64,000 nucleotides of DNA, taken from positions 21,702,001 through 21,766,000 of the forward strand of contig OZ076409.1 of NCBI GenBank assembly GCA_964187785.1, written 5' to 3'. Under the pieces are notes generated by a model. It was not told the DNA's origin. It saw only the letters and a program-made list of their open reading frames with translations, and did no database searches. The DNA comes from Amphiscolops sp. MND2022 (Eukaryota). The position numbers and the translations under genes were made by a program. Numbering within the stretch: position 1 is the stretch's first letter; each line of letters begins with the position of its first letter. Below are positions 1 to 64,000 of this stretch, piece after piece.

Positions 1-429
1 TCCAACGCTTTCAGCTTCCTTCGCAAATCTTTCACAGTGGCTAAAATATAAATGAGAAAAAAAAACGAATTATGCAGTTTGAAAAAAAATCAGTATCAAA
101 GGTAGTGAGGAGTCAAAATAAGGGCGATGGAGTATTTACGAAGCAGCGGTTAAATTGTGGGGAATCAATTATCTGAGTTTCCTTTCTACTTCACAGTTCG
201 AAGAGAGATTTCATGTAGTAACCAACAGGGAAGTGATGAGTTACCCCGAAACGCATTTATTATTATTAGGAATTTACAAATTTTCAAGGAAAAAGCCCGA
301 ATATTACAGCGACTAGTTTTTTTTCGTCAGATAACAGAATGTATGCGTAGTGGACACTTTTTACAGAAACTACTAAACTACAGGACCGGCCAAGTCTGGC
401 CAGTGAAAACACATCTAAGTTGGTGCAAA

Positions 430-1000
430 GGGTCCCCGCTCTCATTTTTTCTTTTTTTTTAAACGTAACAAACAAAACCGAACGAGACTAAAGGGTCTCC
501 TCTTTCAATTTTTCCGGCACTTAGACTTTTCCAAAATTTTTAATGTCTCCAAATGTCACCAAAAACCTCCTTCAATTTTTGTGATATTTTGCAACAGAAT
601 GGAGGTTAAAAACTACAAATGGTCCTTTTCAACATTTTTCGGCACTATGAGACTGTTCAAAATTCTCAATTTTGGTCTGAAACTAGGTTTTCTCTATATC
701 CACAAAAAATTGAATACTGTCCGAATTTTGGAGGTTTGAAAATTTGCACTATATCCGAATTTTTGACGTCATATCCGAACTATAGTGCTTTTTACTGAGG
801 AGGAGGCGTAGAATCAAAAAAGCACTCGCATTTGCTTCAGCACGGTACATCAACCCTGAAGCGTTTCCCGAGCACGAAAGGCACCCTTTAGGTATTTTGA
901 AACTGTTTTCTGAGTTTATAAAAACGTTCTGCACATATTTCAAAACCTTTGCGCTTCTTGAGCCTTAGGTATAGCGCCGATATTAGATGTTCCCGTCTTA
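430..1000 (+). mobile_element. Degenerate Helentron-type non-autonomous element, family A (AAGGGTCCCC / TTTTCGGCAC internal motifs)
   Basis: 3' end GAGCCTTAGGTATAGCGCCGA...TCCCGTCTT (~960-1000) matches the family terminus at 41380-41413, 48300-48338, 48840-48878 and 52485-52525; internal motifs are shared. The 5' boundary is approximate. Confidence 0.6.
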
Positions 1001-1561
1001 TCTTTATAGCATACGATATGTGATACTATACACACACTACATATAACTAGAATCTCCAAGTGTGGCTGGTGTCGACATTTGAACCTACAAGCCATTAGGC
1101 CGACTTCAGCAACACGTGAACACCTCGATCGATTTTGATGGACAAACCACAAGAACTGATTGGAAACATGAATACACTTTTTGAGAATGATGGCACATGC
1201 CCACAAATTCAACCGCCCCACATCCAAAAGCGGCCGCAGGGGGGAACTAAGACACAAGGTTCAAAAAACATATGTCGACATAGTTTGCGTTGAAATTTTG
1301 GTCAATGAAATATTTGATGTCGACAATACTATCCATTACATTGCTTGCCGCTCATTGGATTTTATCACAAGAAAACTTGCGTTGAAATATGGGCCTTTTT
1401 ATACGATTTTAGTTTGTTCCAAGCGTGAATTTCTGGTATTTTGGACCATAATATCAAAAAATTAGGGATTTTTTTGCCTGAAGTGTTAAAACAGTTGTAG
1501 AGACAATCATCCAAGTATTTACATTCATATAATACTCTCTAATTAGTGAAATTACTTCTAT

Positions 1562-1891
1562 TCAAGAACAAAATGTGCTTTCGTGTTGGGGGATTAGCAA
1601 CAAGGTGTACTTGGGGGGGGGGATAGAACACATGGTCCATTCAACTTGGAGACTCAATATCAAGGAACTGAACCCTTTCGAAGATAACAAAATGAACGAC
1701 AAACCATTTTCATTGTCGCACTCTTCAAGCAGAAGTTTGTAGCGATCTGCCAAGGCACAGGCGTGTTTCTTCACTTCATCAGGGGACAACAGGTCGAAAT
1801 TGATGTGATCTAAAATATGGGCAGCCGCGGTCAAGTCCACTCTCTCACAACTACCGGAATCACCGTTGACGTCATCACTAGCAGCTACCAT
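1562..1891 (-). CDS. Putative coding exon/ORF (109 aa), product unknown
   Basis: ATG preceded by an acceptor-like TTTTTAG|ATTAG; protein-like composition (MVAASDDVNG...HINFDLLSPDEVKKH). No family recognised. Confidence 0.35.
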   Translation of the reverse strand: MVAASDDVNGDSGSCERVDLTAAAHILDHINFDLLSPDEVKKHACALADRYKLLLEECDNENGLSFILLSSKGFSSLILSLQVEWTMCSIPPPKYTLLLIPQHESTFCS

Positions 1892-2217
1892 GTTCTAATC
1901 TAAAAATGTGGCCTTGAAGCAAGTAATCAAAATGCAATGAAAAGAATTGCCTTTGCTTGAGTGAAAAAGCAGTGTCAACATTATAGATGCTAGGATATTT
2001 TCTGGCCTAAAAACGTCGATTAACAGGTGCATTCCCAAATCGCAAAAACAGGCCCCTCCGGGGCTCAGTACTATTTCTGCTTTAATCTTTCATTAATAAT
2101 AGAATCATATCTGGAATACCAATACACTCACTCCTGTTTAATCATTATTTAGCGCACAATTAATCACTGTACAGGTTTACACCGCCTTTAATTCTTCTCG
2201 GACTAAAGAAAATATGT

Positions 2218-2505
2218 ACACAGAGGCGAAGCGGTGCTTCGCAACACATGACGAAGACATCGATATTTTAATATGCGTATATATATTATTTTAATCGCAT
2301 GCGTATATAATCAACAGTTCAACTTTGTTCAATAACGTCCCTATGGCACAGTGGTCAACGCTTATGCCGTGCAATCGGGAGGCTCCAGGTTCGAATCTCT
2401 CTGGGGTTTTGGCTTTTGTCTAAAAGGCGCTCATTATGAAGTTGGCTATTGTGGAAAAAAAACTTACTTAGCTGGACTGCAATGCACATTGACTTCGTCA
2501 CGTGC
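2218..2505 (-). mobile_element. Helentron-type non-autonomous element, family B, with internal tRNA-like segment
   Basis: Near-identical copy at 40978-41261; hairpin GCGAAGC-GGT-GCTTCGC; subterminal IR CACATGACGAAG / CTTCGTCACGTG; no TSD; absent from the paralogous site near 24105. Confidence 0.8.
2337..2407 (+). promoter_or_regulatory. tRNA-derived Pol III internal promoter (A box + B box), SINE-head-like; not a functional tRNA
   Basis: A box TGGCACAGTGG (2344-2354), B box GGTTCGAATC (2388-2397), tRNA-like spacing; anticodon arm does not pair canonically. Confidence 0.65.
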
Positions 2506-2630
2506 AATAACTACTAAGCGTAGACGAAGTTTCGCATTCGCATTTGAATGCAGGCGAAGCTCTCAACGAACGAATGATTAACACTCATTCGCTTCATCTC
2601 AATGACGTCAGCTTACGAATGCATAATTAC

Positions 2631-3910
2631 TAGAGACAGGAATTTTATGCATTTATAAGTGCCTGAATATGTCATATAAAATACATTTAAGATACCTCAA
2701 ATATGCGGAAAAAAATGCGTTTATGGAGACATAAATTTCAACCAAAAGTGGTAATTACAAAGACAAAACATCATTTTTGACAAAATAGACTCGGTTAAGT
2801 TTGTTCTTCGGTCAGTCAATACTAAATTAAAGCGACTGAATGCCCTTTCGGCGTCGCAATTTTCCAGCGGAAAACTTCCTGCCACAGCCAAATCTTGAAC
2901 GCCCCAATCTAATAATCGTCCAGTTTTTTCTTCCTTTTCGACGTATTTCTTCAAAATCAGCAGGCCTTCGTATTTTTCCATCAAACTTTGAATTTTGCGA
3001 CGGCTACCGGGTCACCCGTCTTTTCCTCTACCTTATTTAGCATATTAATATCAACTTGAATATCGGTTGTTTTTTTTTCGATTCTACCGATAGCCTCCTC
3101 CAAAACAACTGCAAAATTGTTGTTGATTCCATAAATTTGTCTGATGGTAGTAGGATTTTCCAGCCCGGCCTTTGCCAAGGGTATCGCCAAAGTTTCATCG
3201 TTTCCGACGGCATAAAGTTTTTGTAAGCTGGACAAACTATTTTTTCGAGAGGGAAATTGCTCGAGATCAACGCATTAGCCAACTCTTTATTAAAACTTCC
3301 ACAAGATGGGGTATTTGTAACAATGCCTTGCCTTTTGCTTAAAAGTAGGTTTTTCTTGTGTTTTTCACTTTCAATATGCTGCCCAACTTGACTTTCTCGT
3401 TCGAAAGATACGTTACAACAACATGCAGTACATACAAGTAAATGTTTTTCCGCTTTTAAGCAAATTTTAAACTCAGTTGCCATCTTTTTTGCACGTTCAG
3501 TGGCTGTAAGGGCCGGTTTTCCCATTTCAAACTAAAGAAAACAGTCGTTTGAAATAAATATGATTAGGAAATAACAGTTTCAAGCAGGCTTGTCATTTAT
3601 TGATTGATTCAATAAATATTGCAACTACTTACCTACCCAAAATCAATCCCCTCAAATTATAACATTGTAATTACGTCTGGTAATTTACTACTTTTATTAT
3701 TGAAAATCAATACATGACAAGCCTGGTTTCAAGGCAGTAGGTTTCACACGATCACAACAATAAAAACAGCCGTATTCCTGAGAAAAAGACCAAAGATGTG
3801 CTTTTATGTTGTCAGTCAACTGAATATGTGAACACATATGTGGCCACATGATTGGACGCGAAAATGAGATTGCATATTAAATATGTGAACACATATTATT
3901 CCTGTCTCTA
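2631..3910 (-). mobile_element. Internally deleted hAT-superfamily (CGGBP1-like) DNA transposon; frameshifted transposase remnant 3525-2721
   Basis: 13-bp perfect TIR TAGAGACAGGAAT (2631-2643) / ATTCCTGTCTCTA (3898-3910); 8-bp TSD ATAATTAC (2623-2630, 5143-5150); N-terminal CxxC...H...H zinc finger (CTACC...HIESEKH), ALISSNFPL motif, and C-terminal dimerisation-like CDAERAFSRFNLVLTDRRTNL. Confidence 0.85.
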
Positions 3911-3915
3911 ATAAT

Positions 3916-5139
3916 CAGGGATAGGATTAAAATGTAGTTACATAAGACATGTGTCAATACACTTTTTCTCACAAAATTGAGTTCATACAGGTTAAACTTG
4001 CAATGTACATTTTCACAAGACAATGTGCAGCGAAGATACAATTTCAGTTTGTTTACTTAGTAAACAAATATTAAATCAGTCACGAGACTGCTTTCTCTTC
4101 GTTGTGTTTGCTATAATATAATAACATTGCTTATCATCTCACTTTCTTAATTTGTTTTCAATCAAAATGGTTCGACCTAAGCAAACGCCAACCGAAGCCA
4201 TTTCAAAGCTTGAAGGTGGTCGCAAGGTTTGGGAATTCATTCCCACAGTTGAGAAGCTTCGTTGTAAGCCATGTGGGTTTATGATTAACTTTGATCGACG
4301 AGTTAAAACACGGGCAGAAGATCATATTAAGACTGAAAAACACAGCAATCATGTCCAGTTATCTCAGCGACAAACGTATATGGATTCGGTGCCTGACAAA
4401 AAGAACGAATTTTTTGCAGACTTAACAAAAGCTCTTGTAAAGTCAAATATTCCCCTCAACAAAGTCGAAAACCCATTTTAAAATCATTTCTGGAAAAATG
4501 GACGAAGAAAGAGCTTCCATCGGAATCCACTCTTCGAAAAACATACTTGGAAGACGAAGGTAAAGAATGTATTCAGGATATTATTCTGCGGGCTCATGGT
4601 AAAGATATTTATTGATGAGTGCACAGATGTACTTGGGCGTTATGTTCTTGCGGTTTTGGTTGGTGTTTTGGACATGCACAACAAATCCAAACCAGTCCTG
4701 TTTGAAGTGGTGGAAATTGAGAGAACAACAAGCGTCGCAATCAGGGTTGTAAAATTAAGTAATATATTCGTTACAGTGCTGTTTATTACCCTACCCAAAA
4801 GTAATCCCCCATTCAGAGAATTCAAATAAACTTATAATTTAGTAGCAAATGTAGCCATCAATATCCCGCCCGATGTGATATGCAACTTCAAGTTTGCCCC
4901 GATTGTTAGCGTGGACGTGGAAAGGTGTTTTTCGCAGCTCACCCGGATTCTTAGTCCACAAAGATAACGGCTACTTATAAATAACTTCAAACACTTGATG
5001 ATAATTATGTGGAAAGACGCTGAATAAACATTTCAATTTTGTTTTCGAAAGTACATTTTAAAGGATATTCTTTACTCAGAATAAGTACAACTAAAAGACA
5101 TTTTTTGCTATTTTTAAGTACATTAAAATCCTATCTCTG
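3916..5139 (+). mobile_element. Second internally deleted hAT-superfamily (CGGBP1-like) transposon; remnant ORF 4167-~5025 with stops
   Basis: TIR CAGGGATAGGATT / AATCCTATCTCTG; 8-bp TSD CTAATAAT (3908-3915, 5140-5147); zinc finger CKPC...HIKTEKH, ALVKSNIPLNKV, catalytic-type IFIDECTDVLGR, C-terminal SVDVERCFSQL. Confidence 0.85.
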
Positions 5140-6109
5140 CTAATAATTACCACTCGCTCGTTCCATCGCACGAGTATTGAAAGGTCGTCGGCAGCTTGAG
5201 AAATTTAATTCTCACGCTTACTTACAGTCACTCCCGAACAAATATAACATATCTGAATTATTCAGTATCGTGCGAAAAATTGTACTGAAAAAGAAGTAGA
5301 CATGTTGAGATTTCGATAATATTCCTGCTATCGCAGAAATAATAATAGCAAATGAAAAAATCGAATTTAGCATCACCCAACATGAAAGTTTATTTTCTCT
5401 CAACTGAAACAAATCTGATTGGCAAAAACGTTGCGCATTTCGATCAAGTTACTATAATGTAATTTTGATCACGATCGGAAATAGCAACGTCCCCCTACTT
5501 CTAGTGTGGGTAGGAAGCCCAAGGAACACACGCATCAACACAGTTGCGCCACAAAGAACTGGTGATTCATGTCAGGCATGGTGTTTTAAATTTCGACGTT
5601 GTCATGAATTTTTCATGTTTGTTGTTCACAACTGATGTTTGTCTTTCAGTGACTCAGGATGCTAAAATTTTTTGAAAGTTTCTCAGTCTATCGCGGGGTT
5701 TTAACCAAAATCTTTCGATTTACGTAGAAGTAGTAGAACGGGGTTATGTTTGTACCAGAAACGCAGAAAAAAACTATTACGGATTAAAGAGTTCATAACA
5801 AATCGAAAATTCGGAAATGAAATTCTTGGTATCACGGCGATAAAAAGAAACTTCACTACATATTCAATTACAGTATTGAGGAATAATCAAACATTATCAA
5901 TTTGAACTGGAATTGAAAAACTCAATTTGCACGGCGTTGGCCCAGTGAAACTAAACTGCTCACAACTATCTAAATAACTTTCAAACCTTCTAAACTTTTA
6001 CAAGCACCACACAAGAAATTATTGAGGAAACCCTTTAACTAAGAGGCTTCGCCCAATAGTGAGGCCAATAACTAATGAAATGTGTACTACTACTATCATT
6101 AAAAGCATA

Positions 6110-9100
6110 TTAAATGAAATGATCTATGAAAATATGACTGTGCTGTTTGACTAAGGTCTTCCAATTGGCTTGAGCTTTCACAGCCTCTGAGTTAATCTTG
6201 ATGAAGTCCAAAGATGCGTTGATCAGATCCTGACTGCACCCATGCATATCTGCTATGATAAGGATTTCGGCAGCGTTCTCTACTGTGATATTGCTCTCCA
6301 AGAAATACTGACACTCTGACTTCAGACCAGGAACGTCGTACTTGTTAGCGATTGTGATCAGATCCATTGCCATTCTATGCACAGCAAAACGTTTCCATGA
6401 AGATAATTCTACCATTTCGAACACGATTGCCATAGAAAACAAGCAAAACCCATCTCCAAAGGCCCATTTAACATTTTTTTACACTTGAAAACAGCAATTA
6501 TTTCGACATTCTCGGAGAAAAGCTGGCATTTTTGTAGAATCATTTGTTATAACTGACAAAAAAGAAGACATATAGGAAGGAAAAATTATTCCGAAGTACA
6601 GTTCCAGCTATTGCCACTGAACCCAATGGGCTCACATTAGAAAATTAAAACTGGTCAGTGGCAAAAATTGGCTTTTTATTGAAGCAGATAATTTGAGTAC
6701 AAGCATTTTGACCTCGAATGCAACATACCTGGCGTCCAAAACAGTGTCCAATAGATTCCCAGTGTAGAGGTATTTGAGAAACAAGCAGAAAGTTGCGTAT
6801 TTACAGTCATCGATATCCATGCTGCTGCTGGTGCTTTCGGCAGTGTCTGGGTGGGCCAGCATTGCTCTAAAGACAGGAGACCTCGCAACCAACACCGCTT
6901 TGTGTGTGGGAATCTCTTTCGAATCCACAGTTATCTGCAATAAAAATAACTTCTATCTCAACTGACATCAAATACCACACGCAACTAAATGAGCTGCAAC
7001 GAACTAAGAAATCAACTACTTTGAATTAGATACCATAAATGCCTCTCCAATGGGTTGCCTGGTGTATATATTGAACAAACGCAATGCAGGAATAGTGCAA
7101 GACACTTGTTGTAAGGATTGTATTTTGTCTCAACCAAAGTACTTACACTAGCTTTCTCAAAACAACAACATTCATTATTTTTCGGTGAAAATCTATACTC
7201 TCAGTTAAAATGATTTGCAAGACTCGAATCAGTTATCAAATCGAGACTATTCCGTGAAAATCGCATTCCGAATCGTTGTCCGCTTCCGCGAAAACCTTTT
7301 ACATAATGGGGACACTCGAACCATCTCATATAAAGCAAAACTATTGCACAACTCATCACATCACAAAACTTTCCAACATATCTGAATAACAAAAATTATA
7401 TCACTATAAAGAATGAGAGGCTAGTAAAAAGCAGCAGGTCGAATTTTACGTCATATTTCAGCGACTAAAATTCCATTAATTGTTGAAATGGCTATTTGAA
7501 AGCTGTACAAAAGTTTCATCACGAAGATTTTCAATTTTTTAACAAAGCTGAGTTTCTGTTTTGTTTATTACATTACAAACAATCAACATTCTCTAGTTAA
7601 CAACCCAAGTAATGAACACTTTATATTTTAAAAAAGAAATCAGTTGTATTGGGATCAAGCAAGTAAAAACCAAGAAGTTTTAGAGGCCAAGAATGAACTC
7701 TGTAGCCTCAATACATTAGTCGGGACATTTTCTCAAAAAAATGTGTCGACTGAAAACAAGCTGATGAAAATCAAAGAACGAGCACAGTTCAAAGCCACAA
7801 AGACTACTTGAAACCTTCTCAACAATCTCACACGGCGGACAAATATCCATACGCGGGACCCCAAACTCTTACCTAAGTACATAAGAACCCTTTTCGTGAT
7901 AAAAAGTATTCAAAGATCGCACAAAGAAAAAACCGAGAACAAAAACGATACTCAAAAGAATTACTTGCATCTTTTGAGTTCAATCATCTCAAAACAGACG
8001 CCAGATGAACACTTGGATATCATAAGCCCTGAACTATTTCAGCGACAACATATTAAGGCTGCGGCGTAGCCGATGATTTAACAATTGATGGAAAAACTTC
8101 CAGCAATTTGTTCAATTTCAACCGTTTTTGAAAAAACTGATTTTTTTGTTTCGTTGCTGAGCTCTGTGGAATGACATAACAGTTAAGAATTTGTGGGAAA
8201 AATCTGAAATGAGAACAAAACGTTTAGTTCATTCTAAACCATTTTTCTTCACACAAAAGAGTTTGTAGATAATTGTTGCACTCTAATAGCCAATCATTTG
8301 CATAACGTCATTTTCCCAACTCCTCAAAGCAAGTTATGATAACATATTTGCAACCAAGTGGTGAATCAATGGCCGGAATTGGAGCTTTGGTTTTCGAGTG
8401 ACCTGCCGGTGTCAAGTGTCCCAATGGTCTGACTTTTATTTGTTGACTTGTCTTCCCGAAATTCGTTTTTGTCATGATCTCACCATTGTTTAAGTTCCAA
8501 GAATAGCGAGTTCAGAGATGCGAAATTGATCCCACGTCAATAGAGGCAGGATACGCGTGATGAAGACGTCATGAACACGAGAAAATTTCTTAACAACTTT
8601 TGGATGAGTTCAACAATGCTGAAAAACTTTAGTCTCCTTAAAAGTATGTTAAATAGCTCTATTGTTTTGGTTTTCAACTATTGATTTTCATACACTTGCC
8701 AACATTCGAAAATGTACATTCGCATTGAACGTTGCATTCACGCAATTTTGTAAGCGCTTTCTGAAAACAGTGCAAGACACAGTGGCAACTTTCTATTCGC
8801 CAGCTGTCATTGTAGTGACCAAAATCTAAAGGTATCTCTAGGTTATACTAAATTGATTCAGATAAAAACCCGCTAGCCTGTTGGTTGGAGCCTCAGTCCG
8901 GTAAGCAATGGGATCTAGGTTCACGAATCCTGAACAGGTCCAACCCTTTTTGTTGTCATGTCGAACGTTAGAATTTCCGCTTTAGGATGTATAGTGCGCT
9001 TTAGGTGTATTTAGTTATCAAATCCAGTTATAACTTCAGAAAACGTTAATTCCGTTCTTTTACGTCCCGCGCAGTTGAAAACAAGTTTGAAATCTAGGAA

Positions 9101-12100
9101 ATGCCGAAGTGTTGATCTGTTCATTTGATTCATATGAATTGCATCTGCACTTTCTCGAAGAGTCATACTTCTCAAAACAGTTGAATTTCGCTCCGAAAAT
9201 TTTTCAATCCGGGCAGAAAAACTGTAAACCTAATTTCAATGAAATTTCTTTAAAAAAATTCGTTAGAAACTGCTGGGAAATAAGCAGTTTTTAAAATTTC
9301 GTAAAAAATCGTTCAATTCGAGACTTTTCCAGGAACAACTTCAATGTTTTTTTTCGGAATGGGAAACTTCATTTTTGTCTGAATGGAGCATCCAAACCTT
9401 GATCTTTGAGCTTCAAAGTACGCGTTAATTACCTTTTGCATTCTTATTTCAATGCAGGCGAGGCTATTAGCGAGCAAAGATTCAGAAAACACTTGTTCAG
9501 TTCATGTCGACAGTGTCTCCCCATCTACTAAGAGAAAACTAGGTGCAAAGTTAAAAAAAGAATTCTGAAAAAAGTGCTGAACAAACTCGAGAAACAGGTG
9601 GAACAATAGGTTTTGATAAACATCCAGCTCACACAGAATTTAAAAAACTTGAACTTGAGCTTTAAAAAATCAATTTCAAAACTAATGATTTTCCTATCCG
9701 AGTATTTTGAGTTTTCAGCAGCGAAGCGGTGTATTCCTGAGACATTCCGTATTGTTTCGAAAGAGCGTGGTGCTGACTGCGCTTGATCTCTAGAATGGAT
9801 TCAGCTTAGTTCAACTTCTACTACGGTGAATATATGAAGGCAGTGGCCTAAAGCGACGAATCCGATCCTTTCTTCTCAGGAAATAATTTGATTTGTTGAG
9901 AATCAAAGGCCTCCCTACATTAATTAGGTTTCTGAGAACGGACTCATACGGACTTCGAGAACAGATATTCAATTCAATGGTAGAGTTCATGAACTTTGAT
10001 TGATTGAGACGAGTTCGCTAAAGAACACGTGGCAAATCAAGTTTATGAAGATGAATACAGAATTCGAATTTGGCAAAAAATCACTACGGTGAAACATTAA
10101 AGCTCAATCAACCGGAGCTGGTTGAATACAAACCTATTTCACGCACAAACTTCGAATCAAATCGTTTTCAAAAAATCCTCCAGCTAAAAACTACTTCCAA
10201 TCTAGGGGAGAACTGCTACAAAAAGTATGAGCCATTCTGGTCAATTGATTATGGCAGATAAAAAGAAAAACGTACTTTGAAGTCGGCACATTGTCCAAAC
10301 TTGAGGAGTGCTGCCCAGTCTTTACGGAGCCGATTGTCGACAGAGGGCGCGCGGGGTAGAGAACATTGGAGCTTGGACGTCTCAGGCCCAGTTTTGAGAG
10401 TCTGGTTGGACGAAAATTGTATCACTTCAAAAAACGCCTGAAATTTCAAAAATGCATTTTCAACATTGGTCCAATCTGGAACTCCAGTGACGTCATAAAG
10501 TTCGTAAGCTTTTAGCACCTGAAGTCATTGAAAAAATTCTGAAAAATTCTATACTCTAAGTTATTGTACCCCTGTCTTCTCATTTAGTACCCTGGCTGCG
10601 CAAAAAAAGTTCTTGCGAGGTAGTCGCAGGACTCCTCCATGCAATTTGCTTGCATTGTTTTGAAGAATTTCGCAAGATCATTCCTTATGACTCATTATTT
10701 ACTAGATCATTGCAAGCAATGCAATCGACGCAGGAATAACATTTCGCTACAAGACCTTGTGAAGAGTTCGATGAAAGCAGGGATAGTGCAAGACTCTTGC
10801 CAATATTGTGCTTTGTCTAAACCGAAATACTTACACCAGCTCTCTCAAAACGATAACTTACATTATTTTAAATTATAAAAATCTATACTCTCAGTTGAAA
10901 GGATACTGCAAGACCCGAGCCAGTTATCAAATCGAAACTTCCGTAAAAATCGCATGCCGAATCGTTGTCCGCTTCCGTGAAAACATTTTACATAATTGAC
11001 AGCACGAAGTGGGGACACCTTCGAACTATCTCTTATTGCACAATTCATCACCAGATAAAAATTCCAACAAATCTGAATAACAAAAATTATATCACTATAA
11101 AGAATGAGAGGCAAGTAAAAAGCAGCAGGTCGAATTTTACGTCATATTTCAGCGACTAAAATTCCATTAATTGTTGAAATGGCTATTTGAAAGCTGTACA
11201 AAAGTTTCATCACGAAGATTTTCAATTTTTTAACAAAGCTGAGTTTCTGTTTTGTTTATTATGTTACAAACAATCAACATTCTCTAGTTAACAACCAAAG
11301 TAATGAACACTTTATATTTTAAAAAGGAAAACGGTTGTATTGGGATCAAGCAAGTAAAAACCAAGAAGTTTTTGAGGCCAAGAATGAACTCTGTAGCCTG
11401 GAGAAAAATAGTCAATACATTAGCCGGGACATTTTCTCAAAAAAATGTGTGTATTGAAAACAAGCTGATGAAAATCAAAGAACGAGACCAGATCAAAGCC
11501 AACAAAGATTACTTGAAACCTTCAACAATCTCACATGGCCGACAAATATCCATACACGGAAACCCAAACTCTTACCTAGGTACGTGAGGACCCATTTCGT
11601 GATAAGAATTCGAAAATCGCACAAAGAAAGAACCGACAAAAACCAAAACGATACTCGAAAAACTTACTTGAACCTTTTGAGTTCAATCATCTTCAAACAG
11701 ACGCCAGATGAACACTTGGATATCATCTGCCCTGACCTATTTCAGCGAAAATATATTAAGGCTGAGGCGTAGCCGATGATTTAACAACTCATGGAAAAAC
11801 TTCCAGCAATTTGTTCAATTTCAACCGTTTTTGAAAAAACTGATTTTTTACAAAAATTGCTAAGTAGCTAATTGTTTCGTTGCTGAGCTCTGTGGAATGA
11901 CATAACAGTTAAGAATTTGTGGGAAAAATCTGAAATGAGAACAAAACGTTTAGTTCATTCTAAACCATTTTTCTTCACACAAAAGATTTTGTCGATAATT
12001 GTTGCACTCTAATAGCCAATCATTTGCATAACGTCATTTTCCCAACTCCTCAAAGCAAGTTATGATAACATATTTGCAACCAAGTGGTGAATCAATGGCC

Positions 12101-15100
12101 AGAATTGGAGCTTTGGTTTTCGAGTGACCTACCCGGTGTCAAGTGTCCCAATGGTCTGACTTTTATTTGTTGACTTGTCTTCCCGAAATTCGTTTTTGTC
12201 ATGATCTCACCATTGTTTAAGTTCCAAGAATGGTGAGTTCAGAGATGCGAAATTGATCCCACGTCAATAGAGGCAGGATACGCGTGATGAATACGTCATG
12301 AACACGAGCAAAGTTCTCAACAACTTTTGGATGATTTCAACAAAGCTGAAAAAAACTTTAGTCTCCTTAAAAATATGTTAAATAGCTCTATTGTTTTGGT
12401 TTTCAACTATTGATTTTCATACACTTGCGAACATTCGAAAATGTACATTCGCATTGAACGTTGCATTCACGCAATTTTGTAAGCGCTTTCTGAAAACAGT
12501 GCAAGACACAGTGGCAACTTTCTATTCGCCAGCTGTCATTGTAGTGACCAAAATCTAAAGGTATCTCTAGGTTATACTAAATTGATTCAGATAAAAACCC
12601 GATAGCCTGTTGGTTGGAGCCTCAGTCCGGTAAGCAATGGGATCTGGGTTCACGAATCCTGCTCAGGTCTAACTCTTTTTGCTGTCATGTCGAACGTTAG
12701 AAATTCCGCTTTAGGATGCATAGTGCGCTTTAGGTGTATTTAGTTATCAAATCCAGTTATAACTTCAGAAAACGTTAATTCCGTTCTTTTACGTCCGGCT
12801 CAGTTGAAAACAAGTTTGAAATCTAGAAAATGCCGAAGTGTTGATCTGTTCATTTGATTCATATTAGTTGCATCTACACCTTCTCGAAGAAGCATAATTC
12901 TCAAAACAGTTGAATTTCCCGCCGAAAATTTTTGAATCCGGGCAGAAAAACTGTAAACTCAAACTTAATTTCAATGAAATTTCTTTTAAAAAATTCCTTA
13001 GAAACTGCTGGGAAATAAGCAGTTTTTGAAATTTCGTAAAAATCGTTCAATTCGAGACTTTTCCAGAAACAACATCAATGTTTTTTTTCGGAATGGGAAT
13101 CTTATTTTTTGAATGGAGCATCCAAGCCTTGATCTTTGAGCTTCGAAGTACGCGTTAATTACCTTTTGCATTCTTATTTCAATGCAGGCGAGGCTATTAG
13201 CGAGCAAAGATTTAGTAAACACTTGTTCAGTTCATGTCGACAGTGTCTCCCCATCTACTAAGAGAAAACTAGGTGCAAAGTTAAAAAAAGAATTCTGAAA
13301 AAAGTGCTGAACAAACTCGAGAAACAGGTGGAACAATAGGTTTTGATAAACATCCAGCTCACACAGAATTAAAAAAACTTGAACTTGAGCTTTAAAAAAT
13401 CAATTTCAAAACTAATGATTTTCCTATCCGAGTATTTTGAGTTTTCAGCAGCGAAGCGGTGTATTCCTGAGACATTCCGTATTGTTTCTTTCGAAAGAGC
13501 GTGGTGCTGACTGCGCATGATCTCTAGAATGGATTCAGCTTAGTTCAACTTCTACTACGGTGAATATATGAAGGCAGTGGCCTAAAGCGACGAATCCGAT
13601 CCTTTCTTCTCAGGAAATGATTTGATTTGTTGAGAATCAAAGGCCTCCCTACATTAATTAGGTTTCTGAGAACGGACTCATACGGACTTCGAGAACAGAT
13701 ATTCAATTCAATGGTAGAGTTCATGAACTTTGATTGATTGAGACGAGTTCGCTAAAGAACACGCGGCAAATCAAGTTTATGAAGATGAATACAGAATTCG
13801 AATTCGGCAAAAAATCACTACGGTGAAACATTAAAGCTCAATCAACCGGAGCTGTTGAATACAAACCTATTTCACGCACAAACTTCGAATCAAATCGTTT
13901 TCAAAAAATCCTCCCGCTAAAAACTACTTCCAAACTAGGGGAGAACTGCTACAAAAAGTATGAGCTATTCTGGTCAATTGATTATGGCAGATAAAAAGAA
14001 AAACGTACATTGAAGTCGACGCATTGTCCAAACTTGAGGAGTGCTGCCCAGTCTTCACGGAGCCGATTGTCGACAGAGGGCGCGCGGGGTAGAGAACATT
14101 GAAGCTTGGACGTCTCAGGCTCAGTTCTGAGAATGTGGTTGGACGAAAATTGTATCACTTCAACAAACGCCTGAAATTTCAAAAATGCATTTTCAACATT
14201 GGTCCAATCTGGAACTCCAGTGACGTCATAAAGTTCAGAAGCTTTTAGCACCTGAAGTCATTGAAAAAATTCTGAAAAATTCTACACTAGTTATTGTACC
14301 CCTGTCTTCTTATTTAGTACCCTGGCTGCGCCAAAAAGTTCTTGCGAGGTAGCCGCAGGACTCCTTCATAATTTTGCAAGGTCATGCATTCCGTTTGGAT
14401 TGTTTTGAAGAATTTCACAAGATCATTCCTAATGATGTATTATTTACTAGATCATTGCAAGCAATGCAATCGACGCAAGAATAACATTTCGCTACAAGAC
14501 CTTGTGAAGAGTTCGATGAAAGCAGGGATAGTGCAAGACTCTTGCCAATATTGTGCTTTGTCTAAACCGAAATACTTACACCAGCTCTCTCAAAACGACA
14601 ACTTACATTATTTTAAATTATAAAAATCTATACTCTCAGTTGAAAGGATATTGCAAGACCCGAGCCAAGTTATCAAATCGAGACTGTTCCGTAAAAATCG
14701 CATTACGAATCGTTGTCCGCTTCCGTGAAAACATTTTACATAACTGACAGCACGAAGTGACACACCTTCCAACTATCTCATAAGCAGCTAAATTATTGCA
14801 CAATTCATCACCAGACAAAAAATTCCAACAAATCTGAATAACAAAAATTATATTATAAAGAATGAGAGGCTAGTAAGAAGCAGCAAGTCAAATTTTACGT
14901 CATATTTCAGCGACTAAAATTCCATTAATTGTTGAAATGGCTATTTGAAAGCTGTACAAAAATTTCAACACGAAGATTTTCAATTTTTTAAAGCCGAGTT
15001 TCTGTTTTGTTTATTACATTACAAACAATCAACATTCTCCAGTTAACAACCCAAGTAATGAACACTTTATATTTAAAAAAGAAATCAGTTGTATTGGGAT

Positions 15101-18100
15101 CAAGCAAGTAAAAACCAAGAAGTTTTAGAGGCCAAGAATGAACTCTGTAGCCTGGAGAAAAATAGTCAATACATTAGTCGGACATTTTCTCAAAAAAATG
15201 TGTCGACTGAAAACAAGCTGATGAAAACTAAAGAACCAGCACAGTTCAAAGCCCACAAAGGAAACTTGAAACCTTCAACAATCTCACATGGTCGACAAAT
15301 ATCCATACACGGAAACCCAAACTCTTACCTAGGTACGTGAGGACCCATTTCGTGATAAGAATTCGAAAATCGCACAAAGAAAGAACCGACAAAAACCAAA
15401 ACGATACTCGAAAAACTTACTTGAACCTTTTGAGTTCAATCATCTTCAAACAGACGCCAGATGAACACTTGGATATCATCTGCCCTGACCTATTTCAGCG
15501 AAAATATATTAAGGCTGAGGCGTAGCCGATGATTTAACAACTCATGGAAAAACTTCCAGCAATTTGTTCAACTTCAACCGTTTTTGAAAAACTGATTTCC
15601 TTTTACAAAAATTGCTAAGTAGCTAATTGTTTCATTGCTGAGCTCTGTGGAATCACATAACCGTTCAGAATCAGTGAAAAAATCTCTAATGAGAACAAAA
15701 CTTTTAGTTCATTCTAAACAATTTTTTTTCATACAGAAGATTTTGTAGAAAATTGTTGCACTCTAATAGCCAATCATTTGCAAAACGTCATTTTTCAACT
15801 CCTCAATGCAAGTTATGATAACATATTTGCAACCAAGTGGTGAATCAATGACCGGAATTGAAGCTGTGGTTTTCGAGCGACCTGCCCGGTGTCAAGTGTC
15901 CCAATAGTCTGCCTGACTTTTATTTGTTGACATGTCTTCCCGAAATTCGTTTTTGTCATGATCTCACCATTGTTTAAGTTCCAAGAATGGTGAGTTCAGA
16001 GATGCGAAATTGATCCCACGTCAATAGAGGCAGGATACGCGTGATGAATACGTCATGAACACGAGCAAAGTTCTCAACAACTTTTGGATGATTTCAACAA
16101 AGCTGAAAAAAACTTTAGTCTCCTTAAAAATATGTTAAATAGCTCTATTGTTTTGGTTTTCAACTATTGATTTTCATACACTTGCGAACATTCGAAAATG
16201 TACATTGGCATTGAACGTTGCATTCACGCAATTTTGTAGGCGCTTTCTGAAAACAGTGCAAGACACAGTGGCAACTTTCTATTCGCCAGCTGTCATTGTA
16301 GTGACCAAAATCCAAAGGTATCTCTAGGTTATACTAAATTGATTCAGATAAAAACCCGCTAGCCTGTTGGTTGGAGCCTCAGTCCGGTAAGCAATGGGAT
16401 CTAGGTTCACGAATCCTGAACAGGTCCAACTCTTTTTGTTGTCATGTCGAACGTTAGAAATTCCGCTTTAGGATGTATAGTGCGCTTTAGGTGTATTTAG
16501 TTATCAAATCCAGTTATAACTTCAGAAAACGTTAATTCCGTTCTTTTACGTCCCGCGCAGTTGAAAACAAGTTTGAAATCTAGGAAATGACGAAGTGTTG
16601 ATCTGTTCATTTGATTCATATTAATTGCATCTGCACTTTCTCGAAGAGTCATACTTCTCAAGACAGTTGAATTTCCCGCCGAAAATTTTTGAATCCGGGC
16701 AGAAAAACTGTAAACTTAAACTTAATTTCAATGAAATTTCTTTTAAAAAATTCGTTAGAAACTGCTGGGAAATAAGCAGTTTTTGAAATTTCGTAAAAAT
16801 CGTTCAATTCGAGACTTTTCCAGAAACAACATCAATGTTTTTTTTCGGAATGGGAATCTTATTTTTTGAATGGAGCATCCAAGCCTTGATCTTTGAGCTT
16901 CGAAGTACGCGTTAATTACCTTTTGCATTCTTAATAATACAGAATTCGAATTCGGCAAAAAATCACTACGGTGAAATATTAAAGCTCAATCAACCGGAGC
17001 TGTTGAATACAAACCTATTTCACGCACAAACTTCGAATCAAATCGTTTTCAAAAAATCCTCCCGCTAAAAACTACTTCCAATCTAGGGGAGAACTGCTAC
17101 AAAAAGTATGAGCTATTCTGGTCAATTGATTATGGCAGATAAAAAGAAAAACGTACTTTGAAGTCGACGCATTGTCCAAACTTGAGGAGTGCTGCCCAGT
17201 CTTCACGGAGCCGATTGTCGACAGAGGGCGCGCGGGGTAGAGAACATTGAAGCTTGGACGTCTCATGCTCAGTTCTGAGAGTGTGGTTGGACGAAAATTG
17301 TATCACTTCAACAAACGCCTGAAATTTCAAAAATGCATTTTCAACATTGGTCCAATCTGGAACTCCAGTGACGTCATAAAGTTCAGAAGCTTTTAGCACC
17401 TGAAGTCATTGAAAAAATTCTGAAAAATTCTACACTAGTTATTGTACCCCTGTCTTCTTATTTAGTACCCTGGCTGCGCCAAAAAGTTCTTGCGAGGTAG
17501 CCGCAGGACTCCTTCATAATTTTGCAAGGTCATGCATTCCGTTTGGATTGTTTTGAAGAATTTCACAAGATCATTCCTAATGGTGTATTATTTACTAGAT
17601 CATTGCAAGCAATGCAATCGACGCAAGAATAACATTTCGCTACAAGACCTTGTGAAGAATTCGATGAAAGCAGGGATAGTGCAAGACTCTTGCCAATATT
17701 GTGCTTTGTCTAAACCGAAATACTTACACCAGCTCTCTCAAAACGACAACTTACATTATTTTAAATTATAAAAATCTATACTCTCAGTTGAAAGGATATT
17801 GCAAGACCCGAGCCAAGTTTTCAAATCGAGACTGTTCCGTAAAAATCGCATTCCGAATCGTTGTCCGCTTCCGTGAAAACATTTTACATAACTGACAGCA
17901 CGAAGTGACACACCTTCCAACTATCTCATAAGCAGCTAAATTATTGCACAATTCATCACCAGACAAAAAATTCCAACAAATCTGAATAACAAAAATTATA
18001 TTATAAAGAATGAGAGGCTAGTAAGAAGCAGCAAGTCAAATTTTACGTCATATTTCAGCGACTAAAATTCCATTAATTGTTGAAATGGCTATTTGAAAGC

Positions 18101-21100
18101 TGTACAAAAATTTCAACACGAAGATTTTCAATTTTTTAAAGCCGAGTTTCTGTTTTGTTTATTACATTACAAACAATCAACATTCTCTAGTTAACAACCC
18201 AAGTAATGAACACTTTATATTTTAAAATAGAAATCAGTTGTATTGGGATCAAGCAAGTAAAAACCAAGAAGTTTTAGAGGCCAAGAATGAACTCTGTAGC
18301 CTGGAGAAAAATAGTCAATACATTAGTCGGACATTTTCTCAAAAAAATGTGTCGACTGAAAACAAGCTGATCAAAACCAAAGAACGAGCACAGTTCAAAG
18401 CCCACAAAGGAAACTTGAAACCTTCAACAATCTCACATGGCCGACAAATATCCATACACGGAAACCCAAACTCTTACCTAGGTACGTGAGGACCCATTTC
18501 GTGATAAGAATTCGAAAATCGCACAAAGAAAGAACCGACAAAAACCAAAACGATACTCGAAAAACTTACTTGAACCTTTTGAGTTCAATCATCTTCAAAC
18601 AGACGCCAGATGAACACTTGGATATCATCTGCCCTGACCTATTTCAGCGAAAATATATTAAGGCTGAGGCGTAGCCGATGATTTAACAACTCATGGAAAA
18701 ACTTCCAGCAATTTGTTCAATTTCAACCGTTTTTGAAAAAACTGATTTTTTACAAAAATTGCTAAGTAGCTAATTGTTTCGTTGCTGAGCTCTGTGGAAT
18801 GACATAACAGTTAAGAATTTGTGGGAAAAATCTGAAATGAGAACAAAACGTTTAGTTCATTCTAAACCATTTTTCTTCACACAAAAGATTTTGTCGATAA
18901 TTGTTGCACTCTAATAGCCAATCATTTGCATAACGTCATTTTCCCAACTCCTCAAAGCAAGTTATGATAACATATTTGCAACCAAGTGGTGAATCAATGG
19001 CCAGAATTGGAGCTTTGGTTTTCGAGTGACCTACCCGGTGTCAAGTGTCCCAATGGTCTGACTTTTATTTGTTGACTTGTCTTCCCGAAATTCGTTTTTG
19101 TCATGATCTCACCATTGTTTAAGTTCCAAGAATGGTGAGTTCAGAGATGCGAAATTGATCCCACGTCAATAGAGGCAGGATACGCGTGATGAATACGTCA
19201 TGAACACGAGCAAAGTTCTCAACAACTTTTGGATGATTTCAACAAAGCTGAAAAAAACTTTAGTCTCCTTAAAAATATGTTAAATAGCTCTATTGTTTTG
19301 GTTTTCAACTATTGATTTTCATACATTTGCGAACATTCGAAAATGTACATTCGCATTGAACGTTGCATTCACGCAATTTTGTAAGCGCTTTCTGAAAACA
19401 GTGCAAGACACAGTGGCAACTTTCTATTCGCCAGCTGTCATTGTAGTGACCAACATCCAAAGGTATCTCTAGGTTATACTAAATTGATTCAGATAAAAAC
19501 CCGCTAGCCTGTTGGTTGGAGCCTCAGTCCGGTAAGCAATGGGATCTAGGTTCACGAATCCTGAACAGGTCCAACTCTTTTTGTTGTCATGTCGAACGTT
19601 AGAAATTCCGCTTTAGGATGTATAGTGCGCTTTAGGTGTATTCAGTTATCAAATCCAGTTATAACTTCAGAAAACGTTAATTCCGTTCTTTTACGTCCCG
19701 CGCAGTTGAAAACAAGTTTGAAATCTAGGAAATGACGAAGTGTTGATCTGTTCATTTGATTCATATTAATTGCATCTGCACTTTCTCGAAGAGTCATACT
19801 TCTCAAAACAGTTGAATTTTCCTCCGAAAATTTTTCAATCCGGGCAGAACAATGTAAACCTAATTTCAATGAAATTTCTAAAAAAAAATTCGTTAGAAAC
19901 TGCTGGGAAGTAAGCAGTTTTTGAAATTTCTCGTGAAAATCGTTCAATTCGAGACTTTTCCAGAAACAACTTCAATGTTTTTTCGGAATGGGAAACTTCA
20001 TTTTTGTCTGACTGGAACATCCAAACCTTGATCTTTGAGCTTCAAAGTACGCGTTAATTACCTTTTGCATTCTTATTTCAATGCAGGCGAGGCTATTAGC
20101 GAGCAAAGATTCAGTAAACACTTGTTCAGTTCATGTCGACAGTGTCTCCCCATCTACCAAGAAAAAACTAGGTGCAAATTTAAAAAAGAGAATTCTGAAA
20201 ATTGTGCTGAAGAAACTCGAGAAACAGGTGGAACAATAAGTTTTGATAAACATCCAGCTCACACATAATTTAAAAAACTTGAACTTGAGCTTTAAAAAAT
20301 CAATTTCAAAACTAATGATTTTCCTATCCGAGTATTTTGAGTTTTCAGCAGCGAAGCGGTGTATTCCTGAGACATTCCGTATTGTTTCTTTCGAAAGAGC
20401 GTGGTGCTGACTGCGCATGATCTCTAGAATGGATTCAGCTTAGTTCAACTTCTACTACGGTGAATATATGAAGGCAGTGGCCTAAAGCGACGAATCCGAT
20501 CCTTTCTTCTCAGGAAATAATTTGATTTGTTGAGAATCAAAGGCCTCCCTACATTAATTAGGTTTCTGAGAACGGACTCATACGGACTTCGAGAACAGAT
20601 ATTCAATTCAATGGTAGAGTTCATGAACTTTGATTGATTGAGACGAGTTCGCTAAAGAACACGCGGCAAATCAAGTTTATGAAGATGAATACAGAATTCG
20701 AATTTGGCAAAAAATCACTACGGTGAAACATTAAAGCTCAATCAACCGGAGCTGTTGAATACAAACCTGTTTCACGCACAAACTTCGAATCAAATCGTTT
20801 TCAAAAAATCCTCCAGCTAAAAACTACTTCCAATCTAGGGGAGAACTGCTACAAAAAGTATGAGCTATTCTGGTCAATTGATTATGGCAGATAAAAAGAA
20901 AAACGTACTTTGAAGTCGGCGCATTGTCCAGACTCGAGGAGTGCTGACCAGTCTTCACAAAACCGGTTGTCGACGGAGGGCGCGCGGGGTAAAGAATATT
21001 CGATCTTGGATGTCTCAGACTCAGAGATGAGGATGATTTTGTGATGCACAGTGAGGATATCGTTTGGCGAGTATTTGTCAGTGTCGCTCAAAAAGTCATG

Positions 21101-23759
21101 ACTCATGAATTTCTTGAAGCAGACCCCGAACTGGTTAGCACCTTCTAGCCTTTTGGGCGGAGTTTTTTTCGTGAAGCATAGGTTACCGTCTTTGTCCACA
21201 ATGGCCAACTCGAACTTGAGAGTCTGGTTCGATGAAAACTGGATCACTTTAACGAACACCTGGAATTTCAAGAATGCATTTAAACACTGGCCTAATCTAT
21301 AACTCAATTGACAATATAAAGTTTATTTTATTGAAGTTTTTATCACCTGAATTTAGGAAAATTCTAGAATGAACTATTCTCTAGTTTTTGTACTCCTGTC
21401 TTGTTATTTATAACCCTGGTTATTTTAAATTAATAAAAATTTATACTCTCAGTTAAAAGGATATTGCAAGACCCGGGCCAGTTATCAAATCGAGACTGTT
21501 CCATAAAATTCCAAACGGAGGGCCCTCAAATCTTATCTAAGTACCTAGGACCCTTTTCGTGATAAAATGATTTCTGAGAATGATCGCACAAAGTCGAAAA
21601 ATCCGAGAATAAAAACATCAGAGGTAATCACACTTTAAAAAATTACTTGGACCTTATGAGTTCCATTAATAACGGACGCCAGTTGGAAACTTGGATGAAA
21701 TCTGACATGAACTATTTCAGCGACAACATATTGAGGCTGTGGCGTAGCCGATGATTCAACAACTCACGGAAATTAGTAATCTATAACTTAATTGACGTAC
21801 GTTATAACGTTTATCGAAGTTTCTATCACCTTAATTGAATTCATTGAGAAAAGTCTAGAATGAACTATACTCTAGTTTTTTGTACCCCTGTCTTGTTATT
21901 TATAACCCTGGCTGCGCAAAAAAGTGCTTGCTGGGTAGTCGCAGGATTCCTTCAGGGTCTTGCAAGATCATGAGTTTTGATGGATTTCTTGAAAAAATGT
22001 CGCTCGCAAGATCGTTGCTTATGATGCATTATTTACTAGATCATTGCAAGCAATGCATTCGACGCAGGAATCGTAAAAGGATTACACTTCTCTGAAAGAC
22101 CTTCCAAAGAGTGTGATGAATGCAGGTATAGTGCAAGACTAGCAAGAATTGTGCTTGGTCATGATTTTTACACTAGCTTTGTCTCAAAACACTTTATTAT
22201 TTATCGGTAACAAGCCGGGACCGGCCCTAGTCGGCGCCATATCCAAGGCTCAAAAATAGCAAAAGGACTTCCAAGTGTTAATTTACAGTACTCGAAAATC
22301 GAAAAACCAAAAAAATGGACCGAGTGGCGCGCCGCGGCCCGCTAGTGCGAGCCCCTGGCGGGCTAAAAGGGGGGCCACTTCCGAATTTGCCAACATTTCT
22401 GTCGCACAGTTGAAGGGAGGACCCTTTGGAGAAAAAACAAATTTTCGTGAAGTCTCACAGTACCGAAAAACTGAAAGGGGGGACCCTTTGGGGTTTTTCA
22501 ACATCCATTCTGTCGCAAAACATCAAAAAATTGAAGGGGGGAAATTTCATTTTCGGAAGAAAATCTCACAGTGCCGAAAAAAACTGAAAGGGGGGACCCT
22601 CTGTGATTTTCCAACATCCATTCTGACACAAAACAGCAAAAAAAATGAAGGGGGGACCCTTTGGGGAAAAAGTTTTCCGAAAAAAAGTCTCACAATGCCG
22701 AAAAAAACTGAAAGGCGGACCTTTTAGTCTCCCGGTATGGTATGTTACGCGGAAAAAGGAAAAACCTTTTTGGTTCAGTTCGCTAGGCCAAATGATTCAA
22801 TTTGGGGCCATAAAATTTTGTAGAATTTTTGAGAACTATTTTGTTCAGTTCGTGTGGATTGAAAAAAGTCACTGTGAGTCGCGTTTCACTTCATGAAGCG
22901 CCGACTAAAAATATCAACTCTCAGTTCAATGTTATTTCAAAACCCGAGCCAGTTATTGCAAGACTGTTCCCTAAAGATCGCATTTCAATTCGCTGTCGGC
23001 TTTCACGAAAACCTTTCACATAATTGACAGCGCGAACTGGGCACATCTTCGAACCATTCTGATATAAAGCAAAACTATTGCACAATTCATCGCCTCACAA
23101 AACTTTCCAACATATCTGAATAACAAACGTTAGTTAGATCACGGTTGTGAACGAGAGGCTAATAAAGGTTCAACATCGAGAATTTTACGACATTTAAAAC
23201 CTAAAACTCCACGAATTAAAATAGCTATTCGAAAGCTGTACTAAGACAAATATTTTCAGTTTTTTAACAAGGCTGAATTTGTTTTGTTCATTACATTGTA
23301 AGCAATCAACATTCACTAGTTAACACAACCCAGGTAATATAAACTTTATATTTCAAAATATAGTTAGAAATCGACTTTATTAGGAGGATCAAGCATGCAA
23401 ACACCTCGAAAGTTTTTCAGAGACTATGAATGCATAAACTTTAATTTCTACAAAAAAGGAACGCGAACCTGAACATAGTTGTTGGCCTGGCATGCTTGTT
23501 CTCCAGTCATGCCTTTGGGAAATATATGGCTAGCCCATCTCACGCCCCCGAACTCGAAGATGGGGCTCTCCAGTTTCTCGTCCTGTAGACACACGGAGAA
23601 ATTCTCTATTGACCACAGCACAGAATGACACTTGACACTGCGCTTGGAGATGTAGTGTTCGTTGGCATCCAACGAGTGACACCGTTTCAAGCTGCTCGAA
23701 GGACTTGAGCCACTATTCATTTCGATTGCCTCGAATGCACGGCTGTTTACTTCACCCAT
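6110..23759 (-). CDS. SPOP-like MATH-BTB (Cullin-3 adaptor) protein, ~370 aa; exons 23759-23469, 21259-20909, 6934-6729, 6374-6110
   Basis: All introns are GT-AG with compatible phases (0,0,2). The joined protein reads WSIENFS...SPIFEFGGVRW...FPKG...NYVQ|VFVKV...FKKFMSHDFL (MATH), ADFK|ITVDSKEIPTHKAVLVARSPVFRAML...FLKYLYTG (BTB) and ANKYDVPGLKSECQYFL...ITVENAAEILIIADMH (3-box/BACK-like). Orthology to SPOP itself is not established. Confidence 0.88.
8868..8941 (+). repeat. Degenerate tRNA-derived (SINE-head-like) segment repeated once per array unit (also ~12597, ~16354, ~19499)
   Basis: A-box-like TAGCCTGTTGG and B-box-like GGTTCACGAATCC (2-nt insertion) at tRNA-like spacing. Confidence 0.45.
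10276..10437 (-). other. Duplicated, internally deleted exon-2 copy (162 nt, phase 0-0), candidate cassette exon A
   Basis: TTTCAG|GCG acceptor, AAA|GTACGT donor; open frame AFFEVIQFSSNQTLKTGPETSKLQCSLPRAPSVDNRLRKDWAALLKFGQCADFK. Confidence 0.75.
14009..14170 (-). other. Duplicated, internally deleted exon-2 copy (162 nt, phase 0-0), candidate cassette exon B
   Basis: Same acceptor/donor context; AFVEVIQFSSNHILRTEPETSKLQCSLPRAPSVDNRLREDWAALLKFGQCVDFN. Confidence 0.75.
17157..17318 (-). other. Duplicated, internally deleted exon-2 copy (162 nt, phase 0-0), candidate cassette exon C
   Basis: Same acceptor/donor context; AFVEVIQFSSNHTLRTEHETSKLQCSLPRAPSVDNRLREDWAALLKFGQCVDFK. Confidence 0.75.
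21300..23440. repeat. Older, more diverged partial copies of the array unit in intron 1
   Basis: 21860-22140 resembles 10550-10800; 22910-23440 resembles 7190-7700 and 10880-11400. Confidence 0.7.
22209..22910 (-). mobile_element. Complete Helentron-type (HINE/DINE-like) element, family A
   Basis: Asymmetric IR TAGTCGGCGC (22228-22237) / GCGCCGACTA (22898-22907), hairpin GCCGG-GA-CCGGC (22214-22225), element 3' end CTTGTT, T-rich target, no TSD; the paralogous empty site is visible near 7176-7200. Confidence 0.85.
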
Positions 23760-23913
23760 TTGCACTTACAGCTCACAAAGCATGAGCGGGCATACATCGC
23801 AGGAATGTTCCAGGATACAGTTTAGAGGGGAAAATGCGGGTAAAGATTACAGAGTCTATCTGAAAATGACATGCAACAAACTCAGAAGTGATAATCAGAA
23901 AATGTAGTTTTCA

Positions 23914-24453
23914 AAAATAGGCCCCTCCGGGGCTCAGTACTATTTCTGCTTTAATCTTTATTTTTTTTGAAACAAAAAATTCATTAATAAAAGAATCATA
24001 TCTGGAATACCAATACACTCTTGTTTAATCATTATTTAGCGCACAATTACATGTAATCACTGTACAAGTTTACACCGCCTTTAATTCTTCCCGGACTAAA
24101 GAAAATATAACTACTAAGCGTAGACGAAGTTTCGCATTCGCATTTGAATGCAGGCGAAGCGCTCAACGAACGAATAATTAACACTCATTCGCTTCATCTC
24201 AATAACTCGGGGCAAGAAAGCACAATTACGAACATTCGCTCGCTTCATCTCAATGACGTCAGCATACGAATGGATAATTACCACTCGCTCGTTCCATCGC
24301 ACTAGAATTGAATTGTCTTCGGCAGCTCTCTCGCTTACACTCACTGCCGAACAAAATATCTGAATTATTCAGATCGTCCGAAAAATTGTACTGAAAAAAA
24401 ATAAGTAGACATTTTCGGATTTCAATAATATTCCTGCTAAAGCAGAAATATTA
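23914..24453 (-). mobile_element. Uninterrupted Helentron-type element, family C
   Basis: 13-bp IR TATTTCTGCTTTA (23941-23953) / TAAAGCAGAAATA (24438-24450), hairpin GCCCC-TCC-GGGGC at one end, and a palindrome overlapping the IR at the other end. Confidence 0.8.
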
Positions 24454-25250
24454 AAAACCCAAATATCTAAGTTTCTGAAATGCATAACTTAAATCAAGGT
24501 TTGCCTACTGGCTCGTATGAAACAGGAAATATCAGGATATTTAGATATCGATTGAAAATCGCAACTGCAAAGGCTCAGCCAGTATCAAAAGTTAGAAAAA
24601 TAATGCAGTGTTTTCGATAGTCATGATTATCGTAGCGCTTCAATTTAAGCATTTGTGGACCAATAACACCAGATATTGATCACATTGGATCTTTAGTCTA
24701 TCTATTTCTTTTGGAGTTTCAAACATTCATTAGTGAGTCATACAACCTACACTTGCTTAAACCTAAACTTGGGTTAGCGTAGTAGCTGTGGCTTCTAAAT
24801 AACTAACGTTAACTAAATAACTAAAAGTGCTGCTGATGGAAAATCTAACAAGCAAATTGCTGCATGTTTCCCATGAAGCAACATGGAAACATCTGCATTA
24901 GCCACGAGTTCACCCCTTTGGGGTGTCATCGATATGTTGAAACGTAGTCAACCAAATACGGCACTAACTTTTCACAATCGGATGTTGATTTTGGCGACAA
25001 ACCATTCAGAAAGAGTTTGAACGTTACCAGTCTATTTTTTTTACAATCGGTTTCCGGTCATTTTCAGTCTTTCAAAGTAAAATTTTCATTTAGTCCAAAA
25101 AATTTGCCCGAAATCACTTGATATTCACTATTTTGCAAAGACTCCCTTATAGCGGCGAAAGCCTTTTGGGAGTCTTTTCAGTGCGAAGCAAGTTGAAAAC
25201 TTACGATTGTCTGTTTCATTTATCGTGTCACCCACCGATAAAATAGATTA

Positions 25251-25358
25251 CAGTCAAACTCGGATAAAAGAAACTCAGAGTGCGGTTTGTCATGCATAAA
25301 AGCGGAGGAGTAAAAACGTTTATTATATCCAAATGTTTCTTTTATCCGAGTTAGACTA
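25251..25358. mobile_element. Short Tc1/pogo(Tigger)-like MITE
   Basis: TA|CAGTCAAACTCGGATAAAAGAAAC versus GTTTCTTTTATCCGAGTTAGACTA (24-bp IR, 2 mismatches). Confidence 0.65.
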
Positions 25359-26561
25359 TTATATTAATGCATCTAATACTAGCCGTGGAGTATGATTACC
25401 TTCCAGCGAACGGTATACAGCTTCAGTGAAGGTACTTGAAGTGATTTCTTGATAATTCCGAACATATCAGGTTAAACTACTCACATCGAAAGCTTTTAAC
25501 TGTCAGAATTTCATCTTCAGGATTGTGAAATATTCAAATTCGCAAAAAAAAAAATCAAAAACAATTTCCCGAAACTTTGACACATTACAAATGAATTCTT
25601 TATTTTTCGAGTGTCTCATTCGACGAACGAAACGAAGTTTACTCATAAAACTTCCACCTCTCAAACTTTCACACTTTTCACGTTCTCAAGAAAGCACCGA
25701 CTTGTATTTCTCCAGAAACTAAGCGTTCTATTTGTCTCATTCCATAGAAAACTGGGTAACGAATGGATTTGAATTCTGAATATTCAAGTGAACATACCAA
25801 CCCACTTTCAAAATTCTCTCAACAATTGGTTTCTTTCAACAAGATCAATATTTAAAAACAATTATATACAATTTCTACATTTTAACAGTAAACAAAGCTC
25901 AAGCCCAATTAAAGAATTTAAAAATAGTTGTGACATTTACATAATTTCAGATCAATTTTAACTACTTCACAAAACATGAGTGAAAAAACTATTGTTCGCC
26001 ATTATCAGCCTCTTGGGTCAATGTTTCGCAACTGCCAGCAGGTTCCACGAGTGGGTGATGAGATGCAGCTTGCTGGGCAGCGGTGATGCAGTTGAGTTCA
26101 TCGATGCCTTTGACAGTGATGATCATTTTTATTGAATCGCGTCATTTTTGCGATTGGATTTCTCATTGGACGCGAGAAATTGAAAAAGTCCGATTACGTT
26201 TCTAAAACGCTCTACTAGCTTCAAAGATTAACTACAGTAGTGATTACGAAATCATCCCCCGGGCAAATTTGAGCTCAATTTTCTGGGAATCAGTTGAAAA
26301 TAATCAAATGAAAAATTTTCATCTAGTTTACAGTAGTATTTGAGACAAAAATTGTGAAAAAATGCAAAAACCTGATCTAAAACTGGGAAAATATCTGAAG
26401 AGTTCTTTCTGCGCCTGCGATTTCACTAAATGCACCAATCAAAATTGAAGGTGACAGCAAATAAACAATTTTAAGGGCTTCATAGCACCTAACTTTCAGC
26501 ACATAGGGGGCGATTTCTAAAACAGCCAAGGCGCAGACAATGTTTCTAAACAGAATAACTT

Positions 26562-29500
26562 CTACTACTACTACTAAAAGACTGAATTGATACTAGTCAA
26601 CACAAAAGAACAACTTGATGATAACATGTACAGATTTTTTTTTAACAACAGCTACATTTCAGGAACATTTTACAGCCACTATCTTCATATTTAGTTTTGT
26701 AGTGATTCCAGTAAATTCTCTTTAGATCGGATTCAAATGCGGCAGGGTGGTTTGGCAGTTTGATGTTGTATTCTTGTTGTACAAAATTGCTAAGTTTGAT
26801 GATTCGATTGAAGAAAAATTCCCGTGTACACTTTAAACGTGTGTAGTCAGACATGAAAATATTTTTGGTGTTACTTCTGAGCTCATAATTATTGTTGTGT
26901 TGATTTGAACACACATAATCCCATATGGTGAAGTCATAAAGGCCCATTGTGAGCTTGTTGAACAGTAGCAGATCCTGCATTTGAAGATGTAAAGAAATCG
27001 GTAAATGGTGATATTTGTCAAGAAGTTGATGAAATGAGCTCCTATAGTCAATCCACTTGAAACAGATCCGCTGCAGCCTTTGTATTTTTTTAAGTCTCCT
27101 CTGTTCGGATGCCAAACACCTGAAGCATAAGCAAGTGCGGGTAAAATGTAGATGCGGTACAATTTAAATTTCATGTCAGGGTTAAGCATTTTAGGAAGGT
27201 TCCGACGTAACATGGCTAGGCGTTTATAATTTGCTATTTTAATATTTATGTGATCGGTCCATGTCAAATTTGGAGAGACCCAGACACCAAGAACACGAAT
27301 ACTCTTTGTTGTAGGATAGATATCATTTTCTCCCATGTGTAGGACAAGGTTATCACATTGCATCTTTGATTTACTGAAGTGTAATAATTTCGTCTTCTGC
27401 AAGTTAAAGTCGAGTTTGTTTTCTTCACTCCACTTCATTAGTGATAACAAATCGTTCTGAAGCTCGAACAGAGATGAACTTGCCAGTTTAAGGTCGTCAG
27501 CGAATAGAAATGGAACACACTCACAATTCTCGGGCAGGTCATTTATAAACGCAATGAAGAAAAGCGGGCCGACCACTGAGCCTTGGGGCACACCACTTGT
27601 AATAGGACACTCTTCTGATTGACAGTTTTCAATTTTAACTTGTTGCATTCGGTTTTGCAAATATGAAGCTATTAGTTTGAGTAGAGATCCACCCAGACCC
27701 AGAGATCGTAGTTTTTTCAGTAGTATAGAATGAGGGACTCGATCAAATGCTTTAGAATAATCCAAATAGATTGCAAAGGCTTTTTCTTTGGAATCGATCC
27801 ACTCAAAGATTTTATCAAAGAACGACAGTAACTGGATGATACATGATCGGGATTTTCGAAAACCAAATTGATGGGAGGATAGTTTGTCCTGTAGATGCTT
27901 GGAAATGCTCCTGAAAAGAATTCTTTCAAATACGAGTGAAAGTTTGCTCAAAGAAGCAATTGGACGGTAGTTGGCTATCTCATTTTTCAATCCCTCTTTG
28001 AATATGGGTGTGATAATGGTTTTTTCCAGGATGTAGGATACACTTCAGTTTCTACGATAACCTTTGATAGGTTGTAGAAATGTATTGAGAGACTGTTTGA
28101 ACACTTTCGTAAAATTTGACCATGAATACCATCAGGGCCAATGCCATCAGTTGATAAATCTAGAGCCTCTTTTGCGATTTCGGTAGATAGTTCTACATCA
28201 TTCAGTACATTATCAGTAAAATCGGTGAATGTATCGTCAGAAGCATTGAATACTGATCCAAAATACTGATTGAAGGCGTTTGCAATTTTGGAACTTCCAG
28301 TAATTTTTTTCTTTTTGGGATCAATCATTGTCTTCGGAATGTCGGAAATTTTGAGTTTTCTAATCAGTTTGTAACAATCATTTACATCACCATTTACGGC
28401 ACAAAACTTGTCGAGGAATACATTTGTGTCCAACTCAATAGAATTTTCAAGTTCTTTACAGATAGTAATGTATTTCATATAATTTTTCAAGTTGAGGCCA
28501 TTTAGTTGCTTTAATTCTGTTTGGAGGCAGTTGAAGAGATGAATACTGTGAGAGCTCAAGTAATCCGGCAACATTTTTCGCTTTTGCCGTTTGCTAACTA
28601 AGAACTGTTTGAGAATGTTTTGAAATGAAATCAGCCAGTCCGCAATGAAGTCGACAGAATTTTGGTCTAGTTCGAACGAGAATAGTGACTGAGCTAGTGT
28701 TAGGTCAATCGAATTTATGTCGGTTGCTGCGAGACTGTATTGTTTGAGGTCAGTTTGTGTGTACATTGTTTCAGAGTTTTTAGGGATACCCACAGATATG
28801 CTGAAATGGATGTTTTTCAATATCAAGAACTTCAGGCTCGTCATAGTTTGAAAATACCAGGTCAAGGACATTACCATCTTTGTGGGTTGGTTCCTTTACA
28901 AGCTGGGTGAAATTTTTAGCAGTAAGGAATTTTTCGGTTTCACAGAAATATTCTGTACTGATCGCTGGGAACTGTGCCCAATCCTCGTTTGGTAAGTTGA
29001 AATCGCCCATAATTAATACTTTATCAATGGAAGCGTTACTGAGAACATTATAGGCCGAGGATAAGCAATTTGAGATTACATCATCAGGAACACGATACTC
29101 ACTAGGGTTTGGAGGATTGTATAAAACAATAATTCCATAGGTATCAATTGATATACCACAACAAAATGTATTGTCCAAGCATTCTATTTTTGATGCAACC
29201 AGTTCTTTTTTTGCCATAATAGCCACACCTCCATGCTGATTTGTTTCACGCACGGCTTTTGCTATGACTGAGTAGGCAGCTGTGAGAAAAGTATTGTCTG
29301 AAGAAGATTCATCCCACCAGGTTTCAGTAAGGCAGAGAATATCAGGTAATCTTGATTGGAGAATACACGATAAGTGAAGTCTTTTTTCTAGGGATAAGAT
29401 ACTGCGGCAGTTTAAAAGAAAGATGCGGTGGACATTTTCGTAATTTTCTAGTCAGTTCACCTCTACCAGTTCGTTGTCTTTGTAGAGTCTCAATTTTTTT

Positions 29501-30560
29501 TATTTTCAAACGGCTACGATCTATGCCACTCCTGATCAATTCGTAACGTTTGGCTAACAGTTGTCTTTCCAGTAAAAGGTCCTTTGGGGACAGTTCAGGG
29601 GTGATCAAAACCCTTTTGTTTAGGTAATATTTTTTCTCGATGGCCTTTGCGATGACTTTGCGAGCATCCCATACAGATCCAAATGTTACAAGTAGGTTCC
29701 GAGTTCTATTTTTATCAAATTTCCCGAGTCGTTGAGTTTCAATAACATTTCCGGAGCAATTTAAATCATCAAGAACCTTTTCGACTTCGGACTTATCATG
29801 CAGTTGTCTATCTATGAAAAACTTGGAATCCATTTCCTCAATTCCGGATATTCTGATTTTGTAATGATAATTATTGTCCTCAGTTATGGTCGTTTCAGGT
29901 ACATGCCGATCTCGTGTTTTAGGTTCTTTCGTAGATATAGGAATTTTGTTCGGCAACTTTTCTTCAATGACGTTTTCGACGATTGTTTTGATATCTTTTT
30001 TAAGTTCATCTAGTTTAGCATTTTCAGTTGAGTCATCAAAGGCTGATTTTTTGCTAACACACGAATCACAAAAATAGAAATTTTCAGACGAGGATAAGTA
30101 AACGAATACTTCCTTTGGTATTTTCAGACACTGAGAGTGAAGCCAGTGAGAACATTTTTCACATTGAATCCAGTCCCTCGTTTGTTGCGATCCATGACAT
30201 ACAGAACAGAGTCCATGATCCACAGCACATGTTCCACCCAGTTGAGTTGTCCCATCACTGTTGGAAGAGGAGACCAGTGCACTTCTTGTGAGAACCATCA
30301 TCAAGTTTTCATATAACCGGAAACTATTTAATAAGTTTATCACAACAATTAGGCTTATGGTTCAATACTCAATCGGAAGGACCTAAAACTTTTTATGTGT
30401 GAAAAAAATTAGGTTCGACAGAAATGCCAATAAGGGCTAAGGGCTGATTGACAAAACGGGTTTTGATTTTAAACTGTTGTTTTTAGAGGTCAAATCAAAA
30501 TCACGAGTTGAACCAACGGTTAAAAATCTACAGTTTCGATTTTCCGTTTACAAACATACA
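26562..30560 (-). mobile_element. Near full-length CR1-group LINE: ORF1 with PHD finger (~30301-29450), ORF2 APE endonuclease + RT (~29430-26642) broken by frameshifts
   Basis: PHD CSVC...WIQCEKCSHWLHSQC...YFCDSC; APE motifs LCLTETW, GGVAI, MGDFNLP, VLDLVF; RT motifs NYRPIA, YLDYSKAFD, GVPQGSVVGP, FADD; (TAG)n 3' tail at ~26562-26576. The 5' end is approximate. Confidence 0.9.
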
Positions 30561-31206
30561 CTCCTCCTACTTCCCTTTGGTCAGGACGACTTGCTAGTAA
30601 TTTGAATGAACATTCAAATTCAAAATATAATCCATAGTTTCAGTATTGTCAATAAATATAAACTGCTTTCACTGCATCTTGTTAAACCTGTCCTCCAATT
30701 TTAGTATCGTTTCACTTTCCACCCAAAAAATCCAACAAAATCTGGTATGTTGCACGAAACTTATAAAAACACACAACAGAGAATTTTTCATTTTGTAGAA
30801 AAACATCCTGAACATTCAAATCTTTCAATATTTTTAGTTATCTAAACTACTTTAATTACCTTTCTCTGCTATGGGCAGGGTTGGTTTTTATTCAGATTAA
30901 AATACATTAAATTAATTAAAAATTACCATGCACAAAACTTTCATTAAAAACGAATTCCGATGGATAAAAAGTTGGATCAGAAATGAACTGAGTCTTGGGT
31001 GATTAGAACGCACTCCGATTGTACAGTGCTCGAATTGAAGGTCAGAAACTGCAGATTCGTAGAGCAAATAACAATCACGTCGAAAAAGTGGCCATTTTGA
31101 TTGATTTTAATCACTGACATATAATTAAAACTCATTCGATAATATTCAGCCAACACTGGGGCTCTGGGTCACTTGAACGAAAGAATTATTTTCTGAATAG
31201 AAATGA

Positions 31207-32616
31207 TCAAAACTTGCCTTTGACCAACTCCTTATAGAGCTCTATCTGATTATCCATGTTCTTTACCTGCAGCTTGTTCAACGCAGCTATCACTCTATAG
31301 GACTCGGCCATTCTGCGCTGCTCCTCAGTGAGTGCATCCAACACACGCTGCCAGTCCTCTTGTTTGCCTTCACACTCCAACCAGCGGACATGGATCCAAT
31401 AGTAAAACTGAAGGGTTTTCTCCTTCTCTGATAGTTCACGTTTGATTTCCATTTCAACTCTGAATTTTATTAAACCATGCTCGTCTGCTAATGAGCCCAG
31501 GATTTTTTTGTCTCCAAAGTTTTGCAAAGTAATCATGTAGCCATCATAGCTCTGATCTCTGGGCGTCAGATAGAAGGGTTCCGTTTCTCTCTTGAAAAAT
31601 TCCTCGCAGTCCTTTAGTATGGAAACAGTGAAGACAATGTATCGGTCTAGGAGTTCAGGTCGTGTAGTGTCCGACTCGTCTGTTGAATTTTGATAAAGAA
31701 TTTTGTAGGTCTTTATTTGGATAGCAAGCTGGAAAATTGAAAGGCGAGCATTGATACAAAAATAGGTGCGGAGATTTCAAAACAACCTGGGCTCCTACCG
31801 TTCAGATTTACGACACCCCAAAGGCAGACGCGTCCAGGTGCAAGAAAAACGACAAGACTGTAGAAAGAGCACAAAATTGGCCCTTACGAGGCTCAATGAG
31901 ATTTCCGCGACTGCAAAAACTTGAAACAAATTTCAAAAAACTTGATCAATTGCAAATTATTTCCTCGATGAAATCTCATTTTATAAAAACGCCCACAACT
32001 CTCAATTCCAGATTTATAAAGAAGTCCCAATACTTTCAAATTTCCCAAAGAAATAAGACCCAAATTGCAAACATAAGAAATTCAACTGAAAGCATCCGAA
32101 TCTTGAGAGTATAACCTTTGTTACTCGAACAAGAGACAAAAGCTCTGCCTTCGATTGAACTTTTAAAGGCAGTCTAAGCTCTCATCGAACGCTTAATTAG
32201 ATAATTATTAAGCTATTATCATTGCGGGGTACTTTCGATGTAGAAACGACTAAACCTAGTGCAATAGTGGGTTTTATTTCACAATAATGACACGGCAAAA
32301 TAGCATTCATGAAATGACTTACATCGACGAAGGAAGGGTTATTTTTGTCGATGCCATTGGGAAATATGATAGCGGACCATATAACATCGGACATATTGAA
32401 CTCAGGGCTGGCAGACATGTTGTCCGTATACAACAACTCGAGAAAAATAGGAAAAACAGCAATGTATGAATCTCTGATAGTCCCGTCAGGTACGGTTATC
32501 TCAAGGAGTTTGAAGATCTTCAACGCATCTTTTTCTTTTACTTCTTTTTCTTTGGTTTCCCCTTTTTCCACTTTTCCATTTTCCGCTTCTCGCTCGATTT
32601 CTTCACATGTCAGAAC
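31207..32616 (-). CDS. MATH-domain protein with C-terminal coiled-coil, no BTB; exons 32616-32323 and 31728-31207; start possibly an ATG-only exon at 32989-32987
   Basis: GT-AG phase-0 intron joins SPEFNMSDVIWSAIIFPNG...SFVD|LAIQIK...FTVSILK...LIKFRVEMEI (MATH-like) followed by a helical tail. The start exon is an inference (AAAATG|GTCAGT). Confidence 0.7.
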
Positions 32617-33996
32617 CTGGTAGGCATAGTGAAAATATCAGCAACCAAAAAACATTAGCTACAATCTCTCTTGAATACTTTTTCTTATTGAAACCTTTAT
32701 TGAACTACATTCGTTTCTGATGAAACTTTTGCTTCTGCAACCTTGTTTGACAAATGAATAGCCAAAGATTTGGGGTACACCATCAAATGTTCCGTGAGCA
32801 TTTTACCGATTTATTTCAGTCGTCGGATTTGGATCTATACTTCAGTGCGTAAGTTTTGAGTTAGTTTTCACAACGACCCGACTGTGGTGGATGGATGGAT
32901 TAATAGAGCCCGATTTCAAAGCAGCTGAGTTTGATACTAACAAGACGGACGAGAAAAAAATAAGACAAGAAAAAACTTCAACTGACCATTTTCAACGCTC
33001 TAGCTTATGCAAACATATATTAACTTATACATAAAGCTGTACTCTACCTCCCATTTTTCATCCTTTGCTGTTGACTGATCACGCTCGTCGTGAACAGTTG
33101 ATTTCCTAGTCGCGTGCACTTCCTTTTGGGCACAATCGAAGTTGGCAACTGATAAATAAGACAACGAATCCATTGAGCAGATAGCGATACGTCTATTTCT
33201 TCACTAACAAATCAGCGGTGATTGACTACTCGTCAATTGTTCAGATAAAAAATCAACACAAGTAAAACCAACACAAATCTGAAAGAAATTTTAAAAATAA
33301 TAGGGCTTTTGGAGCAGAAATTAGCGAACACTTCTCGGTGAACTGACACAAATCAGAAAACGCTTAGTCACTAACGGTTAGGATACCTTAAAATGAGTTT
33401 TCAGGGTCTGCCTGCTGACAATTCGATGTAAAAATAATGCTGTTTGCTCGAACCAAAAAAGCCAGACATCTACATTGATAAACATTTAGGACAAATAAAA
33501 ATTGGCGTCGATTATTGAAAAAGGGTTGATACGGTATGGAAATTTTAACGCAAGCGGTAACTTTTGATCGGAACTTCAAGAGCGGTCAAACTTTAGGACT
33601 TTGAACATGAGGATATTATATTTAATGAAATACACATCAAAATCAAATTCAAAGCTTTTGATTTTTGTTTAATTTTTCTTTTGGTACAGCATTTATCTCA
33701 TAAGATTTCCAGATCTTACTTTCAAGTTTTACTCACTAAGACACTTACTAAGCAAGCAAAGAGCAGATGTGATATGTATCATCACAAATTCGTCACTGTT
33801 GACCGGAAAAATGCTTTGGCTTTTCCAAATCGATGTATCGTGAAAAATAATGAAATATAGAACTTTTTATTCTATCAATTCCTTTACAGAGCACCATTTG
33901 AAAACTGCTGGTTATAAACAAACATAAAAAGGGTGGATTGATATGTAAATAAAGAAAACACTGAGACTCAAAGCTAATCTACTGAATATGAATGTT

Positions 33997-34554
33997 GGGG
34001 TTACAGGACGTTTGCTACTAGGGTCTATTCGCTCCAAGGCAGTTGGGAACAATGGGGCTATTGTTGCTAAGAATGAGAAGAAAATCTACCATTGGATCCT
34101 TTTAACTTGTTCGCGAGTCAATTAACCGGCAATTTTGACGGCGGGCGGGAATAATGTCTAAGGAAGAACGTCTAAAGCCCAGTCATCTTCATTCCCAAAC
34201 TTGTATACACTCAATTTTAGATGTTACTGCTTCAGACGTTATTCCGAAACACTTTTAAACGTTATTCCCCAGACGACAATTATCGTGACAACATCCAGCA
34301 AACTTGATTTCACTCAATAATTTCATTGCTCACATTGCAGCAGCATCCAAATGGTAGCAATTAGCTGAGTAGTGTCGTAGAGTTGAATATTTCTTTTCGT
34401 TAGGATTAGGTATGCACAAGTTTTCTAAATTTACTTAGTCTTGAACTTGTTAATTTCCTGAGCTGAGAACTGGTTTCAAGTTACTATTTAAAATTGTGAT
34501 TCGTAACATTTTGCATGTAGTAGCAAATGTCCTAGTAGCAAGTGTCCTAACACC
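33997..34554. mobile_element. Non-autonomous TIR element (Mutator-like MITE)
   Basis: Imperfect IR GGGGTTACAGGACGTTTGCTACTAGG / CCTAGTAGCAAGTGTCCTAACACC; TSD not resolved. Confidence 0.55.
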
Positions 34555-34934
34555 AATTATTGGCAAAAGATGCAAAAGACAGAAGGCACTTAACCCTGAT
34601 CATAAGATATGAGTAAAAAATAACTCATGACTGAATACATTGCACCAAATATACAAAATTTTTAAATAAAATTACAGGTGTTGCCAGTGAATCATAGACT
34701 TGTTACCAGTAACAAGCTGCGAATGACGCAATTCGGCGCCCGTTTATGACTAGAAACACGTGAGCGAACATTTTGGGCCTTTTTTCATTTGGTTGCTGAA
34801 AATTCAGCTAGTTGGAGAAAGACTCTTTTGTCAGATTGGGAGGGGATCTTATTTTTGTTTCTTTCAAAATGTTATTATTCAAGTCTTGTTCGATAACTGC
34901 AGATTTCATTTTTCTCTGGGGTGATCTACAGCTA

Positions 34935-35107
34935 CCGTATTCTTCAAATAGAAGTCGTCTCCGAATATAGGCAGCCCCCGATTAGAGGCCGCAATAAGCC
35001 AAAAATTTTATCTTAAAAGCCATAGCTTACCGTATTTTCTCGAATATAGGCAGCGAAATCACCACGGAAAGACTTCCAAGCCGCGGCCTGTATCCGAAGA
35101 AGTACGG
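34935..35107. mobile_element. Tc2/pogo-like MITE remnant
   Basis: TA|CCGTATT... and ...AGTACGG|TA termini; a second TACCGTATTT end at ~35028; internal CGAATATAGGCAGC repeats. Confidence 0.55.
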
Positions 35108-35253
35108 TATTTTACTAACTATTTATATTTTGGAAAAACAAAGCAAAAATTTCCACCGAGTAAAGAGTATGATTTGGGATATGATTATTGGTTCAAATTC
35201 ACATTGCCATCTCTATTAAGAGGGCAGTTAAATAAATTAGAGGACATATCAGA

Positions 35254-38200
35254 CTAAAGAGGTGCCACAAACGCCATAGCAGCCTTACTCTTACGAGCCA
35301 GCAATGCGGACCAAACAGGAATAAGAGATAAACTGACGGTGGAGATGCTGATCACTAACAGGTAGATCTCCTTCGAGAGCAGATCATACAGTCGGGCTCT
35401 GCTACCCACAATAAGAGACAACTCGCCCACGTTGCATGAACAAATGGTGGCAACAACTTTCTGTGAGATCGGGTATTTCGTCATGAATTTGCTAAATACT
35501 AAGAGTAGGAAACAGAATTTGACTGTCAGCACAACAGCTGTTAGAGAGATGACCACGCCCAGTTCGTAGTACACGAAGGTGGGGAACAGATGAAAGCCAA
35601 TGGTGGCGTAGAATAAAGAGGTAAACACGTACTTTAGCACGGAAAGATTGTCTTGGCTCAAGTGAAAGCTACCAAAGTGATGCAGCACGGCTCCTGAAAC
35701 ACGGGGCAGTTAAAATTCCAGTGAAAATTCAAAAGCAACTCTCAGGGGCTACAAAAAACGTCACATTTCCAAAAAACAAAGCTGATATTCAATCAAAAAA
35801 TTCCAGACTGTGGTGTATTGGTGGTGAATGGTCAGAGCTTAAAAGCCAAAGATAACCTTTCTGAAGTAGATGTGAAAATTTCGTCGAATTGGAAAAGATG
35901 AATGTAGTGTGAATTTGACTCACCCAAAAAAATACAAGCCAAATCAGTGGAGACTTCCAAGAATTCAGCCAAAAGCACGACAAGAAACAGAATGAAGATG
36001 AGAATGGCTGATTGGTTGTTGGTCAACAACTGCTTGACTGAAAATCGGGAAAACACTTTTTCTGCAGCATTGAAAGAAGTCACGAGTAAACGTACTGCTC
36101 CGTAGATAAGTAGACAAAGAAGCACAGTTTTGAGAAGAATGACTCCCAAGTAGACATCCAAATTACGCTCCTTCAGATATGGCAAAATAGCAAGAGCAAA
36201 TCCCAGGTAAACGTCTTGGCCGGCGAGATACATCTTGAAGTGTTCATCTTGTGGAGAGGACCCGTTGCTGGACAGCTTCGGAGTGAAATGATTGGTCGAA
36301 AGAGCAAAACAGAATGACACCAGGCCCATTTGCAGCACAGATTTCCCTGCAATGGAACAGCGCTAGTTCAGTTTCACAACTACAATTAAATATTTTCGAA
36401 AACCATCAGGAATATCCATCATTATCAATATACAAACAATCGACGACTTTCAAAAAATCCAGACAAGCTCAATAGAAGCGTATCTTTTACATTCAGATAG
36501 ACATGCGTTTTTGAAGAAGTTTTGAAAAGCCTATCTTTGAAATAGATTCACTTAAAATTTAGGGAAGGTATTTAGGGAAAGTTTCGAATTACATGTATCC
36601 GGGACCGCAGTAGCTAGTCGACTCTGATAACACACGGAGCCACAAACTACTACTAATGGGGGAAGGCATCTTGATGATCAATAAAAGTTGAGATACATTG
36701 TCCTAATTTATAAATTACCCTCCACTTGCCGATGTTTTTCGAATTTGTTTTGTGGGACCGTTATTGACACTGTAAGGAGGCTCTGCAGCTTGCAGCGTAC
36801 TGACACCCAAACTCTTTTCGCTGACATGCTCTTCATGTACTAAGGGCAAAAATCCCATCTCTCCACACCAAATCCCGGTTTCAGTACGCGCGGTCCTTAC
36901 TAATGAGGGAAGTAGAAACGTTTTTTTAGCAGTTTGTCAGACAAGACGCCCGCTGACCACTTCTGGGGGACGTTTTGATAAGATTTTTTTTCAAAAAGTT
37001 AAATCATGAATAAGTAGACACGTTACGAACCTAACTTTTTTTCAATTTAATTTTGTATAAGAAATTCAATATTCCGAGTTTAAAATTAGAACAGGGGAAA
37101 ATTTGGTAGAAGAAAAAGCGACGATCATTAATTTTCTTTTCCTATATGAACTATTTGCGGAAGATGAAACTATGGAAAACCTTCTTTCCACCAAAAACAT
37201 TCGCATAATGAAGACGATCAACTAACCTATGACAGATGAGAGTAACCCAAAAGAACAGAAGATAAGTAGGAAGACCATTGGAAAAGCCAAGAAGATAATT
37301 TGCCAATAATTCATGACACGATTCATTTCAAACTCCAGTCCCACATCGAGCACCGCGAAGAACACTCCAATTTCACCCAATGTCTCAATCTGAATCAAGT
37401 CAGTTATGATGTTCACTCCCGACGGGCCAGCAATCACTCCTGAAAAACGGACAAAATTTGTACAAAGAACACAGAAAATTGGGGAATTCCGAAGAGAACA
37501 TACTTATGGGTCACGTGCTTGCTACTAGATGACCCATAAAAACGAAACGCGCGAAAATCCGAAATGTTTTTCAAAAAAATACACTAGTCCACAAAAGTAA
37601 ACACTAACGACTTTAGTAGTTTTATGCCAAAAAACATTTGAAAAACTTTCCAAAATCGAAGTCTTCTTTAAGCCTCGAGCTCAATCGGTCTTCTTGTGTT
37701 GCAATTACCACTAGGTGTCCCAAAGAAAGCACAAAAAAGTTCTATAGAGCCCTGAAACATTTGTCAGCAAATAAATCAACAATTTCGAAATTCACATTTC
37801 AGCCTATCGATCATTTGGAATGACAATTCTTGTTCGAAAATAACCCTTCATATTCAAAAGCCCATGAATAGACACGTACTTTTGACTCAGAAGATATTTA
37901 GAAAATCCCGAGAAGCTTTCGAAATCATTCAAGAGAAAGTGGTTACGTAAAAACAGTTCAAGTTGAATGATTGACAGTAAAATTTATTAAACAGATTGAG
38001 TTGTTTGTTGACAAGCAATGTATATTTGGAGATTGATAAATTTTTGCGGTTTTCTTTTTTGAGACACATAGTACTAGGTAACCCATGAAATGTACACGTT
38101 AAAAAAATCTATAACAAATTGGTGAAGTACTAGGTGAACCAAAAAAACGGAACGCACAAAACTTAATCGTAATGTTTGTAAACAAGAAACTTAAATTCTT

Positions 38201-41200
38201 TCAGTTTTTTAATGTCAATCATTTCGAGTGAAGTTTTGTAGCGTAATCACATCTTCAACTAATGGTGCCTCGAACCACCGGAAATGATCTAGAAGTCTTG
38301 ACCAGTCACTTTTCATTTCATTATCACGTTCAATGTGTCAAAGTTCTTTCACCGGTAAGAAAACATGCTATTCTGAATGATTGACAACAGCGTTAAAAAA
38401 GTTGCTTCAAAACAATTGTTGACAATTATTTGAAACATTGAGAGCTCGAAAATTTCTTTTTTGGTTCACCTAGTTTTCGACTTTTCAAAGTTCAACAAAG
38501 GGCCTTGTTTCGACTTTTCACATCACTACAGATATCAGAAGTCAATATACACGAATTGTATTACATGTCAGTCATGTGACAGACCAAAACACATTCAGGC
38601 TCCAAAGGTTTATTAGTTGTGAAATTGAACTAGGTTCGTACGAAATGCCACAATGACTGATTGACAAACCTGATCTTGAATGTCTTTTGAAGTTGTTGTT
38701 TTTGGAGCTAAATGAAATTTAGGGTAACCCAACAGATGAACAATCTACCGTTTCGACATTCTTATCTAAATAAAAGCACACACTCCCCTTACATGTCTTC
38801 GGACTAGGGTTACTTGCTTATTTATACGCGTAAACATTCATCAGCAACGAGTCAAAACCTGAAAATTCATTTTGCCGCTGGTTTGTCATTAAGAACAACA
38901 CATCAGTTCGAAGAAAACTTTTCGTTACGAGGTTTGCTAACATTTATTTTGCTAACACGCAGTCTAGTTCTCTGATTTTTGAAGACTGGCAACCCGAGAC
39001 TGCAATTTTCGAGAAAAATCTTACATGTACTGTTTCACGTGGTTCACCATGGCATGTCGAGTTTGAGCTGTCGAACTTCAATTAATCAAAATAACTGTTT
39101 CCATGAGACGGGAAAATTTTCTCTGCAAACAAGCGAGATCAAAATTTGAGGATCAACCGGCCTGTATGGTTGACAAGCGTAAATGGATTCCACTGCAGTT
39201 CAGAAAAATGTTGATTGCAAAATAATCCGGAAATTTGGAATTCAAAAAAACCTGGTAGAAAGGAATTTTTGGGTTGAGCGAAGAACCTTCTATGAAATAA
39301 GAGCGTGATGACAAAATCCATGATAGTATCAAGGTTCCTACCTCAATTTTCGAGATTTCACGGTACGAATCGTACCGTACGATCGTATCATATCTTAGGG
39401 TCAAAGATAACAGGTTACGTCTCATCTACGCGTACTGATGATTTTGCAAAACAGCAAACGTAGAGAAAATTTGACTAAAAAGCCAAGTGTAAGAATAAAA
39501 GCATAAAATTAGGAAACGCTATAAATGCTGCAGCAATGAATAGCACCAGGATGGTTCGCATTGTAATTTCTTCGATACATAATACTCCGGTTACGTAATC
39601 ATTATCAATAGTGAGCGGAACAGAAACTGGAATAGTTGCAAAATCGATCAATTTCACAGTCCTCCAACTGCGTGAAAGTCCAATTGCACAGTAGCCTATA
39701 GGCATACAGCACGCGTCCCCCCCCCCAATAAACACCATATTGTAACATAGAGGCGAAACCGTGCTTCGCAAACACTTGCTAAGAAAGTTGCGAGCTTTAG
39801 AAGAGAAAACCAAAAAAGCAATTGTCCGACTCCTTAACCCTTGGTTCTCCCTATGATATTTTCCTTTTAATTGATAAGTTTAAAGAAACCGGAAACGGCC
39901 GAAGTCGGCGCCCCGCCCAAGGTTCAAAAGAGTAAGTTTAGTAAATATGCAAGGGCCACTTTTGTCAAAAGTTTATTAAATTAACAGTGCCGAAAAATAT
40001 CAGAAGGGATACGCAAAAGCCTCGAACACAAATTTTCCCTAACATCAAAAAGCAAAATTTTTTTCTTCGGGCAAGTGTCTCATAGTGCCGAAAAAGAAGC
40101 TTTACACTCACCAAACGCTATTTTAAGGTCGAATTTATCAAAGTGAAGGGGATACCCTTTGACCAAGTGAAAATTGTATTGAAAAAAAGTCAGTGTCGAA
40201 AAAAATCATACCTTTCTCACAATCATTGAGGAAACTCATCAGTTCCACAAAATTTTGAAAAAAAATGAAAAAAGACTCACTGCGCCGAAAAACAAAAAGA
40301 GGGGACCCTTTGGGTTTTTCATCATCCAGTTGGGCGCAAAAAAAATCAAAATAAACAGAGGTTATTTTGGCGACATTAAAAAACGGGAAAAAATGTGGCG
40401 ATATGAAAAAAAATTTCGGGAAGACAAAAGCTAATATAGACTGCTTGGAAGCAGCACGGCTTGTAAAAAATTAACGCACACCCCCCCCCCCCTGTTCGAA
40501 CACTAAACCTCTGGGTTGAAAAGCAAACATCTTACCACTAAACCATGAACGCCCGAACTGTGAGACTTGCCGGCTGAAACGAGTTGTTGCGCGGAAAAAA
40601 GCACCCACACTTTCCCATAACACTTGCTTATCGCAAGTGTAACCAGTTTAGCTGAGTTGAACCAAGCGATGGTTGTTGGTCCACGATTCATGGAGTGAAA
40701 CGCAACTAACTAGTGGCTTTTTATCAATGCACACGAACTGACCAAAATAGTTCTTACAAGTGCTACGAAATTTTATGGTGTCAAATTGAACCATTTGGTC
40801 TAGCGAACTGAACCAAAAAGGTTTTTCCGTTTTTTTTTCGCGTAACATACAATAGCGGGCGAGACTAAAGGGTCCCTCCAGTTTTTCTTCGGCATTGTGG
40901 GACTTTTTTTCGAAAATATTTTAATGACTTCGAAGGGTCACCGCTTCAATTTTGTTGGTTTTGCGACAGAATTGTTGACACAGAGGCGAAGCGGTGCTTC
41001 GCAACACATGACGAAGACATTATTTTAATATGCGTATATATATTATTTTAATCGCATGCGTATATATTCAACAGTTCAACTTTGTTCAATAACGTCCCTA
41101 TGGCACAGTGGTCAACGCTTATGCCGTGCAATCGGGAGGCTGCAGGTTCGAATCTCTCTGGGGTTTTGGCTTTTGTCTAAAAGGCGCTCATTATGAAGTT

Positions 41201-44200
41201 GGCTATTGTGGAAAAAAACTTACTTAGCTGGACTGCAATGCACATTGACTTCGTCATGTGCAAAAAATCCCAGAAGCTCCCCCCTTTTAGCGCGCCAATT
41301 AGGTCAACTTTTGGGTTTTTCGGGTACTGTAAAAGAGAATACTTGACACTTTGAAGTCCTTTTGCTATTTTTGAGCCCTAGATATGGCGCCGACTTATGC
41401 CGTTCCCGGCTTTTTATTCAACCTCTAATCTGATTAATCAAAACATTTTACCAGCAGTGATGAAACCGAGAACTGGAGGCAATTTGATCAGAGAGGCCAA
41501 CGAGGAGAGAAGAAAAGAGAGGACGATGATGATGAGGATGTCTACGATGAGCCTCCGGTCCTCGAACGACATGGTGGCATCTTCTGGCTTGGACAACACA
41601 TACTTATTGTTTCTAGTGTCCACCAGAATTTCTGCTGGTCGCTGCTTCCCGTCTAGCCTTTCTTCATTGCGCACCTGATAGCAAAGATGAAAGCTAAACT
41701 CGAAGTCTCATGGAGCAGCTTATATGCACAAGGCTGAACTATGATCGGCGTACTTTGTTTACAGCTGTAACATCAGATTGGCCCTTGTTTATAGCCAAAA
41801 ATAACCTATCCCGATGCATTACAGATGTTGAAGAAAACTAGTTACTCAGAAGTTTTTAGAGATCAATGAATGAAGTGGCTTGTGTACTACATTACAGAAC
41901 TTGACCTTTAACCGTAAACGACCCGGGCGTTTTTGCAATTTTTCAAAAAATTTGATTAAAAAAATTAAATCATGAATATCTCCACAACTACGGGTACCAG
42001 AGAAACGAACTATAACGCGTTTGAAAGGTCTGGTATTGGGCTTTCATTTTGGTCAGGTGAGCCCCTGTCGCCGCGCTCCCCCTCCTTCAGAATTTCAGGC
42101 TCTTTTTCCGGTACCGCCGCTAAGCGGCAGTTCCGCACTTCGTGCGGCCCGCTGCGCGGGGGCTTGTAGTAACAACAGAATATTATTGGGATTTGTTAGG
42201 TAAGTACTTGATGTGCAAGTATATGGGGTTGGTTTTTGCTATGGGACAAGATTTTTTGAGGAAACTGGATTTCGCCAAAAAGTGAAAGTTAGAAAAAATC
42301 ACAATTTTTCGTGCAAAAAAAACTCATTTTTCTCAGTTTTGAAGATATATTCACTTTTCCTAATGCTTGTGCCATTCAAACCAATCTAGGTACCAAGAAA
42401 TTGTTGGAAAAAAACTGTGCTAGAGAATATGGGCTACTGGCAAAACGGATTAGAAATTGAAAAAATAGGTATGTGACTTTAAAGTACCGGTGGGTCGTTT
42501 AGGGTTAACAAAGCTTTCAGATAATCAGATAAGAATGAAAAAACATATTGTATTTTTTCCTATGAACTCTCGATTATAAAAGATTTGACTAATTATGACT
42601 AAATGAGAGAGAGAGAGAGAAAACACTGTATTATTGTATAGGGATAGCTGGTGCCAGTATACAATAAGTGTAGATTGATTTATGCTGAAGCATAAATGAT
42701 TTTTTCAAGTTTTACAGGGCGATAAATCAGGTGAAGCGGAAATCACGCCAAGTATGAGATGTATGGATAGGCATACGACTACTTTCCAAAGTTAGATGCC
42801 TTCTGAGACGACTTTTGAATGTGTGTAGACTTATACTAGTGTCTCTTAAGTACAACGGTAGTGAGTTCCACTTTGAAGAAGAATGATGAAAGAAAGAAAA
42901 AAGAGATACATGACTTCCCACGTAAATTATCTGATTAGTGCGATCGTTCCACCTGAAAATCGCCGTAGGTAACTTTAAAGAGCTCTGGAAGGCTTTTTTA
43001 GTATTTTTGAGATATTGGAACAGAAATACAAGAGATTTCAAATCGATAAGTTGCTTTATTCCAATTATTTTCTTTTTTTCTCTCAGATCACTCGACGATT
43101 TAGAGCTCGAACGGAAGGAGACAGATTTTAATGCCCAGTTCATCTGTTTCTCAAGGGAAAGTAGCAAAGGAGGGGATATTTGAGTGAAAAAAATCGCAGA
43201 GTATTCGAAATGACTGATTATTAGCGCGTGGAAAAGCATGACTAAGACTGTGGTCGGAAATTTGTGTTGTATAGATTCAATAGTTTTTATTCCAACTGCC
43301 ATGTTTTTCAGAACCTTTTTTACTTGGGTTTGGAAAGTCAAGTGTTGATCTAACGTTATTCCAAGATATTTACATTCACATTTCTTTTTGACAACTGAGG
43401 AGCACACGACAACTGTTTCGGAGTCTAGCTGTCTCTTGTCTTTTTTTCGGGAAAAAGTTATGAATTCTGTTTTACTACCATTCAAATTTAGTCGATGGGA
43501 CTTAAAGTAACTTTCAAGTTTCAAAATATTTGTTTGCAAACATTGCAAAGCAATGTCAGGGTCCTGGTGACTACAAAAAAGCAAGCAATCATCGGCGTAC
43601 TGGATAATGCGAGCATCCTCCGTTATCTGTCCAGTCAGGTCATTGACATATAGGTTAAAGAGCAGTGGTCCTAAAATAGTGCCCTGGGGAACGCCTTGTT
43701 TCAGTTCTATCCAATCCGATTTGACACCGTTCAATGATACCTGCTGCAGTCTATCACTGAGGAAACTTTTTATAAAGTTGATGGCCGAAAATGAGAAACC
43801 AAGAGACTTGAGTTTAGACAAAAGGATTTCATGTGAAAGTGAGTCAAAGGCTTTTGATAAATCCAGCAAGACTGCATGAACTATCTTTCCATCCTGAATT
43901 TCCTCTCTCTCTCTCTCTCTCAGCATTGTTGCATAATCTATTCTCAATATCCATTCCAATATCTATTTTTTGGAAATAATTATCATAAAAATTAACAATT
44001 TTCTGTTTTTTTTGTGATGACCTAAAATTTTTTGAGCATGTTTCGATTGTTGTTGAAACTTTCAGCGGGATTGGAGTAAGACTGGGTGTACGTATAAGAG
44101 GGCTCTTCGCTGTAGTTTTCCATGGGATTAATTGGTTGACTGAAATCAACCAGGTGTTCTTTCTGTCGACCCGCATCTTGGTCCAGCCCCACGTAAGTTT

Positions 44201-45193
44201 CAGGTACTTCTCGGTAGTTGTTGCCATGTTCAAAGTTGCTGCCGTATTCTGGTACCCCTGCAAGGATATTGAGAATAGATTATGCAACAATGCTGAGAGA
44301 GAGAGAGAAAATGTCTTGGTTTTAAGGGTTAGTTAGGGGTTTTTAGTGAAAAACAAAGTAATCAAGTCATAAAACTTGTTCTGTGTCATCAAGCGATTGC
44401 ATACATTGTAACTTTACTGTGGTTTCAATCTTGAATGCTTATTGCGACTATCAGTAAAGTGAACAATTGAAGCATTCACCTGATAAACAGCTTCTATTTC
44501 TCCAATTGCCTCCTCTTTTTGCACTCCATTGACCCAGGCATCACCATGCAAGATTGAATTCTGTTCGATGCCTATATCGGAAGCGACTGATCGCAACTCT
44601 GACAACATTTCGGCGAACATTTTCTTCATCACTGATTTGGTTTTGTTTGCATTTTCGGCCCCTCTGGAGGCTTCTTCATTCGCCCAAAAATCTTCTTCCA
44701 GTTTGGAAACCTCTCGAAGTTCTACCTCTTCTCTGCGTATTGCATGCTGCAGTGCTTTAATGCGGCCAACACTTTCCTCCTTAAGCTGTTCAATGTCATT
44801 GATATCGCCTTTCAAAACAGTCATGAATGAGTTCAACGCTGAATAAATGAATTGCTCCGTCTGGTTTATTTCTCGCATCACCAACGAATACAATCTTATT
44901 TTCAAGTCGATGCTCCAACGTTCATCTTTGCTTTCCATTTTTTCCTTCGCAGTGAGGTCTGCTACCAATTTATTCAACTGCTTCGAAATTCGATCACGTC
45001 TGTTTAAAAGGTCGTTGACATTTGGACACCCTTTCGAGAACCATTTTATTTTTGAGGGAGGCTTGTCTATGAGTTTTTCACGCTTGAAAGTTTTGCGACT
45101 CTGCACTGACTGACATTGCACGATTAGGAGGAATAAGACAATTGCACAAAATACAGCGACACCTCTTGAAGGACACATAGAGTTGTGAATCAT
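35254..45193 (-). CDS. TMCO3: Transmembrane and coiled-coil domain protein 3 (CPA2/Kef-like cation/H+ antiporter), ~670 aa; exons 45193-44480, 41674-41452, 37439-37227, 36346-35924, 35693-35254
   Basis: Signal peptide + long coiled coil, then LVDTRNNKYVLSKP, GPSGVNII...QIETLGEIGVFF...VGLEF, QDVYLG, FYATIGFHLFPTFV, NVGELSLIVGSRA. All junctions are GT-AG with phases 0,1,1,1; total 2013 nt. Confidence 0.9.
38129..38474. mobile_element. MITE with 18-bp perfect IR
   Basis: ACTAGGTGAACCAAAAAA (38129-38146) / TTTTTTGGTTCACCTAGT (38457-38474). Confidence 0.55.
39745..40640 (-). mobile_element. Helentron-type element, family D (end related to family B), with tRNA-like segment at 40494-40553 and a nested family-A-like fragment (39885-~40420)
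   Basis: ACATAGAGGCGAAACCGTGCTTCGC hairpin end like family B; IR ACACTTGC / GCAAGTGT with terminal palindrome ACACTTGC-TTATC-GCAAGTGT; minus-strand A box TGGTTTAGTGG and B box GTTCGAAC. Confidence 0.6.
40673..41413 (+). mobile_element. Family A Helentron-type element containing a family B insertion
   Basis: Reverse-complement homolog of 22209-22910; ends GGCGCCGACTTATGCCGTTCCCGGC. Confidence 0.75.
40978..41261 (-). mobile_element. Family B Helentron-type element (second copy) with tRNA-like A/B boxes
   Basis: Near-identical to 2218-2505; perfect 12-bp IR CACATGACGAAG / CTTCGTCATGTG. Confidence 0.8.
41912..42504. mobile_element. piggyBac-like non-autonomous element
   Basis: TTAA on both sides (41908-41911, 42505-42508); IR CCGTAAACGACCC / GGGTCGTTTAGGG. 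Confidence 0.7.
42606..43902 (-). mobile_element. 5'-truncated CR1/L2-group LINE with uninterrupted RT C-terminal ORF, (CT)n tail
   Basis: LDLSKAFDSL, GVPQGTILGPLLF, QYADD, KYLGITLD; no stops to 42727, suggesting a young insertion. Confidence 0.9.
43908..44308. repeat. 45-bp perfect inverted repeat (43908-43952 / 44264-44308) enclosing an exon-like segment
   Basis: (CT)nCAGCATTGTTGCATAATCTATTCTCAATATCC and its exact reverse complement. Confidence 0.85.
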
Positions 45194-45292
45194 GAAACCT
45201 GAAATATCGACAGTTTCGATGATTCACACAGAACACTAGTTTGTATAGAAACAAAAGTCAGAGATACATCAACGTATTTGCTGCCCAAAAAA

Positions 45293-45298
45293 TTTATT
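45293..45298 (-). terminator. Candidate polyadenylation signal AATAAA of EIF2S1
   Basis: Canonical hexamer ~170 nt after the stop codon, followed by U-rich sequence. Confidence 0.6.
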
Positions 45299-45468
45299 GC
45301 TGCCCCCAATTCATTCAAGCAAGCAAAGAAAACAATATTTAGACTTATGCTATAAATTTCAAAAAGATAGTTATGTTATGATGAGATTGCAAATTGAAGA
45401 CGACAACGACCAGCACTTGAAGAATGGCTTGGAGTACAACGCAGAGCGGGAAGCATGGGCGGAGAAAG

Positions 45469-47362
45469 CTAGTCCTCTTCGTCCTCATCGGCATCTCCGT
45501 CATCGCCCTTGCCATTAGCCACTCTGTTCCCTCCGCCAGTGGTAGAGTCACTTTCGTCGCCACTTTGGTCGTCGTCACCGGCCACTTCTTGGTTCATTTG
45601 TTCCAGTCTCTCCAACTGCTTCGCAAACTCCACGTCATCTGATTTGTTGACCACTTTGGGCTAAAATACGTCGATTTATTTTCATCGCAACCTAAATTGA
45701 TATTAGCCAAAATATGACGCTAATGCTACTGACTGAAGCGGAAGACGTTTGTGGATATGCAAATTCAGGTTTGATAAATTTACAGGAATGCTTTGGGATG
45801 AAATATCTAAATAGAACTGTGGGAAAAATACATGTGAAACTGGACAAGTGTTGAAGCCGAAAGCATTTCTCAACCCATTGAATAGGCAAATGTGTTATTC
45901 TCAATACCTCCATAACAACTTTGAAAAATCCCCCAGCATCTGTGATGCTTTCTTCGATCTCTCCGATAGCTTTGTTCACAGCCGCTAGTCCGTCGGTATG
46001 ATCTAAAGTTGTGACTGTTACAACGTATTGAGGGGGCGCTATTAAATTCACCTGAAACGTTCACTTGCAAGTATATCATTCATTAATCTTTCACAAACCC
46101 AAAGTATTGCAAATCATTGAAACTTACAGATATTTGCATGTCTTCAGTGGAACAAGCAATTCCTTTTTTAAGCGACCTTTTGATAGCATCTATTCCTTCA
46201 AAGTTGAAACAGGAAACTTCGATATCTGAAACGATAGATGTTCAACAAGCACAAAGAGTGACTCGGGGAATTCGATTTAAAAATTGTGATTTCAAACCGG
46301 CTCTAATTTTAACTGGATTGGGAGCGAGTCTCCTTTGAATCTCTTCAGCTAGCATTTCTCTGACATGATTTTCTAACGGGCATTCATCCAAAACAGACGG
46401 ATCAGCAACTGCCTTTTTGAACCATTCATAAGATGCGTTGTCTTGTTTGTATTTCTCGTCAAAATACCACGCAGAGTTCTGGTACAGGTCTTCCAAGTCA
46501 CTGTCTTCCTTATAATTTAATTTTTGGGCCACATTTCTGAGGATGAGGTTGATTTTATTGCCCTTAGCAAATTTGCTGTTGCAGAAATCTCTATCCTCTG
46601 GGCTCGCTCTTCTCTTAGAGCAGTCGATATATCCTAAAAGCAAAAGTCCAGATTAAAAATCGGCAACTGTTACCTTTGGAATAGATTTGAAGAAAATTTT
46701 CAACCTTTAACGGTATCAACTCTGACAACAACGACGGCTTCGTTCCTTCCCACTCGGATAAGTTTGGTGATAGATCTGATTCGTCTTCTCGAAAGTTCTC
46801 CCATCAGAATCATTCCTATAAAAATGCAACGTTCATGGTAAGAAACAGTATACACCAGAATGGGGGTATCAGGGTTATTAGGATACACAAATCTCAAACA
46901 GGTTCAATGAACCGAAATTGGCTTCTGACTGGAAAAGAGAACAATTGTGCTATCTAGATATTCAAATGAAAAACTCAATTTAGCAGCAAGTTTCTCTTTA
47001 TAATCCAATCTTCAAGAAGTGCAGTAAACGCGAGAAAAATTGAATCGTTTATTGAGAAGACGTTTCATTCTTAGAAATAAGTTTCGAACTTGACTGAAGA
47101 ACAAAGATACAAAGATTTTTTCGTTTCATACGACTGCGCAAAAATGGCTAGCTGAATACACTTTCAAATATACACATAATTATCAACTTCAAAATAAGGG
47201 ATCGATTCACAAACCTTCGATGTTATTGTATTCAAGAAGTCTCACATACGCTCCCATGTCTTCTATTACTTTGATTTGCACCATAACAAGTTCTTCAGCG
47301 GCAGGATACTTTGCCCGGTAGAAGCGACAGTTCAAATTAGCGGTACTCACAGTTCCAGCCAT
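45469..47362 (-). CDS. EIF2S1: Eukaryotic translation initiation factor 2 subunit alpha, ~342 aa; exons 47362-47215, 46815-46705, 46633-46298, 46225-46128, 46051-45908, 45660-45469
   Basis: CRFYRAKYP...[30 protein letters not shown]...KG|YID.SKRR...KIRA|DIEVSCF...NLIAPPQYV, acidic C-tail; all introns GT-AG and in phase. Confidence 0.96.
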
Positions 47363-47794
47363 TACTGAAAAAAATTACATGTATTACGGAAGTTTTCATT
47401 TATATGGAATATATGGTAACTTCGTCGAAGTTTCCAGGCAAAACTTGGATGAAAATACCCATATCAAGACACTTTCGAAAGTATCTGGGATCCAAAATGC
47501 TTCGAGGAGATTTATAAAGTTCCGTGTGAGAACTTGAAATCATCCATAGCATGTTTGCTCTCAAGACAGGCACAAGACTTGAAAGTAAAACTTGCCAGCA
47601 AAACAAAATGCCAGCAAAACTACAGAGAACATGCATCATCGAAATCAAATCGACTTTGAAATGCGACCAATCAGAAAGCTCGATGAACAATTTTTCTGGT
47701 TTTTCAGATTTCAGATGTTTGGAATTACGACACACGAGGAAGTTTCCCCAATAGCAGCCCGTGTCGATTAATCTGCTTTGCTGTTAATAAAAGA

Positions 47795-48878
47795 GCCTGA
47801 CTATTACAGTCACTCGATTTTAGTCGGCGCCTTTTCCCTTAAGGAAAAAGGCCTGACTCTTACAGTGAGTAGTTTTTAGTCGGCGCCTTTTCCCTTAAGG
47901 AAAAAAGCCCGACTCTTACAGTGAGTAGTTTTTTTTTTGTTTTTTTCAGTTGACAATCTCACTCTGAGTGGTCCACTTTTCTTACAATTCTTACAATTTT
48001 CAAAATCTTACAATTATTACTTAGCAAAATTAAAATACTGGCGCAAAAGTAGTTTTTATATCATCTAAGGGTCCCCAAAGGGTATTTTCGGCAGTGCGAC
48101 TTTTTTTCGAAAAAATTTTTATTGTTCCAAAAGGGTCCCCCCTTCGAGTTTTTTCATATTTTGCAACTGAATGTATGTTAATACATCACAAAGGGTCCCC
48201 CCTTTTACATTTTTCGGCACTATGCGACTTTTTTTGAAAGAAATTTTTTTTTCAAAAATTCATGTTTTTTTCCAAAAAAATTTTTTGCGCTTTTTGAGCC
48301 TTAGATATGGCGCCGACTTTGGACGTTCTCGTCTTGTTTATTATTCTTTTTTCATTTTTTTCAGTTGACAATCTCACTCTGAGTGGTCCACTTTTCTTAC
48401 AATTTTCATAAATTTTTGAAAATCTCTTGATAATGGCGCAAAAGTTTGCAACGTCTTTTTACATCATCTGAAAAACTCCACAGTACCTAAGGGTACTCCC
48501 TTTGAGTCTTTTTCGGCTCTGTGAGACTTTTTTTTCGAAAAATTTTTCCCCAAAGGGTCCCCCCTTCAATTTTTTGGAGTTTTCCGACAGAACGGATGTT
48601 GAAAAATCCCAAAGAGTCCCAAGGGTCCCCCTTTCAGTTTTTTCGACATTGTGAGACATTTTCAAAAAATTTTTTCACCAAAAGTGCCCCTCCAATTTTT
48701 TTAAATGATTTGCGACAGAATGGATGAAAAATGTCAAAGTTTCCCCTCTGGTGCGCCAATTCGGTTTAACTTTTGGGTTTTTCCGGGACCGTAGAAGAGA
48801 ATACTTCGACACTTTGAAGTCCTTTTGCTGTTTTTGACCCTTAGATATGGCGCCGACTTGGGCCGTTCCCGGCTTGTT
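47795..48878 (+). mobile_element. Head-to-tail family A Helentron-type elements (3' ends at 48338 and 48878) with duplicated 5' palindrome
   Basis: 5' TTTAGTCGGCGCCTTTTCC-CTTAA-GGAAAAAG unit twice (~47818, ~47875); repeated CAGTTGACAATCTCACTCTGAGTGGTCCAC block (~47947, ~48362); two GGCGCCGAC...CTTGTT termini. Confidence 0.75.
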
Positions 48879-49225
48879 TTCTTTAAGACAGACTCGAAGA
48901 GACGAACGTTAACGTTCAACTAAAGAAACTAAACGAATACCCGGGAAACGCATATGTTATTCCAAAGGTTTTTCACTTTTTAAACGTAGCGTACAAAACT
49001 GGATAAATGTAAAGGGTCCCCCTTTTACTTTTTCAAGGAAACCTACAAAACCGGACGTGTCTAAAGGGTCCCCCTTTGGATTTTTTCGGCACTGTGCGAC
49101 TTTTTTTCTTAAATTTTTTATTGTCCCCAAAGGGTCCGTCTTAGAGTTTTTTTGATATCTTGCAGCAAGCGAAAGTGCCAAAAAGACCAAAGGGTCTCCA
49201 CTTCTAAGTATTTCGGCACAATGAG

Positions 49226-50413
49226 GTCTTACTCCCTTTGAGGTCTCTACTTAATGAATTTCTTGCTAGTTATCATATCTATGCCGATGACATAACGATT
49301 TACTTGGAATTTGATGGGTGAACGGAAATGGGTCGAATCGGCCTCCTGTGCCATGGGTCGAATCTTCACCATTTCGGAATTGGGTCGAATGGACTTGGGT
49401 CGAACTTGAAAAATGCCAAGTTCAAGGGAGACAACATATTGATTTCGACCCAAGTCCATTCGACCCAATTCGACCTCAGTCAATTCGACCTAAGCTATTC
49501 GACCAAAAGGGTCGACCTAATCCTTTTCGACCTATTTCATTCGACTCATTTCATGCAATCCGAATTTGATCTGGGGACAACCTTTGCCAATTTCCTGAAA
49601 CATAAAAAGATAATTGCCAGTGTTTTGAAACTATTAGCCGCCTTGAAATTAAAAGTAAACAGTTCGAAAACTCAATGTATGTTTGTTACGAATCAAAGAA
49701 CTCGCCTTCCCGAGACAATCACTATTGATGGGATCAGAATTGAGATCAAAGATAGTGTCAAAGTTTTAGGAGTTACTTTGGATAACAAGTTACGTTTCTC
49801 TTCTTTCGTCAACAGCACATGTGCGAAGTCCTACTATCACCTCAGAAGGATAACATCTATTCGAAAATATTTGTCTTTCGATCTCACAAAGTTATTGATT
49901 CTCACTTTCGTTATCAGTAGACTAGATTATTGTAACTCACTGTTATATGGTGCCCCGGACTACATGATTAAAAAATTGCAAAGAGTTCAGAATAGAGCAG
50001 CATGCCTCCTTTACCACCAGAGAAATTCCAATGTTATTTTACTTTTGAATGAACTTCATTGGCTTTCTGTTGAAAAAAGAATCAAGTACAAAATCTTTTG
50101 CTTCGTATACCGTCTTTATAATGACTTGCCTGTGCCTATTTACTTGTCGGTACCGTTTTTCAGGTATCAGTCACTTGATCAGTACGATCTGAGAAATTCC
50201 AGAGAACGAAAATGGACTGTCAGAGTTACCAACAATATCTATGGAAAACGATGCTTCTGGGTATCAGGCGCTGAATTGTGGAACTCACTACCATGTGATC
50301 TTGTATTGAGCCCTTCATATGACACTTTCCAAGCACGATTCAAGACATACCTATTCTGAACGCTTTGAGTGTTCAAAAAGCGTCATTTACAACTTCAACT
50401 TCATTTACAACTT
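49226..50413 (+). mobile_element. 5'-truncated L2-type LINE (RT from the YADD region to the stop at 50359)
   Basis: YHIYADD at ~49271-49291, VKVLGVTLD, SRLDYCNSLLYG, KLQRVQNRAA, LHWL; CTTCAA-type tail; flanking direct repeat CAATGAG (49219-49225, 50414-50420). Confidence 0.88.
49316..49561. mobile_element. Mutator-like MITE (GGTCGAA/TTCGACC fold-back) inserted in the L2 RT
   Basis: 9-bp TSD GAATTTGAT (49307-49315, 49562-49570); GG...CC termini with imperfect IR. Confidence 0.8.
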
Positions 50414-50906
50414 CAATGAGACTGTTCAAAATTCTCATTTTTCGTTGTTTTTTCTCGAAACTTTTTCTGTCTCCAAAGGGTCCCCCTTTCAATTTTTTGA
50501 TATTTTGCAACTGAATGTATGTTAAGAAATCCAAAAGGGTCCCCCTTTTACATTTTGGGGACCGAAACGAAGGTCTGAGGAATAAGATCTAAAGAGTTTT
50601 CGTAACTAAGATCTTAAGAACTGAGATCTAAAAAGCATCCACCGTAACTAAGGTCTAAAATGCGAAGGACATATTTACTAGATCATCAAAAACAAACAAA
50701 AAAGAAAATTCAATACACAGGGACTTTCTGGAAGCCAAAATACCATAAGGTGGGGGCATTGGCTGTGTATGCACGCTCGCCCTCGCGGTCGCAAAGACCA
50801 GCTCCCACTACGATCGCTTCGCGATCTCCGTTCCCTCTAGGTCTTTGCTCCTCTTCGACCTCGCTTAGCATGATGGGAACAAAAGCGGCCCAAAAGAGGC
50901 CGCGGT

Positions 50907-51255
50907 GGGTGGCTGTAAATAGGTCGAATTTTTCTGGTCGAAAGGACAGATATCGAACCTTTTGATCGAATTGTAGGGATCGAATGGAATGCGGTCGAAT
51001 TTTATCGTATTTGTTGTATGGCTCGGTCACTTCGTTCCCTTCGCCAAGTAGCAACATTGAGGCATGGCCATATGGCACGTCGCTCCGCTTCGCTTCGCTC
51101 CTGCATTCAGGGCACTGGGGGTATGTGAACATATCTGACTACGTTATAAAAATTTCGATCCGAGTTGTTTCGATCCCTTTCAAAAATTTGGTATGTTGAC
51201 CTGAGTACTAACTTTGATTTTCGATCCCGTTCCTTCGACCTATTTCCGCCCACCC
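50907..51255. mobile_element. Mutator-like MITE (same GGTCGAA family as 49316-49561)
   Basis: 8-9-bp TSD GCCGCGGT(G) at 50899 and 51256; IR GGGTGG...AAATAGGTCGAA / TTCGACCTATTT...CCACCC. Confidence 0.75.
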
Positions 51256-51293
51256 GCCGCGGTGCCCTAGAGGAAATGGGGACATTTCCGAGG

Positions 51294-51826
51294 GGATTCC
51301 GGACGTTTCGGCAAGAGACGTTTCGGCAAAAACATCGCGGCGGACGTTTTGGCAAAAAAATACGCCGAACCTTCTCAGGCTGAAGACATTCGACGAAACG
51401 TTTCCTATGATATGTGGGGCATATCCGGAGTATGCACGACCGCCCTCACCGTCGCAAAGACCAGCTCCCCCTACGATCGCTTCGCGATCTTCGTTCCCGC
51501 TAGGTCTTTGCTCCTGTTCGACCTCGCTTAGCAAGATGAGAATAAAATCGGCCCCAAGGGTCCGCGGGGCCCTACAGGAAATGGGGACATATTTGAGGCA
51601 CGTTTTATGCTTTGCATCATTCCTACCTTAATGGTTTTATCGTTTTTCTTCAATTCCAGAATTCTACAAACTGGTATTCTACAAGCTGGACCTAACCAGT
51701 TTGTAGAAAACCAAAAACAAAACCAAGATAATACGGTTCGTTTCGGCATGAAAATATTGCCGAAACGTCTCGAGTTTTTTCCCGAAACGTCTTTGCCGAA
51801 ACGTCTTTGCCGAAACGTCCTGTACC
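51294..51826. mobile_element. Mutator-like MITE with GACGTTTCGGC / GCCGAAACGTC subterminal repeats
   Basis: Mirror-image 11-mer arrays at both ends; flanking TCCGAGG direct repeat. Confidence 0.7.
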
Positions 51827-52607
51827 CATCCGAGGCACGTTTTATGTTTTTTTTCTCACTCCACAGTTAGTTACGTTGTAGGAGTTGGCTTTCTCTAAAC
51901 CTTAGTTACGAAAAATGACATTTAAATCTTAGTTCTTCATATCTTAGGGACAGAGGTGCGTTTCGATCTTTTTCCTGAGATCGTAGTTTGTGCCCACTTA
52001 CATTTTTTGACACTGTGTGACATTTTTGGAAAACAAAGTTCAAAAATTTCAAGTGTTTTTCAAAAAAATTGTTTTGCGCTATTTGGGGGATTCCCAAAGC
52101 ATCGAATATTCAAATCGTCGAAAATTTTGCAAGCTATTCATCGCGTCAAAAAGTAATTAATAAACGTTTCTGATTGGTTGAAAATTGAACTGTGAAGATT
52201 TTAATTGTTTGAAATTGTGTGCTACACAGCAGCGAACAAATTACGATAACGTAGTCAGCTACGGTCACATACTCCTAGTGCCCTAAATGCCCTCAATTTG
52301 GCAAATTGGCGAAGGGAGCGAAGCAATTGAGCCATACTTTAGATTTGCTAACCTCTTCAAATAATCATCTGAAATTAATCGCTGATATGGAATTTTTCGA
52401 CGAGATGAATAGGTAACTTCAATTTCGACGCCCTGATTACTTTTGTTCAATTTCGACTCAATGAACAGCCTCCGCGCTATTTGAGCCTTAGATATATCGC
52501 CGACTTTAGAAGTTCTCGTCTTGTTTATTTACTTTGACTCAAATATCGTGAATCTTCGTGATCAATTAAATGACATGTGCGTCATGATATTGGGGGGTCA
52601 ATGTTAC

Positions 52608-55600
52608 ATATATATATATATATATATATCTGTTATTTATAAGGTTTCGAAAAAAATGCCTCTATTTGCATCAATCGTTCTGTCGATTCTATTGGAGGGA
52701 ATTCTAGCATTATTGTTCTCAGTCGGCGGTTCCATAATTCGAGTATATACTATTCACAGATTTGTTTGTGTGTTTTTCACACGGAGGGGTACCTGAAAAG
52801 CTGGCAAAACCTCGGAAGCTGGATTGTAGTGACCTCGATATTTTGCTATGGGAGTCTGATAAGGCTCTTGAACACTGGTCAGGGAAAAACTGTTCTAATG
52901 AGCGAATTTAGTTTAGGATAAATGAATCTCAAGACCATGTGAGCTCGTGTTTGTATTTGGTCTTTGAACATTTCGATAACATACTGTACCATAAGCTGCT
53001 TGTTCGGAATGCAATAGGATTGGCCCACACGGATCAAAACGTAATTCAGAAGCTTCAAAAAGGTAGAAGGCGTGATGAATTGAATCAGTACAAGAGGTTC
53101 CAAAGCTCCATTGGCCTTGTCTGTTTTTCTCAAGCATTACTAGATTTGTGCTCGAAACTTCAATTTGTTATCTAATGTGACACCGGGCGCTGTTGACTTT
53201 GTCGCGAATTTTATCGTGCTTCCTTGCAATACTATCTTCTTTGTAGATTCTTGGATTTCTTCACAGACACTTGAAAAGATAACAACTTCTGTTTCTTGGA
53301 ACATGAGAATTTACGACGCTACTTTCCAATCCATTTTGTGATTTCCTCGCAATCTTTTTGGAGATTCGAAAGAGCTTCTTCCATCGAGTCTTCTGCTGAA
53401 GAATGCGTGGCGTCATCGACGTACTTTTCAGTATTACCTTTTCATTCTTGGAATATGTCTCCACTGTAAAAGAAAAATAAAATTGGAGAAAAAACGCTTC
53501 CTCGAGGGATTCCTACTTTTGGCTTGAAGCTTTCGATGTAAACGCTTCTGTTTCGGAGATAATGGTCAAGGATGTTCAGAATATAGCTGTTTGTTCCTGC
53601 TTCATGGTGTTTAGACATGTGACCGTCAATACAAATCGAGTCGAATGTTTTCCCGAGGTCAATGCAAAAGGCAGCCGCTACTTTTCCTTGCCCCATAACT
53701 TTATGAATATTGTCTATGAGTTTGTAAATGCATCTACCTGTGCCTCTCCGCTTTCTGAATCCTTCTTGGTTGTGATCAATCAGCGCTGTTAAGTTCCAAG
53801 TCAAGTCTCAACTGTCTCTCAATTATGCATTCGAACAGTTTTCCTACGTAGGAAGTGAGTGTAAATGGACTGTAACTGTTTGCGATTTTATAGTCTTCTT
53901 CGTAAGGTTTTCGGAGGAAAACTCCTTTACCTAAATTCCAAATGTGAGTGCCTGCATATTAAGAGAGGTCAAAACAAAAAGCTTGAGACTGGGAATTTTG
54001 AAAAAGGTTCCAGGGTGACGAAGCACGAGTGGATGTATGTCATCTGGATCGGAGGATTTCTTGTTTGTTTGTTTGAGATTCTTTCAAAATGTTGTCAAGC
54101 TCTTCTTCGCTTATTTGTGAGCTCAGTAGTTGCACATAGTCCTGATGGAGAGTTGCCGTGAGTTTCTCTTCGACATTTCTCAGCCAAGATTCGCCAAACA
54201 TATTTCTGTGAATGTGGCCATCGAAAAGAACCGTAGAGCGAAGATGTTCAAATTAATCAGCTTTACTGTTTAGGATTTTGCTATTTGAAATATGATATCC
54301 CCTTGGCATTGACTCTCTGGTCCGAGTAAGTTTTTTTTTGCTTTCCGGAAATCTGAGCCCTTGTTGACGTTTAGGGTTTCTGCACACTTTTTATAACGCT
54401 CAGCTTTAGATTTCATCAAAGTAGTATGAAATTATTGTTTGAGGGCTTCATAAATGAAGGTGTTTATGGTGTCCGATCTGAGTTTCATTATTTTTTTGAC
54501 GTTTTTGAGTTGAAATGAAAGCGTTTTCAATTATTTTTTAAAGTATGGCTTTGAGTGTGAAGTGATTTGCTGGAGAGGTTGTCTGCTTCACTGATACATT
54601 GCATCAAGATGCCCCAAAAACATAAGCATCACAGCATTCGTCAATTTCAAGCCATCGCGATTAAACGCATTTTTCTGGGGTTCACCTCCATTTGTCCTTA
54701 TAGTTTTTAAGTTTTTCACACAAGTGGATATGCTGTTTCCTGGGATATCGAATGTGGCAAAATCTGGATATTGGCTTCTGTTTGATTGTCCGGTGAATAT
54801 TTCAGTGTAATAGTCCAATGCAAGGCTGCATGCGTGTGTAGATTGGCGATGCATATAACCAAGCCGATTACGTTTTTTCCATTCAAGCAGGGGAATGTGG
54901 GCTGCCCATCATTAAGAGCTATGAGGCTTTCTTGTTGTAGGAAGTAGTTCAATTATTCCCCTTGTGCATTGATTTTGTCGCCCCAGCTATGATGATTGAA
55001 TCGAAGTCGCCAAGAAGAAAACTGGTCACGCTTATATCTTTTCATTTTTTATTGCTGAACTAATTTCACAGAGAACTCTTTTCATTTCTTCTATACTAAC
55101 TGGACAGCAGTAAAACCCTTGTACTAGAATGCTTTTCTTCAAAACGTTACAAATTGAACAAGTAGAAAGCTGCACTTCGATTTCAAAATTGAAAACGTTC
55201 TACTTGATGTTGTTATCGAGAGGTAACAGAACTCCCTTTGATTGACCAGGTTTTGTGGAGGAATCGTTTGGTTTCGTCAAATATCCAAGAAAGTCCGGTA
55301 GTTCTGCATTTTGTTACTTCGTCTCATTGACGAAAGAGAAACGCACTTCATTTGCTAACATATATTGGTAGACAGTTTCATAGGAACGTTTTGGAAGTCC
55401 ATCCATTTTAATCGTCGTCGGTTTTAATTATTTGTGCTGTGGTTAGAGTACTTGGTGGTCAGTCACTTTGATCTATTATGATTGAGTTTGGCAAACCAGC
55501 TTGGTATCGGTAATTGCTTTCGAGAAAATAGTTCTTCTAATCCCTCTTGTTTGACTGGGCAGTACCTGGAAACTGCAGCGTGACTTCCGTTACATTTTTC

Positions 55601-56890
55601 TTTCACTTTTCGTTTCTCCTGTTGGTACAGTTCTTGTGATTGTGGCCGTTTTGAGAACAAATGCTACACTATTTGTCCTCGATTTGCAGAAACCCGAAAT
55701 ATGCCCAAACCTGACACATTTGAAACAATATACAACCTTGGGTGGGCGGTATTCAGTCTCTGGTTGAATCCAGAGATTACCATTGCACACTCCACACTTA
55801 AGCGCATATTCCATTGTTCTTTATTTTCGAGTGTTATTTTCATCAGTTTCAGTGGGGTATTGTCTTTTCGTTTCACGCGGGTTACGATAATTGTTGGGAT
55901 TTGTTTTGAAATTTCCCCCTGTAAATCCTTTCATCTACACCCCTTTCGCCAACACCCGCATCTGGTATATGATCTGGTTCTGGTACGCCTTTGAGGATGA
56001 GTTTGAGTGCTTTCTTGGCTTTCTTTTCTCTGCACTCAGAGCCTCCAAAAGGGCTTTCTGGCGAAATTTGAATTATTTCCTTGTCATTGTTTTCATTTTT
56101 TGTTTCTACTCTTTTAAGTCCATCAGCAGTTTTCATAGTGTGCATGAATTTAGGTCGTGGAAAGTAGTGACGGAGTGCGGTTTTAATGCTGCTCGAGTCT
56201 CGTGCGTCATTGAGATTCCTGATTTTTTTTCACAACAAAGGAACTTTTGGCGTCCTGTGTCTTGTTCACAGGGCTGCCTCGTTCAAGACAAATTGGGCGC
56301 TTGTTTGACCCGTTCAGCGTGAGTGGCGTTCGTTTTTACTGTTTCCTGCATGAAAACTATTCTGGGTGCCATTGTTTTTGACAGATTGTCGATACTGCTT
56401 TTGACCTCTGATAAAGTGTTCTTCACTTTCTTGTGCGAGATGCAGTCATTACATCGATAGAATAAATTTGGAATTTTCAAGATAGTGATTGTGAGGCCAA
56501 GAAAGAAACATTTGGCGTGGGCCCAGTTTTCACAGCTGTCACAGAAAACGCCTTCAGAGACTTCATTTTCGCAGACATTGCATAGGACGGGTTTTGATTG
56601 ATTTCCGGACTGCGACTTGGCTTTTTTGTAATGGCATTTTTGAATTGGCCGGTCAGAGAGTTTGAAAAATAGAGTTGTTGAGTTCACTGGCGTGAAACCA
56701 ATGGTATATTGAAAGGTGAGGGACACCTGCGAAACCAAACTTTTCGAGGTGTAAAACCAATAAACACTTTCGATTTTGTGAAAGGAGCTGAAAATGGTTT
56801 AGTTCCCTGCGGGTGACACAGCTGATTTGATAAATGAGGGTCCAGATCGGGCCGCCGGTTTCTGAAAACCCTTTCGCAAGGGACACCCAA
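52608..56890 (-). mobile_element. Degenerate near full-length I/Jockey-group LINE: ORF1 PHD + CCHC knuckles, ORF2 APE-RT; (TA)n tail
   Basis: CNVC...FCDSCENWAHAKC; CFKCVRFGHISGFC; CNGSHAAVSRYCP; ALNDGQPTF; QEGFRKRRGT, CIDLGKTFDSI, GIPRGSVFSPILF; many stops and frameshifts. Confidence 0.8.
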
Positions 56891-58139
56891 AAGATCATGC
56901 TCTACACCCGAAAAACAATTTATTCACAGAAGTTTGTCACAACAATTAGGCTCAGCAGGGGGAGAGAACAATAATTAGAGGATAGGGTTATCTCATTGGT
57001 CTGCAACGAAAGGAGGAAACCCCATACCAGCCACATTCCCAGTAGACTGGCTTTGCGAGTGTTTCACTGGCTTAAGTGAATTTCTAACAAGATGCGCATT
57101 GCACTGTTTGTACATATTGTTTATACCTTATGCTGATAGCCAGCTGAGTACTCGAGATATCATCGAAGTTCACGTTACACACTTTGGAAAGCCCGCTGCG
57201 TACGGTTTTGTCATACTTTTTCAAGAGAGCTGGATGATTTAAACATGTACTGGTTCACAAGATGTACAACATGTTTGGCAGACTGAAGCTTTTTTTCAAC
57301 ATAAAGAAACCATGATGAGCAAGCATTTTTCAAACAAATTCAATAGTTTTCCCAGTTAATTAGTTTCTTTTTCAATACGTCTGATTACAATTTCGGGTCG
57401 AGCGGTGAACCAAGAATGATAAGTTGATCTTTCATTGCTGTTTTGATTAGGCGGCGGTTTCAGGGAAGTTGCTGATATTCTCGATTGTTGTTTTTCAGTG
57501 ATGTCACCAAGATAAAAATCATTTTTTGTGGGTTCAATTTGGGATCGCAGCGTTTTTTTTCTTTTCAACAGTTTTTTGAAAACTTTCAAAACTGTTCGCT
57601 AATCATCACTTAATTTTCTATAGTCGAGGTACCGTAAGTTCTTTTTCGACTCCAAACTGTCAATCAGATCCTAAATGGAATCCAAAACCAAAACGGGAGT
57701 CTCTGGATGTCCTTGCTGGGCACGTTCACAACATTTGGTTACAGAACCACACTAAAAAGGAAACTTGGTTGACTCTACACGATTGTGAGTACTTAAAAAC
57801 TATAAGGTGTAATTGAAAAAATTTGTCGAGCATGAAATGTCGGTTTATTGAATTGAAAGCGTTTTCCAGCCAGTTTTCAAGATGTTTAGAACCAAACGTT
57901 TTGTTTAGTGAATGGTATGACACTTTACTGGAAAATAAAGATGATAACATAGACTGCAATGTATCTTTCTTTGCAAGTGTTGTAACTTGGTTGTGATCTT
58001 GATATTTTATCTTGGTTGCAAGGTCAACGAATCTGGACGACTGATCGACAACCAATTCGTCGCCAAAACCAAATAGACGATTGGTTGACAAATTTGTTGA
58101 CCAACCGTCCAAAATTGAAACACATACATATAATCCCTG

Positions 58140-60000
58140 TATAAAATCCCCTAATTGCGGGACAATGTTAATAATAGCAGTTCAAGACTGTAAATGTTCA
58201 ACTTATTTGCATTCAAAATGTAGTTCCTGAGTTTTTCACAATCATTCTTCATCATTAGATTTAACCTCGTTACGCCTTTAATCTCATTATATAGTGGGCA
58301 GCAGACAAAAAAGCGATAAACATTGCCCTCAGACTTTCCACATGTACACATTGGTGACTTGCATTTCCACATCTTTCAGGCATATCCGGAAAAAGCAAAA
58401 AATTCCCAGAAAATTCTTCACAGGATTTATTTGCGAAGTAAGGGCCTCCATATATCAACGGGCAACAGGTGTTCTTCTGTGGTTGTGTGTTATGTAGATG
58501 CTGCATGAGCCCTTTGTTCTGTTAGCGTAAGCTCCGTCTCTTGATCCAATTATGTTCGACGGTATGGTTTATTTCTTGTTTGCTGTATTCAATCAGTTTT
58601 GTCGCCAGGGAACGTTCTAAAATTAAAGAGTTTGCTTTCCAATGCTGCGATTTACTTCTATCGTATCTGAAGAGTGAGTGTGTAATACTCACCAATTCCT
58701 TGGCTTTTATGATCTTGATAACAATTTTAACTTCGATGGCATCATTGTACAGCTCAGTTGAAGGAACTTCCAACAACGTTTCTCTTGTACTGACGGAAGG
58801 GGTGAAGCTTTTTCGAAAGACTGTTTTGATGCAATGATTATGTACTCTTGGCATTGCATTTCTTTTATTCTCGAACCTTATTGCATATTGCAGATGCATA
58901 AAAAAGTTGTGGGACAATAAACGTCTTGCATAGGAGAACCAATGCAGGGATTACCAAAATCCATTTACATCTCAAGACTCTTCGGGCATTATCCCAGCTG
59001 CGTGTAGTATTTTACAGACTCTTTCAGTGTGATGTTTATAACTCAGCTTATCATCAATCAACAGACCGAAAGACTTTGTGACTCTTGTGATTGCGCATTC
59101 TTCATTGTTCAGGATAGGCGGAGAGCTGTTTACTTTGAAAGTTCAATACTATTATTTTTGTTTCAAAACCAGTCACACCCTTTATTCCACCACTTTTTGA
59201 TTCCCCTGCAAGATATGTCAAATTGTTTTAGAGGTGTCGCTTTCATTACTGCCTTGAATCAGAATAGCACTGTCGTCAGCGAGTTTGCAGTAACAAGGTT
59301 CCTCACTTAAAAAGTCGTTCAGAAAGCTTACATATTTCAAACAGTAGTGGTAACAGGAAACTACCTTGAGGGACACCTATGTCTATTTTAAAAGCAGGTG
59401 AAAGGTAGTCTGAAAGCTAAATGATCGCCTCTCGGTTCTGTAAGAAGGTTCGTATGATGGAGAACATTTTTTCATTCGCATGATAATGTCTGATCTTATA
59501 TAGTAAGCCATCACTCTACACACTGTCGAAGGCTTTTTCTAGGTCAATGTTGAATAACGCACACGGTGTTTTTGTTGTTCTAGAGTGTTCTAGGTTGAGA
59601 TGTAGTCTGTTTAAAGATCTGACAGTGTTTCGTTTGCTTCTGACAACTTCTTGTTTGTCCACACATTGTTGGTTTCTAGAAAAAGGTTTAGTCTATTGCA
59701 CAGCATACGCTCAAAAAGTTTGCCAAAATGACTAGCAATGGATTACGGCTTACTGCTGGAGCAGTCGTCATACCTGACTTTCTTGGTTTCCTGATAAACA
59801 CTGACCTAATGACACTTATTAACTAGGTCTGAGACTGCTCCTGGCCTATCTGCTCAATGAATTGTTGTAAGACCGGAAAATTAACTTACCTCCTCGGATG
59901 GTTCCTGTGACCAGCATTGAATGTGATATGGAATTTATCATCGGAGCAAGTTCACTGAGGAATACAATCAAAACGCTTCCGTATCAAGAAAAGAGAATGG
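58140..60000 (-). mobile_element. Degenerate LINE 3' half (RT remnant and C-terminal CxC...C zinc-finger-like motif)
   Basis: IDLEKAFDSV-like (~59520-59550), GVPQG-like (~59365-59380) and SPMCTCGKSEG...CCPLY; heavily interrupted. Confidence 0.6.
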
Positions 60001-60463
60001 ACTTTGCTACTACGAGGGTGGATTGAGTTTCATGTCGAGAAACTTCAATCCAAGAAAGGTACTGCAGCCGCTGCTAAATGAAAAAAGCCTCTTCAGACAG
60101 CAAAAACTAGTGATTTGGCACGACCTCATCAAAACCCCGTAACCTTTTTCCATGTTTTCCCCCTGCCCTACCCATGATTTGCCAAAGATCCTCGAAGCGT
60201 ACAAGAAAAGCATCGCTGCAATAATGTACATTCGAAGATTCGGCACCCCCGAAACCTTACTGTTTTTGCGAAGCACTGGGGTAGTCATGATAGACGTTTC
60301 CAAGCAACTCATTTGTCTTAGAACAGGAATGACGATTCTCTCAATGACAACTTGAGAGATATCCATCTAAAAGAAATAAAACGAAGCGCGTATCCTAAGG
60401 CGCTCCGGACCAATTTATCAAAACTCGAGAACTTCGGGTCTGAACAGTTCATAAACAAAAACA

Positions 60464-62797
60464 AGGAAGCAATCGTCGGAAAAACAGCGGAAAAAAACCG
60501 TGAAATAACATTCTATAGGTAAGCATTTGGTTTAAATTGGGAATTCTAAATCCTTCGATGGTGAGAAGGCTCTTGTTGAATTTGGGGATTTTTTGGAAAT
60601 ACCTGACAAGCAAGAAATCAAATGACATCAGTCAATTCATGTGGCGAATGCAAGAATGAATGTAAAGATGCATGCCTATTATGAACACTTTGCGGCGCTT
60701 GGTAACAAGCAGGAAACTGTTTTGGAGTACCAAACATCATATTAACAACTATCAAAAACATCAGTGGATTGATTTGGCTGTGCGTGAGTTGTGAAGTGCA
60801 AGGTAAAAAGAACCTGAGATCTGAATGGAATCTGGATTCGGCTGTTGAATCGAAAGTTGACGAAATCAAAAGAAAGATAGCTGCTAGTTCTGACTCATTG
60901 ACGGAGATGTCAGATGCAATCAAATTAACAGAAGGAAATGAAACTAGATTCGATGCGATTCTGTTCTGAAAAAAAAACTGTTTGAGACCCTTGTCAAGCA
61001 GAAGGAAATCCCTGGAAATTGAAAGCATCTTGGTCGAAACAACCGAACACCAAACCTAACAATCTGAAACTGCTGATGAAAAAAACAGTGGAGCAACAGG
61101 AGAAAGAAAAACTTAAGAACGAGAAACGGTAAGCAAGTTCGGTCCAATTTAGAGTACCTGAAAGTAAGAAAATCATCTCGAAAGAATGACAGTAGCTTGC
61201 CTTGGTATTTTTAGCGAATATTGTTGTAATGGACTCAAATGTGGTGACATCTGTCAGAACTGCAACTATACTGGGAGAACCTGCAGAAAAAAGTAACGAC
61301 AGCGTGAAGCATAGAAACTTATACTAGAAGACAAGGTTACAAAGGCGAGCATCTTCAGTCTCTTGAAAAATATAGAGAAGCAGATTGTCGTTTCAGAAAC
61401 GTTAGTGTCTGCTGGCATGACTACTCGGAAGAATCTCGAGAGATAATGAAAGAAAGCATTAACGCAACGAAAGAGAAAAATAGTAAACATGGAAATGCAT
61501 GTTTGTTTCGTACGAGGACCGCCGTCCCACTTAGAGTTGCAACGGAAAAAAGCATTCAATACCATCGGAGACTGAAGGAGGGCAAGAACTGATTACGTAC
61601 TTCATTGAATGCGCTCCTGTACAAGAGTCGAGGAAGCAATCGTCGGAAAAACAGCGGAAAAAAACCGTGAAATAACATTCTATAGGTAAGCATTTGGTTT
61701 AAATTGGGAATTCTAAATCCTTCGATGGTGAGAAGGCTCTTGTTGAATTTGGGGATTTTTTGGAAATACCTGACAAGCAAGAAATCAAATGACATCAGTC
61801 AATTCATGTGGCGAATGCAAGAATGAATGTAAAGATGCATGCCTATTATGAACACTTTGCGGCGCTTGGTAACAAGCAGGAAACTGTTTTGGAGTACCAA
61901 ACATCATATTAACAACTATCAAAAACATCAGTGGATTGATTTGGCTGTGCGTGAGTTGTGAAGTGCAAGGTAAAAAGAACCTGAGATCTGAATGGAATCT
62001 GGATTCGGCTGTTGAATCGAAAGTTGACGAAATCAAAAGAAAGATAGCTGCTAGTTCTGACTCATTGACGGAGATGTCAGATGCAATCAAATTAACAGAA
62101 GGAAATGAAACTAGATTCGATGCGATTCTGTTCTGAAAAAAAAACTGTTTGAGACCCTTGTCAAGCAGAAGGAAATCCCTGGAAATTGAAAGCATCTTGG
62201 TCGAAACAACCGAACACCAAACCTAACAATCTGAAACTGCTGATGAAAAAAACAGTGGAGCAACAGGAGAAAGAAAAACTTAAGAACGAGAAACGGTAAG
62301 CAAGTTCGGTCCAATTTAGAGTACCTGAAAGTAAGAAAATCATCTCGAAAGAATGACAGTAGCTTGCCTTGGTATTTTTAGCGAATATTGTTGTAATGGA
62401 CTCAAATGTGGTGACATCTGTCAGAACTGCAACTATACTGGGAGAACCTGCAGAAAAAAGTAACGACAGCGTGAAGCATAGAAACTTATACTAGAAGACA
62501 AGGTTACAAAGGCGAGCATCTTCAGTCTCTTGAAAAATATAGAGAAGCAGATTGTCGTTTCAGAAACGTTAGTGTCTGCTGGCATGACTACTCGGAAGAA
62601 TCTCGAGAGATAATGAAAGAAAGCATTAACGCAACGAAAGAGAAAAATAGTAAACATGGAAATGCATGTTTGTTTCGTACGAGGACCGCCGTCCCACTTA
62701 GAGTTGCAACGGAAAAAAGCATTCAATACCATCGGAGACTGAAGGAGGGCAAGAACTGATTACGTACTTCATTGAATGCGCTCCTGTACAAGAGTCG
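60464..62797. repeat. Apparently perfect 1167-bp tandem duplication (60464-61630 / 61631-62797)
   Basis: All ORF-track peptides recur identically at +1167; junction GTCG|AGGAAGC. Confidence 0.92.
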
Positions 62798-64000
62798 AAG
62801 CTTGATCAACCGTGAAAAAGTTTGCTGACTTTGTGCAAAAACACAACTATGATTTGATAATACTTACTGAGACTTGGCTTACGAGGAACATCGGAAACTC
62901 GGAACATTTCCTGACTCTCTAATCTTATTGGTGCTGATAGACAAATTGCAAATAAAGCGGAGACATCGAAGGACAGTATTTGCCTTTTATCTGTAGAAAC
63001 ATCTTTACCTTACACGGAGGTGAACTTAAATGGATTACCTGGAAGACTTCAGGAAACGCTAGTGATAGATAAACTGGAACAGGAAGCTCCTCTATACACA
63101 GCCTTGCTGTACAACCTTCAAAGAGGAAGCCCATGTCGACTATAAACTACTCAAATAGATGGTCTCTTAGGTTTGCTTAAAACAATAATTAACGGAAATC
63201 TCATATTAGATGGGGCCCATAATAATCCCATATTCTCATATTAATCTGGGATTTCATTGTAGTAGATACCGAAAGGGATACATATAGCTCACTTGACTGC
63301 TAAGAAAATTATTGTGTTTCCAAAGCTGTCTTCCTGCCTGGACATAGTATTCTGCCGGGAGGATTCAAACATCATCGCGATAGAGAAAAAGAGGACAAGC
63401 CTCCGTTTTCAAATCACTTCCCTGTATTAATCGAACTGAGCAGCTGTACTGAAGTAATAAAACCCGCATTCAAATAATTCTATAGCTACTGCAATTGTGA
63501 CTACGAGAACATGAATGCACTGATACGAATGCACCCTCTCGAACCTTATCACTATAACAACGTTGATGTGACTTGTACACTTTGGTATGAATGGATTCAT
63601 AAGTTGCTTGAACCGAACACTCCTGTTAGAACGCGCAAAGGGCAACTGCATCCGCTTGGATTACATCGGAGACATCCCATTGTCCCAATAAACTCGACAC
63701 TTCGAAGAAAGGCGTTTCGAAAAATTGTGCAAAAACCTAAAGCGCGCACTCAGTTGGAAAAGAAATGCAAAGAAATGCAATCAGCTGATTGTGCAGGGCA
63801 TGAGGGCAAACTCTTTGCATCTCGAGACATTTTAAAAAACTACAAGTATTTGTAAAGTTTCTGAAAAGATCCAATACCTACAAAAATAGAATGGCTGGAA
63901 GTGAAAGTGAGTGTTGTCGAGGATTGAAAGCGGGCTGAATTGTTCAATAAATACTTCACGTCAATAGTCACAGAAAATGACTACAGAACGTTCGAACCTA
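60464..64000 (+). mobile_element. Degenerate CR1-group LINE (PHD ORF1 duplicated, APE remnant from ~62790, runs off the window)
   Basis: CGECKNEC...IWLCVSC PHD remnant; YDLIILTETWL endonuclease motif; AELFNKYFTS at the window end. Confidence 0.7.

Follow-up and report, generated by a model that had tools for sequence, protein, structure and literature searches.

The window, a 64-kb stretch of DNA analysed here at its full length, carries a SPOP-like gene with four coding exons on its minus strand (Table 1), and the joined product has 369 aa. The Pfam family MATH_2 is detected in exons 1 and 2, both times under the curated cut-off because the MATH domain is split over these two exons. BTB in exon 3 and BACK_BPM_SPOP in exon 4 both pass the Pfam cut-off. 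By these domain tests the gene is a predicted SPOP-like MATH-BTB-BACK ubiquitin-ligase adaptor.

The closest named relatives are the acoel SPOP-like proteins P0002 (Convolutriloba macropyga, XP_075259432.1) and P0004 (Symsagittifera roscoffensis, XP_063714242.1), to which the identity per exon is 79-84% over all four exons, with an unbroken frame; the DNA therefore likely comes from an acoel. P0002 matches human SPOP in sequence (E 2e-42), and SPOP structures are the top fold matches of its model, which is based on a 25-sequence alignment and has a mean pLDDT of 79. This model resembles SPOP MATH structures; the identity to P0002 is 81% for exon 1 and about 80% for the gene overall. Both relatives have 354 aa and contain no internal repeat; they were compared as proteins, with introns outside the comparison, so short exon copies may be present there too. 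When P0002 was used as a protein-search query, P0001 alone was close among 39 matches.

The gene calls P0005 and P0006 of the same cluster end or begin at the exon 1 and exon 2 borders of the SPOP-like gene, and introns 1 and 2 therefore predate the array of exon copies described below. Creation of intron 2 by duplication was ruled out, as P0006 stops at the identical donor position. P0001 and P0003 (215 aa) run from the exon-2 acceptor directly into exon 3 and then leave the family sequence, a form that is either a partly spliced transcript or the result of intron 2 loss in that lineage. An in-frame ATG at 23720 corresponds to the start of the named relatives, and the ATG at 23759 adds 13 residues. 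The exon-1 donor (GTTCGC, 23468-23463) is farther from consensus than the other donors.

Table 1. Exons, introns and short exon copies of the SPOP-like gene, with positions in the window
Feature	Position	Strand	Description
Coding exon 1	23759-23469	(-)	N-terminus and first MATH part; MATH_2 E 1.2e-6; 81% identical to P0002
Intron 1	23468-21260	(-)	2209 nt; relic pieces P, Q, R, S and T of the repeat block
Exon 2	21259-20909	(-)	351 nt, phase 0-0; C-terminal MATH (MATH_2 E 0.0018), linker, first BTB helix, start of next strand
Repeat intron U1	20908-17319	(-)	3590 nt
Short copy A	17318-17157	(-)	162 nt, 54 codons
Repeat intron U2	17156-14171	(-)	2986 nt; carries a 610-nt deletion
Short copy B	14170-14009	(-)	162 nt
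Repeat intron U3	14008-10438	(-)	3571 nt
Short copy C	10437-10276	(-)	162 nt; if joined to exon 3, predicted source of the first BTB helix
Repeat intron U4	10275-6935	(-)	3341 nt; exonless shortened block at its end, then about 150 nt of unique sequence
Exon 3	6934-6729	(-)	206 nt; BTB core, BTB E 2e-15
Coding exon 4	6374-6113	(-)	BTB end, SPOP-type BACK domain, stop; BACK_BPM_SPOP E 1.2e-7

Between exons 2 and 3 lie three short copies of exon 2, termed A, B and C. All have an open frame and phase 0-0, are preceded by CAG and followed by GTACGT, and lack an identical in-frame stretch of 189 nt; their 54-aa peptides are all distinct. An earlier sequence-only reading of the window had described the copies in these terms, and we confirm its description. 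The 3' part of exon 2 matches the copies with blastn E-values of 1e-32 to 1e-33, and the homology is therefore well beyond chance. No Pfam family was found in any of the three 54-aa copies. A and B differ at 3 sites (3 replacement), A and C at 9 (7 replacement) and B and C at 10 (8 replacement), so that the ten differences with eight non-synonymous ones counted earlier hold for the copies starting at 14170 and 10437 and not for the other two pairs.

The best breakpoint of the deletion lies after exon position 44-46, at or beside the boundary between codons 15 and 16. A 4-nt match, in register, is common to both ends of the deleted stretch, in keeping with an ordinary deletion. A cryptic intron of 189 nt within exon 2, removed from an mRNA that then returned to the genome, is not favoured; the nearest GT...AG pair would give the wrong join.

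Repeat blocks and proposed history of the array

What is repeated is a 3.0-3.6 kb block in which intron and exon travel together, not a free-standing cassette. The array had been placed at 10276-21259, where the copies indeed lie, but it is wider and extends from about 23432 to 7083. The four repeat introns diverge from one another by 2.49-8.69%, the value for U4 taking in its unalignable 3' end. The relic block in U4 has the order R (8094-7841), P (7695-7188) and the start of Q (to 7083), and contains no exon.

The blocks contain pieces of intron 1, beginning 36 nt past the exon-1 donor. Intron 1 itself consists of P (23432-22906), Q (22160-21777), R (21772-21505), S (21511-21420) and T (21419-21260), followed by exon 2, with S and T being repeats of the ends of P and Q. 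From this arrangement we infer that intron 1 comprises two old blocks, the first without an exon, and that the array amounts to at least six blocks, two of them exonless; partial duplications could yield the same pattern. Between P and Q, a repeat-family insertion occupies 22209-22911; it is not present in the young blocks, and its relatives are found in inverted orientation at 40673-41416, 48085-49162 and 50448-50556.

Compared with their block copies, the intron-1 pieces differ at 102 of 500 positions (P), 63 of 336 (Q), 51 of 249 (R) and 31 of 151 (T), corresponding to 19-22%, and at 6 of 91 positions in the case of S. The last relic of P, in U4, shows 32 differences over 502 positions. Divergence of about 20% for some pieces and of a few percent for others therefore indicates one old layer and one young layer. 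Along the alignment of the blocks the closest pair shifts, with 3 pattern switches across 28 informative sites in the first 3100 columns (permutation P 1e-5), and this mosaic pattern is, judging from the alignment, the mark of unequal exchange or conversion.

These layers suggest a history in three steps. An old duplication, dated by the intron divergence of about 20%, would have copied a block that began at the start of intron 1, took in exon 2 and ended within intron 2. The 189-nt deletion would have come next, in the downstream copy, and recent amplification and loss via unequal exchange (2.5-8.7%) would then have left two blocks exonless. An origin by duplication is close to certain whether the copies are included in the transcript, are silent passengers or encode decoys.

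Could the array result from expansion during assembly or from merged haplotypes? At 60464-62797, a perfect tandem copy of 1167 bp shows that exact duplicates do occur in the window. The four blocks, however, are 2.5-8.7% apart, have accumulated 28 indel events over 3000 columns, include a 610-nt deletion and form a block-wise mosaic. Two haplotypes or read error therefore cannot produce the array, and we regard an artefact of this kind as hardly credible.

Coding content and possible splicing of the short copies

On P0002, exon 2 covers residues 82-198, of which the deletion removes 97-159. In the P0002 model, half of strand 93-102 and every strand up to 149-161 would be lost, while strand 82-88, the linker 163-178, which is a low-confidence coil, and the BTB helix 179-191 are retained. 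According to PMC8138767, the hydrophobic substrate pocket of human SPOP is made up of F102, M117, Y123, W131 and F133. The deleted part aligns to human SPOP F102-V164 by hand count on the SPOP alignment, and the region aligned to all five pocket residues falls inside it. In the gene, the positions of F102, W131 and F133 are all occupied by F and that of Y123 by K, again by hand count and with a loop alignment of low confidence. L186, L190 and L193 of SPOP build the BTB dimer interface (PMC4910529); at the equivalent positions every copy has L, W and L, and exon 2 has F, W and L. The linker is described as flexible in human SPOP (PMC9998093). Copy C, folded alone from its single sequence, gives a coil and one helix at a low-confidence pLDDT of 50. 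The SPOP alignment and the P0002 model thus bear out the domain logic proposed earlier, by which the substrate-pocket region is removed and the linker and first BTB helix are kept.

We hypothesize that the short exons are passengers of an intragenic tandem duplication of 3.0-3.6 kb units and that they are included after exon 2 and do not replace it, a reading to which we give an even chance. Inclusion would likely lengthen the MATH-BTB linker by up to 162 residues with both domains whole, giving predicted products of 423, 477 or 531 aa. The copies would look like ordinary exons to the spliceosome; MATH would still be built by exons 1 and 2, and the first helix of BTB would come from whichever copy is included last. 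Selection would keep the frame only, since the gene would lose its function through any frameshift or stop in a copy that is spliced in, and the amino acids would be free to change. A linker of variable length had been one of two ideas put forward from the sequence, and it is the likelier of the two. Against inclusion, the named relatives keep a 354-aa protein without repeats. Spare dimer-interface helices could also be harmful, which would favour skipping.

The splice signals of the copies resemble those of exon 2. The donors of A and C are the same as the exon 2 donor, and that of B differs at -1, the last exon base. At the acceptors, pyrimidines fill 11 of 18 positions, as many as in exon 2, with more T and a longer AG-free stretch. 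Only 4 differences separate the 220-221 nt after exon 2 from those after copy A; the donor side has been refreshed by recombination, and the donors are therefore not independent evidence. No silencing feature was found at the copies. Most tandem-duplicated exons become constitutively spliced, as stated in PMC8373072.

Products containing the copies were sought among known proteins. With exon 2 as query, 2 matches were obtained among 78 longer candidates. With copy A as query, there was 1 match among 8 longer candidates, P0044, which is a genomic read-through of the window itself. An exhaustive protein search for an isoform with a copy returned P0044 and P0045 only, and P0045, a 1608-aa repeat protein, was judged to be a chance match arising from its repeats.

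Exon exclusion can come from a frame clash or from a very short intervening intron. Neither device is present in the array, in which all exons are 3n in length and of phase 0-0 and the introns measure 2986-3590 nt. Frame clash is among the exclusion mechanisms named in PMC8373072. Docker/selector pairings were looked for because duplication with flanking intron can create competing pairings (PMC6071210). A blastn comparison of the gene with its own reverse complement gave 6 matches, none of them significant (E-values of 0.26-0.92 for the best), in a search that short or G-U-rich pairings would escape. A 40-nt imperfect palindrome occurs in each repeat intron, at 19104-19143, 15959-15998 and 12202-12241 (E 0.92, not significant). 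Since both of its arms are present in every block, pairing of arms across blocks is possible.

These results bear on the other idea of the sequence-only reading, a nascent system of regulated alternative exons in which a copy replaces exon 2 to give a substrate-blind, BTB-intact decoy of 306 aa, or in which one exon is chosen at a time. Exon 2 and the three copies are all of phase 0-0, and any choice among them would stay in frame, so a form with a dead MATH and an intact BTB is encodable by simple arithmetic; that such an isoform is made is at most a prediction. The deletion takes out the pocket-aligned region and stops at the last MATH strand, the dimer positions L, W and L are kept, and the comparison of exon 2 with the ancestor of the copies departs from neutrality (see below). 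However, that ratio takes in the constrained exon-2 branch, the copies themselves drift neutrally, and their lengths are unlike that of exon 2. There is also no exclusion mechanism in the form of a frame clash, a steric limit (the introns are about 3 kb) or significant pairing. Moreover, the MATH half from exon 1 would be without partner strands and its product likely unstable, as far as the P0002 model indicates, and copy C alone is modelled as the coil and single helix described above. We therefore find the decoy or alternative-exon system unsupported and consider it distinctly improbable.

A broader role for the array is rather unlikely in our judgement. It would be a working part of a conserved Cul3 adaptor in which unequal exchange adds or removes 54-residue units between MATH and BTB, the last unit owns the BTB dimer helix in place of exon 2, the reach of MATH is adjusted through copy number or partial skipping, and skipping of exon 2 occasionally yields decoys.

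Selection on residues and reading frame

Since their common ancestor the copies have acquired 9 replacement and 2 silent changes, small counts for which the expected neutral replacement share is 0.77. Change among the copies appears neutral on these counts, which match the neutral drift that the sequence-only reading had raised as a caveat. Exon 2 is separated from the inferred ancestral copy by 11 silent changes and 12 replacements, a departure from neutrality with P 0.011, with a dN/dS of 0.28 that includes the constrained exon-2 branch, half of the path. With P0001, P0002 and P0004 as outgroups, 5 replacements were assigned to exon 2 and 7 to the stem of the copies, two of the 12 by parsimony only.

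The path to each copy carries 10-12 replacements, compared to 13.6-16.1 expected under neutrality on the intron clock (P 0.07-0.40). If the faster clock of silent sites is used (0.18 per lineage), the stem of the copies is short of neutral replacements (P 0.003-0.013), and an early constrained phase is therefore possible. Such a phase would suit a different origin, namely that whole-gene copies in tandem were fused by deletion and left the array as a remnant, or that the gene is a relaxed paralogue backed up by a clean copy at another locus. The start of the block 36 nt into intron 1 is also what fusion with a neighbouring gene could give. Yet second copies of exons 1, 3 and 4 are absent from the 64-kb window, and all four exons retain their identity to the named relatives with no break in the frame, which makes this origin very improbable.

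The first 15 codons are the same in exon 2, P0001, P0002 and P0004, while the copies carry 6 distinct replacements there; the MATH strand that they encode is therefore no longer constrained in the copies. Exon 2, by comparison, has undergone 5 replacements against 14.9 expected under neutrality (P 0.003), with none in the first 15 codons, and has therefore stayed functional. All 5 are located in its 3' 39 codons, the stretch duplicated in the copies, and 4 of them leave a residue common to copies and relatives, including the position aligned to SPOP L186. These replacements would fit an eased constraint on the stretch that the copies duplicate. This 3' part is still below neutral (5 vs. 10.7 replacements, P 0.045), and it is fast-evolving anyway, as P0001 and P0002 differ at 9 of the 39 positions.

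For the reading frame, the introns of the blocks provide a reference, with 28 indel events in 3000 columns per 190 substitutions, 23 of the indels not being a multiple of three. In simulations that left the copies free from the split onwards, a frame without stop or frameshift, a kept AG and an in-frame deletion occurred together with a chance of 0.002-0.013 over six parameter sets. The same chance rose to 0.054-0.068 if only the last 11 substitutions were free, the copy having served as a full-length exon until just before the amplification, and to 0.16-0.20 for a late deletion without the one-in-three deletion factor. These values are to be read with the finding having been chosen for its open frame, and with intron indel rates that may exceed exon rates. 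They provide moderate evidence that the reading frame of the copies matters to the gene, in which case the copies would be spliced in at least part of the time.

The main alternative to inclusion is that the copies are silent pseudo-exons, exon 2 joining exon 3 directly and the open frames being left from recent origin and chance. The replacements per copy are within the neutral range of the intron clock, two blocks have no exon, the proteins of the relatives are without a repeat, and a late-deletion history gives the frames a survival chance of 5-20%. This chance falls to about 1% or less, however, if the copies were free since the split, and their splice sites match those of exon 2, a constitutive exon, with nothing found that would silence them. 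We see silent pseudo-exons as a possibility of some weight, but lean against it.

Known exon arrays and the surroundings of the gene

Intragenic tandem exon duplication, as presented in PMC8373072, comprises adjacent homologous exons copied with flanking intron, on the same strand and in symmetric phase, and the array shows this feature. In contrast to the cases described there, its copies are internally deleted and span half of the MATH sheet and the first BTB helix but no whole module, and their inclusion is a prediction. The exclusive clusters of Dscam1, 14-3-3zeta and Mhc (PMC6071210) likewise consist of homologous exons between constitutive exons, duplicated with the intron. In those clusters the exons are of similar length, which in the array applies only among the short copies, with 162 nt against 351 nt for the parent exon. 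The array is further set apart by having no significant docker/selector pairing and by variants that are neutral (9:2). The array resembles ordinary intragenic tandem exon duplication, and the Dscam-type features that were tested fail. It is a further example of a process already known, rather than a system of a new kind.

Dominant inhibitors are known in SPOPL and in forms of SPOP that are dead in substrate binding. A BTB-intact, weakened subunit of this type could enter SPOP oligomers, as the 306-aa form might. SPOPL keeps its MATH domain and is altered in BACK, according to PMC4910529, whereas the 306-aa decoy would instead need skipping of exon 2. A literature search, with most subscription journals outside its scope, returned no account of exon duplication in SPOP or MATH-BTB genes or of acoel SPOP.

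The locus offers a snapshot of an intragenic exon array arising and decaying within a conserved gene. It also lends itself to testing whether new exon copies can be preserved by the frame alone when their amino acids are unconstrained. If the copies are included, a SPOP-type adaptor would accommodate as many as 162 additional linker residues together with three spare dimer helices, with consequences for the distance that MATH can reach from the oligomer.

Elsewhere in the window, exons of two neighbouring host genes were recognized on the minus strand, one of eIF2-alpha (46245-46652, E 9e-12) and one of the sodium/hydrogen-exchanger family (35257-35709, E 1e-7). A LINE-like element at 26836-30361 (-) is in pieces, with a PHD-finger ORF, an endonuclease and a reverse transcriptase in separate frames, and more reverse transcriptase fragments occur at 42730-43962 (-) and 49322-50356 (+). 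The sequence upstream of the gene at 23912-24454 has a 78-91% copy downstream of it, at 2043-2630 and 5143-5345. This copy is interrupted twice, once by an insertion of 293 bp (2218-2510, 97% to 40978-41266) and once by a stretch of about 2.5 kb containing a weak zinc-finger ORF at 3040-3531. The 1167-bp duplication mentioned above is arranged head to tail and is 100% identical, being either very recent or an assembly artefact.

Follow-up and report, generated by a model that had tools for sequence, protein, structure and literature searches.

How does a gene obtain its 5' end when its start codon lies 275 nt behind the stop codon of its neighbor? The question is raised by two genes, eIF2-alpha (EIF2S1) and TMCO3, in a 64,000-nt stretch of the genome of the acoel Amphiscolops sp. 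MND2022 (contig OZ076409.1, positions 21,702,001 to 21,766,000). We refer to this whole stretch as the window and use its numbering throughout. We propose that the pair forms a two-gene operon resolved by spliced-leader (SL) trans-splicing, and give this reading a probability of roughly 0.65. That TMCO3 is itself SL trans-spliced is the firmer part of the proposal and appears highly probable.

A closely spaced gene pair

The coding region of eIF2-alpha (45469..47362, minus strand; 342 aa), likely the first gene of the unit, has six exons (47362-47215, 46815-46705, 46633-46298, 46225-46128, 46051-45908 and 45660-45469). That of TMCO3 (35254..45193, minus strand; 670 aa) has five (45193-44480, 41674-41452, 37439-37227, 36346-35924 and 35693-35254). 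All nine introns in the two models are bounded by GT and AG, and internal stops are absent. The eIF2-alpha stop codon TAG occupies 45471-45469 and the TMCO3 ATG 45193-45191, both on the minus strand, leaving a gap of 275 nt; the original prediction of two same-strand genes about 275 nt apart was accurate. The remaining intergenic gaps in the window measure at least 2080 nt.

The identities first proposed for both genes hold when judged by exon models and alignments. The eIF2-alpha model contains the Pfam EIF_2_alpha domain and is identical to Symsagittifera roscoffensis P0005 at 280 of 336 positions and to Convolutriloba macropyga P0004 at 270 of 336. For exon 3 these two acoels are the best named matches (84-85%), and other named animals reach at most 57%, a pattern that points to a convolutid acoel as the source of the window. 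A contig of the same gene from a close relative has only 231 nt outside its ORF, which agrees with a 3' UTR of ~190 nt. The TMCO3 model has matches to Na_H_Exchanger and to named TMCO3 proteins. Homologue searches returned 0 of 1836 candidates for its exon 1, three hagfish proteins for its last exon and 27 proteins with HMMER. The model aligns over its full length with hagfish TMCO3 from residue 6 (204 of 642 residues identical); because this alignment runs end to end, no upstream coding exon is missing and 45193 opens the first coding exon. An open stretch within TMCO3 intron 1 (44257-44025) was rejected as an exon, since the model aligns without it.

A third gene on the same strand (31207..33173, minus strand; three predicted exons, 313 aa) begins 2080 nt past the TMCO3 stop. 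Pfam and Atlas searches with this gene gave no match and no family. It is counted here as a same-strand neighbor and not as a member of the unit.

Splice acceptors ahead of the start codons

Is the short gap accompanied by a splice signal? The predicted trans-splice site of TMCO3, TATTTCAG (45199..45206, minus strand), would place the exon start at 45198. Its AG (45200-45199) is followed by GTTTC and then by the ATG, and the claim that an acceptor on the minus strand precedes the start codon by 5 nt was thereby confirmed. Splice matrices were built from 11 introns of the window, and 7195 AGs were scored for comparison. By these matrices (n = 11 introns) the TMCO3 acceptor outscores 99.2% (21-mer) or 98.8% (8-mer) of the AGs, and it is the best of the eight AGs in the gap.

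Could the closeness of the genes and the acceptor be incidental, with TMCO3 starting from a promoter in the gap and remaining unspliced before its ATG? The site was picked post hoc, which leaves some room for coincidence. However, the chance that an acceptor this good falls no more than 10 nt from a given point is only 0.4-0.7%, and its signature recurs ahead of TMCO3 in two other acoels and ahead of eIF2-alpha here. We consider such a coincidence very improbable indeed.

Upstream of eIF2-alpha, the predicted SL acceptor TTTTTTTCAG (47365..47374, minus strand) would end an outron 2 nt before the ATG. The start codon at 47362 directly follows TTTTTTTCAG and TA, just as first described. This acceptor falls in the top 0.8% of AGs by 8-mer but only in the top 17% by 21-mer. 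A further predicted trans-splice site, TTTCTTTCAG followed by ATTTGT (33279..33288, minus strand), lies 105 nt before the ATG of the third gene and ranks in the top 0.3% by 8-mer.

Reading TMCO3 exon 1 through at the genomic level in the two other acoels reveals an FR signature 5-8 codons ahead of MCPSRG, the conserved second Met of TMCO3, found at 45178 in the window. A close relative reads LSLSFFR upstream, and the S. roscoffensis cluster reads LFR. The pattern xFR is read at 5 of the 11 true acceptors in the window, and FR occurs in 5% of random 10-residue windows, a comparison that presupposes an AGR codon. Similarly, the eIF2-alpha model of C. macropyga has LFSV ahead of its Met, resembling FFSV in the window. 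On these alignments the acceptor signature before TMCO3 seems to be conserved in acoels. The conserved signature indicates a splice at TMCO3 and says nothing on whether that splice is in cis or in trans.

A spliced leader in the window and in acoel transcripts

Does this lineage use a spliced leader? In S. roscoffensis, SL trans-splicing affects 30.2% of the genes, and the leader has been published (PMC9911081; bioRxiv 2022.08.27.505549); a single leader is reported for acoels in the available parts of the literature (PMC9911081, PMC2481426). A 20-mer of the published leader has one exact match in the window, at 30343-30324, and even with three mismatches allowed a match arose in only 1 of 100 shuffles. 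The surrounding sequence constitutes a complete 32-nt spliced-leader exon (30324..30355, minus strand). Without its last letter, the published leader matches the window at 31 of 31 positions, so that the leader is the one used for trans-splicing in S. roscoffensis (PMC9911081, from the available portion). The published form ends one base later, while the leader here ends at AG.

A search for SL RNA genes, one of the checks suggested with the original prediction, found three in metagenome contigs (L030, L047 and L065). Their exons are identical to the window leader at 32 of 32 positions, and the two of them that were folded are far more stable than shuffles (z = -4.2 and -3.7). A longer leader, reaching further 5' in the window, was rejected, as identity with the SL RNA genes begins at 30355. 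These genes continue with GTAAGT or GCAAGT; the window diverges exactly at the donor point, where TTTCCG, not GTAAGT, leads into a LINE. The simplest reading of the leader and LINE sequence is that a LINE RNA, once trans-spliced, was copied back into the genome; as a copy of such an RNA, the element would imply that this lineage uses this leader. Rfam at gathering score gave no matches across the 64-kb window, and the leader had none among viral contigs.

Scanning metagenomes for the leader yielded at least 120 loci; the scan selected on the known leader and is blind to any second one. The matches listed comprise 102 transcript-like contigs with the leader at their end and 12 leader-headed elements in genomic sequence. 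Three further loci are SL RNA genes, two are chance matches and one is another transcript. The chance matches (L048 and L051) were set aside because, out of 12 upstream leader bases, they share only 4 and 6, and the other transcript (L003) was left out of the 102 because it carries additional upstream bases. The SL transcripts compared come from other acoels than the window species. Of ten proteins encoded by SL contigs, two share a 90% cluster with named convolutid acoels, six fall in clusters with no named member and two were absent from the cluster collection. Neither eIF2-alpha nor TMCO3 is present among the at least 120 leader loci listed.

Among the matches listed, the distance from the leader to the first ATG is at most 5 nt in 20 of the 102 transcripts and at most 10 nt in 59 (median 8.5 nt), and in 66 full contigs the longest ORF starts a median of 14.5 nt behind the leader. 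The distances in TMCO3, 5 nt from acceptor to ATG and 20 nt to the second Met, fit this distribution, as does the 2-nt distance in eIF2-alpha. The base after the leader, in the 102 transcripts among the matches listed, is A in 75, G in 16 and T in 11, and the second base is T in 69. A then T is the commonest exon start in this set, and the ATTTGT that opens the third gene's predicted exon agrees with it. The TMCO3 exon start GT is found in 10 of the 102 listed transcripts, and the eIF2-alpha start TA in none of them.

Signals within the intergenic gap

What else does the gap contain? Its only canonical hexamer, AATAAA (45293..45298, minus strand), is the predicted poly(A) signal of eIF2-alpha and lies 170 nt past the stop. 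By itself the hexamer is within chance (shuffling the gap 2000 times produced it in 317 cases, a chance of 16-18%), and it gains weight only because a GU/U-rich stretch lies 20-46 nt behind it. That stretch (45247..45273, minus strand), with a T count of 14 in 25 at 45268-45244, is a predicted downstream element of 3'-end formation. The position of the hexamer and the U-rich sequence behind it agree with the first description. The acoel transcript contigs lack tails, and 3 of 58 carry AATAAA among their final 45 nt, which makes them a poor guide to poly(A)-signal use in acoels. Cleavage typically takes place 10-30 nt after the hexamer, and on this assumption the predicted 3' end of eIF2-alpha would lie ~65-85 nt from the TMCO3 acceptor. 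The hexamer itself is 93 nt (from its end) or 98 nt (from its start) from the TMCO3 AG, which bears out the initial estimate of ~95 nt.

The GU/U-rich stretch also contains two weak donors, at 45273 (score 2.87) and 45267 (2.84), which raise the possibility that AG 45199 ends a cis intron in the TMCO3 5' UTR. The first exon and promoter would then overlap the eIF2-alpha 3' UTR, and no trans-splicing would take place. The resulting introns of 75 and 69 nt are of a size common in the window and match the eIF2-alpha introns of 71, 72 and 76 nt, and the original statement that the gap could hardly hold a promoter plus an upstream exon was to this extent too strong. Moreover, GTTGAT is similar to the real donor GTTGAA, and trans-splicing was not called for ~70% of the genes of S. 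roscoffensis (PMC9911081, from the available portion). Nevertheless, neither donor reaches the score of any of the 11 true ones (2.95-8.3, leave-one-out), and both are equalled by 22% of random GTs; they sit where the GU-rich 3'-end element is expected, and the first exon would hold the sole AATAAA of the gap. We regard a cis intron as quite improbable. A further donor, scoring 3.91, lies within the last eIF2-alpha exon.

Does TMCO3 instead have its own promoter? In this alternative the gene would be trans-spliced at 45198 after a short outron that starts in the 3' end of eIF2-alpha, or would be expressed by both routes as a hybrid operon. The first 75 nt past the eIF2-alpha stop are G+C-rich (16, 12 and 12 per 25 nt), and CCGCCC at 45462 and TTCCCGC at 45452, directly past the stop, are what we take to be promoter-type motifs. 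Single short motifs of this kind are, however, frequent by chance, and the CpG ratio is lower in the gap (0.82) than on average in the window (0.92). A promoter here would also have to share sequence with the 3' UTR and the 3'-end signals of eIF2-alpha, whose transcription is expected to be high. More favorable to an independent promoter is the observation that in other animals most SL trans-spliced genes are monocistronic, the operonic share being ~40% in Macrostomum lignano (PMC8629364) and 2% in Schistosoma mansoni (PMC5832876), in the available text of both reports. Furthermore, although both genes are located on one 84,699,996-nt sequence in S. roscoffensis, their accessions (XP_063713557 and XP_063714677) are 1120 apart, a distance that leans against conserved adjacency if the numbering follows position. 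Weighing these points, we judge an independent promoter unlikely.

In the two-gene operon that we favor, the polymerase would start upstream of eIF2-alpha, the eIF2-alpha 3' end would be cut ~10-30 nt past AATAAA (near 45283-45263), and the polymerase would continue beyond it. Trans-splicing of the SL RNA's 32-nt leader at the unpaired AG at 45200-45199, ~65-85 nt on, would then leave the TMCO3 RNA capped and with a 5' UTR of 37 nt. At 47364, eIF2-alpha would acquire this one leader too, with no special SL2, the arrangement known from flatworms, tunicates and chaetognaths. The polycistronic unit originally proposed gains from the existence of an acoel SL, from the leader in the window and from the acceptor-to-ATG distance; the operon as such we still infer.

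Comparison with known operons

The original prediction had likened the junction to the SL2-type operons of nematodes, whose spacers contain the Ur element UAYYUU. No minus-strand TAYYTT occurs between 45293 and 45199. The spacing does agree, with ~100 nt from the 3'-end signal to the acceptor in C. elegans (median ~100 bp; PMC7986045, from the available portion). In contrast, C. elegans employs a specialised SL2, and the available acoel reports describe one leader and no such counterpart. The likeness is one of spacing only.

The candidate is likely of the single-leader type, known from M. lignano, S. mansoni, Ciona, Oikopleura and chaetognaths (PMC8629364, PMC5832876, PMC7986045, PMC12460157, all from their available portions). 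Like the operons described there, the candidate combines conserved genes on one strand, the first of them a housekeeping gene, with a short spacer, a single general leader and, close to the ATG, an unpaired acceptor. Published distance cut-offs are 1 kb with a peak at ~100 bp in M. lignano (PMC8629364), 200 bp in S. mansoni (PMC5832876) and 250 bp in a chaetognath (PMC12460157), as given in the available text; the present genes share a strand and are separated by 275 nt, with ~65-85 nt between predicted ends, as a single-leader operon requires. These distance rules also demand leader reads, and in the accessible part of the S. mansoni report SL support extended to just 66 of the 139 close pairs (PMC5832876). 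The known single-leader operons, all from other phyla, rest on SL reads of the downstream gene and partly on RT-PCR, whereas the present pair is known from DNA alone.

Have operons been described in acoels before? Operons are known in several phyla, and acoels were entered as '?' in a 2008 table (PMC2481426, from the available portion). The words 'operon' and 'polycistronic' are absent from the available portion of the S. roscoffensis paper, although SL and poly(A) peaks were used there to separate genes (PMC9911081). Our literature search, with thin coverage of subscription journals, found no report of acoel operons.

Leader-headed LINEs

The LINE body behind the leader (26562..30323, minus strand) encodes a PHD-finger ORF1, an APE-type endonuclease and a reverse transcriptase, is frameshifted and ends in a (TAG)5 tail. 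Its leader copy is located ~15 kb from the eIF2-alpha/TMCO3 junction, and no target-site duplication of 4 nt or more was found at the element's junction. CRE, SLACS and NeSL elements are inserted in an SL RNA gene, with the intron resuming after the element, and carry a restriction-like endonuclease after the reverse transcriptase. Neither feature is seen in the window LINE: the sequence past its tail is unlike an SL RNA intron, and in place of a restriction-like endonuclease it has an N-terminal Exo_endo_phos domain together with the PHD ORF1.

At least nine further SL-headed LINE copies occur in other contigs (9 of the 12 genomic elements among the matches listed). Endonuclease and reverse transcriptase domains were found in L017 and L026 and a weak endonuclease match in L068; L027, L038, L058, L043, L089 and L099 are linked to these by tblastx. 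Three others (L084, L087 and L093) are leader-headed without a LINE link by domains or tblastx. Among the matches listed, YYTC follows the leader in 9 of 13 elements, the window copy included, and in 1 of 102 transcripts (p ~1e-9, the copies not being independent).

SL-tagged retrogenes reportedly exist in dinoflagellates. In S. mansoni, six SL exons are merged to transposable elements, the same kind of arrangement with a leader at the head of a retro-copied RNA, and the authors could not rule out chimeric assembly (PMC5832876, from the available portion). Unlike those cases, several divergent LINE families here carry the leader, mostly with YYTC. A literature search for leader-headed LINE families in acoels found no study. 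Why would so many families keep the leader? One speculative and rather doubtful answer is that acoels have genome-wide operons, and that promoter-less LINEs downstream of host genes are read through like an extra cistron and re-trans-spliced at the AG of their own leader copy, which would restore an exact capped 5' end. Re-trans-splicing at that AG would explain why many families retain both leader and YYTC. The window LINE lies on the same strand as eIF2-alpha, TMCO3 and the third gene, and behind all three.

Implications

Did animals inherit operons and leader trans-splicing from early ancestors, or evolve them repeatedly? The matter is open, and acoels are a key branch for early bilaterian evolution. 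The eIF2-alpha/TMCO3 junction is a real feature and, from its sequence, likely an acoel operon junction. The pair offers a concrete and cheap test case, and public S. roscoffensis data permit a genome-wide count. Closely spaced pairs of this sort get fused in gene annotation. Finally, leader-headed LINEs may serve as a DNA-only marker of trans-splicing for species that lack RNA data.

Boundaries of the spliced leader

Three SL RNA genes were found among the listed leader-matching loci of metagenome contigs, each about 100 nt long with a strong hairpin at its 3' end. The leader is followed by GTAAGT in L047 (1-101, minus strand) and L065 (530-632, plus strand) and by GCAAGT in L030 (1-240, minus strand). 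These genes show that the leader ends in AG. The leader published for Symsagittifera roscoffensis (PMC9911081) has one further A at its end, which is probably the base with which mRNAs most often begin: behind the leader, A comes first in 75 of the 102 SL-headed transcripts among the matches listed. At the other end, the base preceding the published start is A in all three genes and in the copy within the window. Transcript contigs L010, L021, L049 and L003 carry six additional 5' bases, which match the DNA upstream of the L065 gene; either the leader of that species is longer, or the extra bases reflect the route taken in assembly.

Leader-headed LINEs

The window copy is a LINE (30355-26562, minus strand) that starts with the complete 32-nt leader, the leader-LINE junction coinciding with the leader's donor point. 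Its PHD ORF1, APE endonuclease and RT are in frameshifted pieces, and its tail is (TAG)5. A 5'-truncated RT fragment within TMCO3 intron 1 (43962-42730, minus strand) has no leader. Among the matches listed, the same leader heads multiple divergent LINE families outside the window (L017, L026, L027, L038, L043, L058, L068, L089 and L099), and YYTC directly follows it in most leader-headed elements, unlike in host mRNAs. The leader also heads elements in contigs L084, L087 and L093 among these matches.

Genomic context of the probable eIF2-alpha/TMCO3 unit

MATH and BACK (SPOP-like) exons occupy approximately 24500-6100 (minus strand), where a single exon with its flanks recurs every ~3.1-3.9 kb (20885-21322, 17133-17405, 13985-14257 and 10252-10524, minus strand) and strong acceptors lie upstream at 24475, 24391 and 23860. 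A near-identical direct duplication (60621-61592 and 61788-62759; period 1167 nt) encodes identical ORF translations. About 420 nt upstream of eIF2-alpha, 2.6 copies of a 56-bp tandem repeat (47789-47933) adjoin ATTGG and ACTTCC motifs (47752-47671), together a possible promoter region of the unit. A third gene of no known family (33173-31207, minus strand) begins 2080 nt past TMCO3, with a strong acceptor at 33279 (minus strand), 105 nt ahead of its ATG, and may extend the unit.
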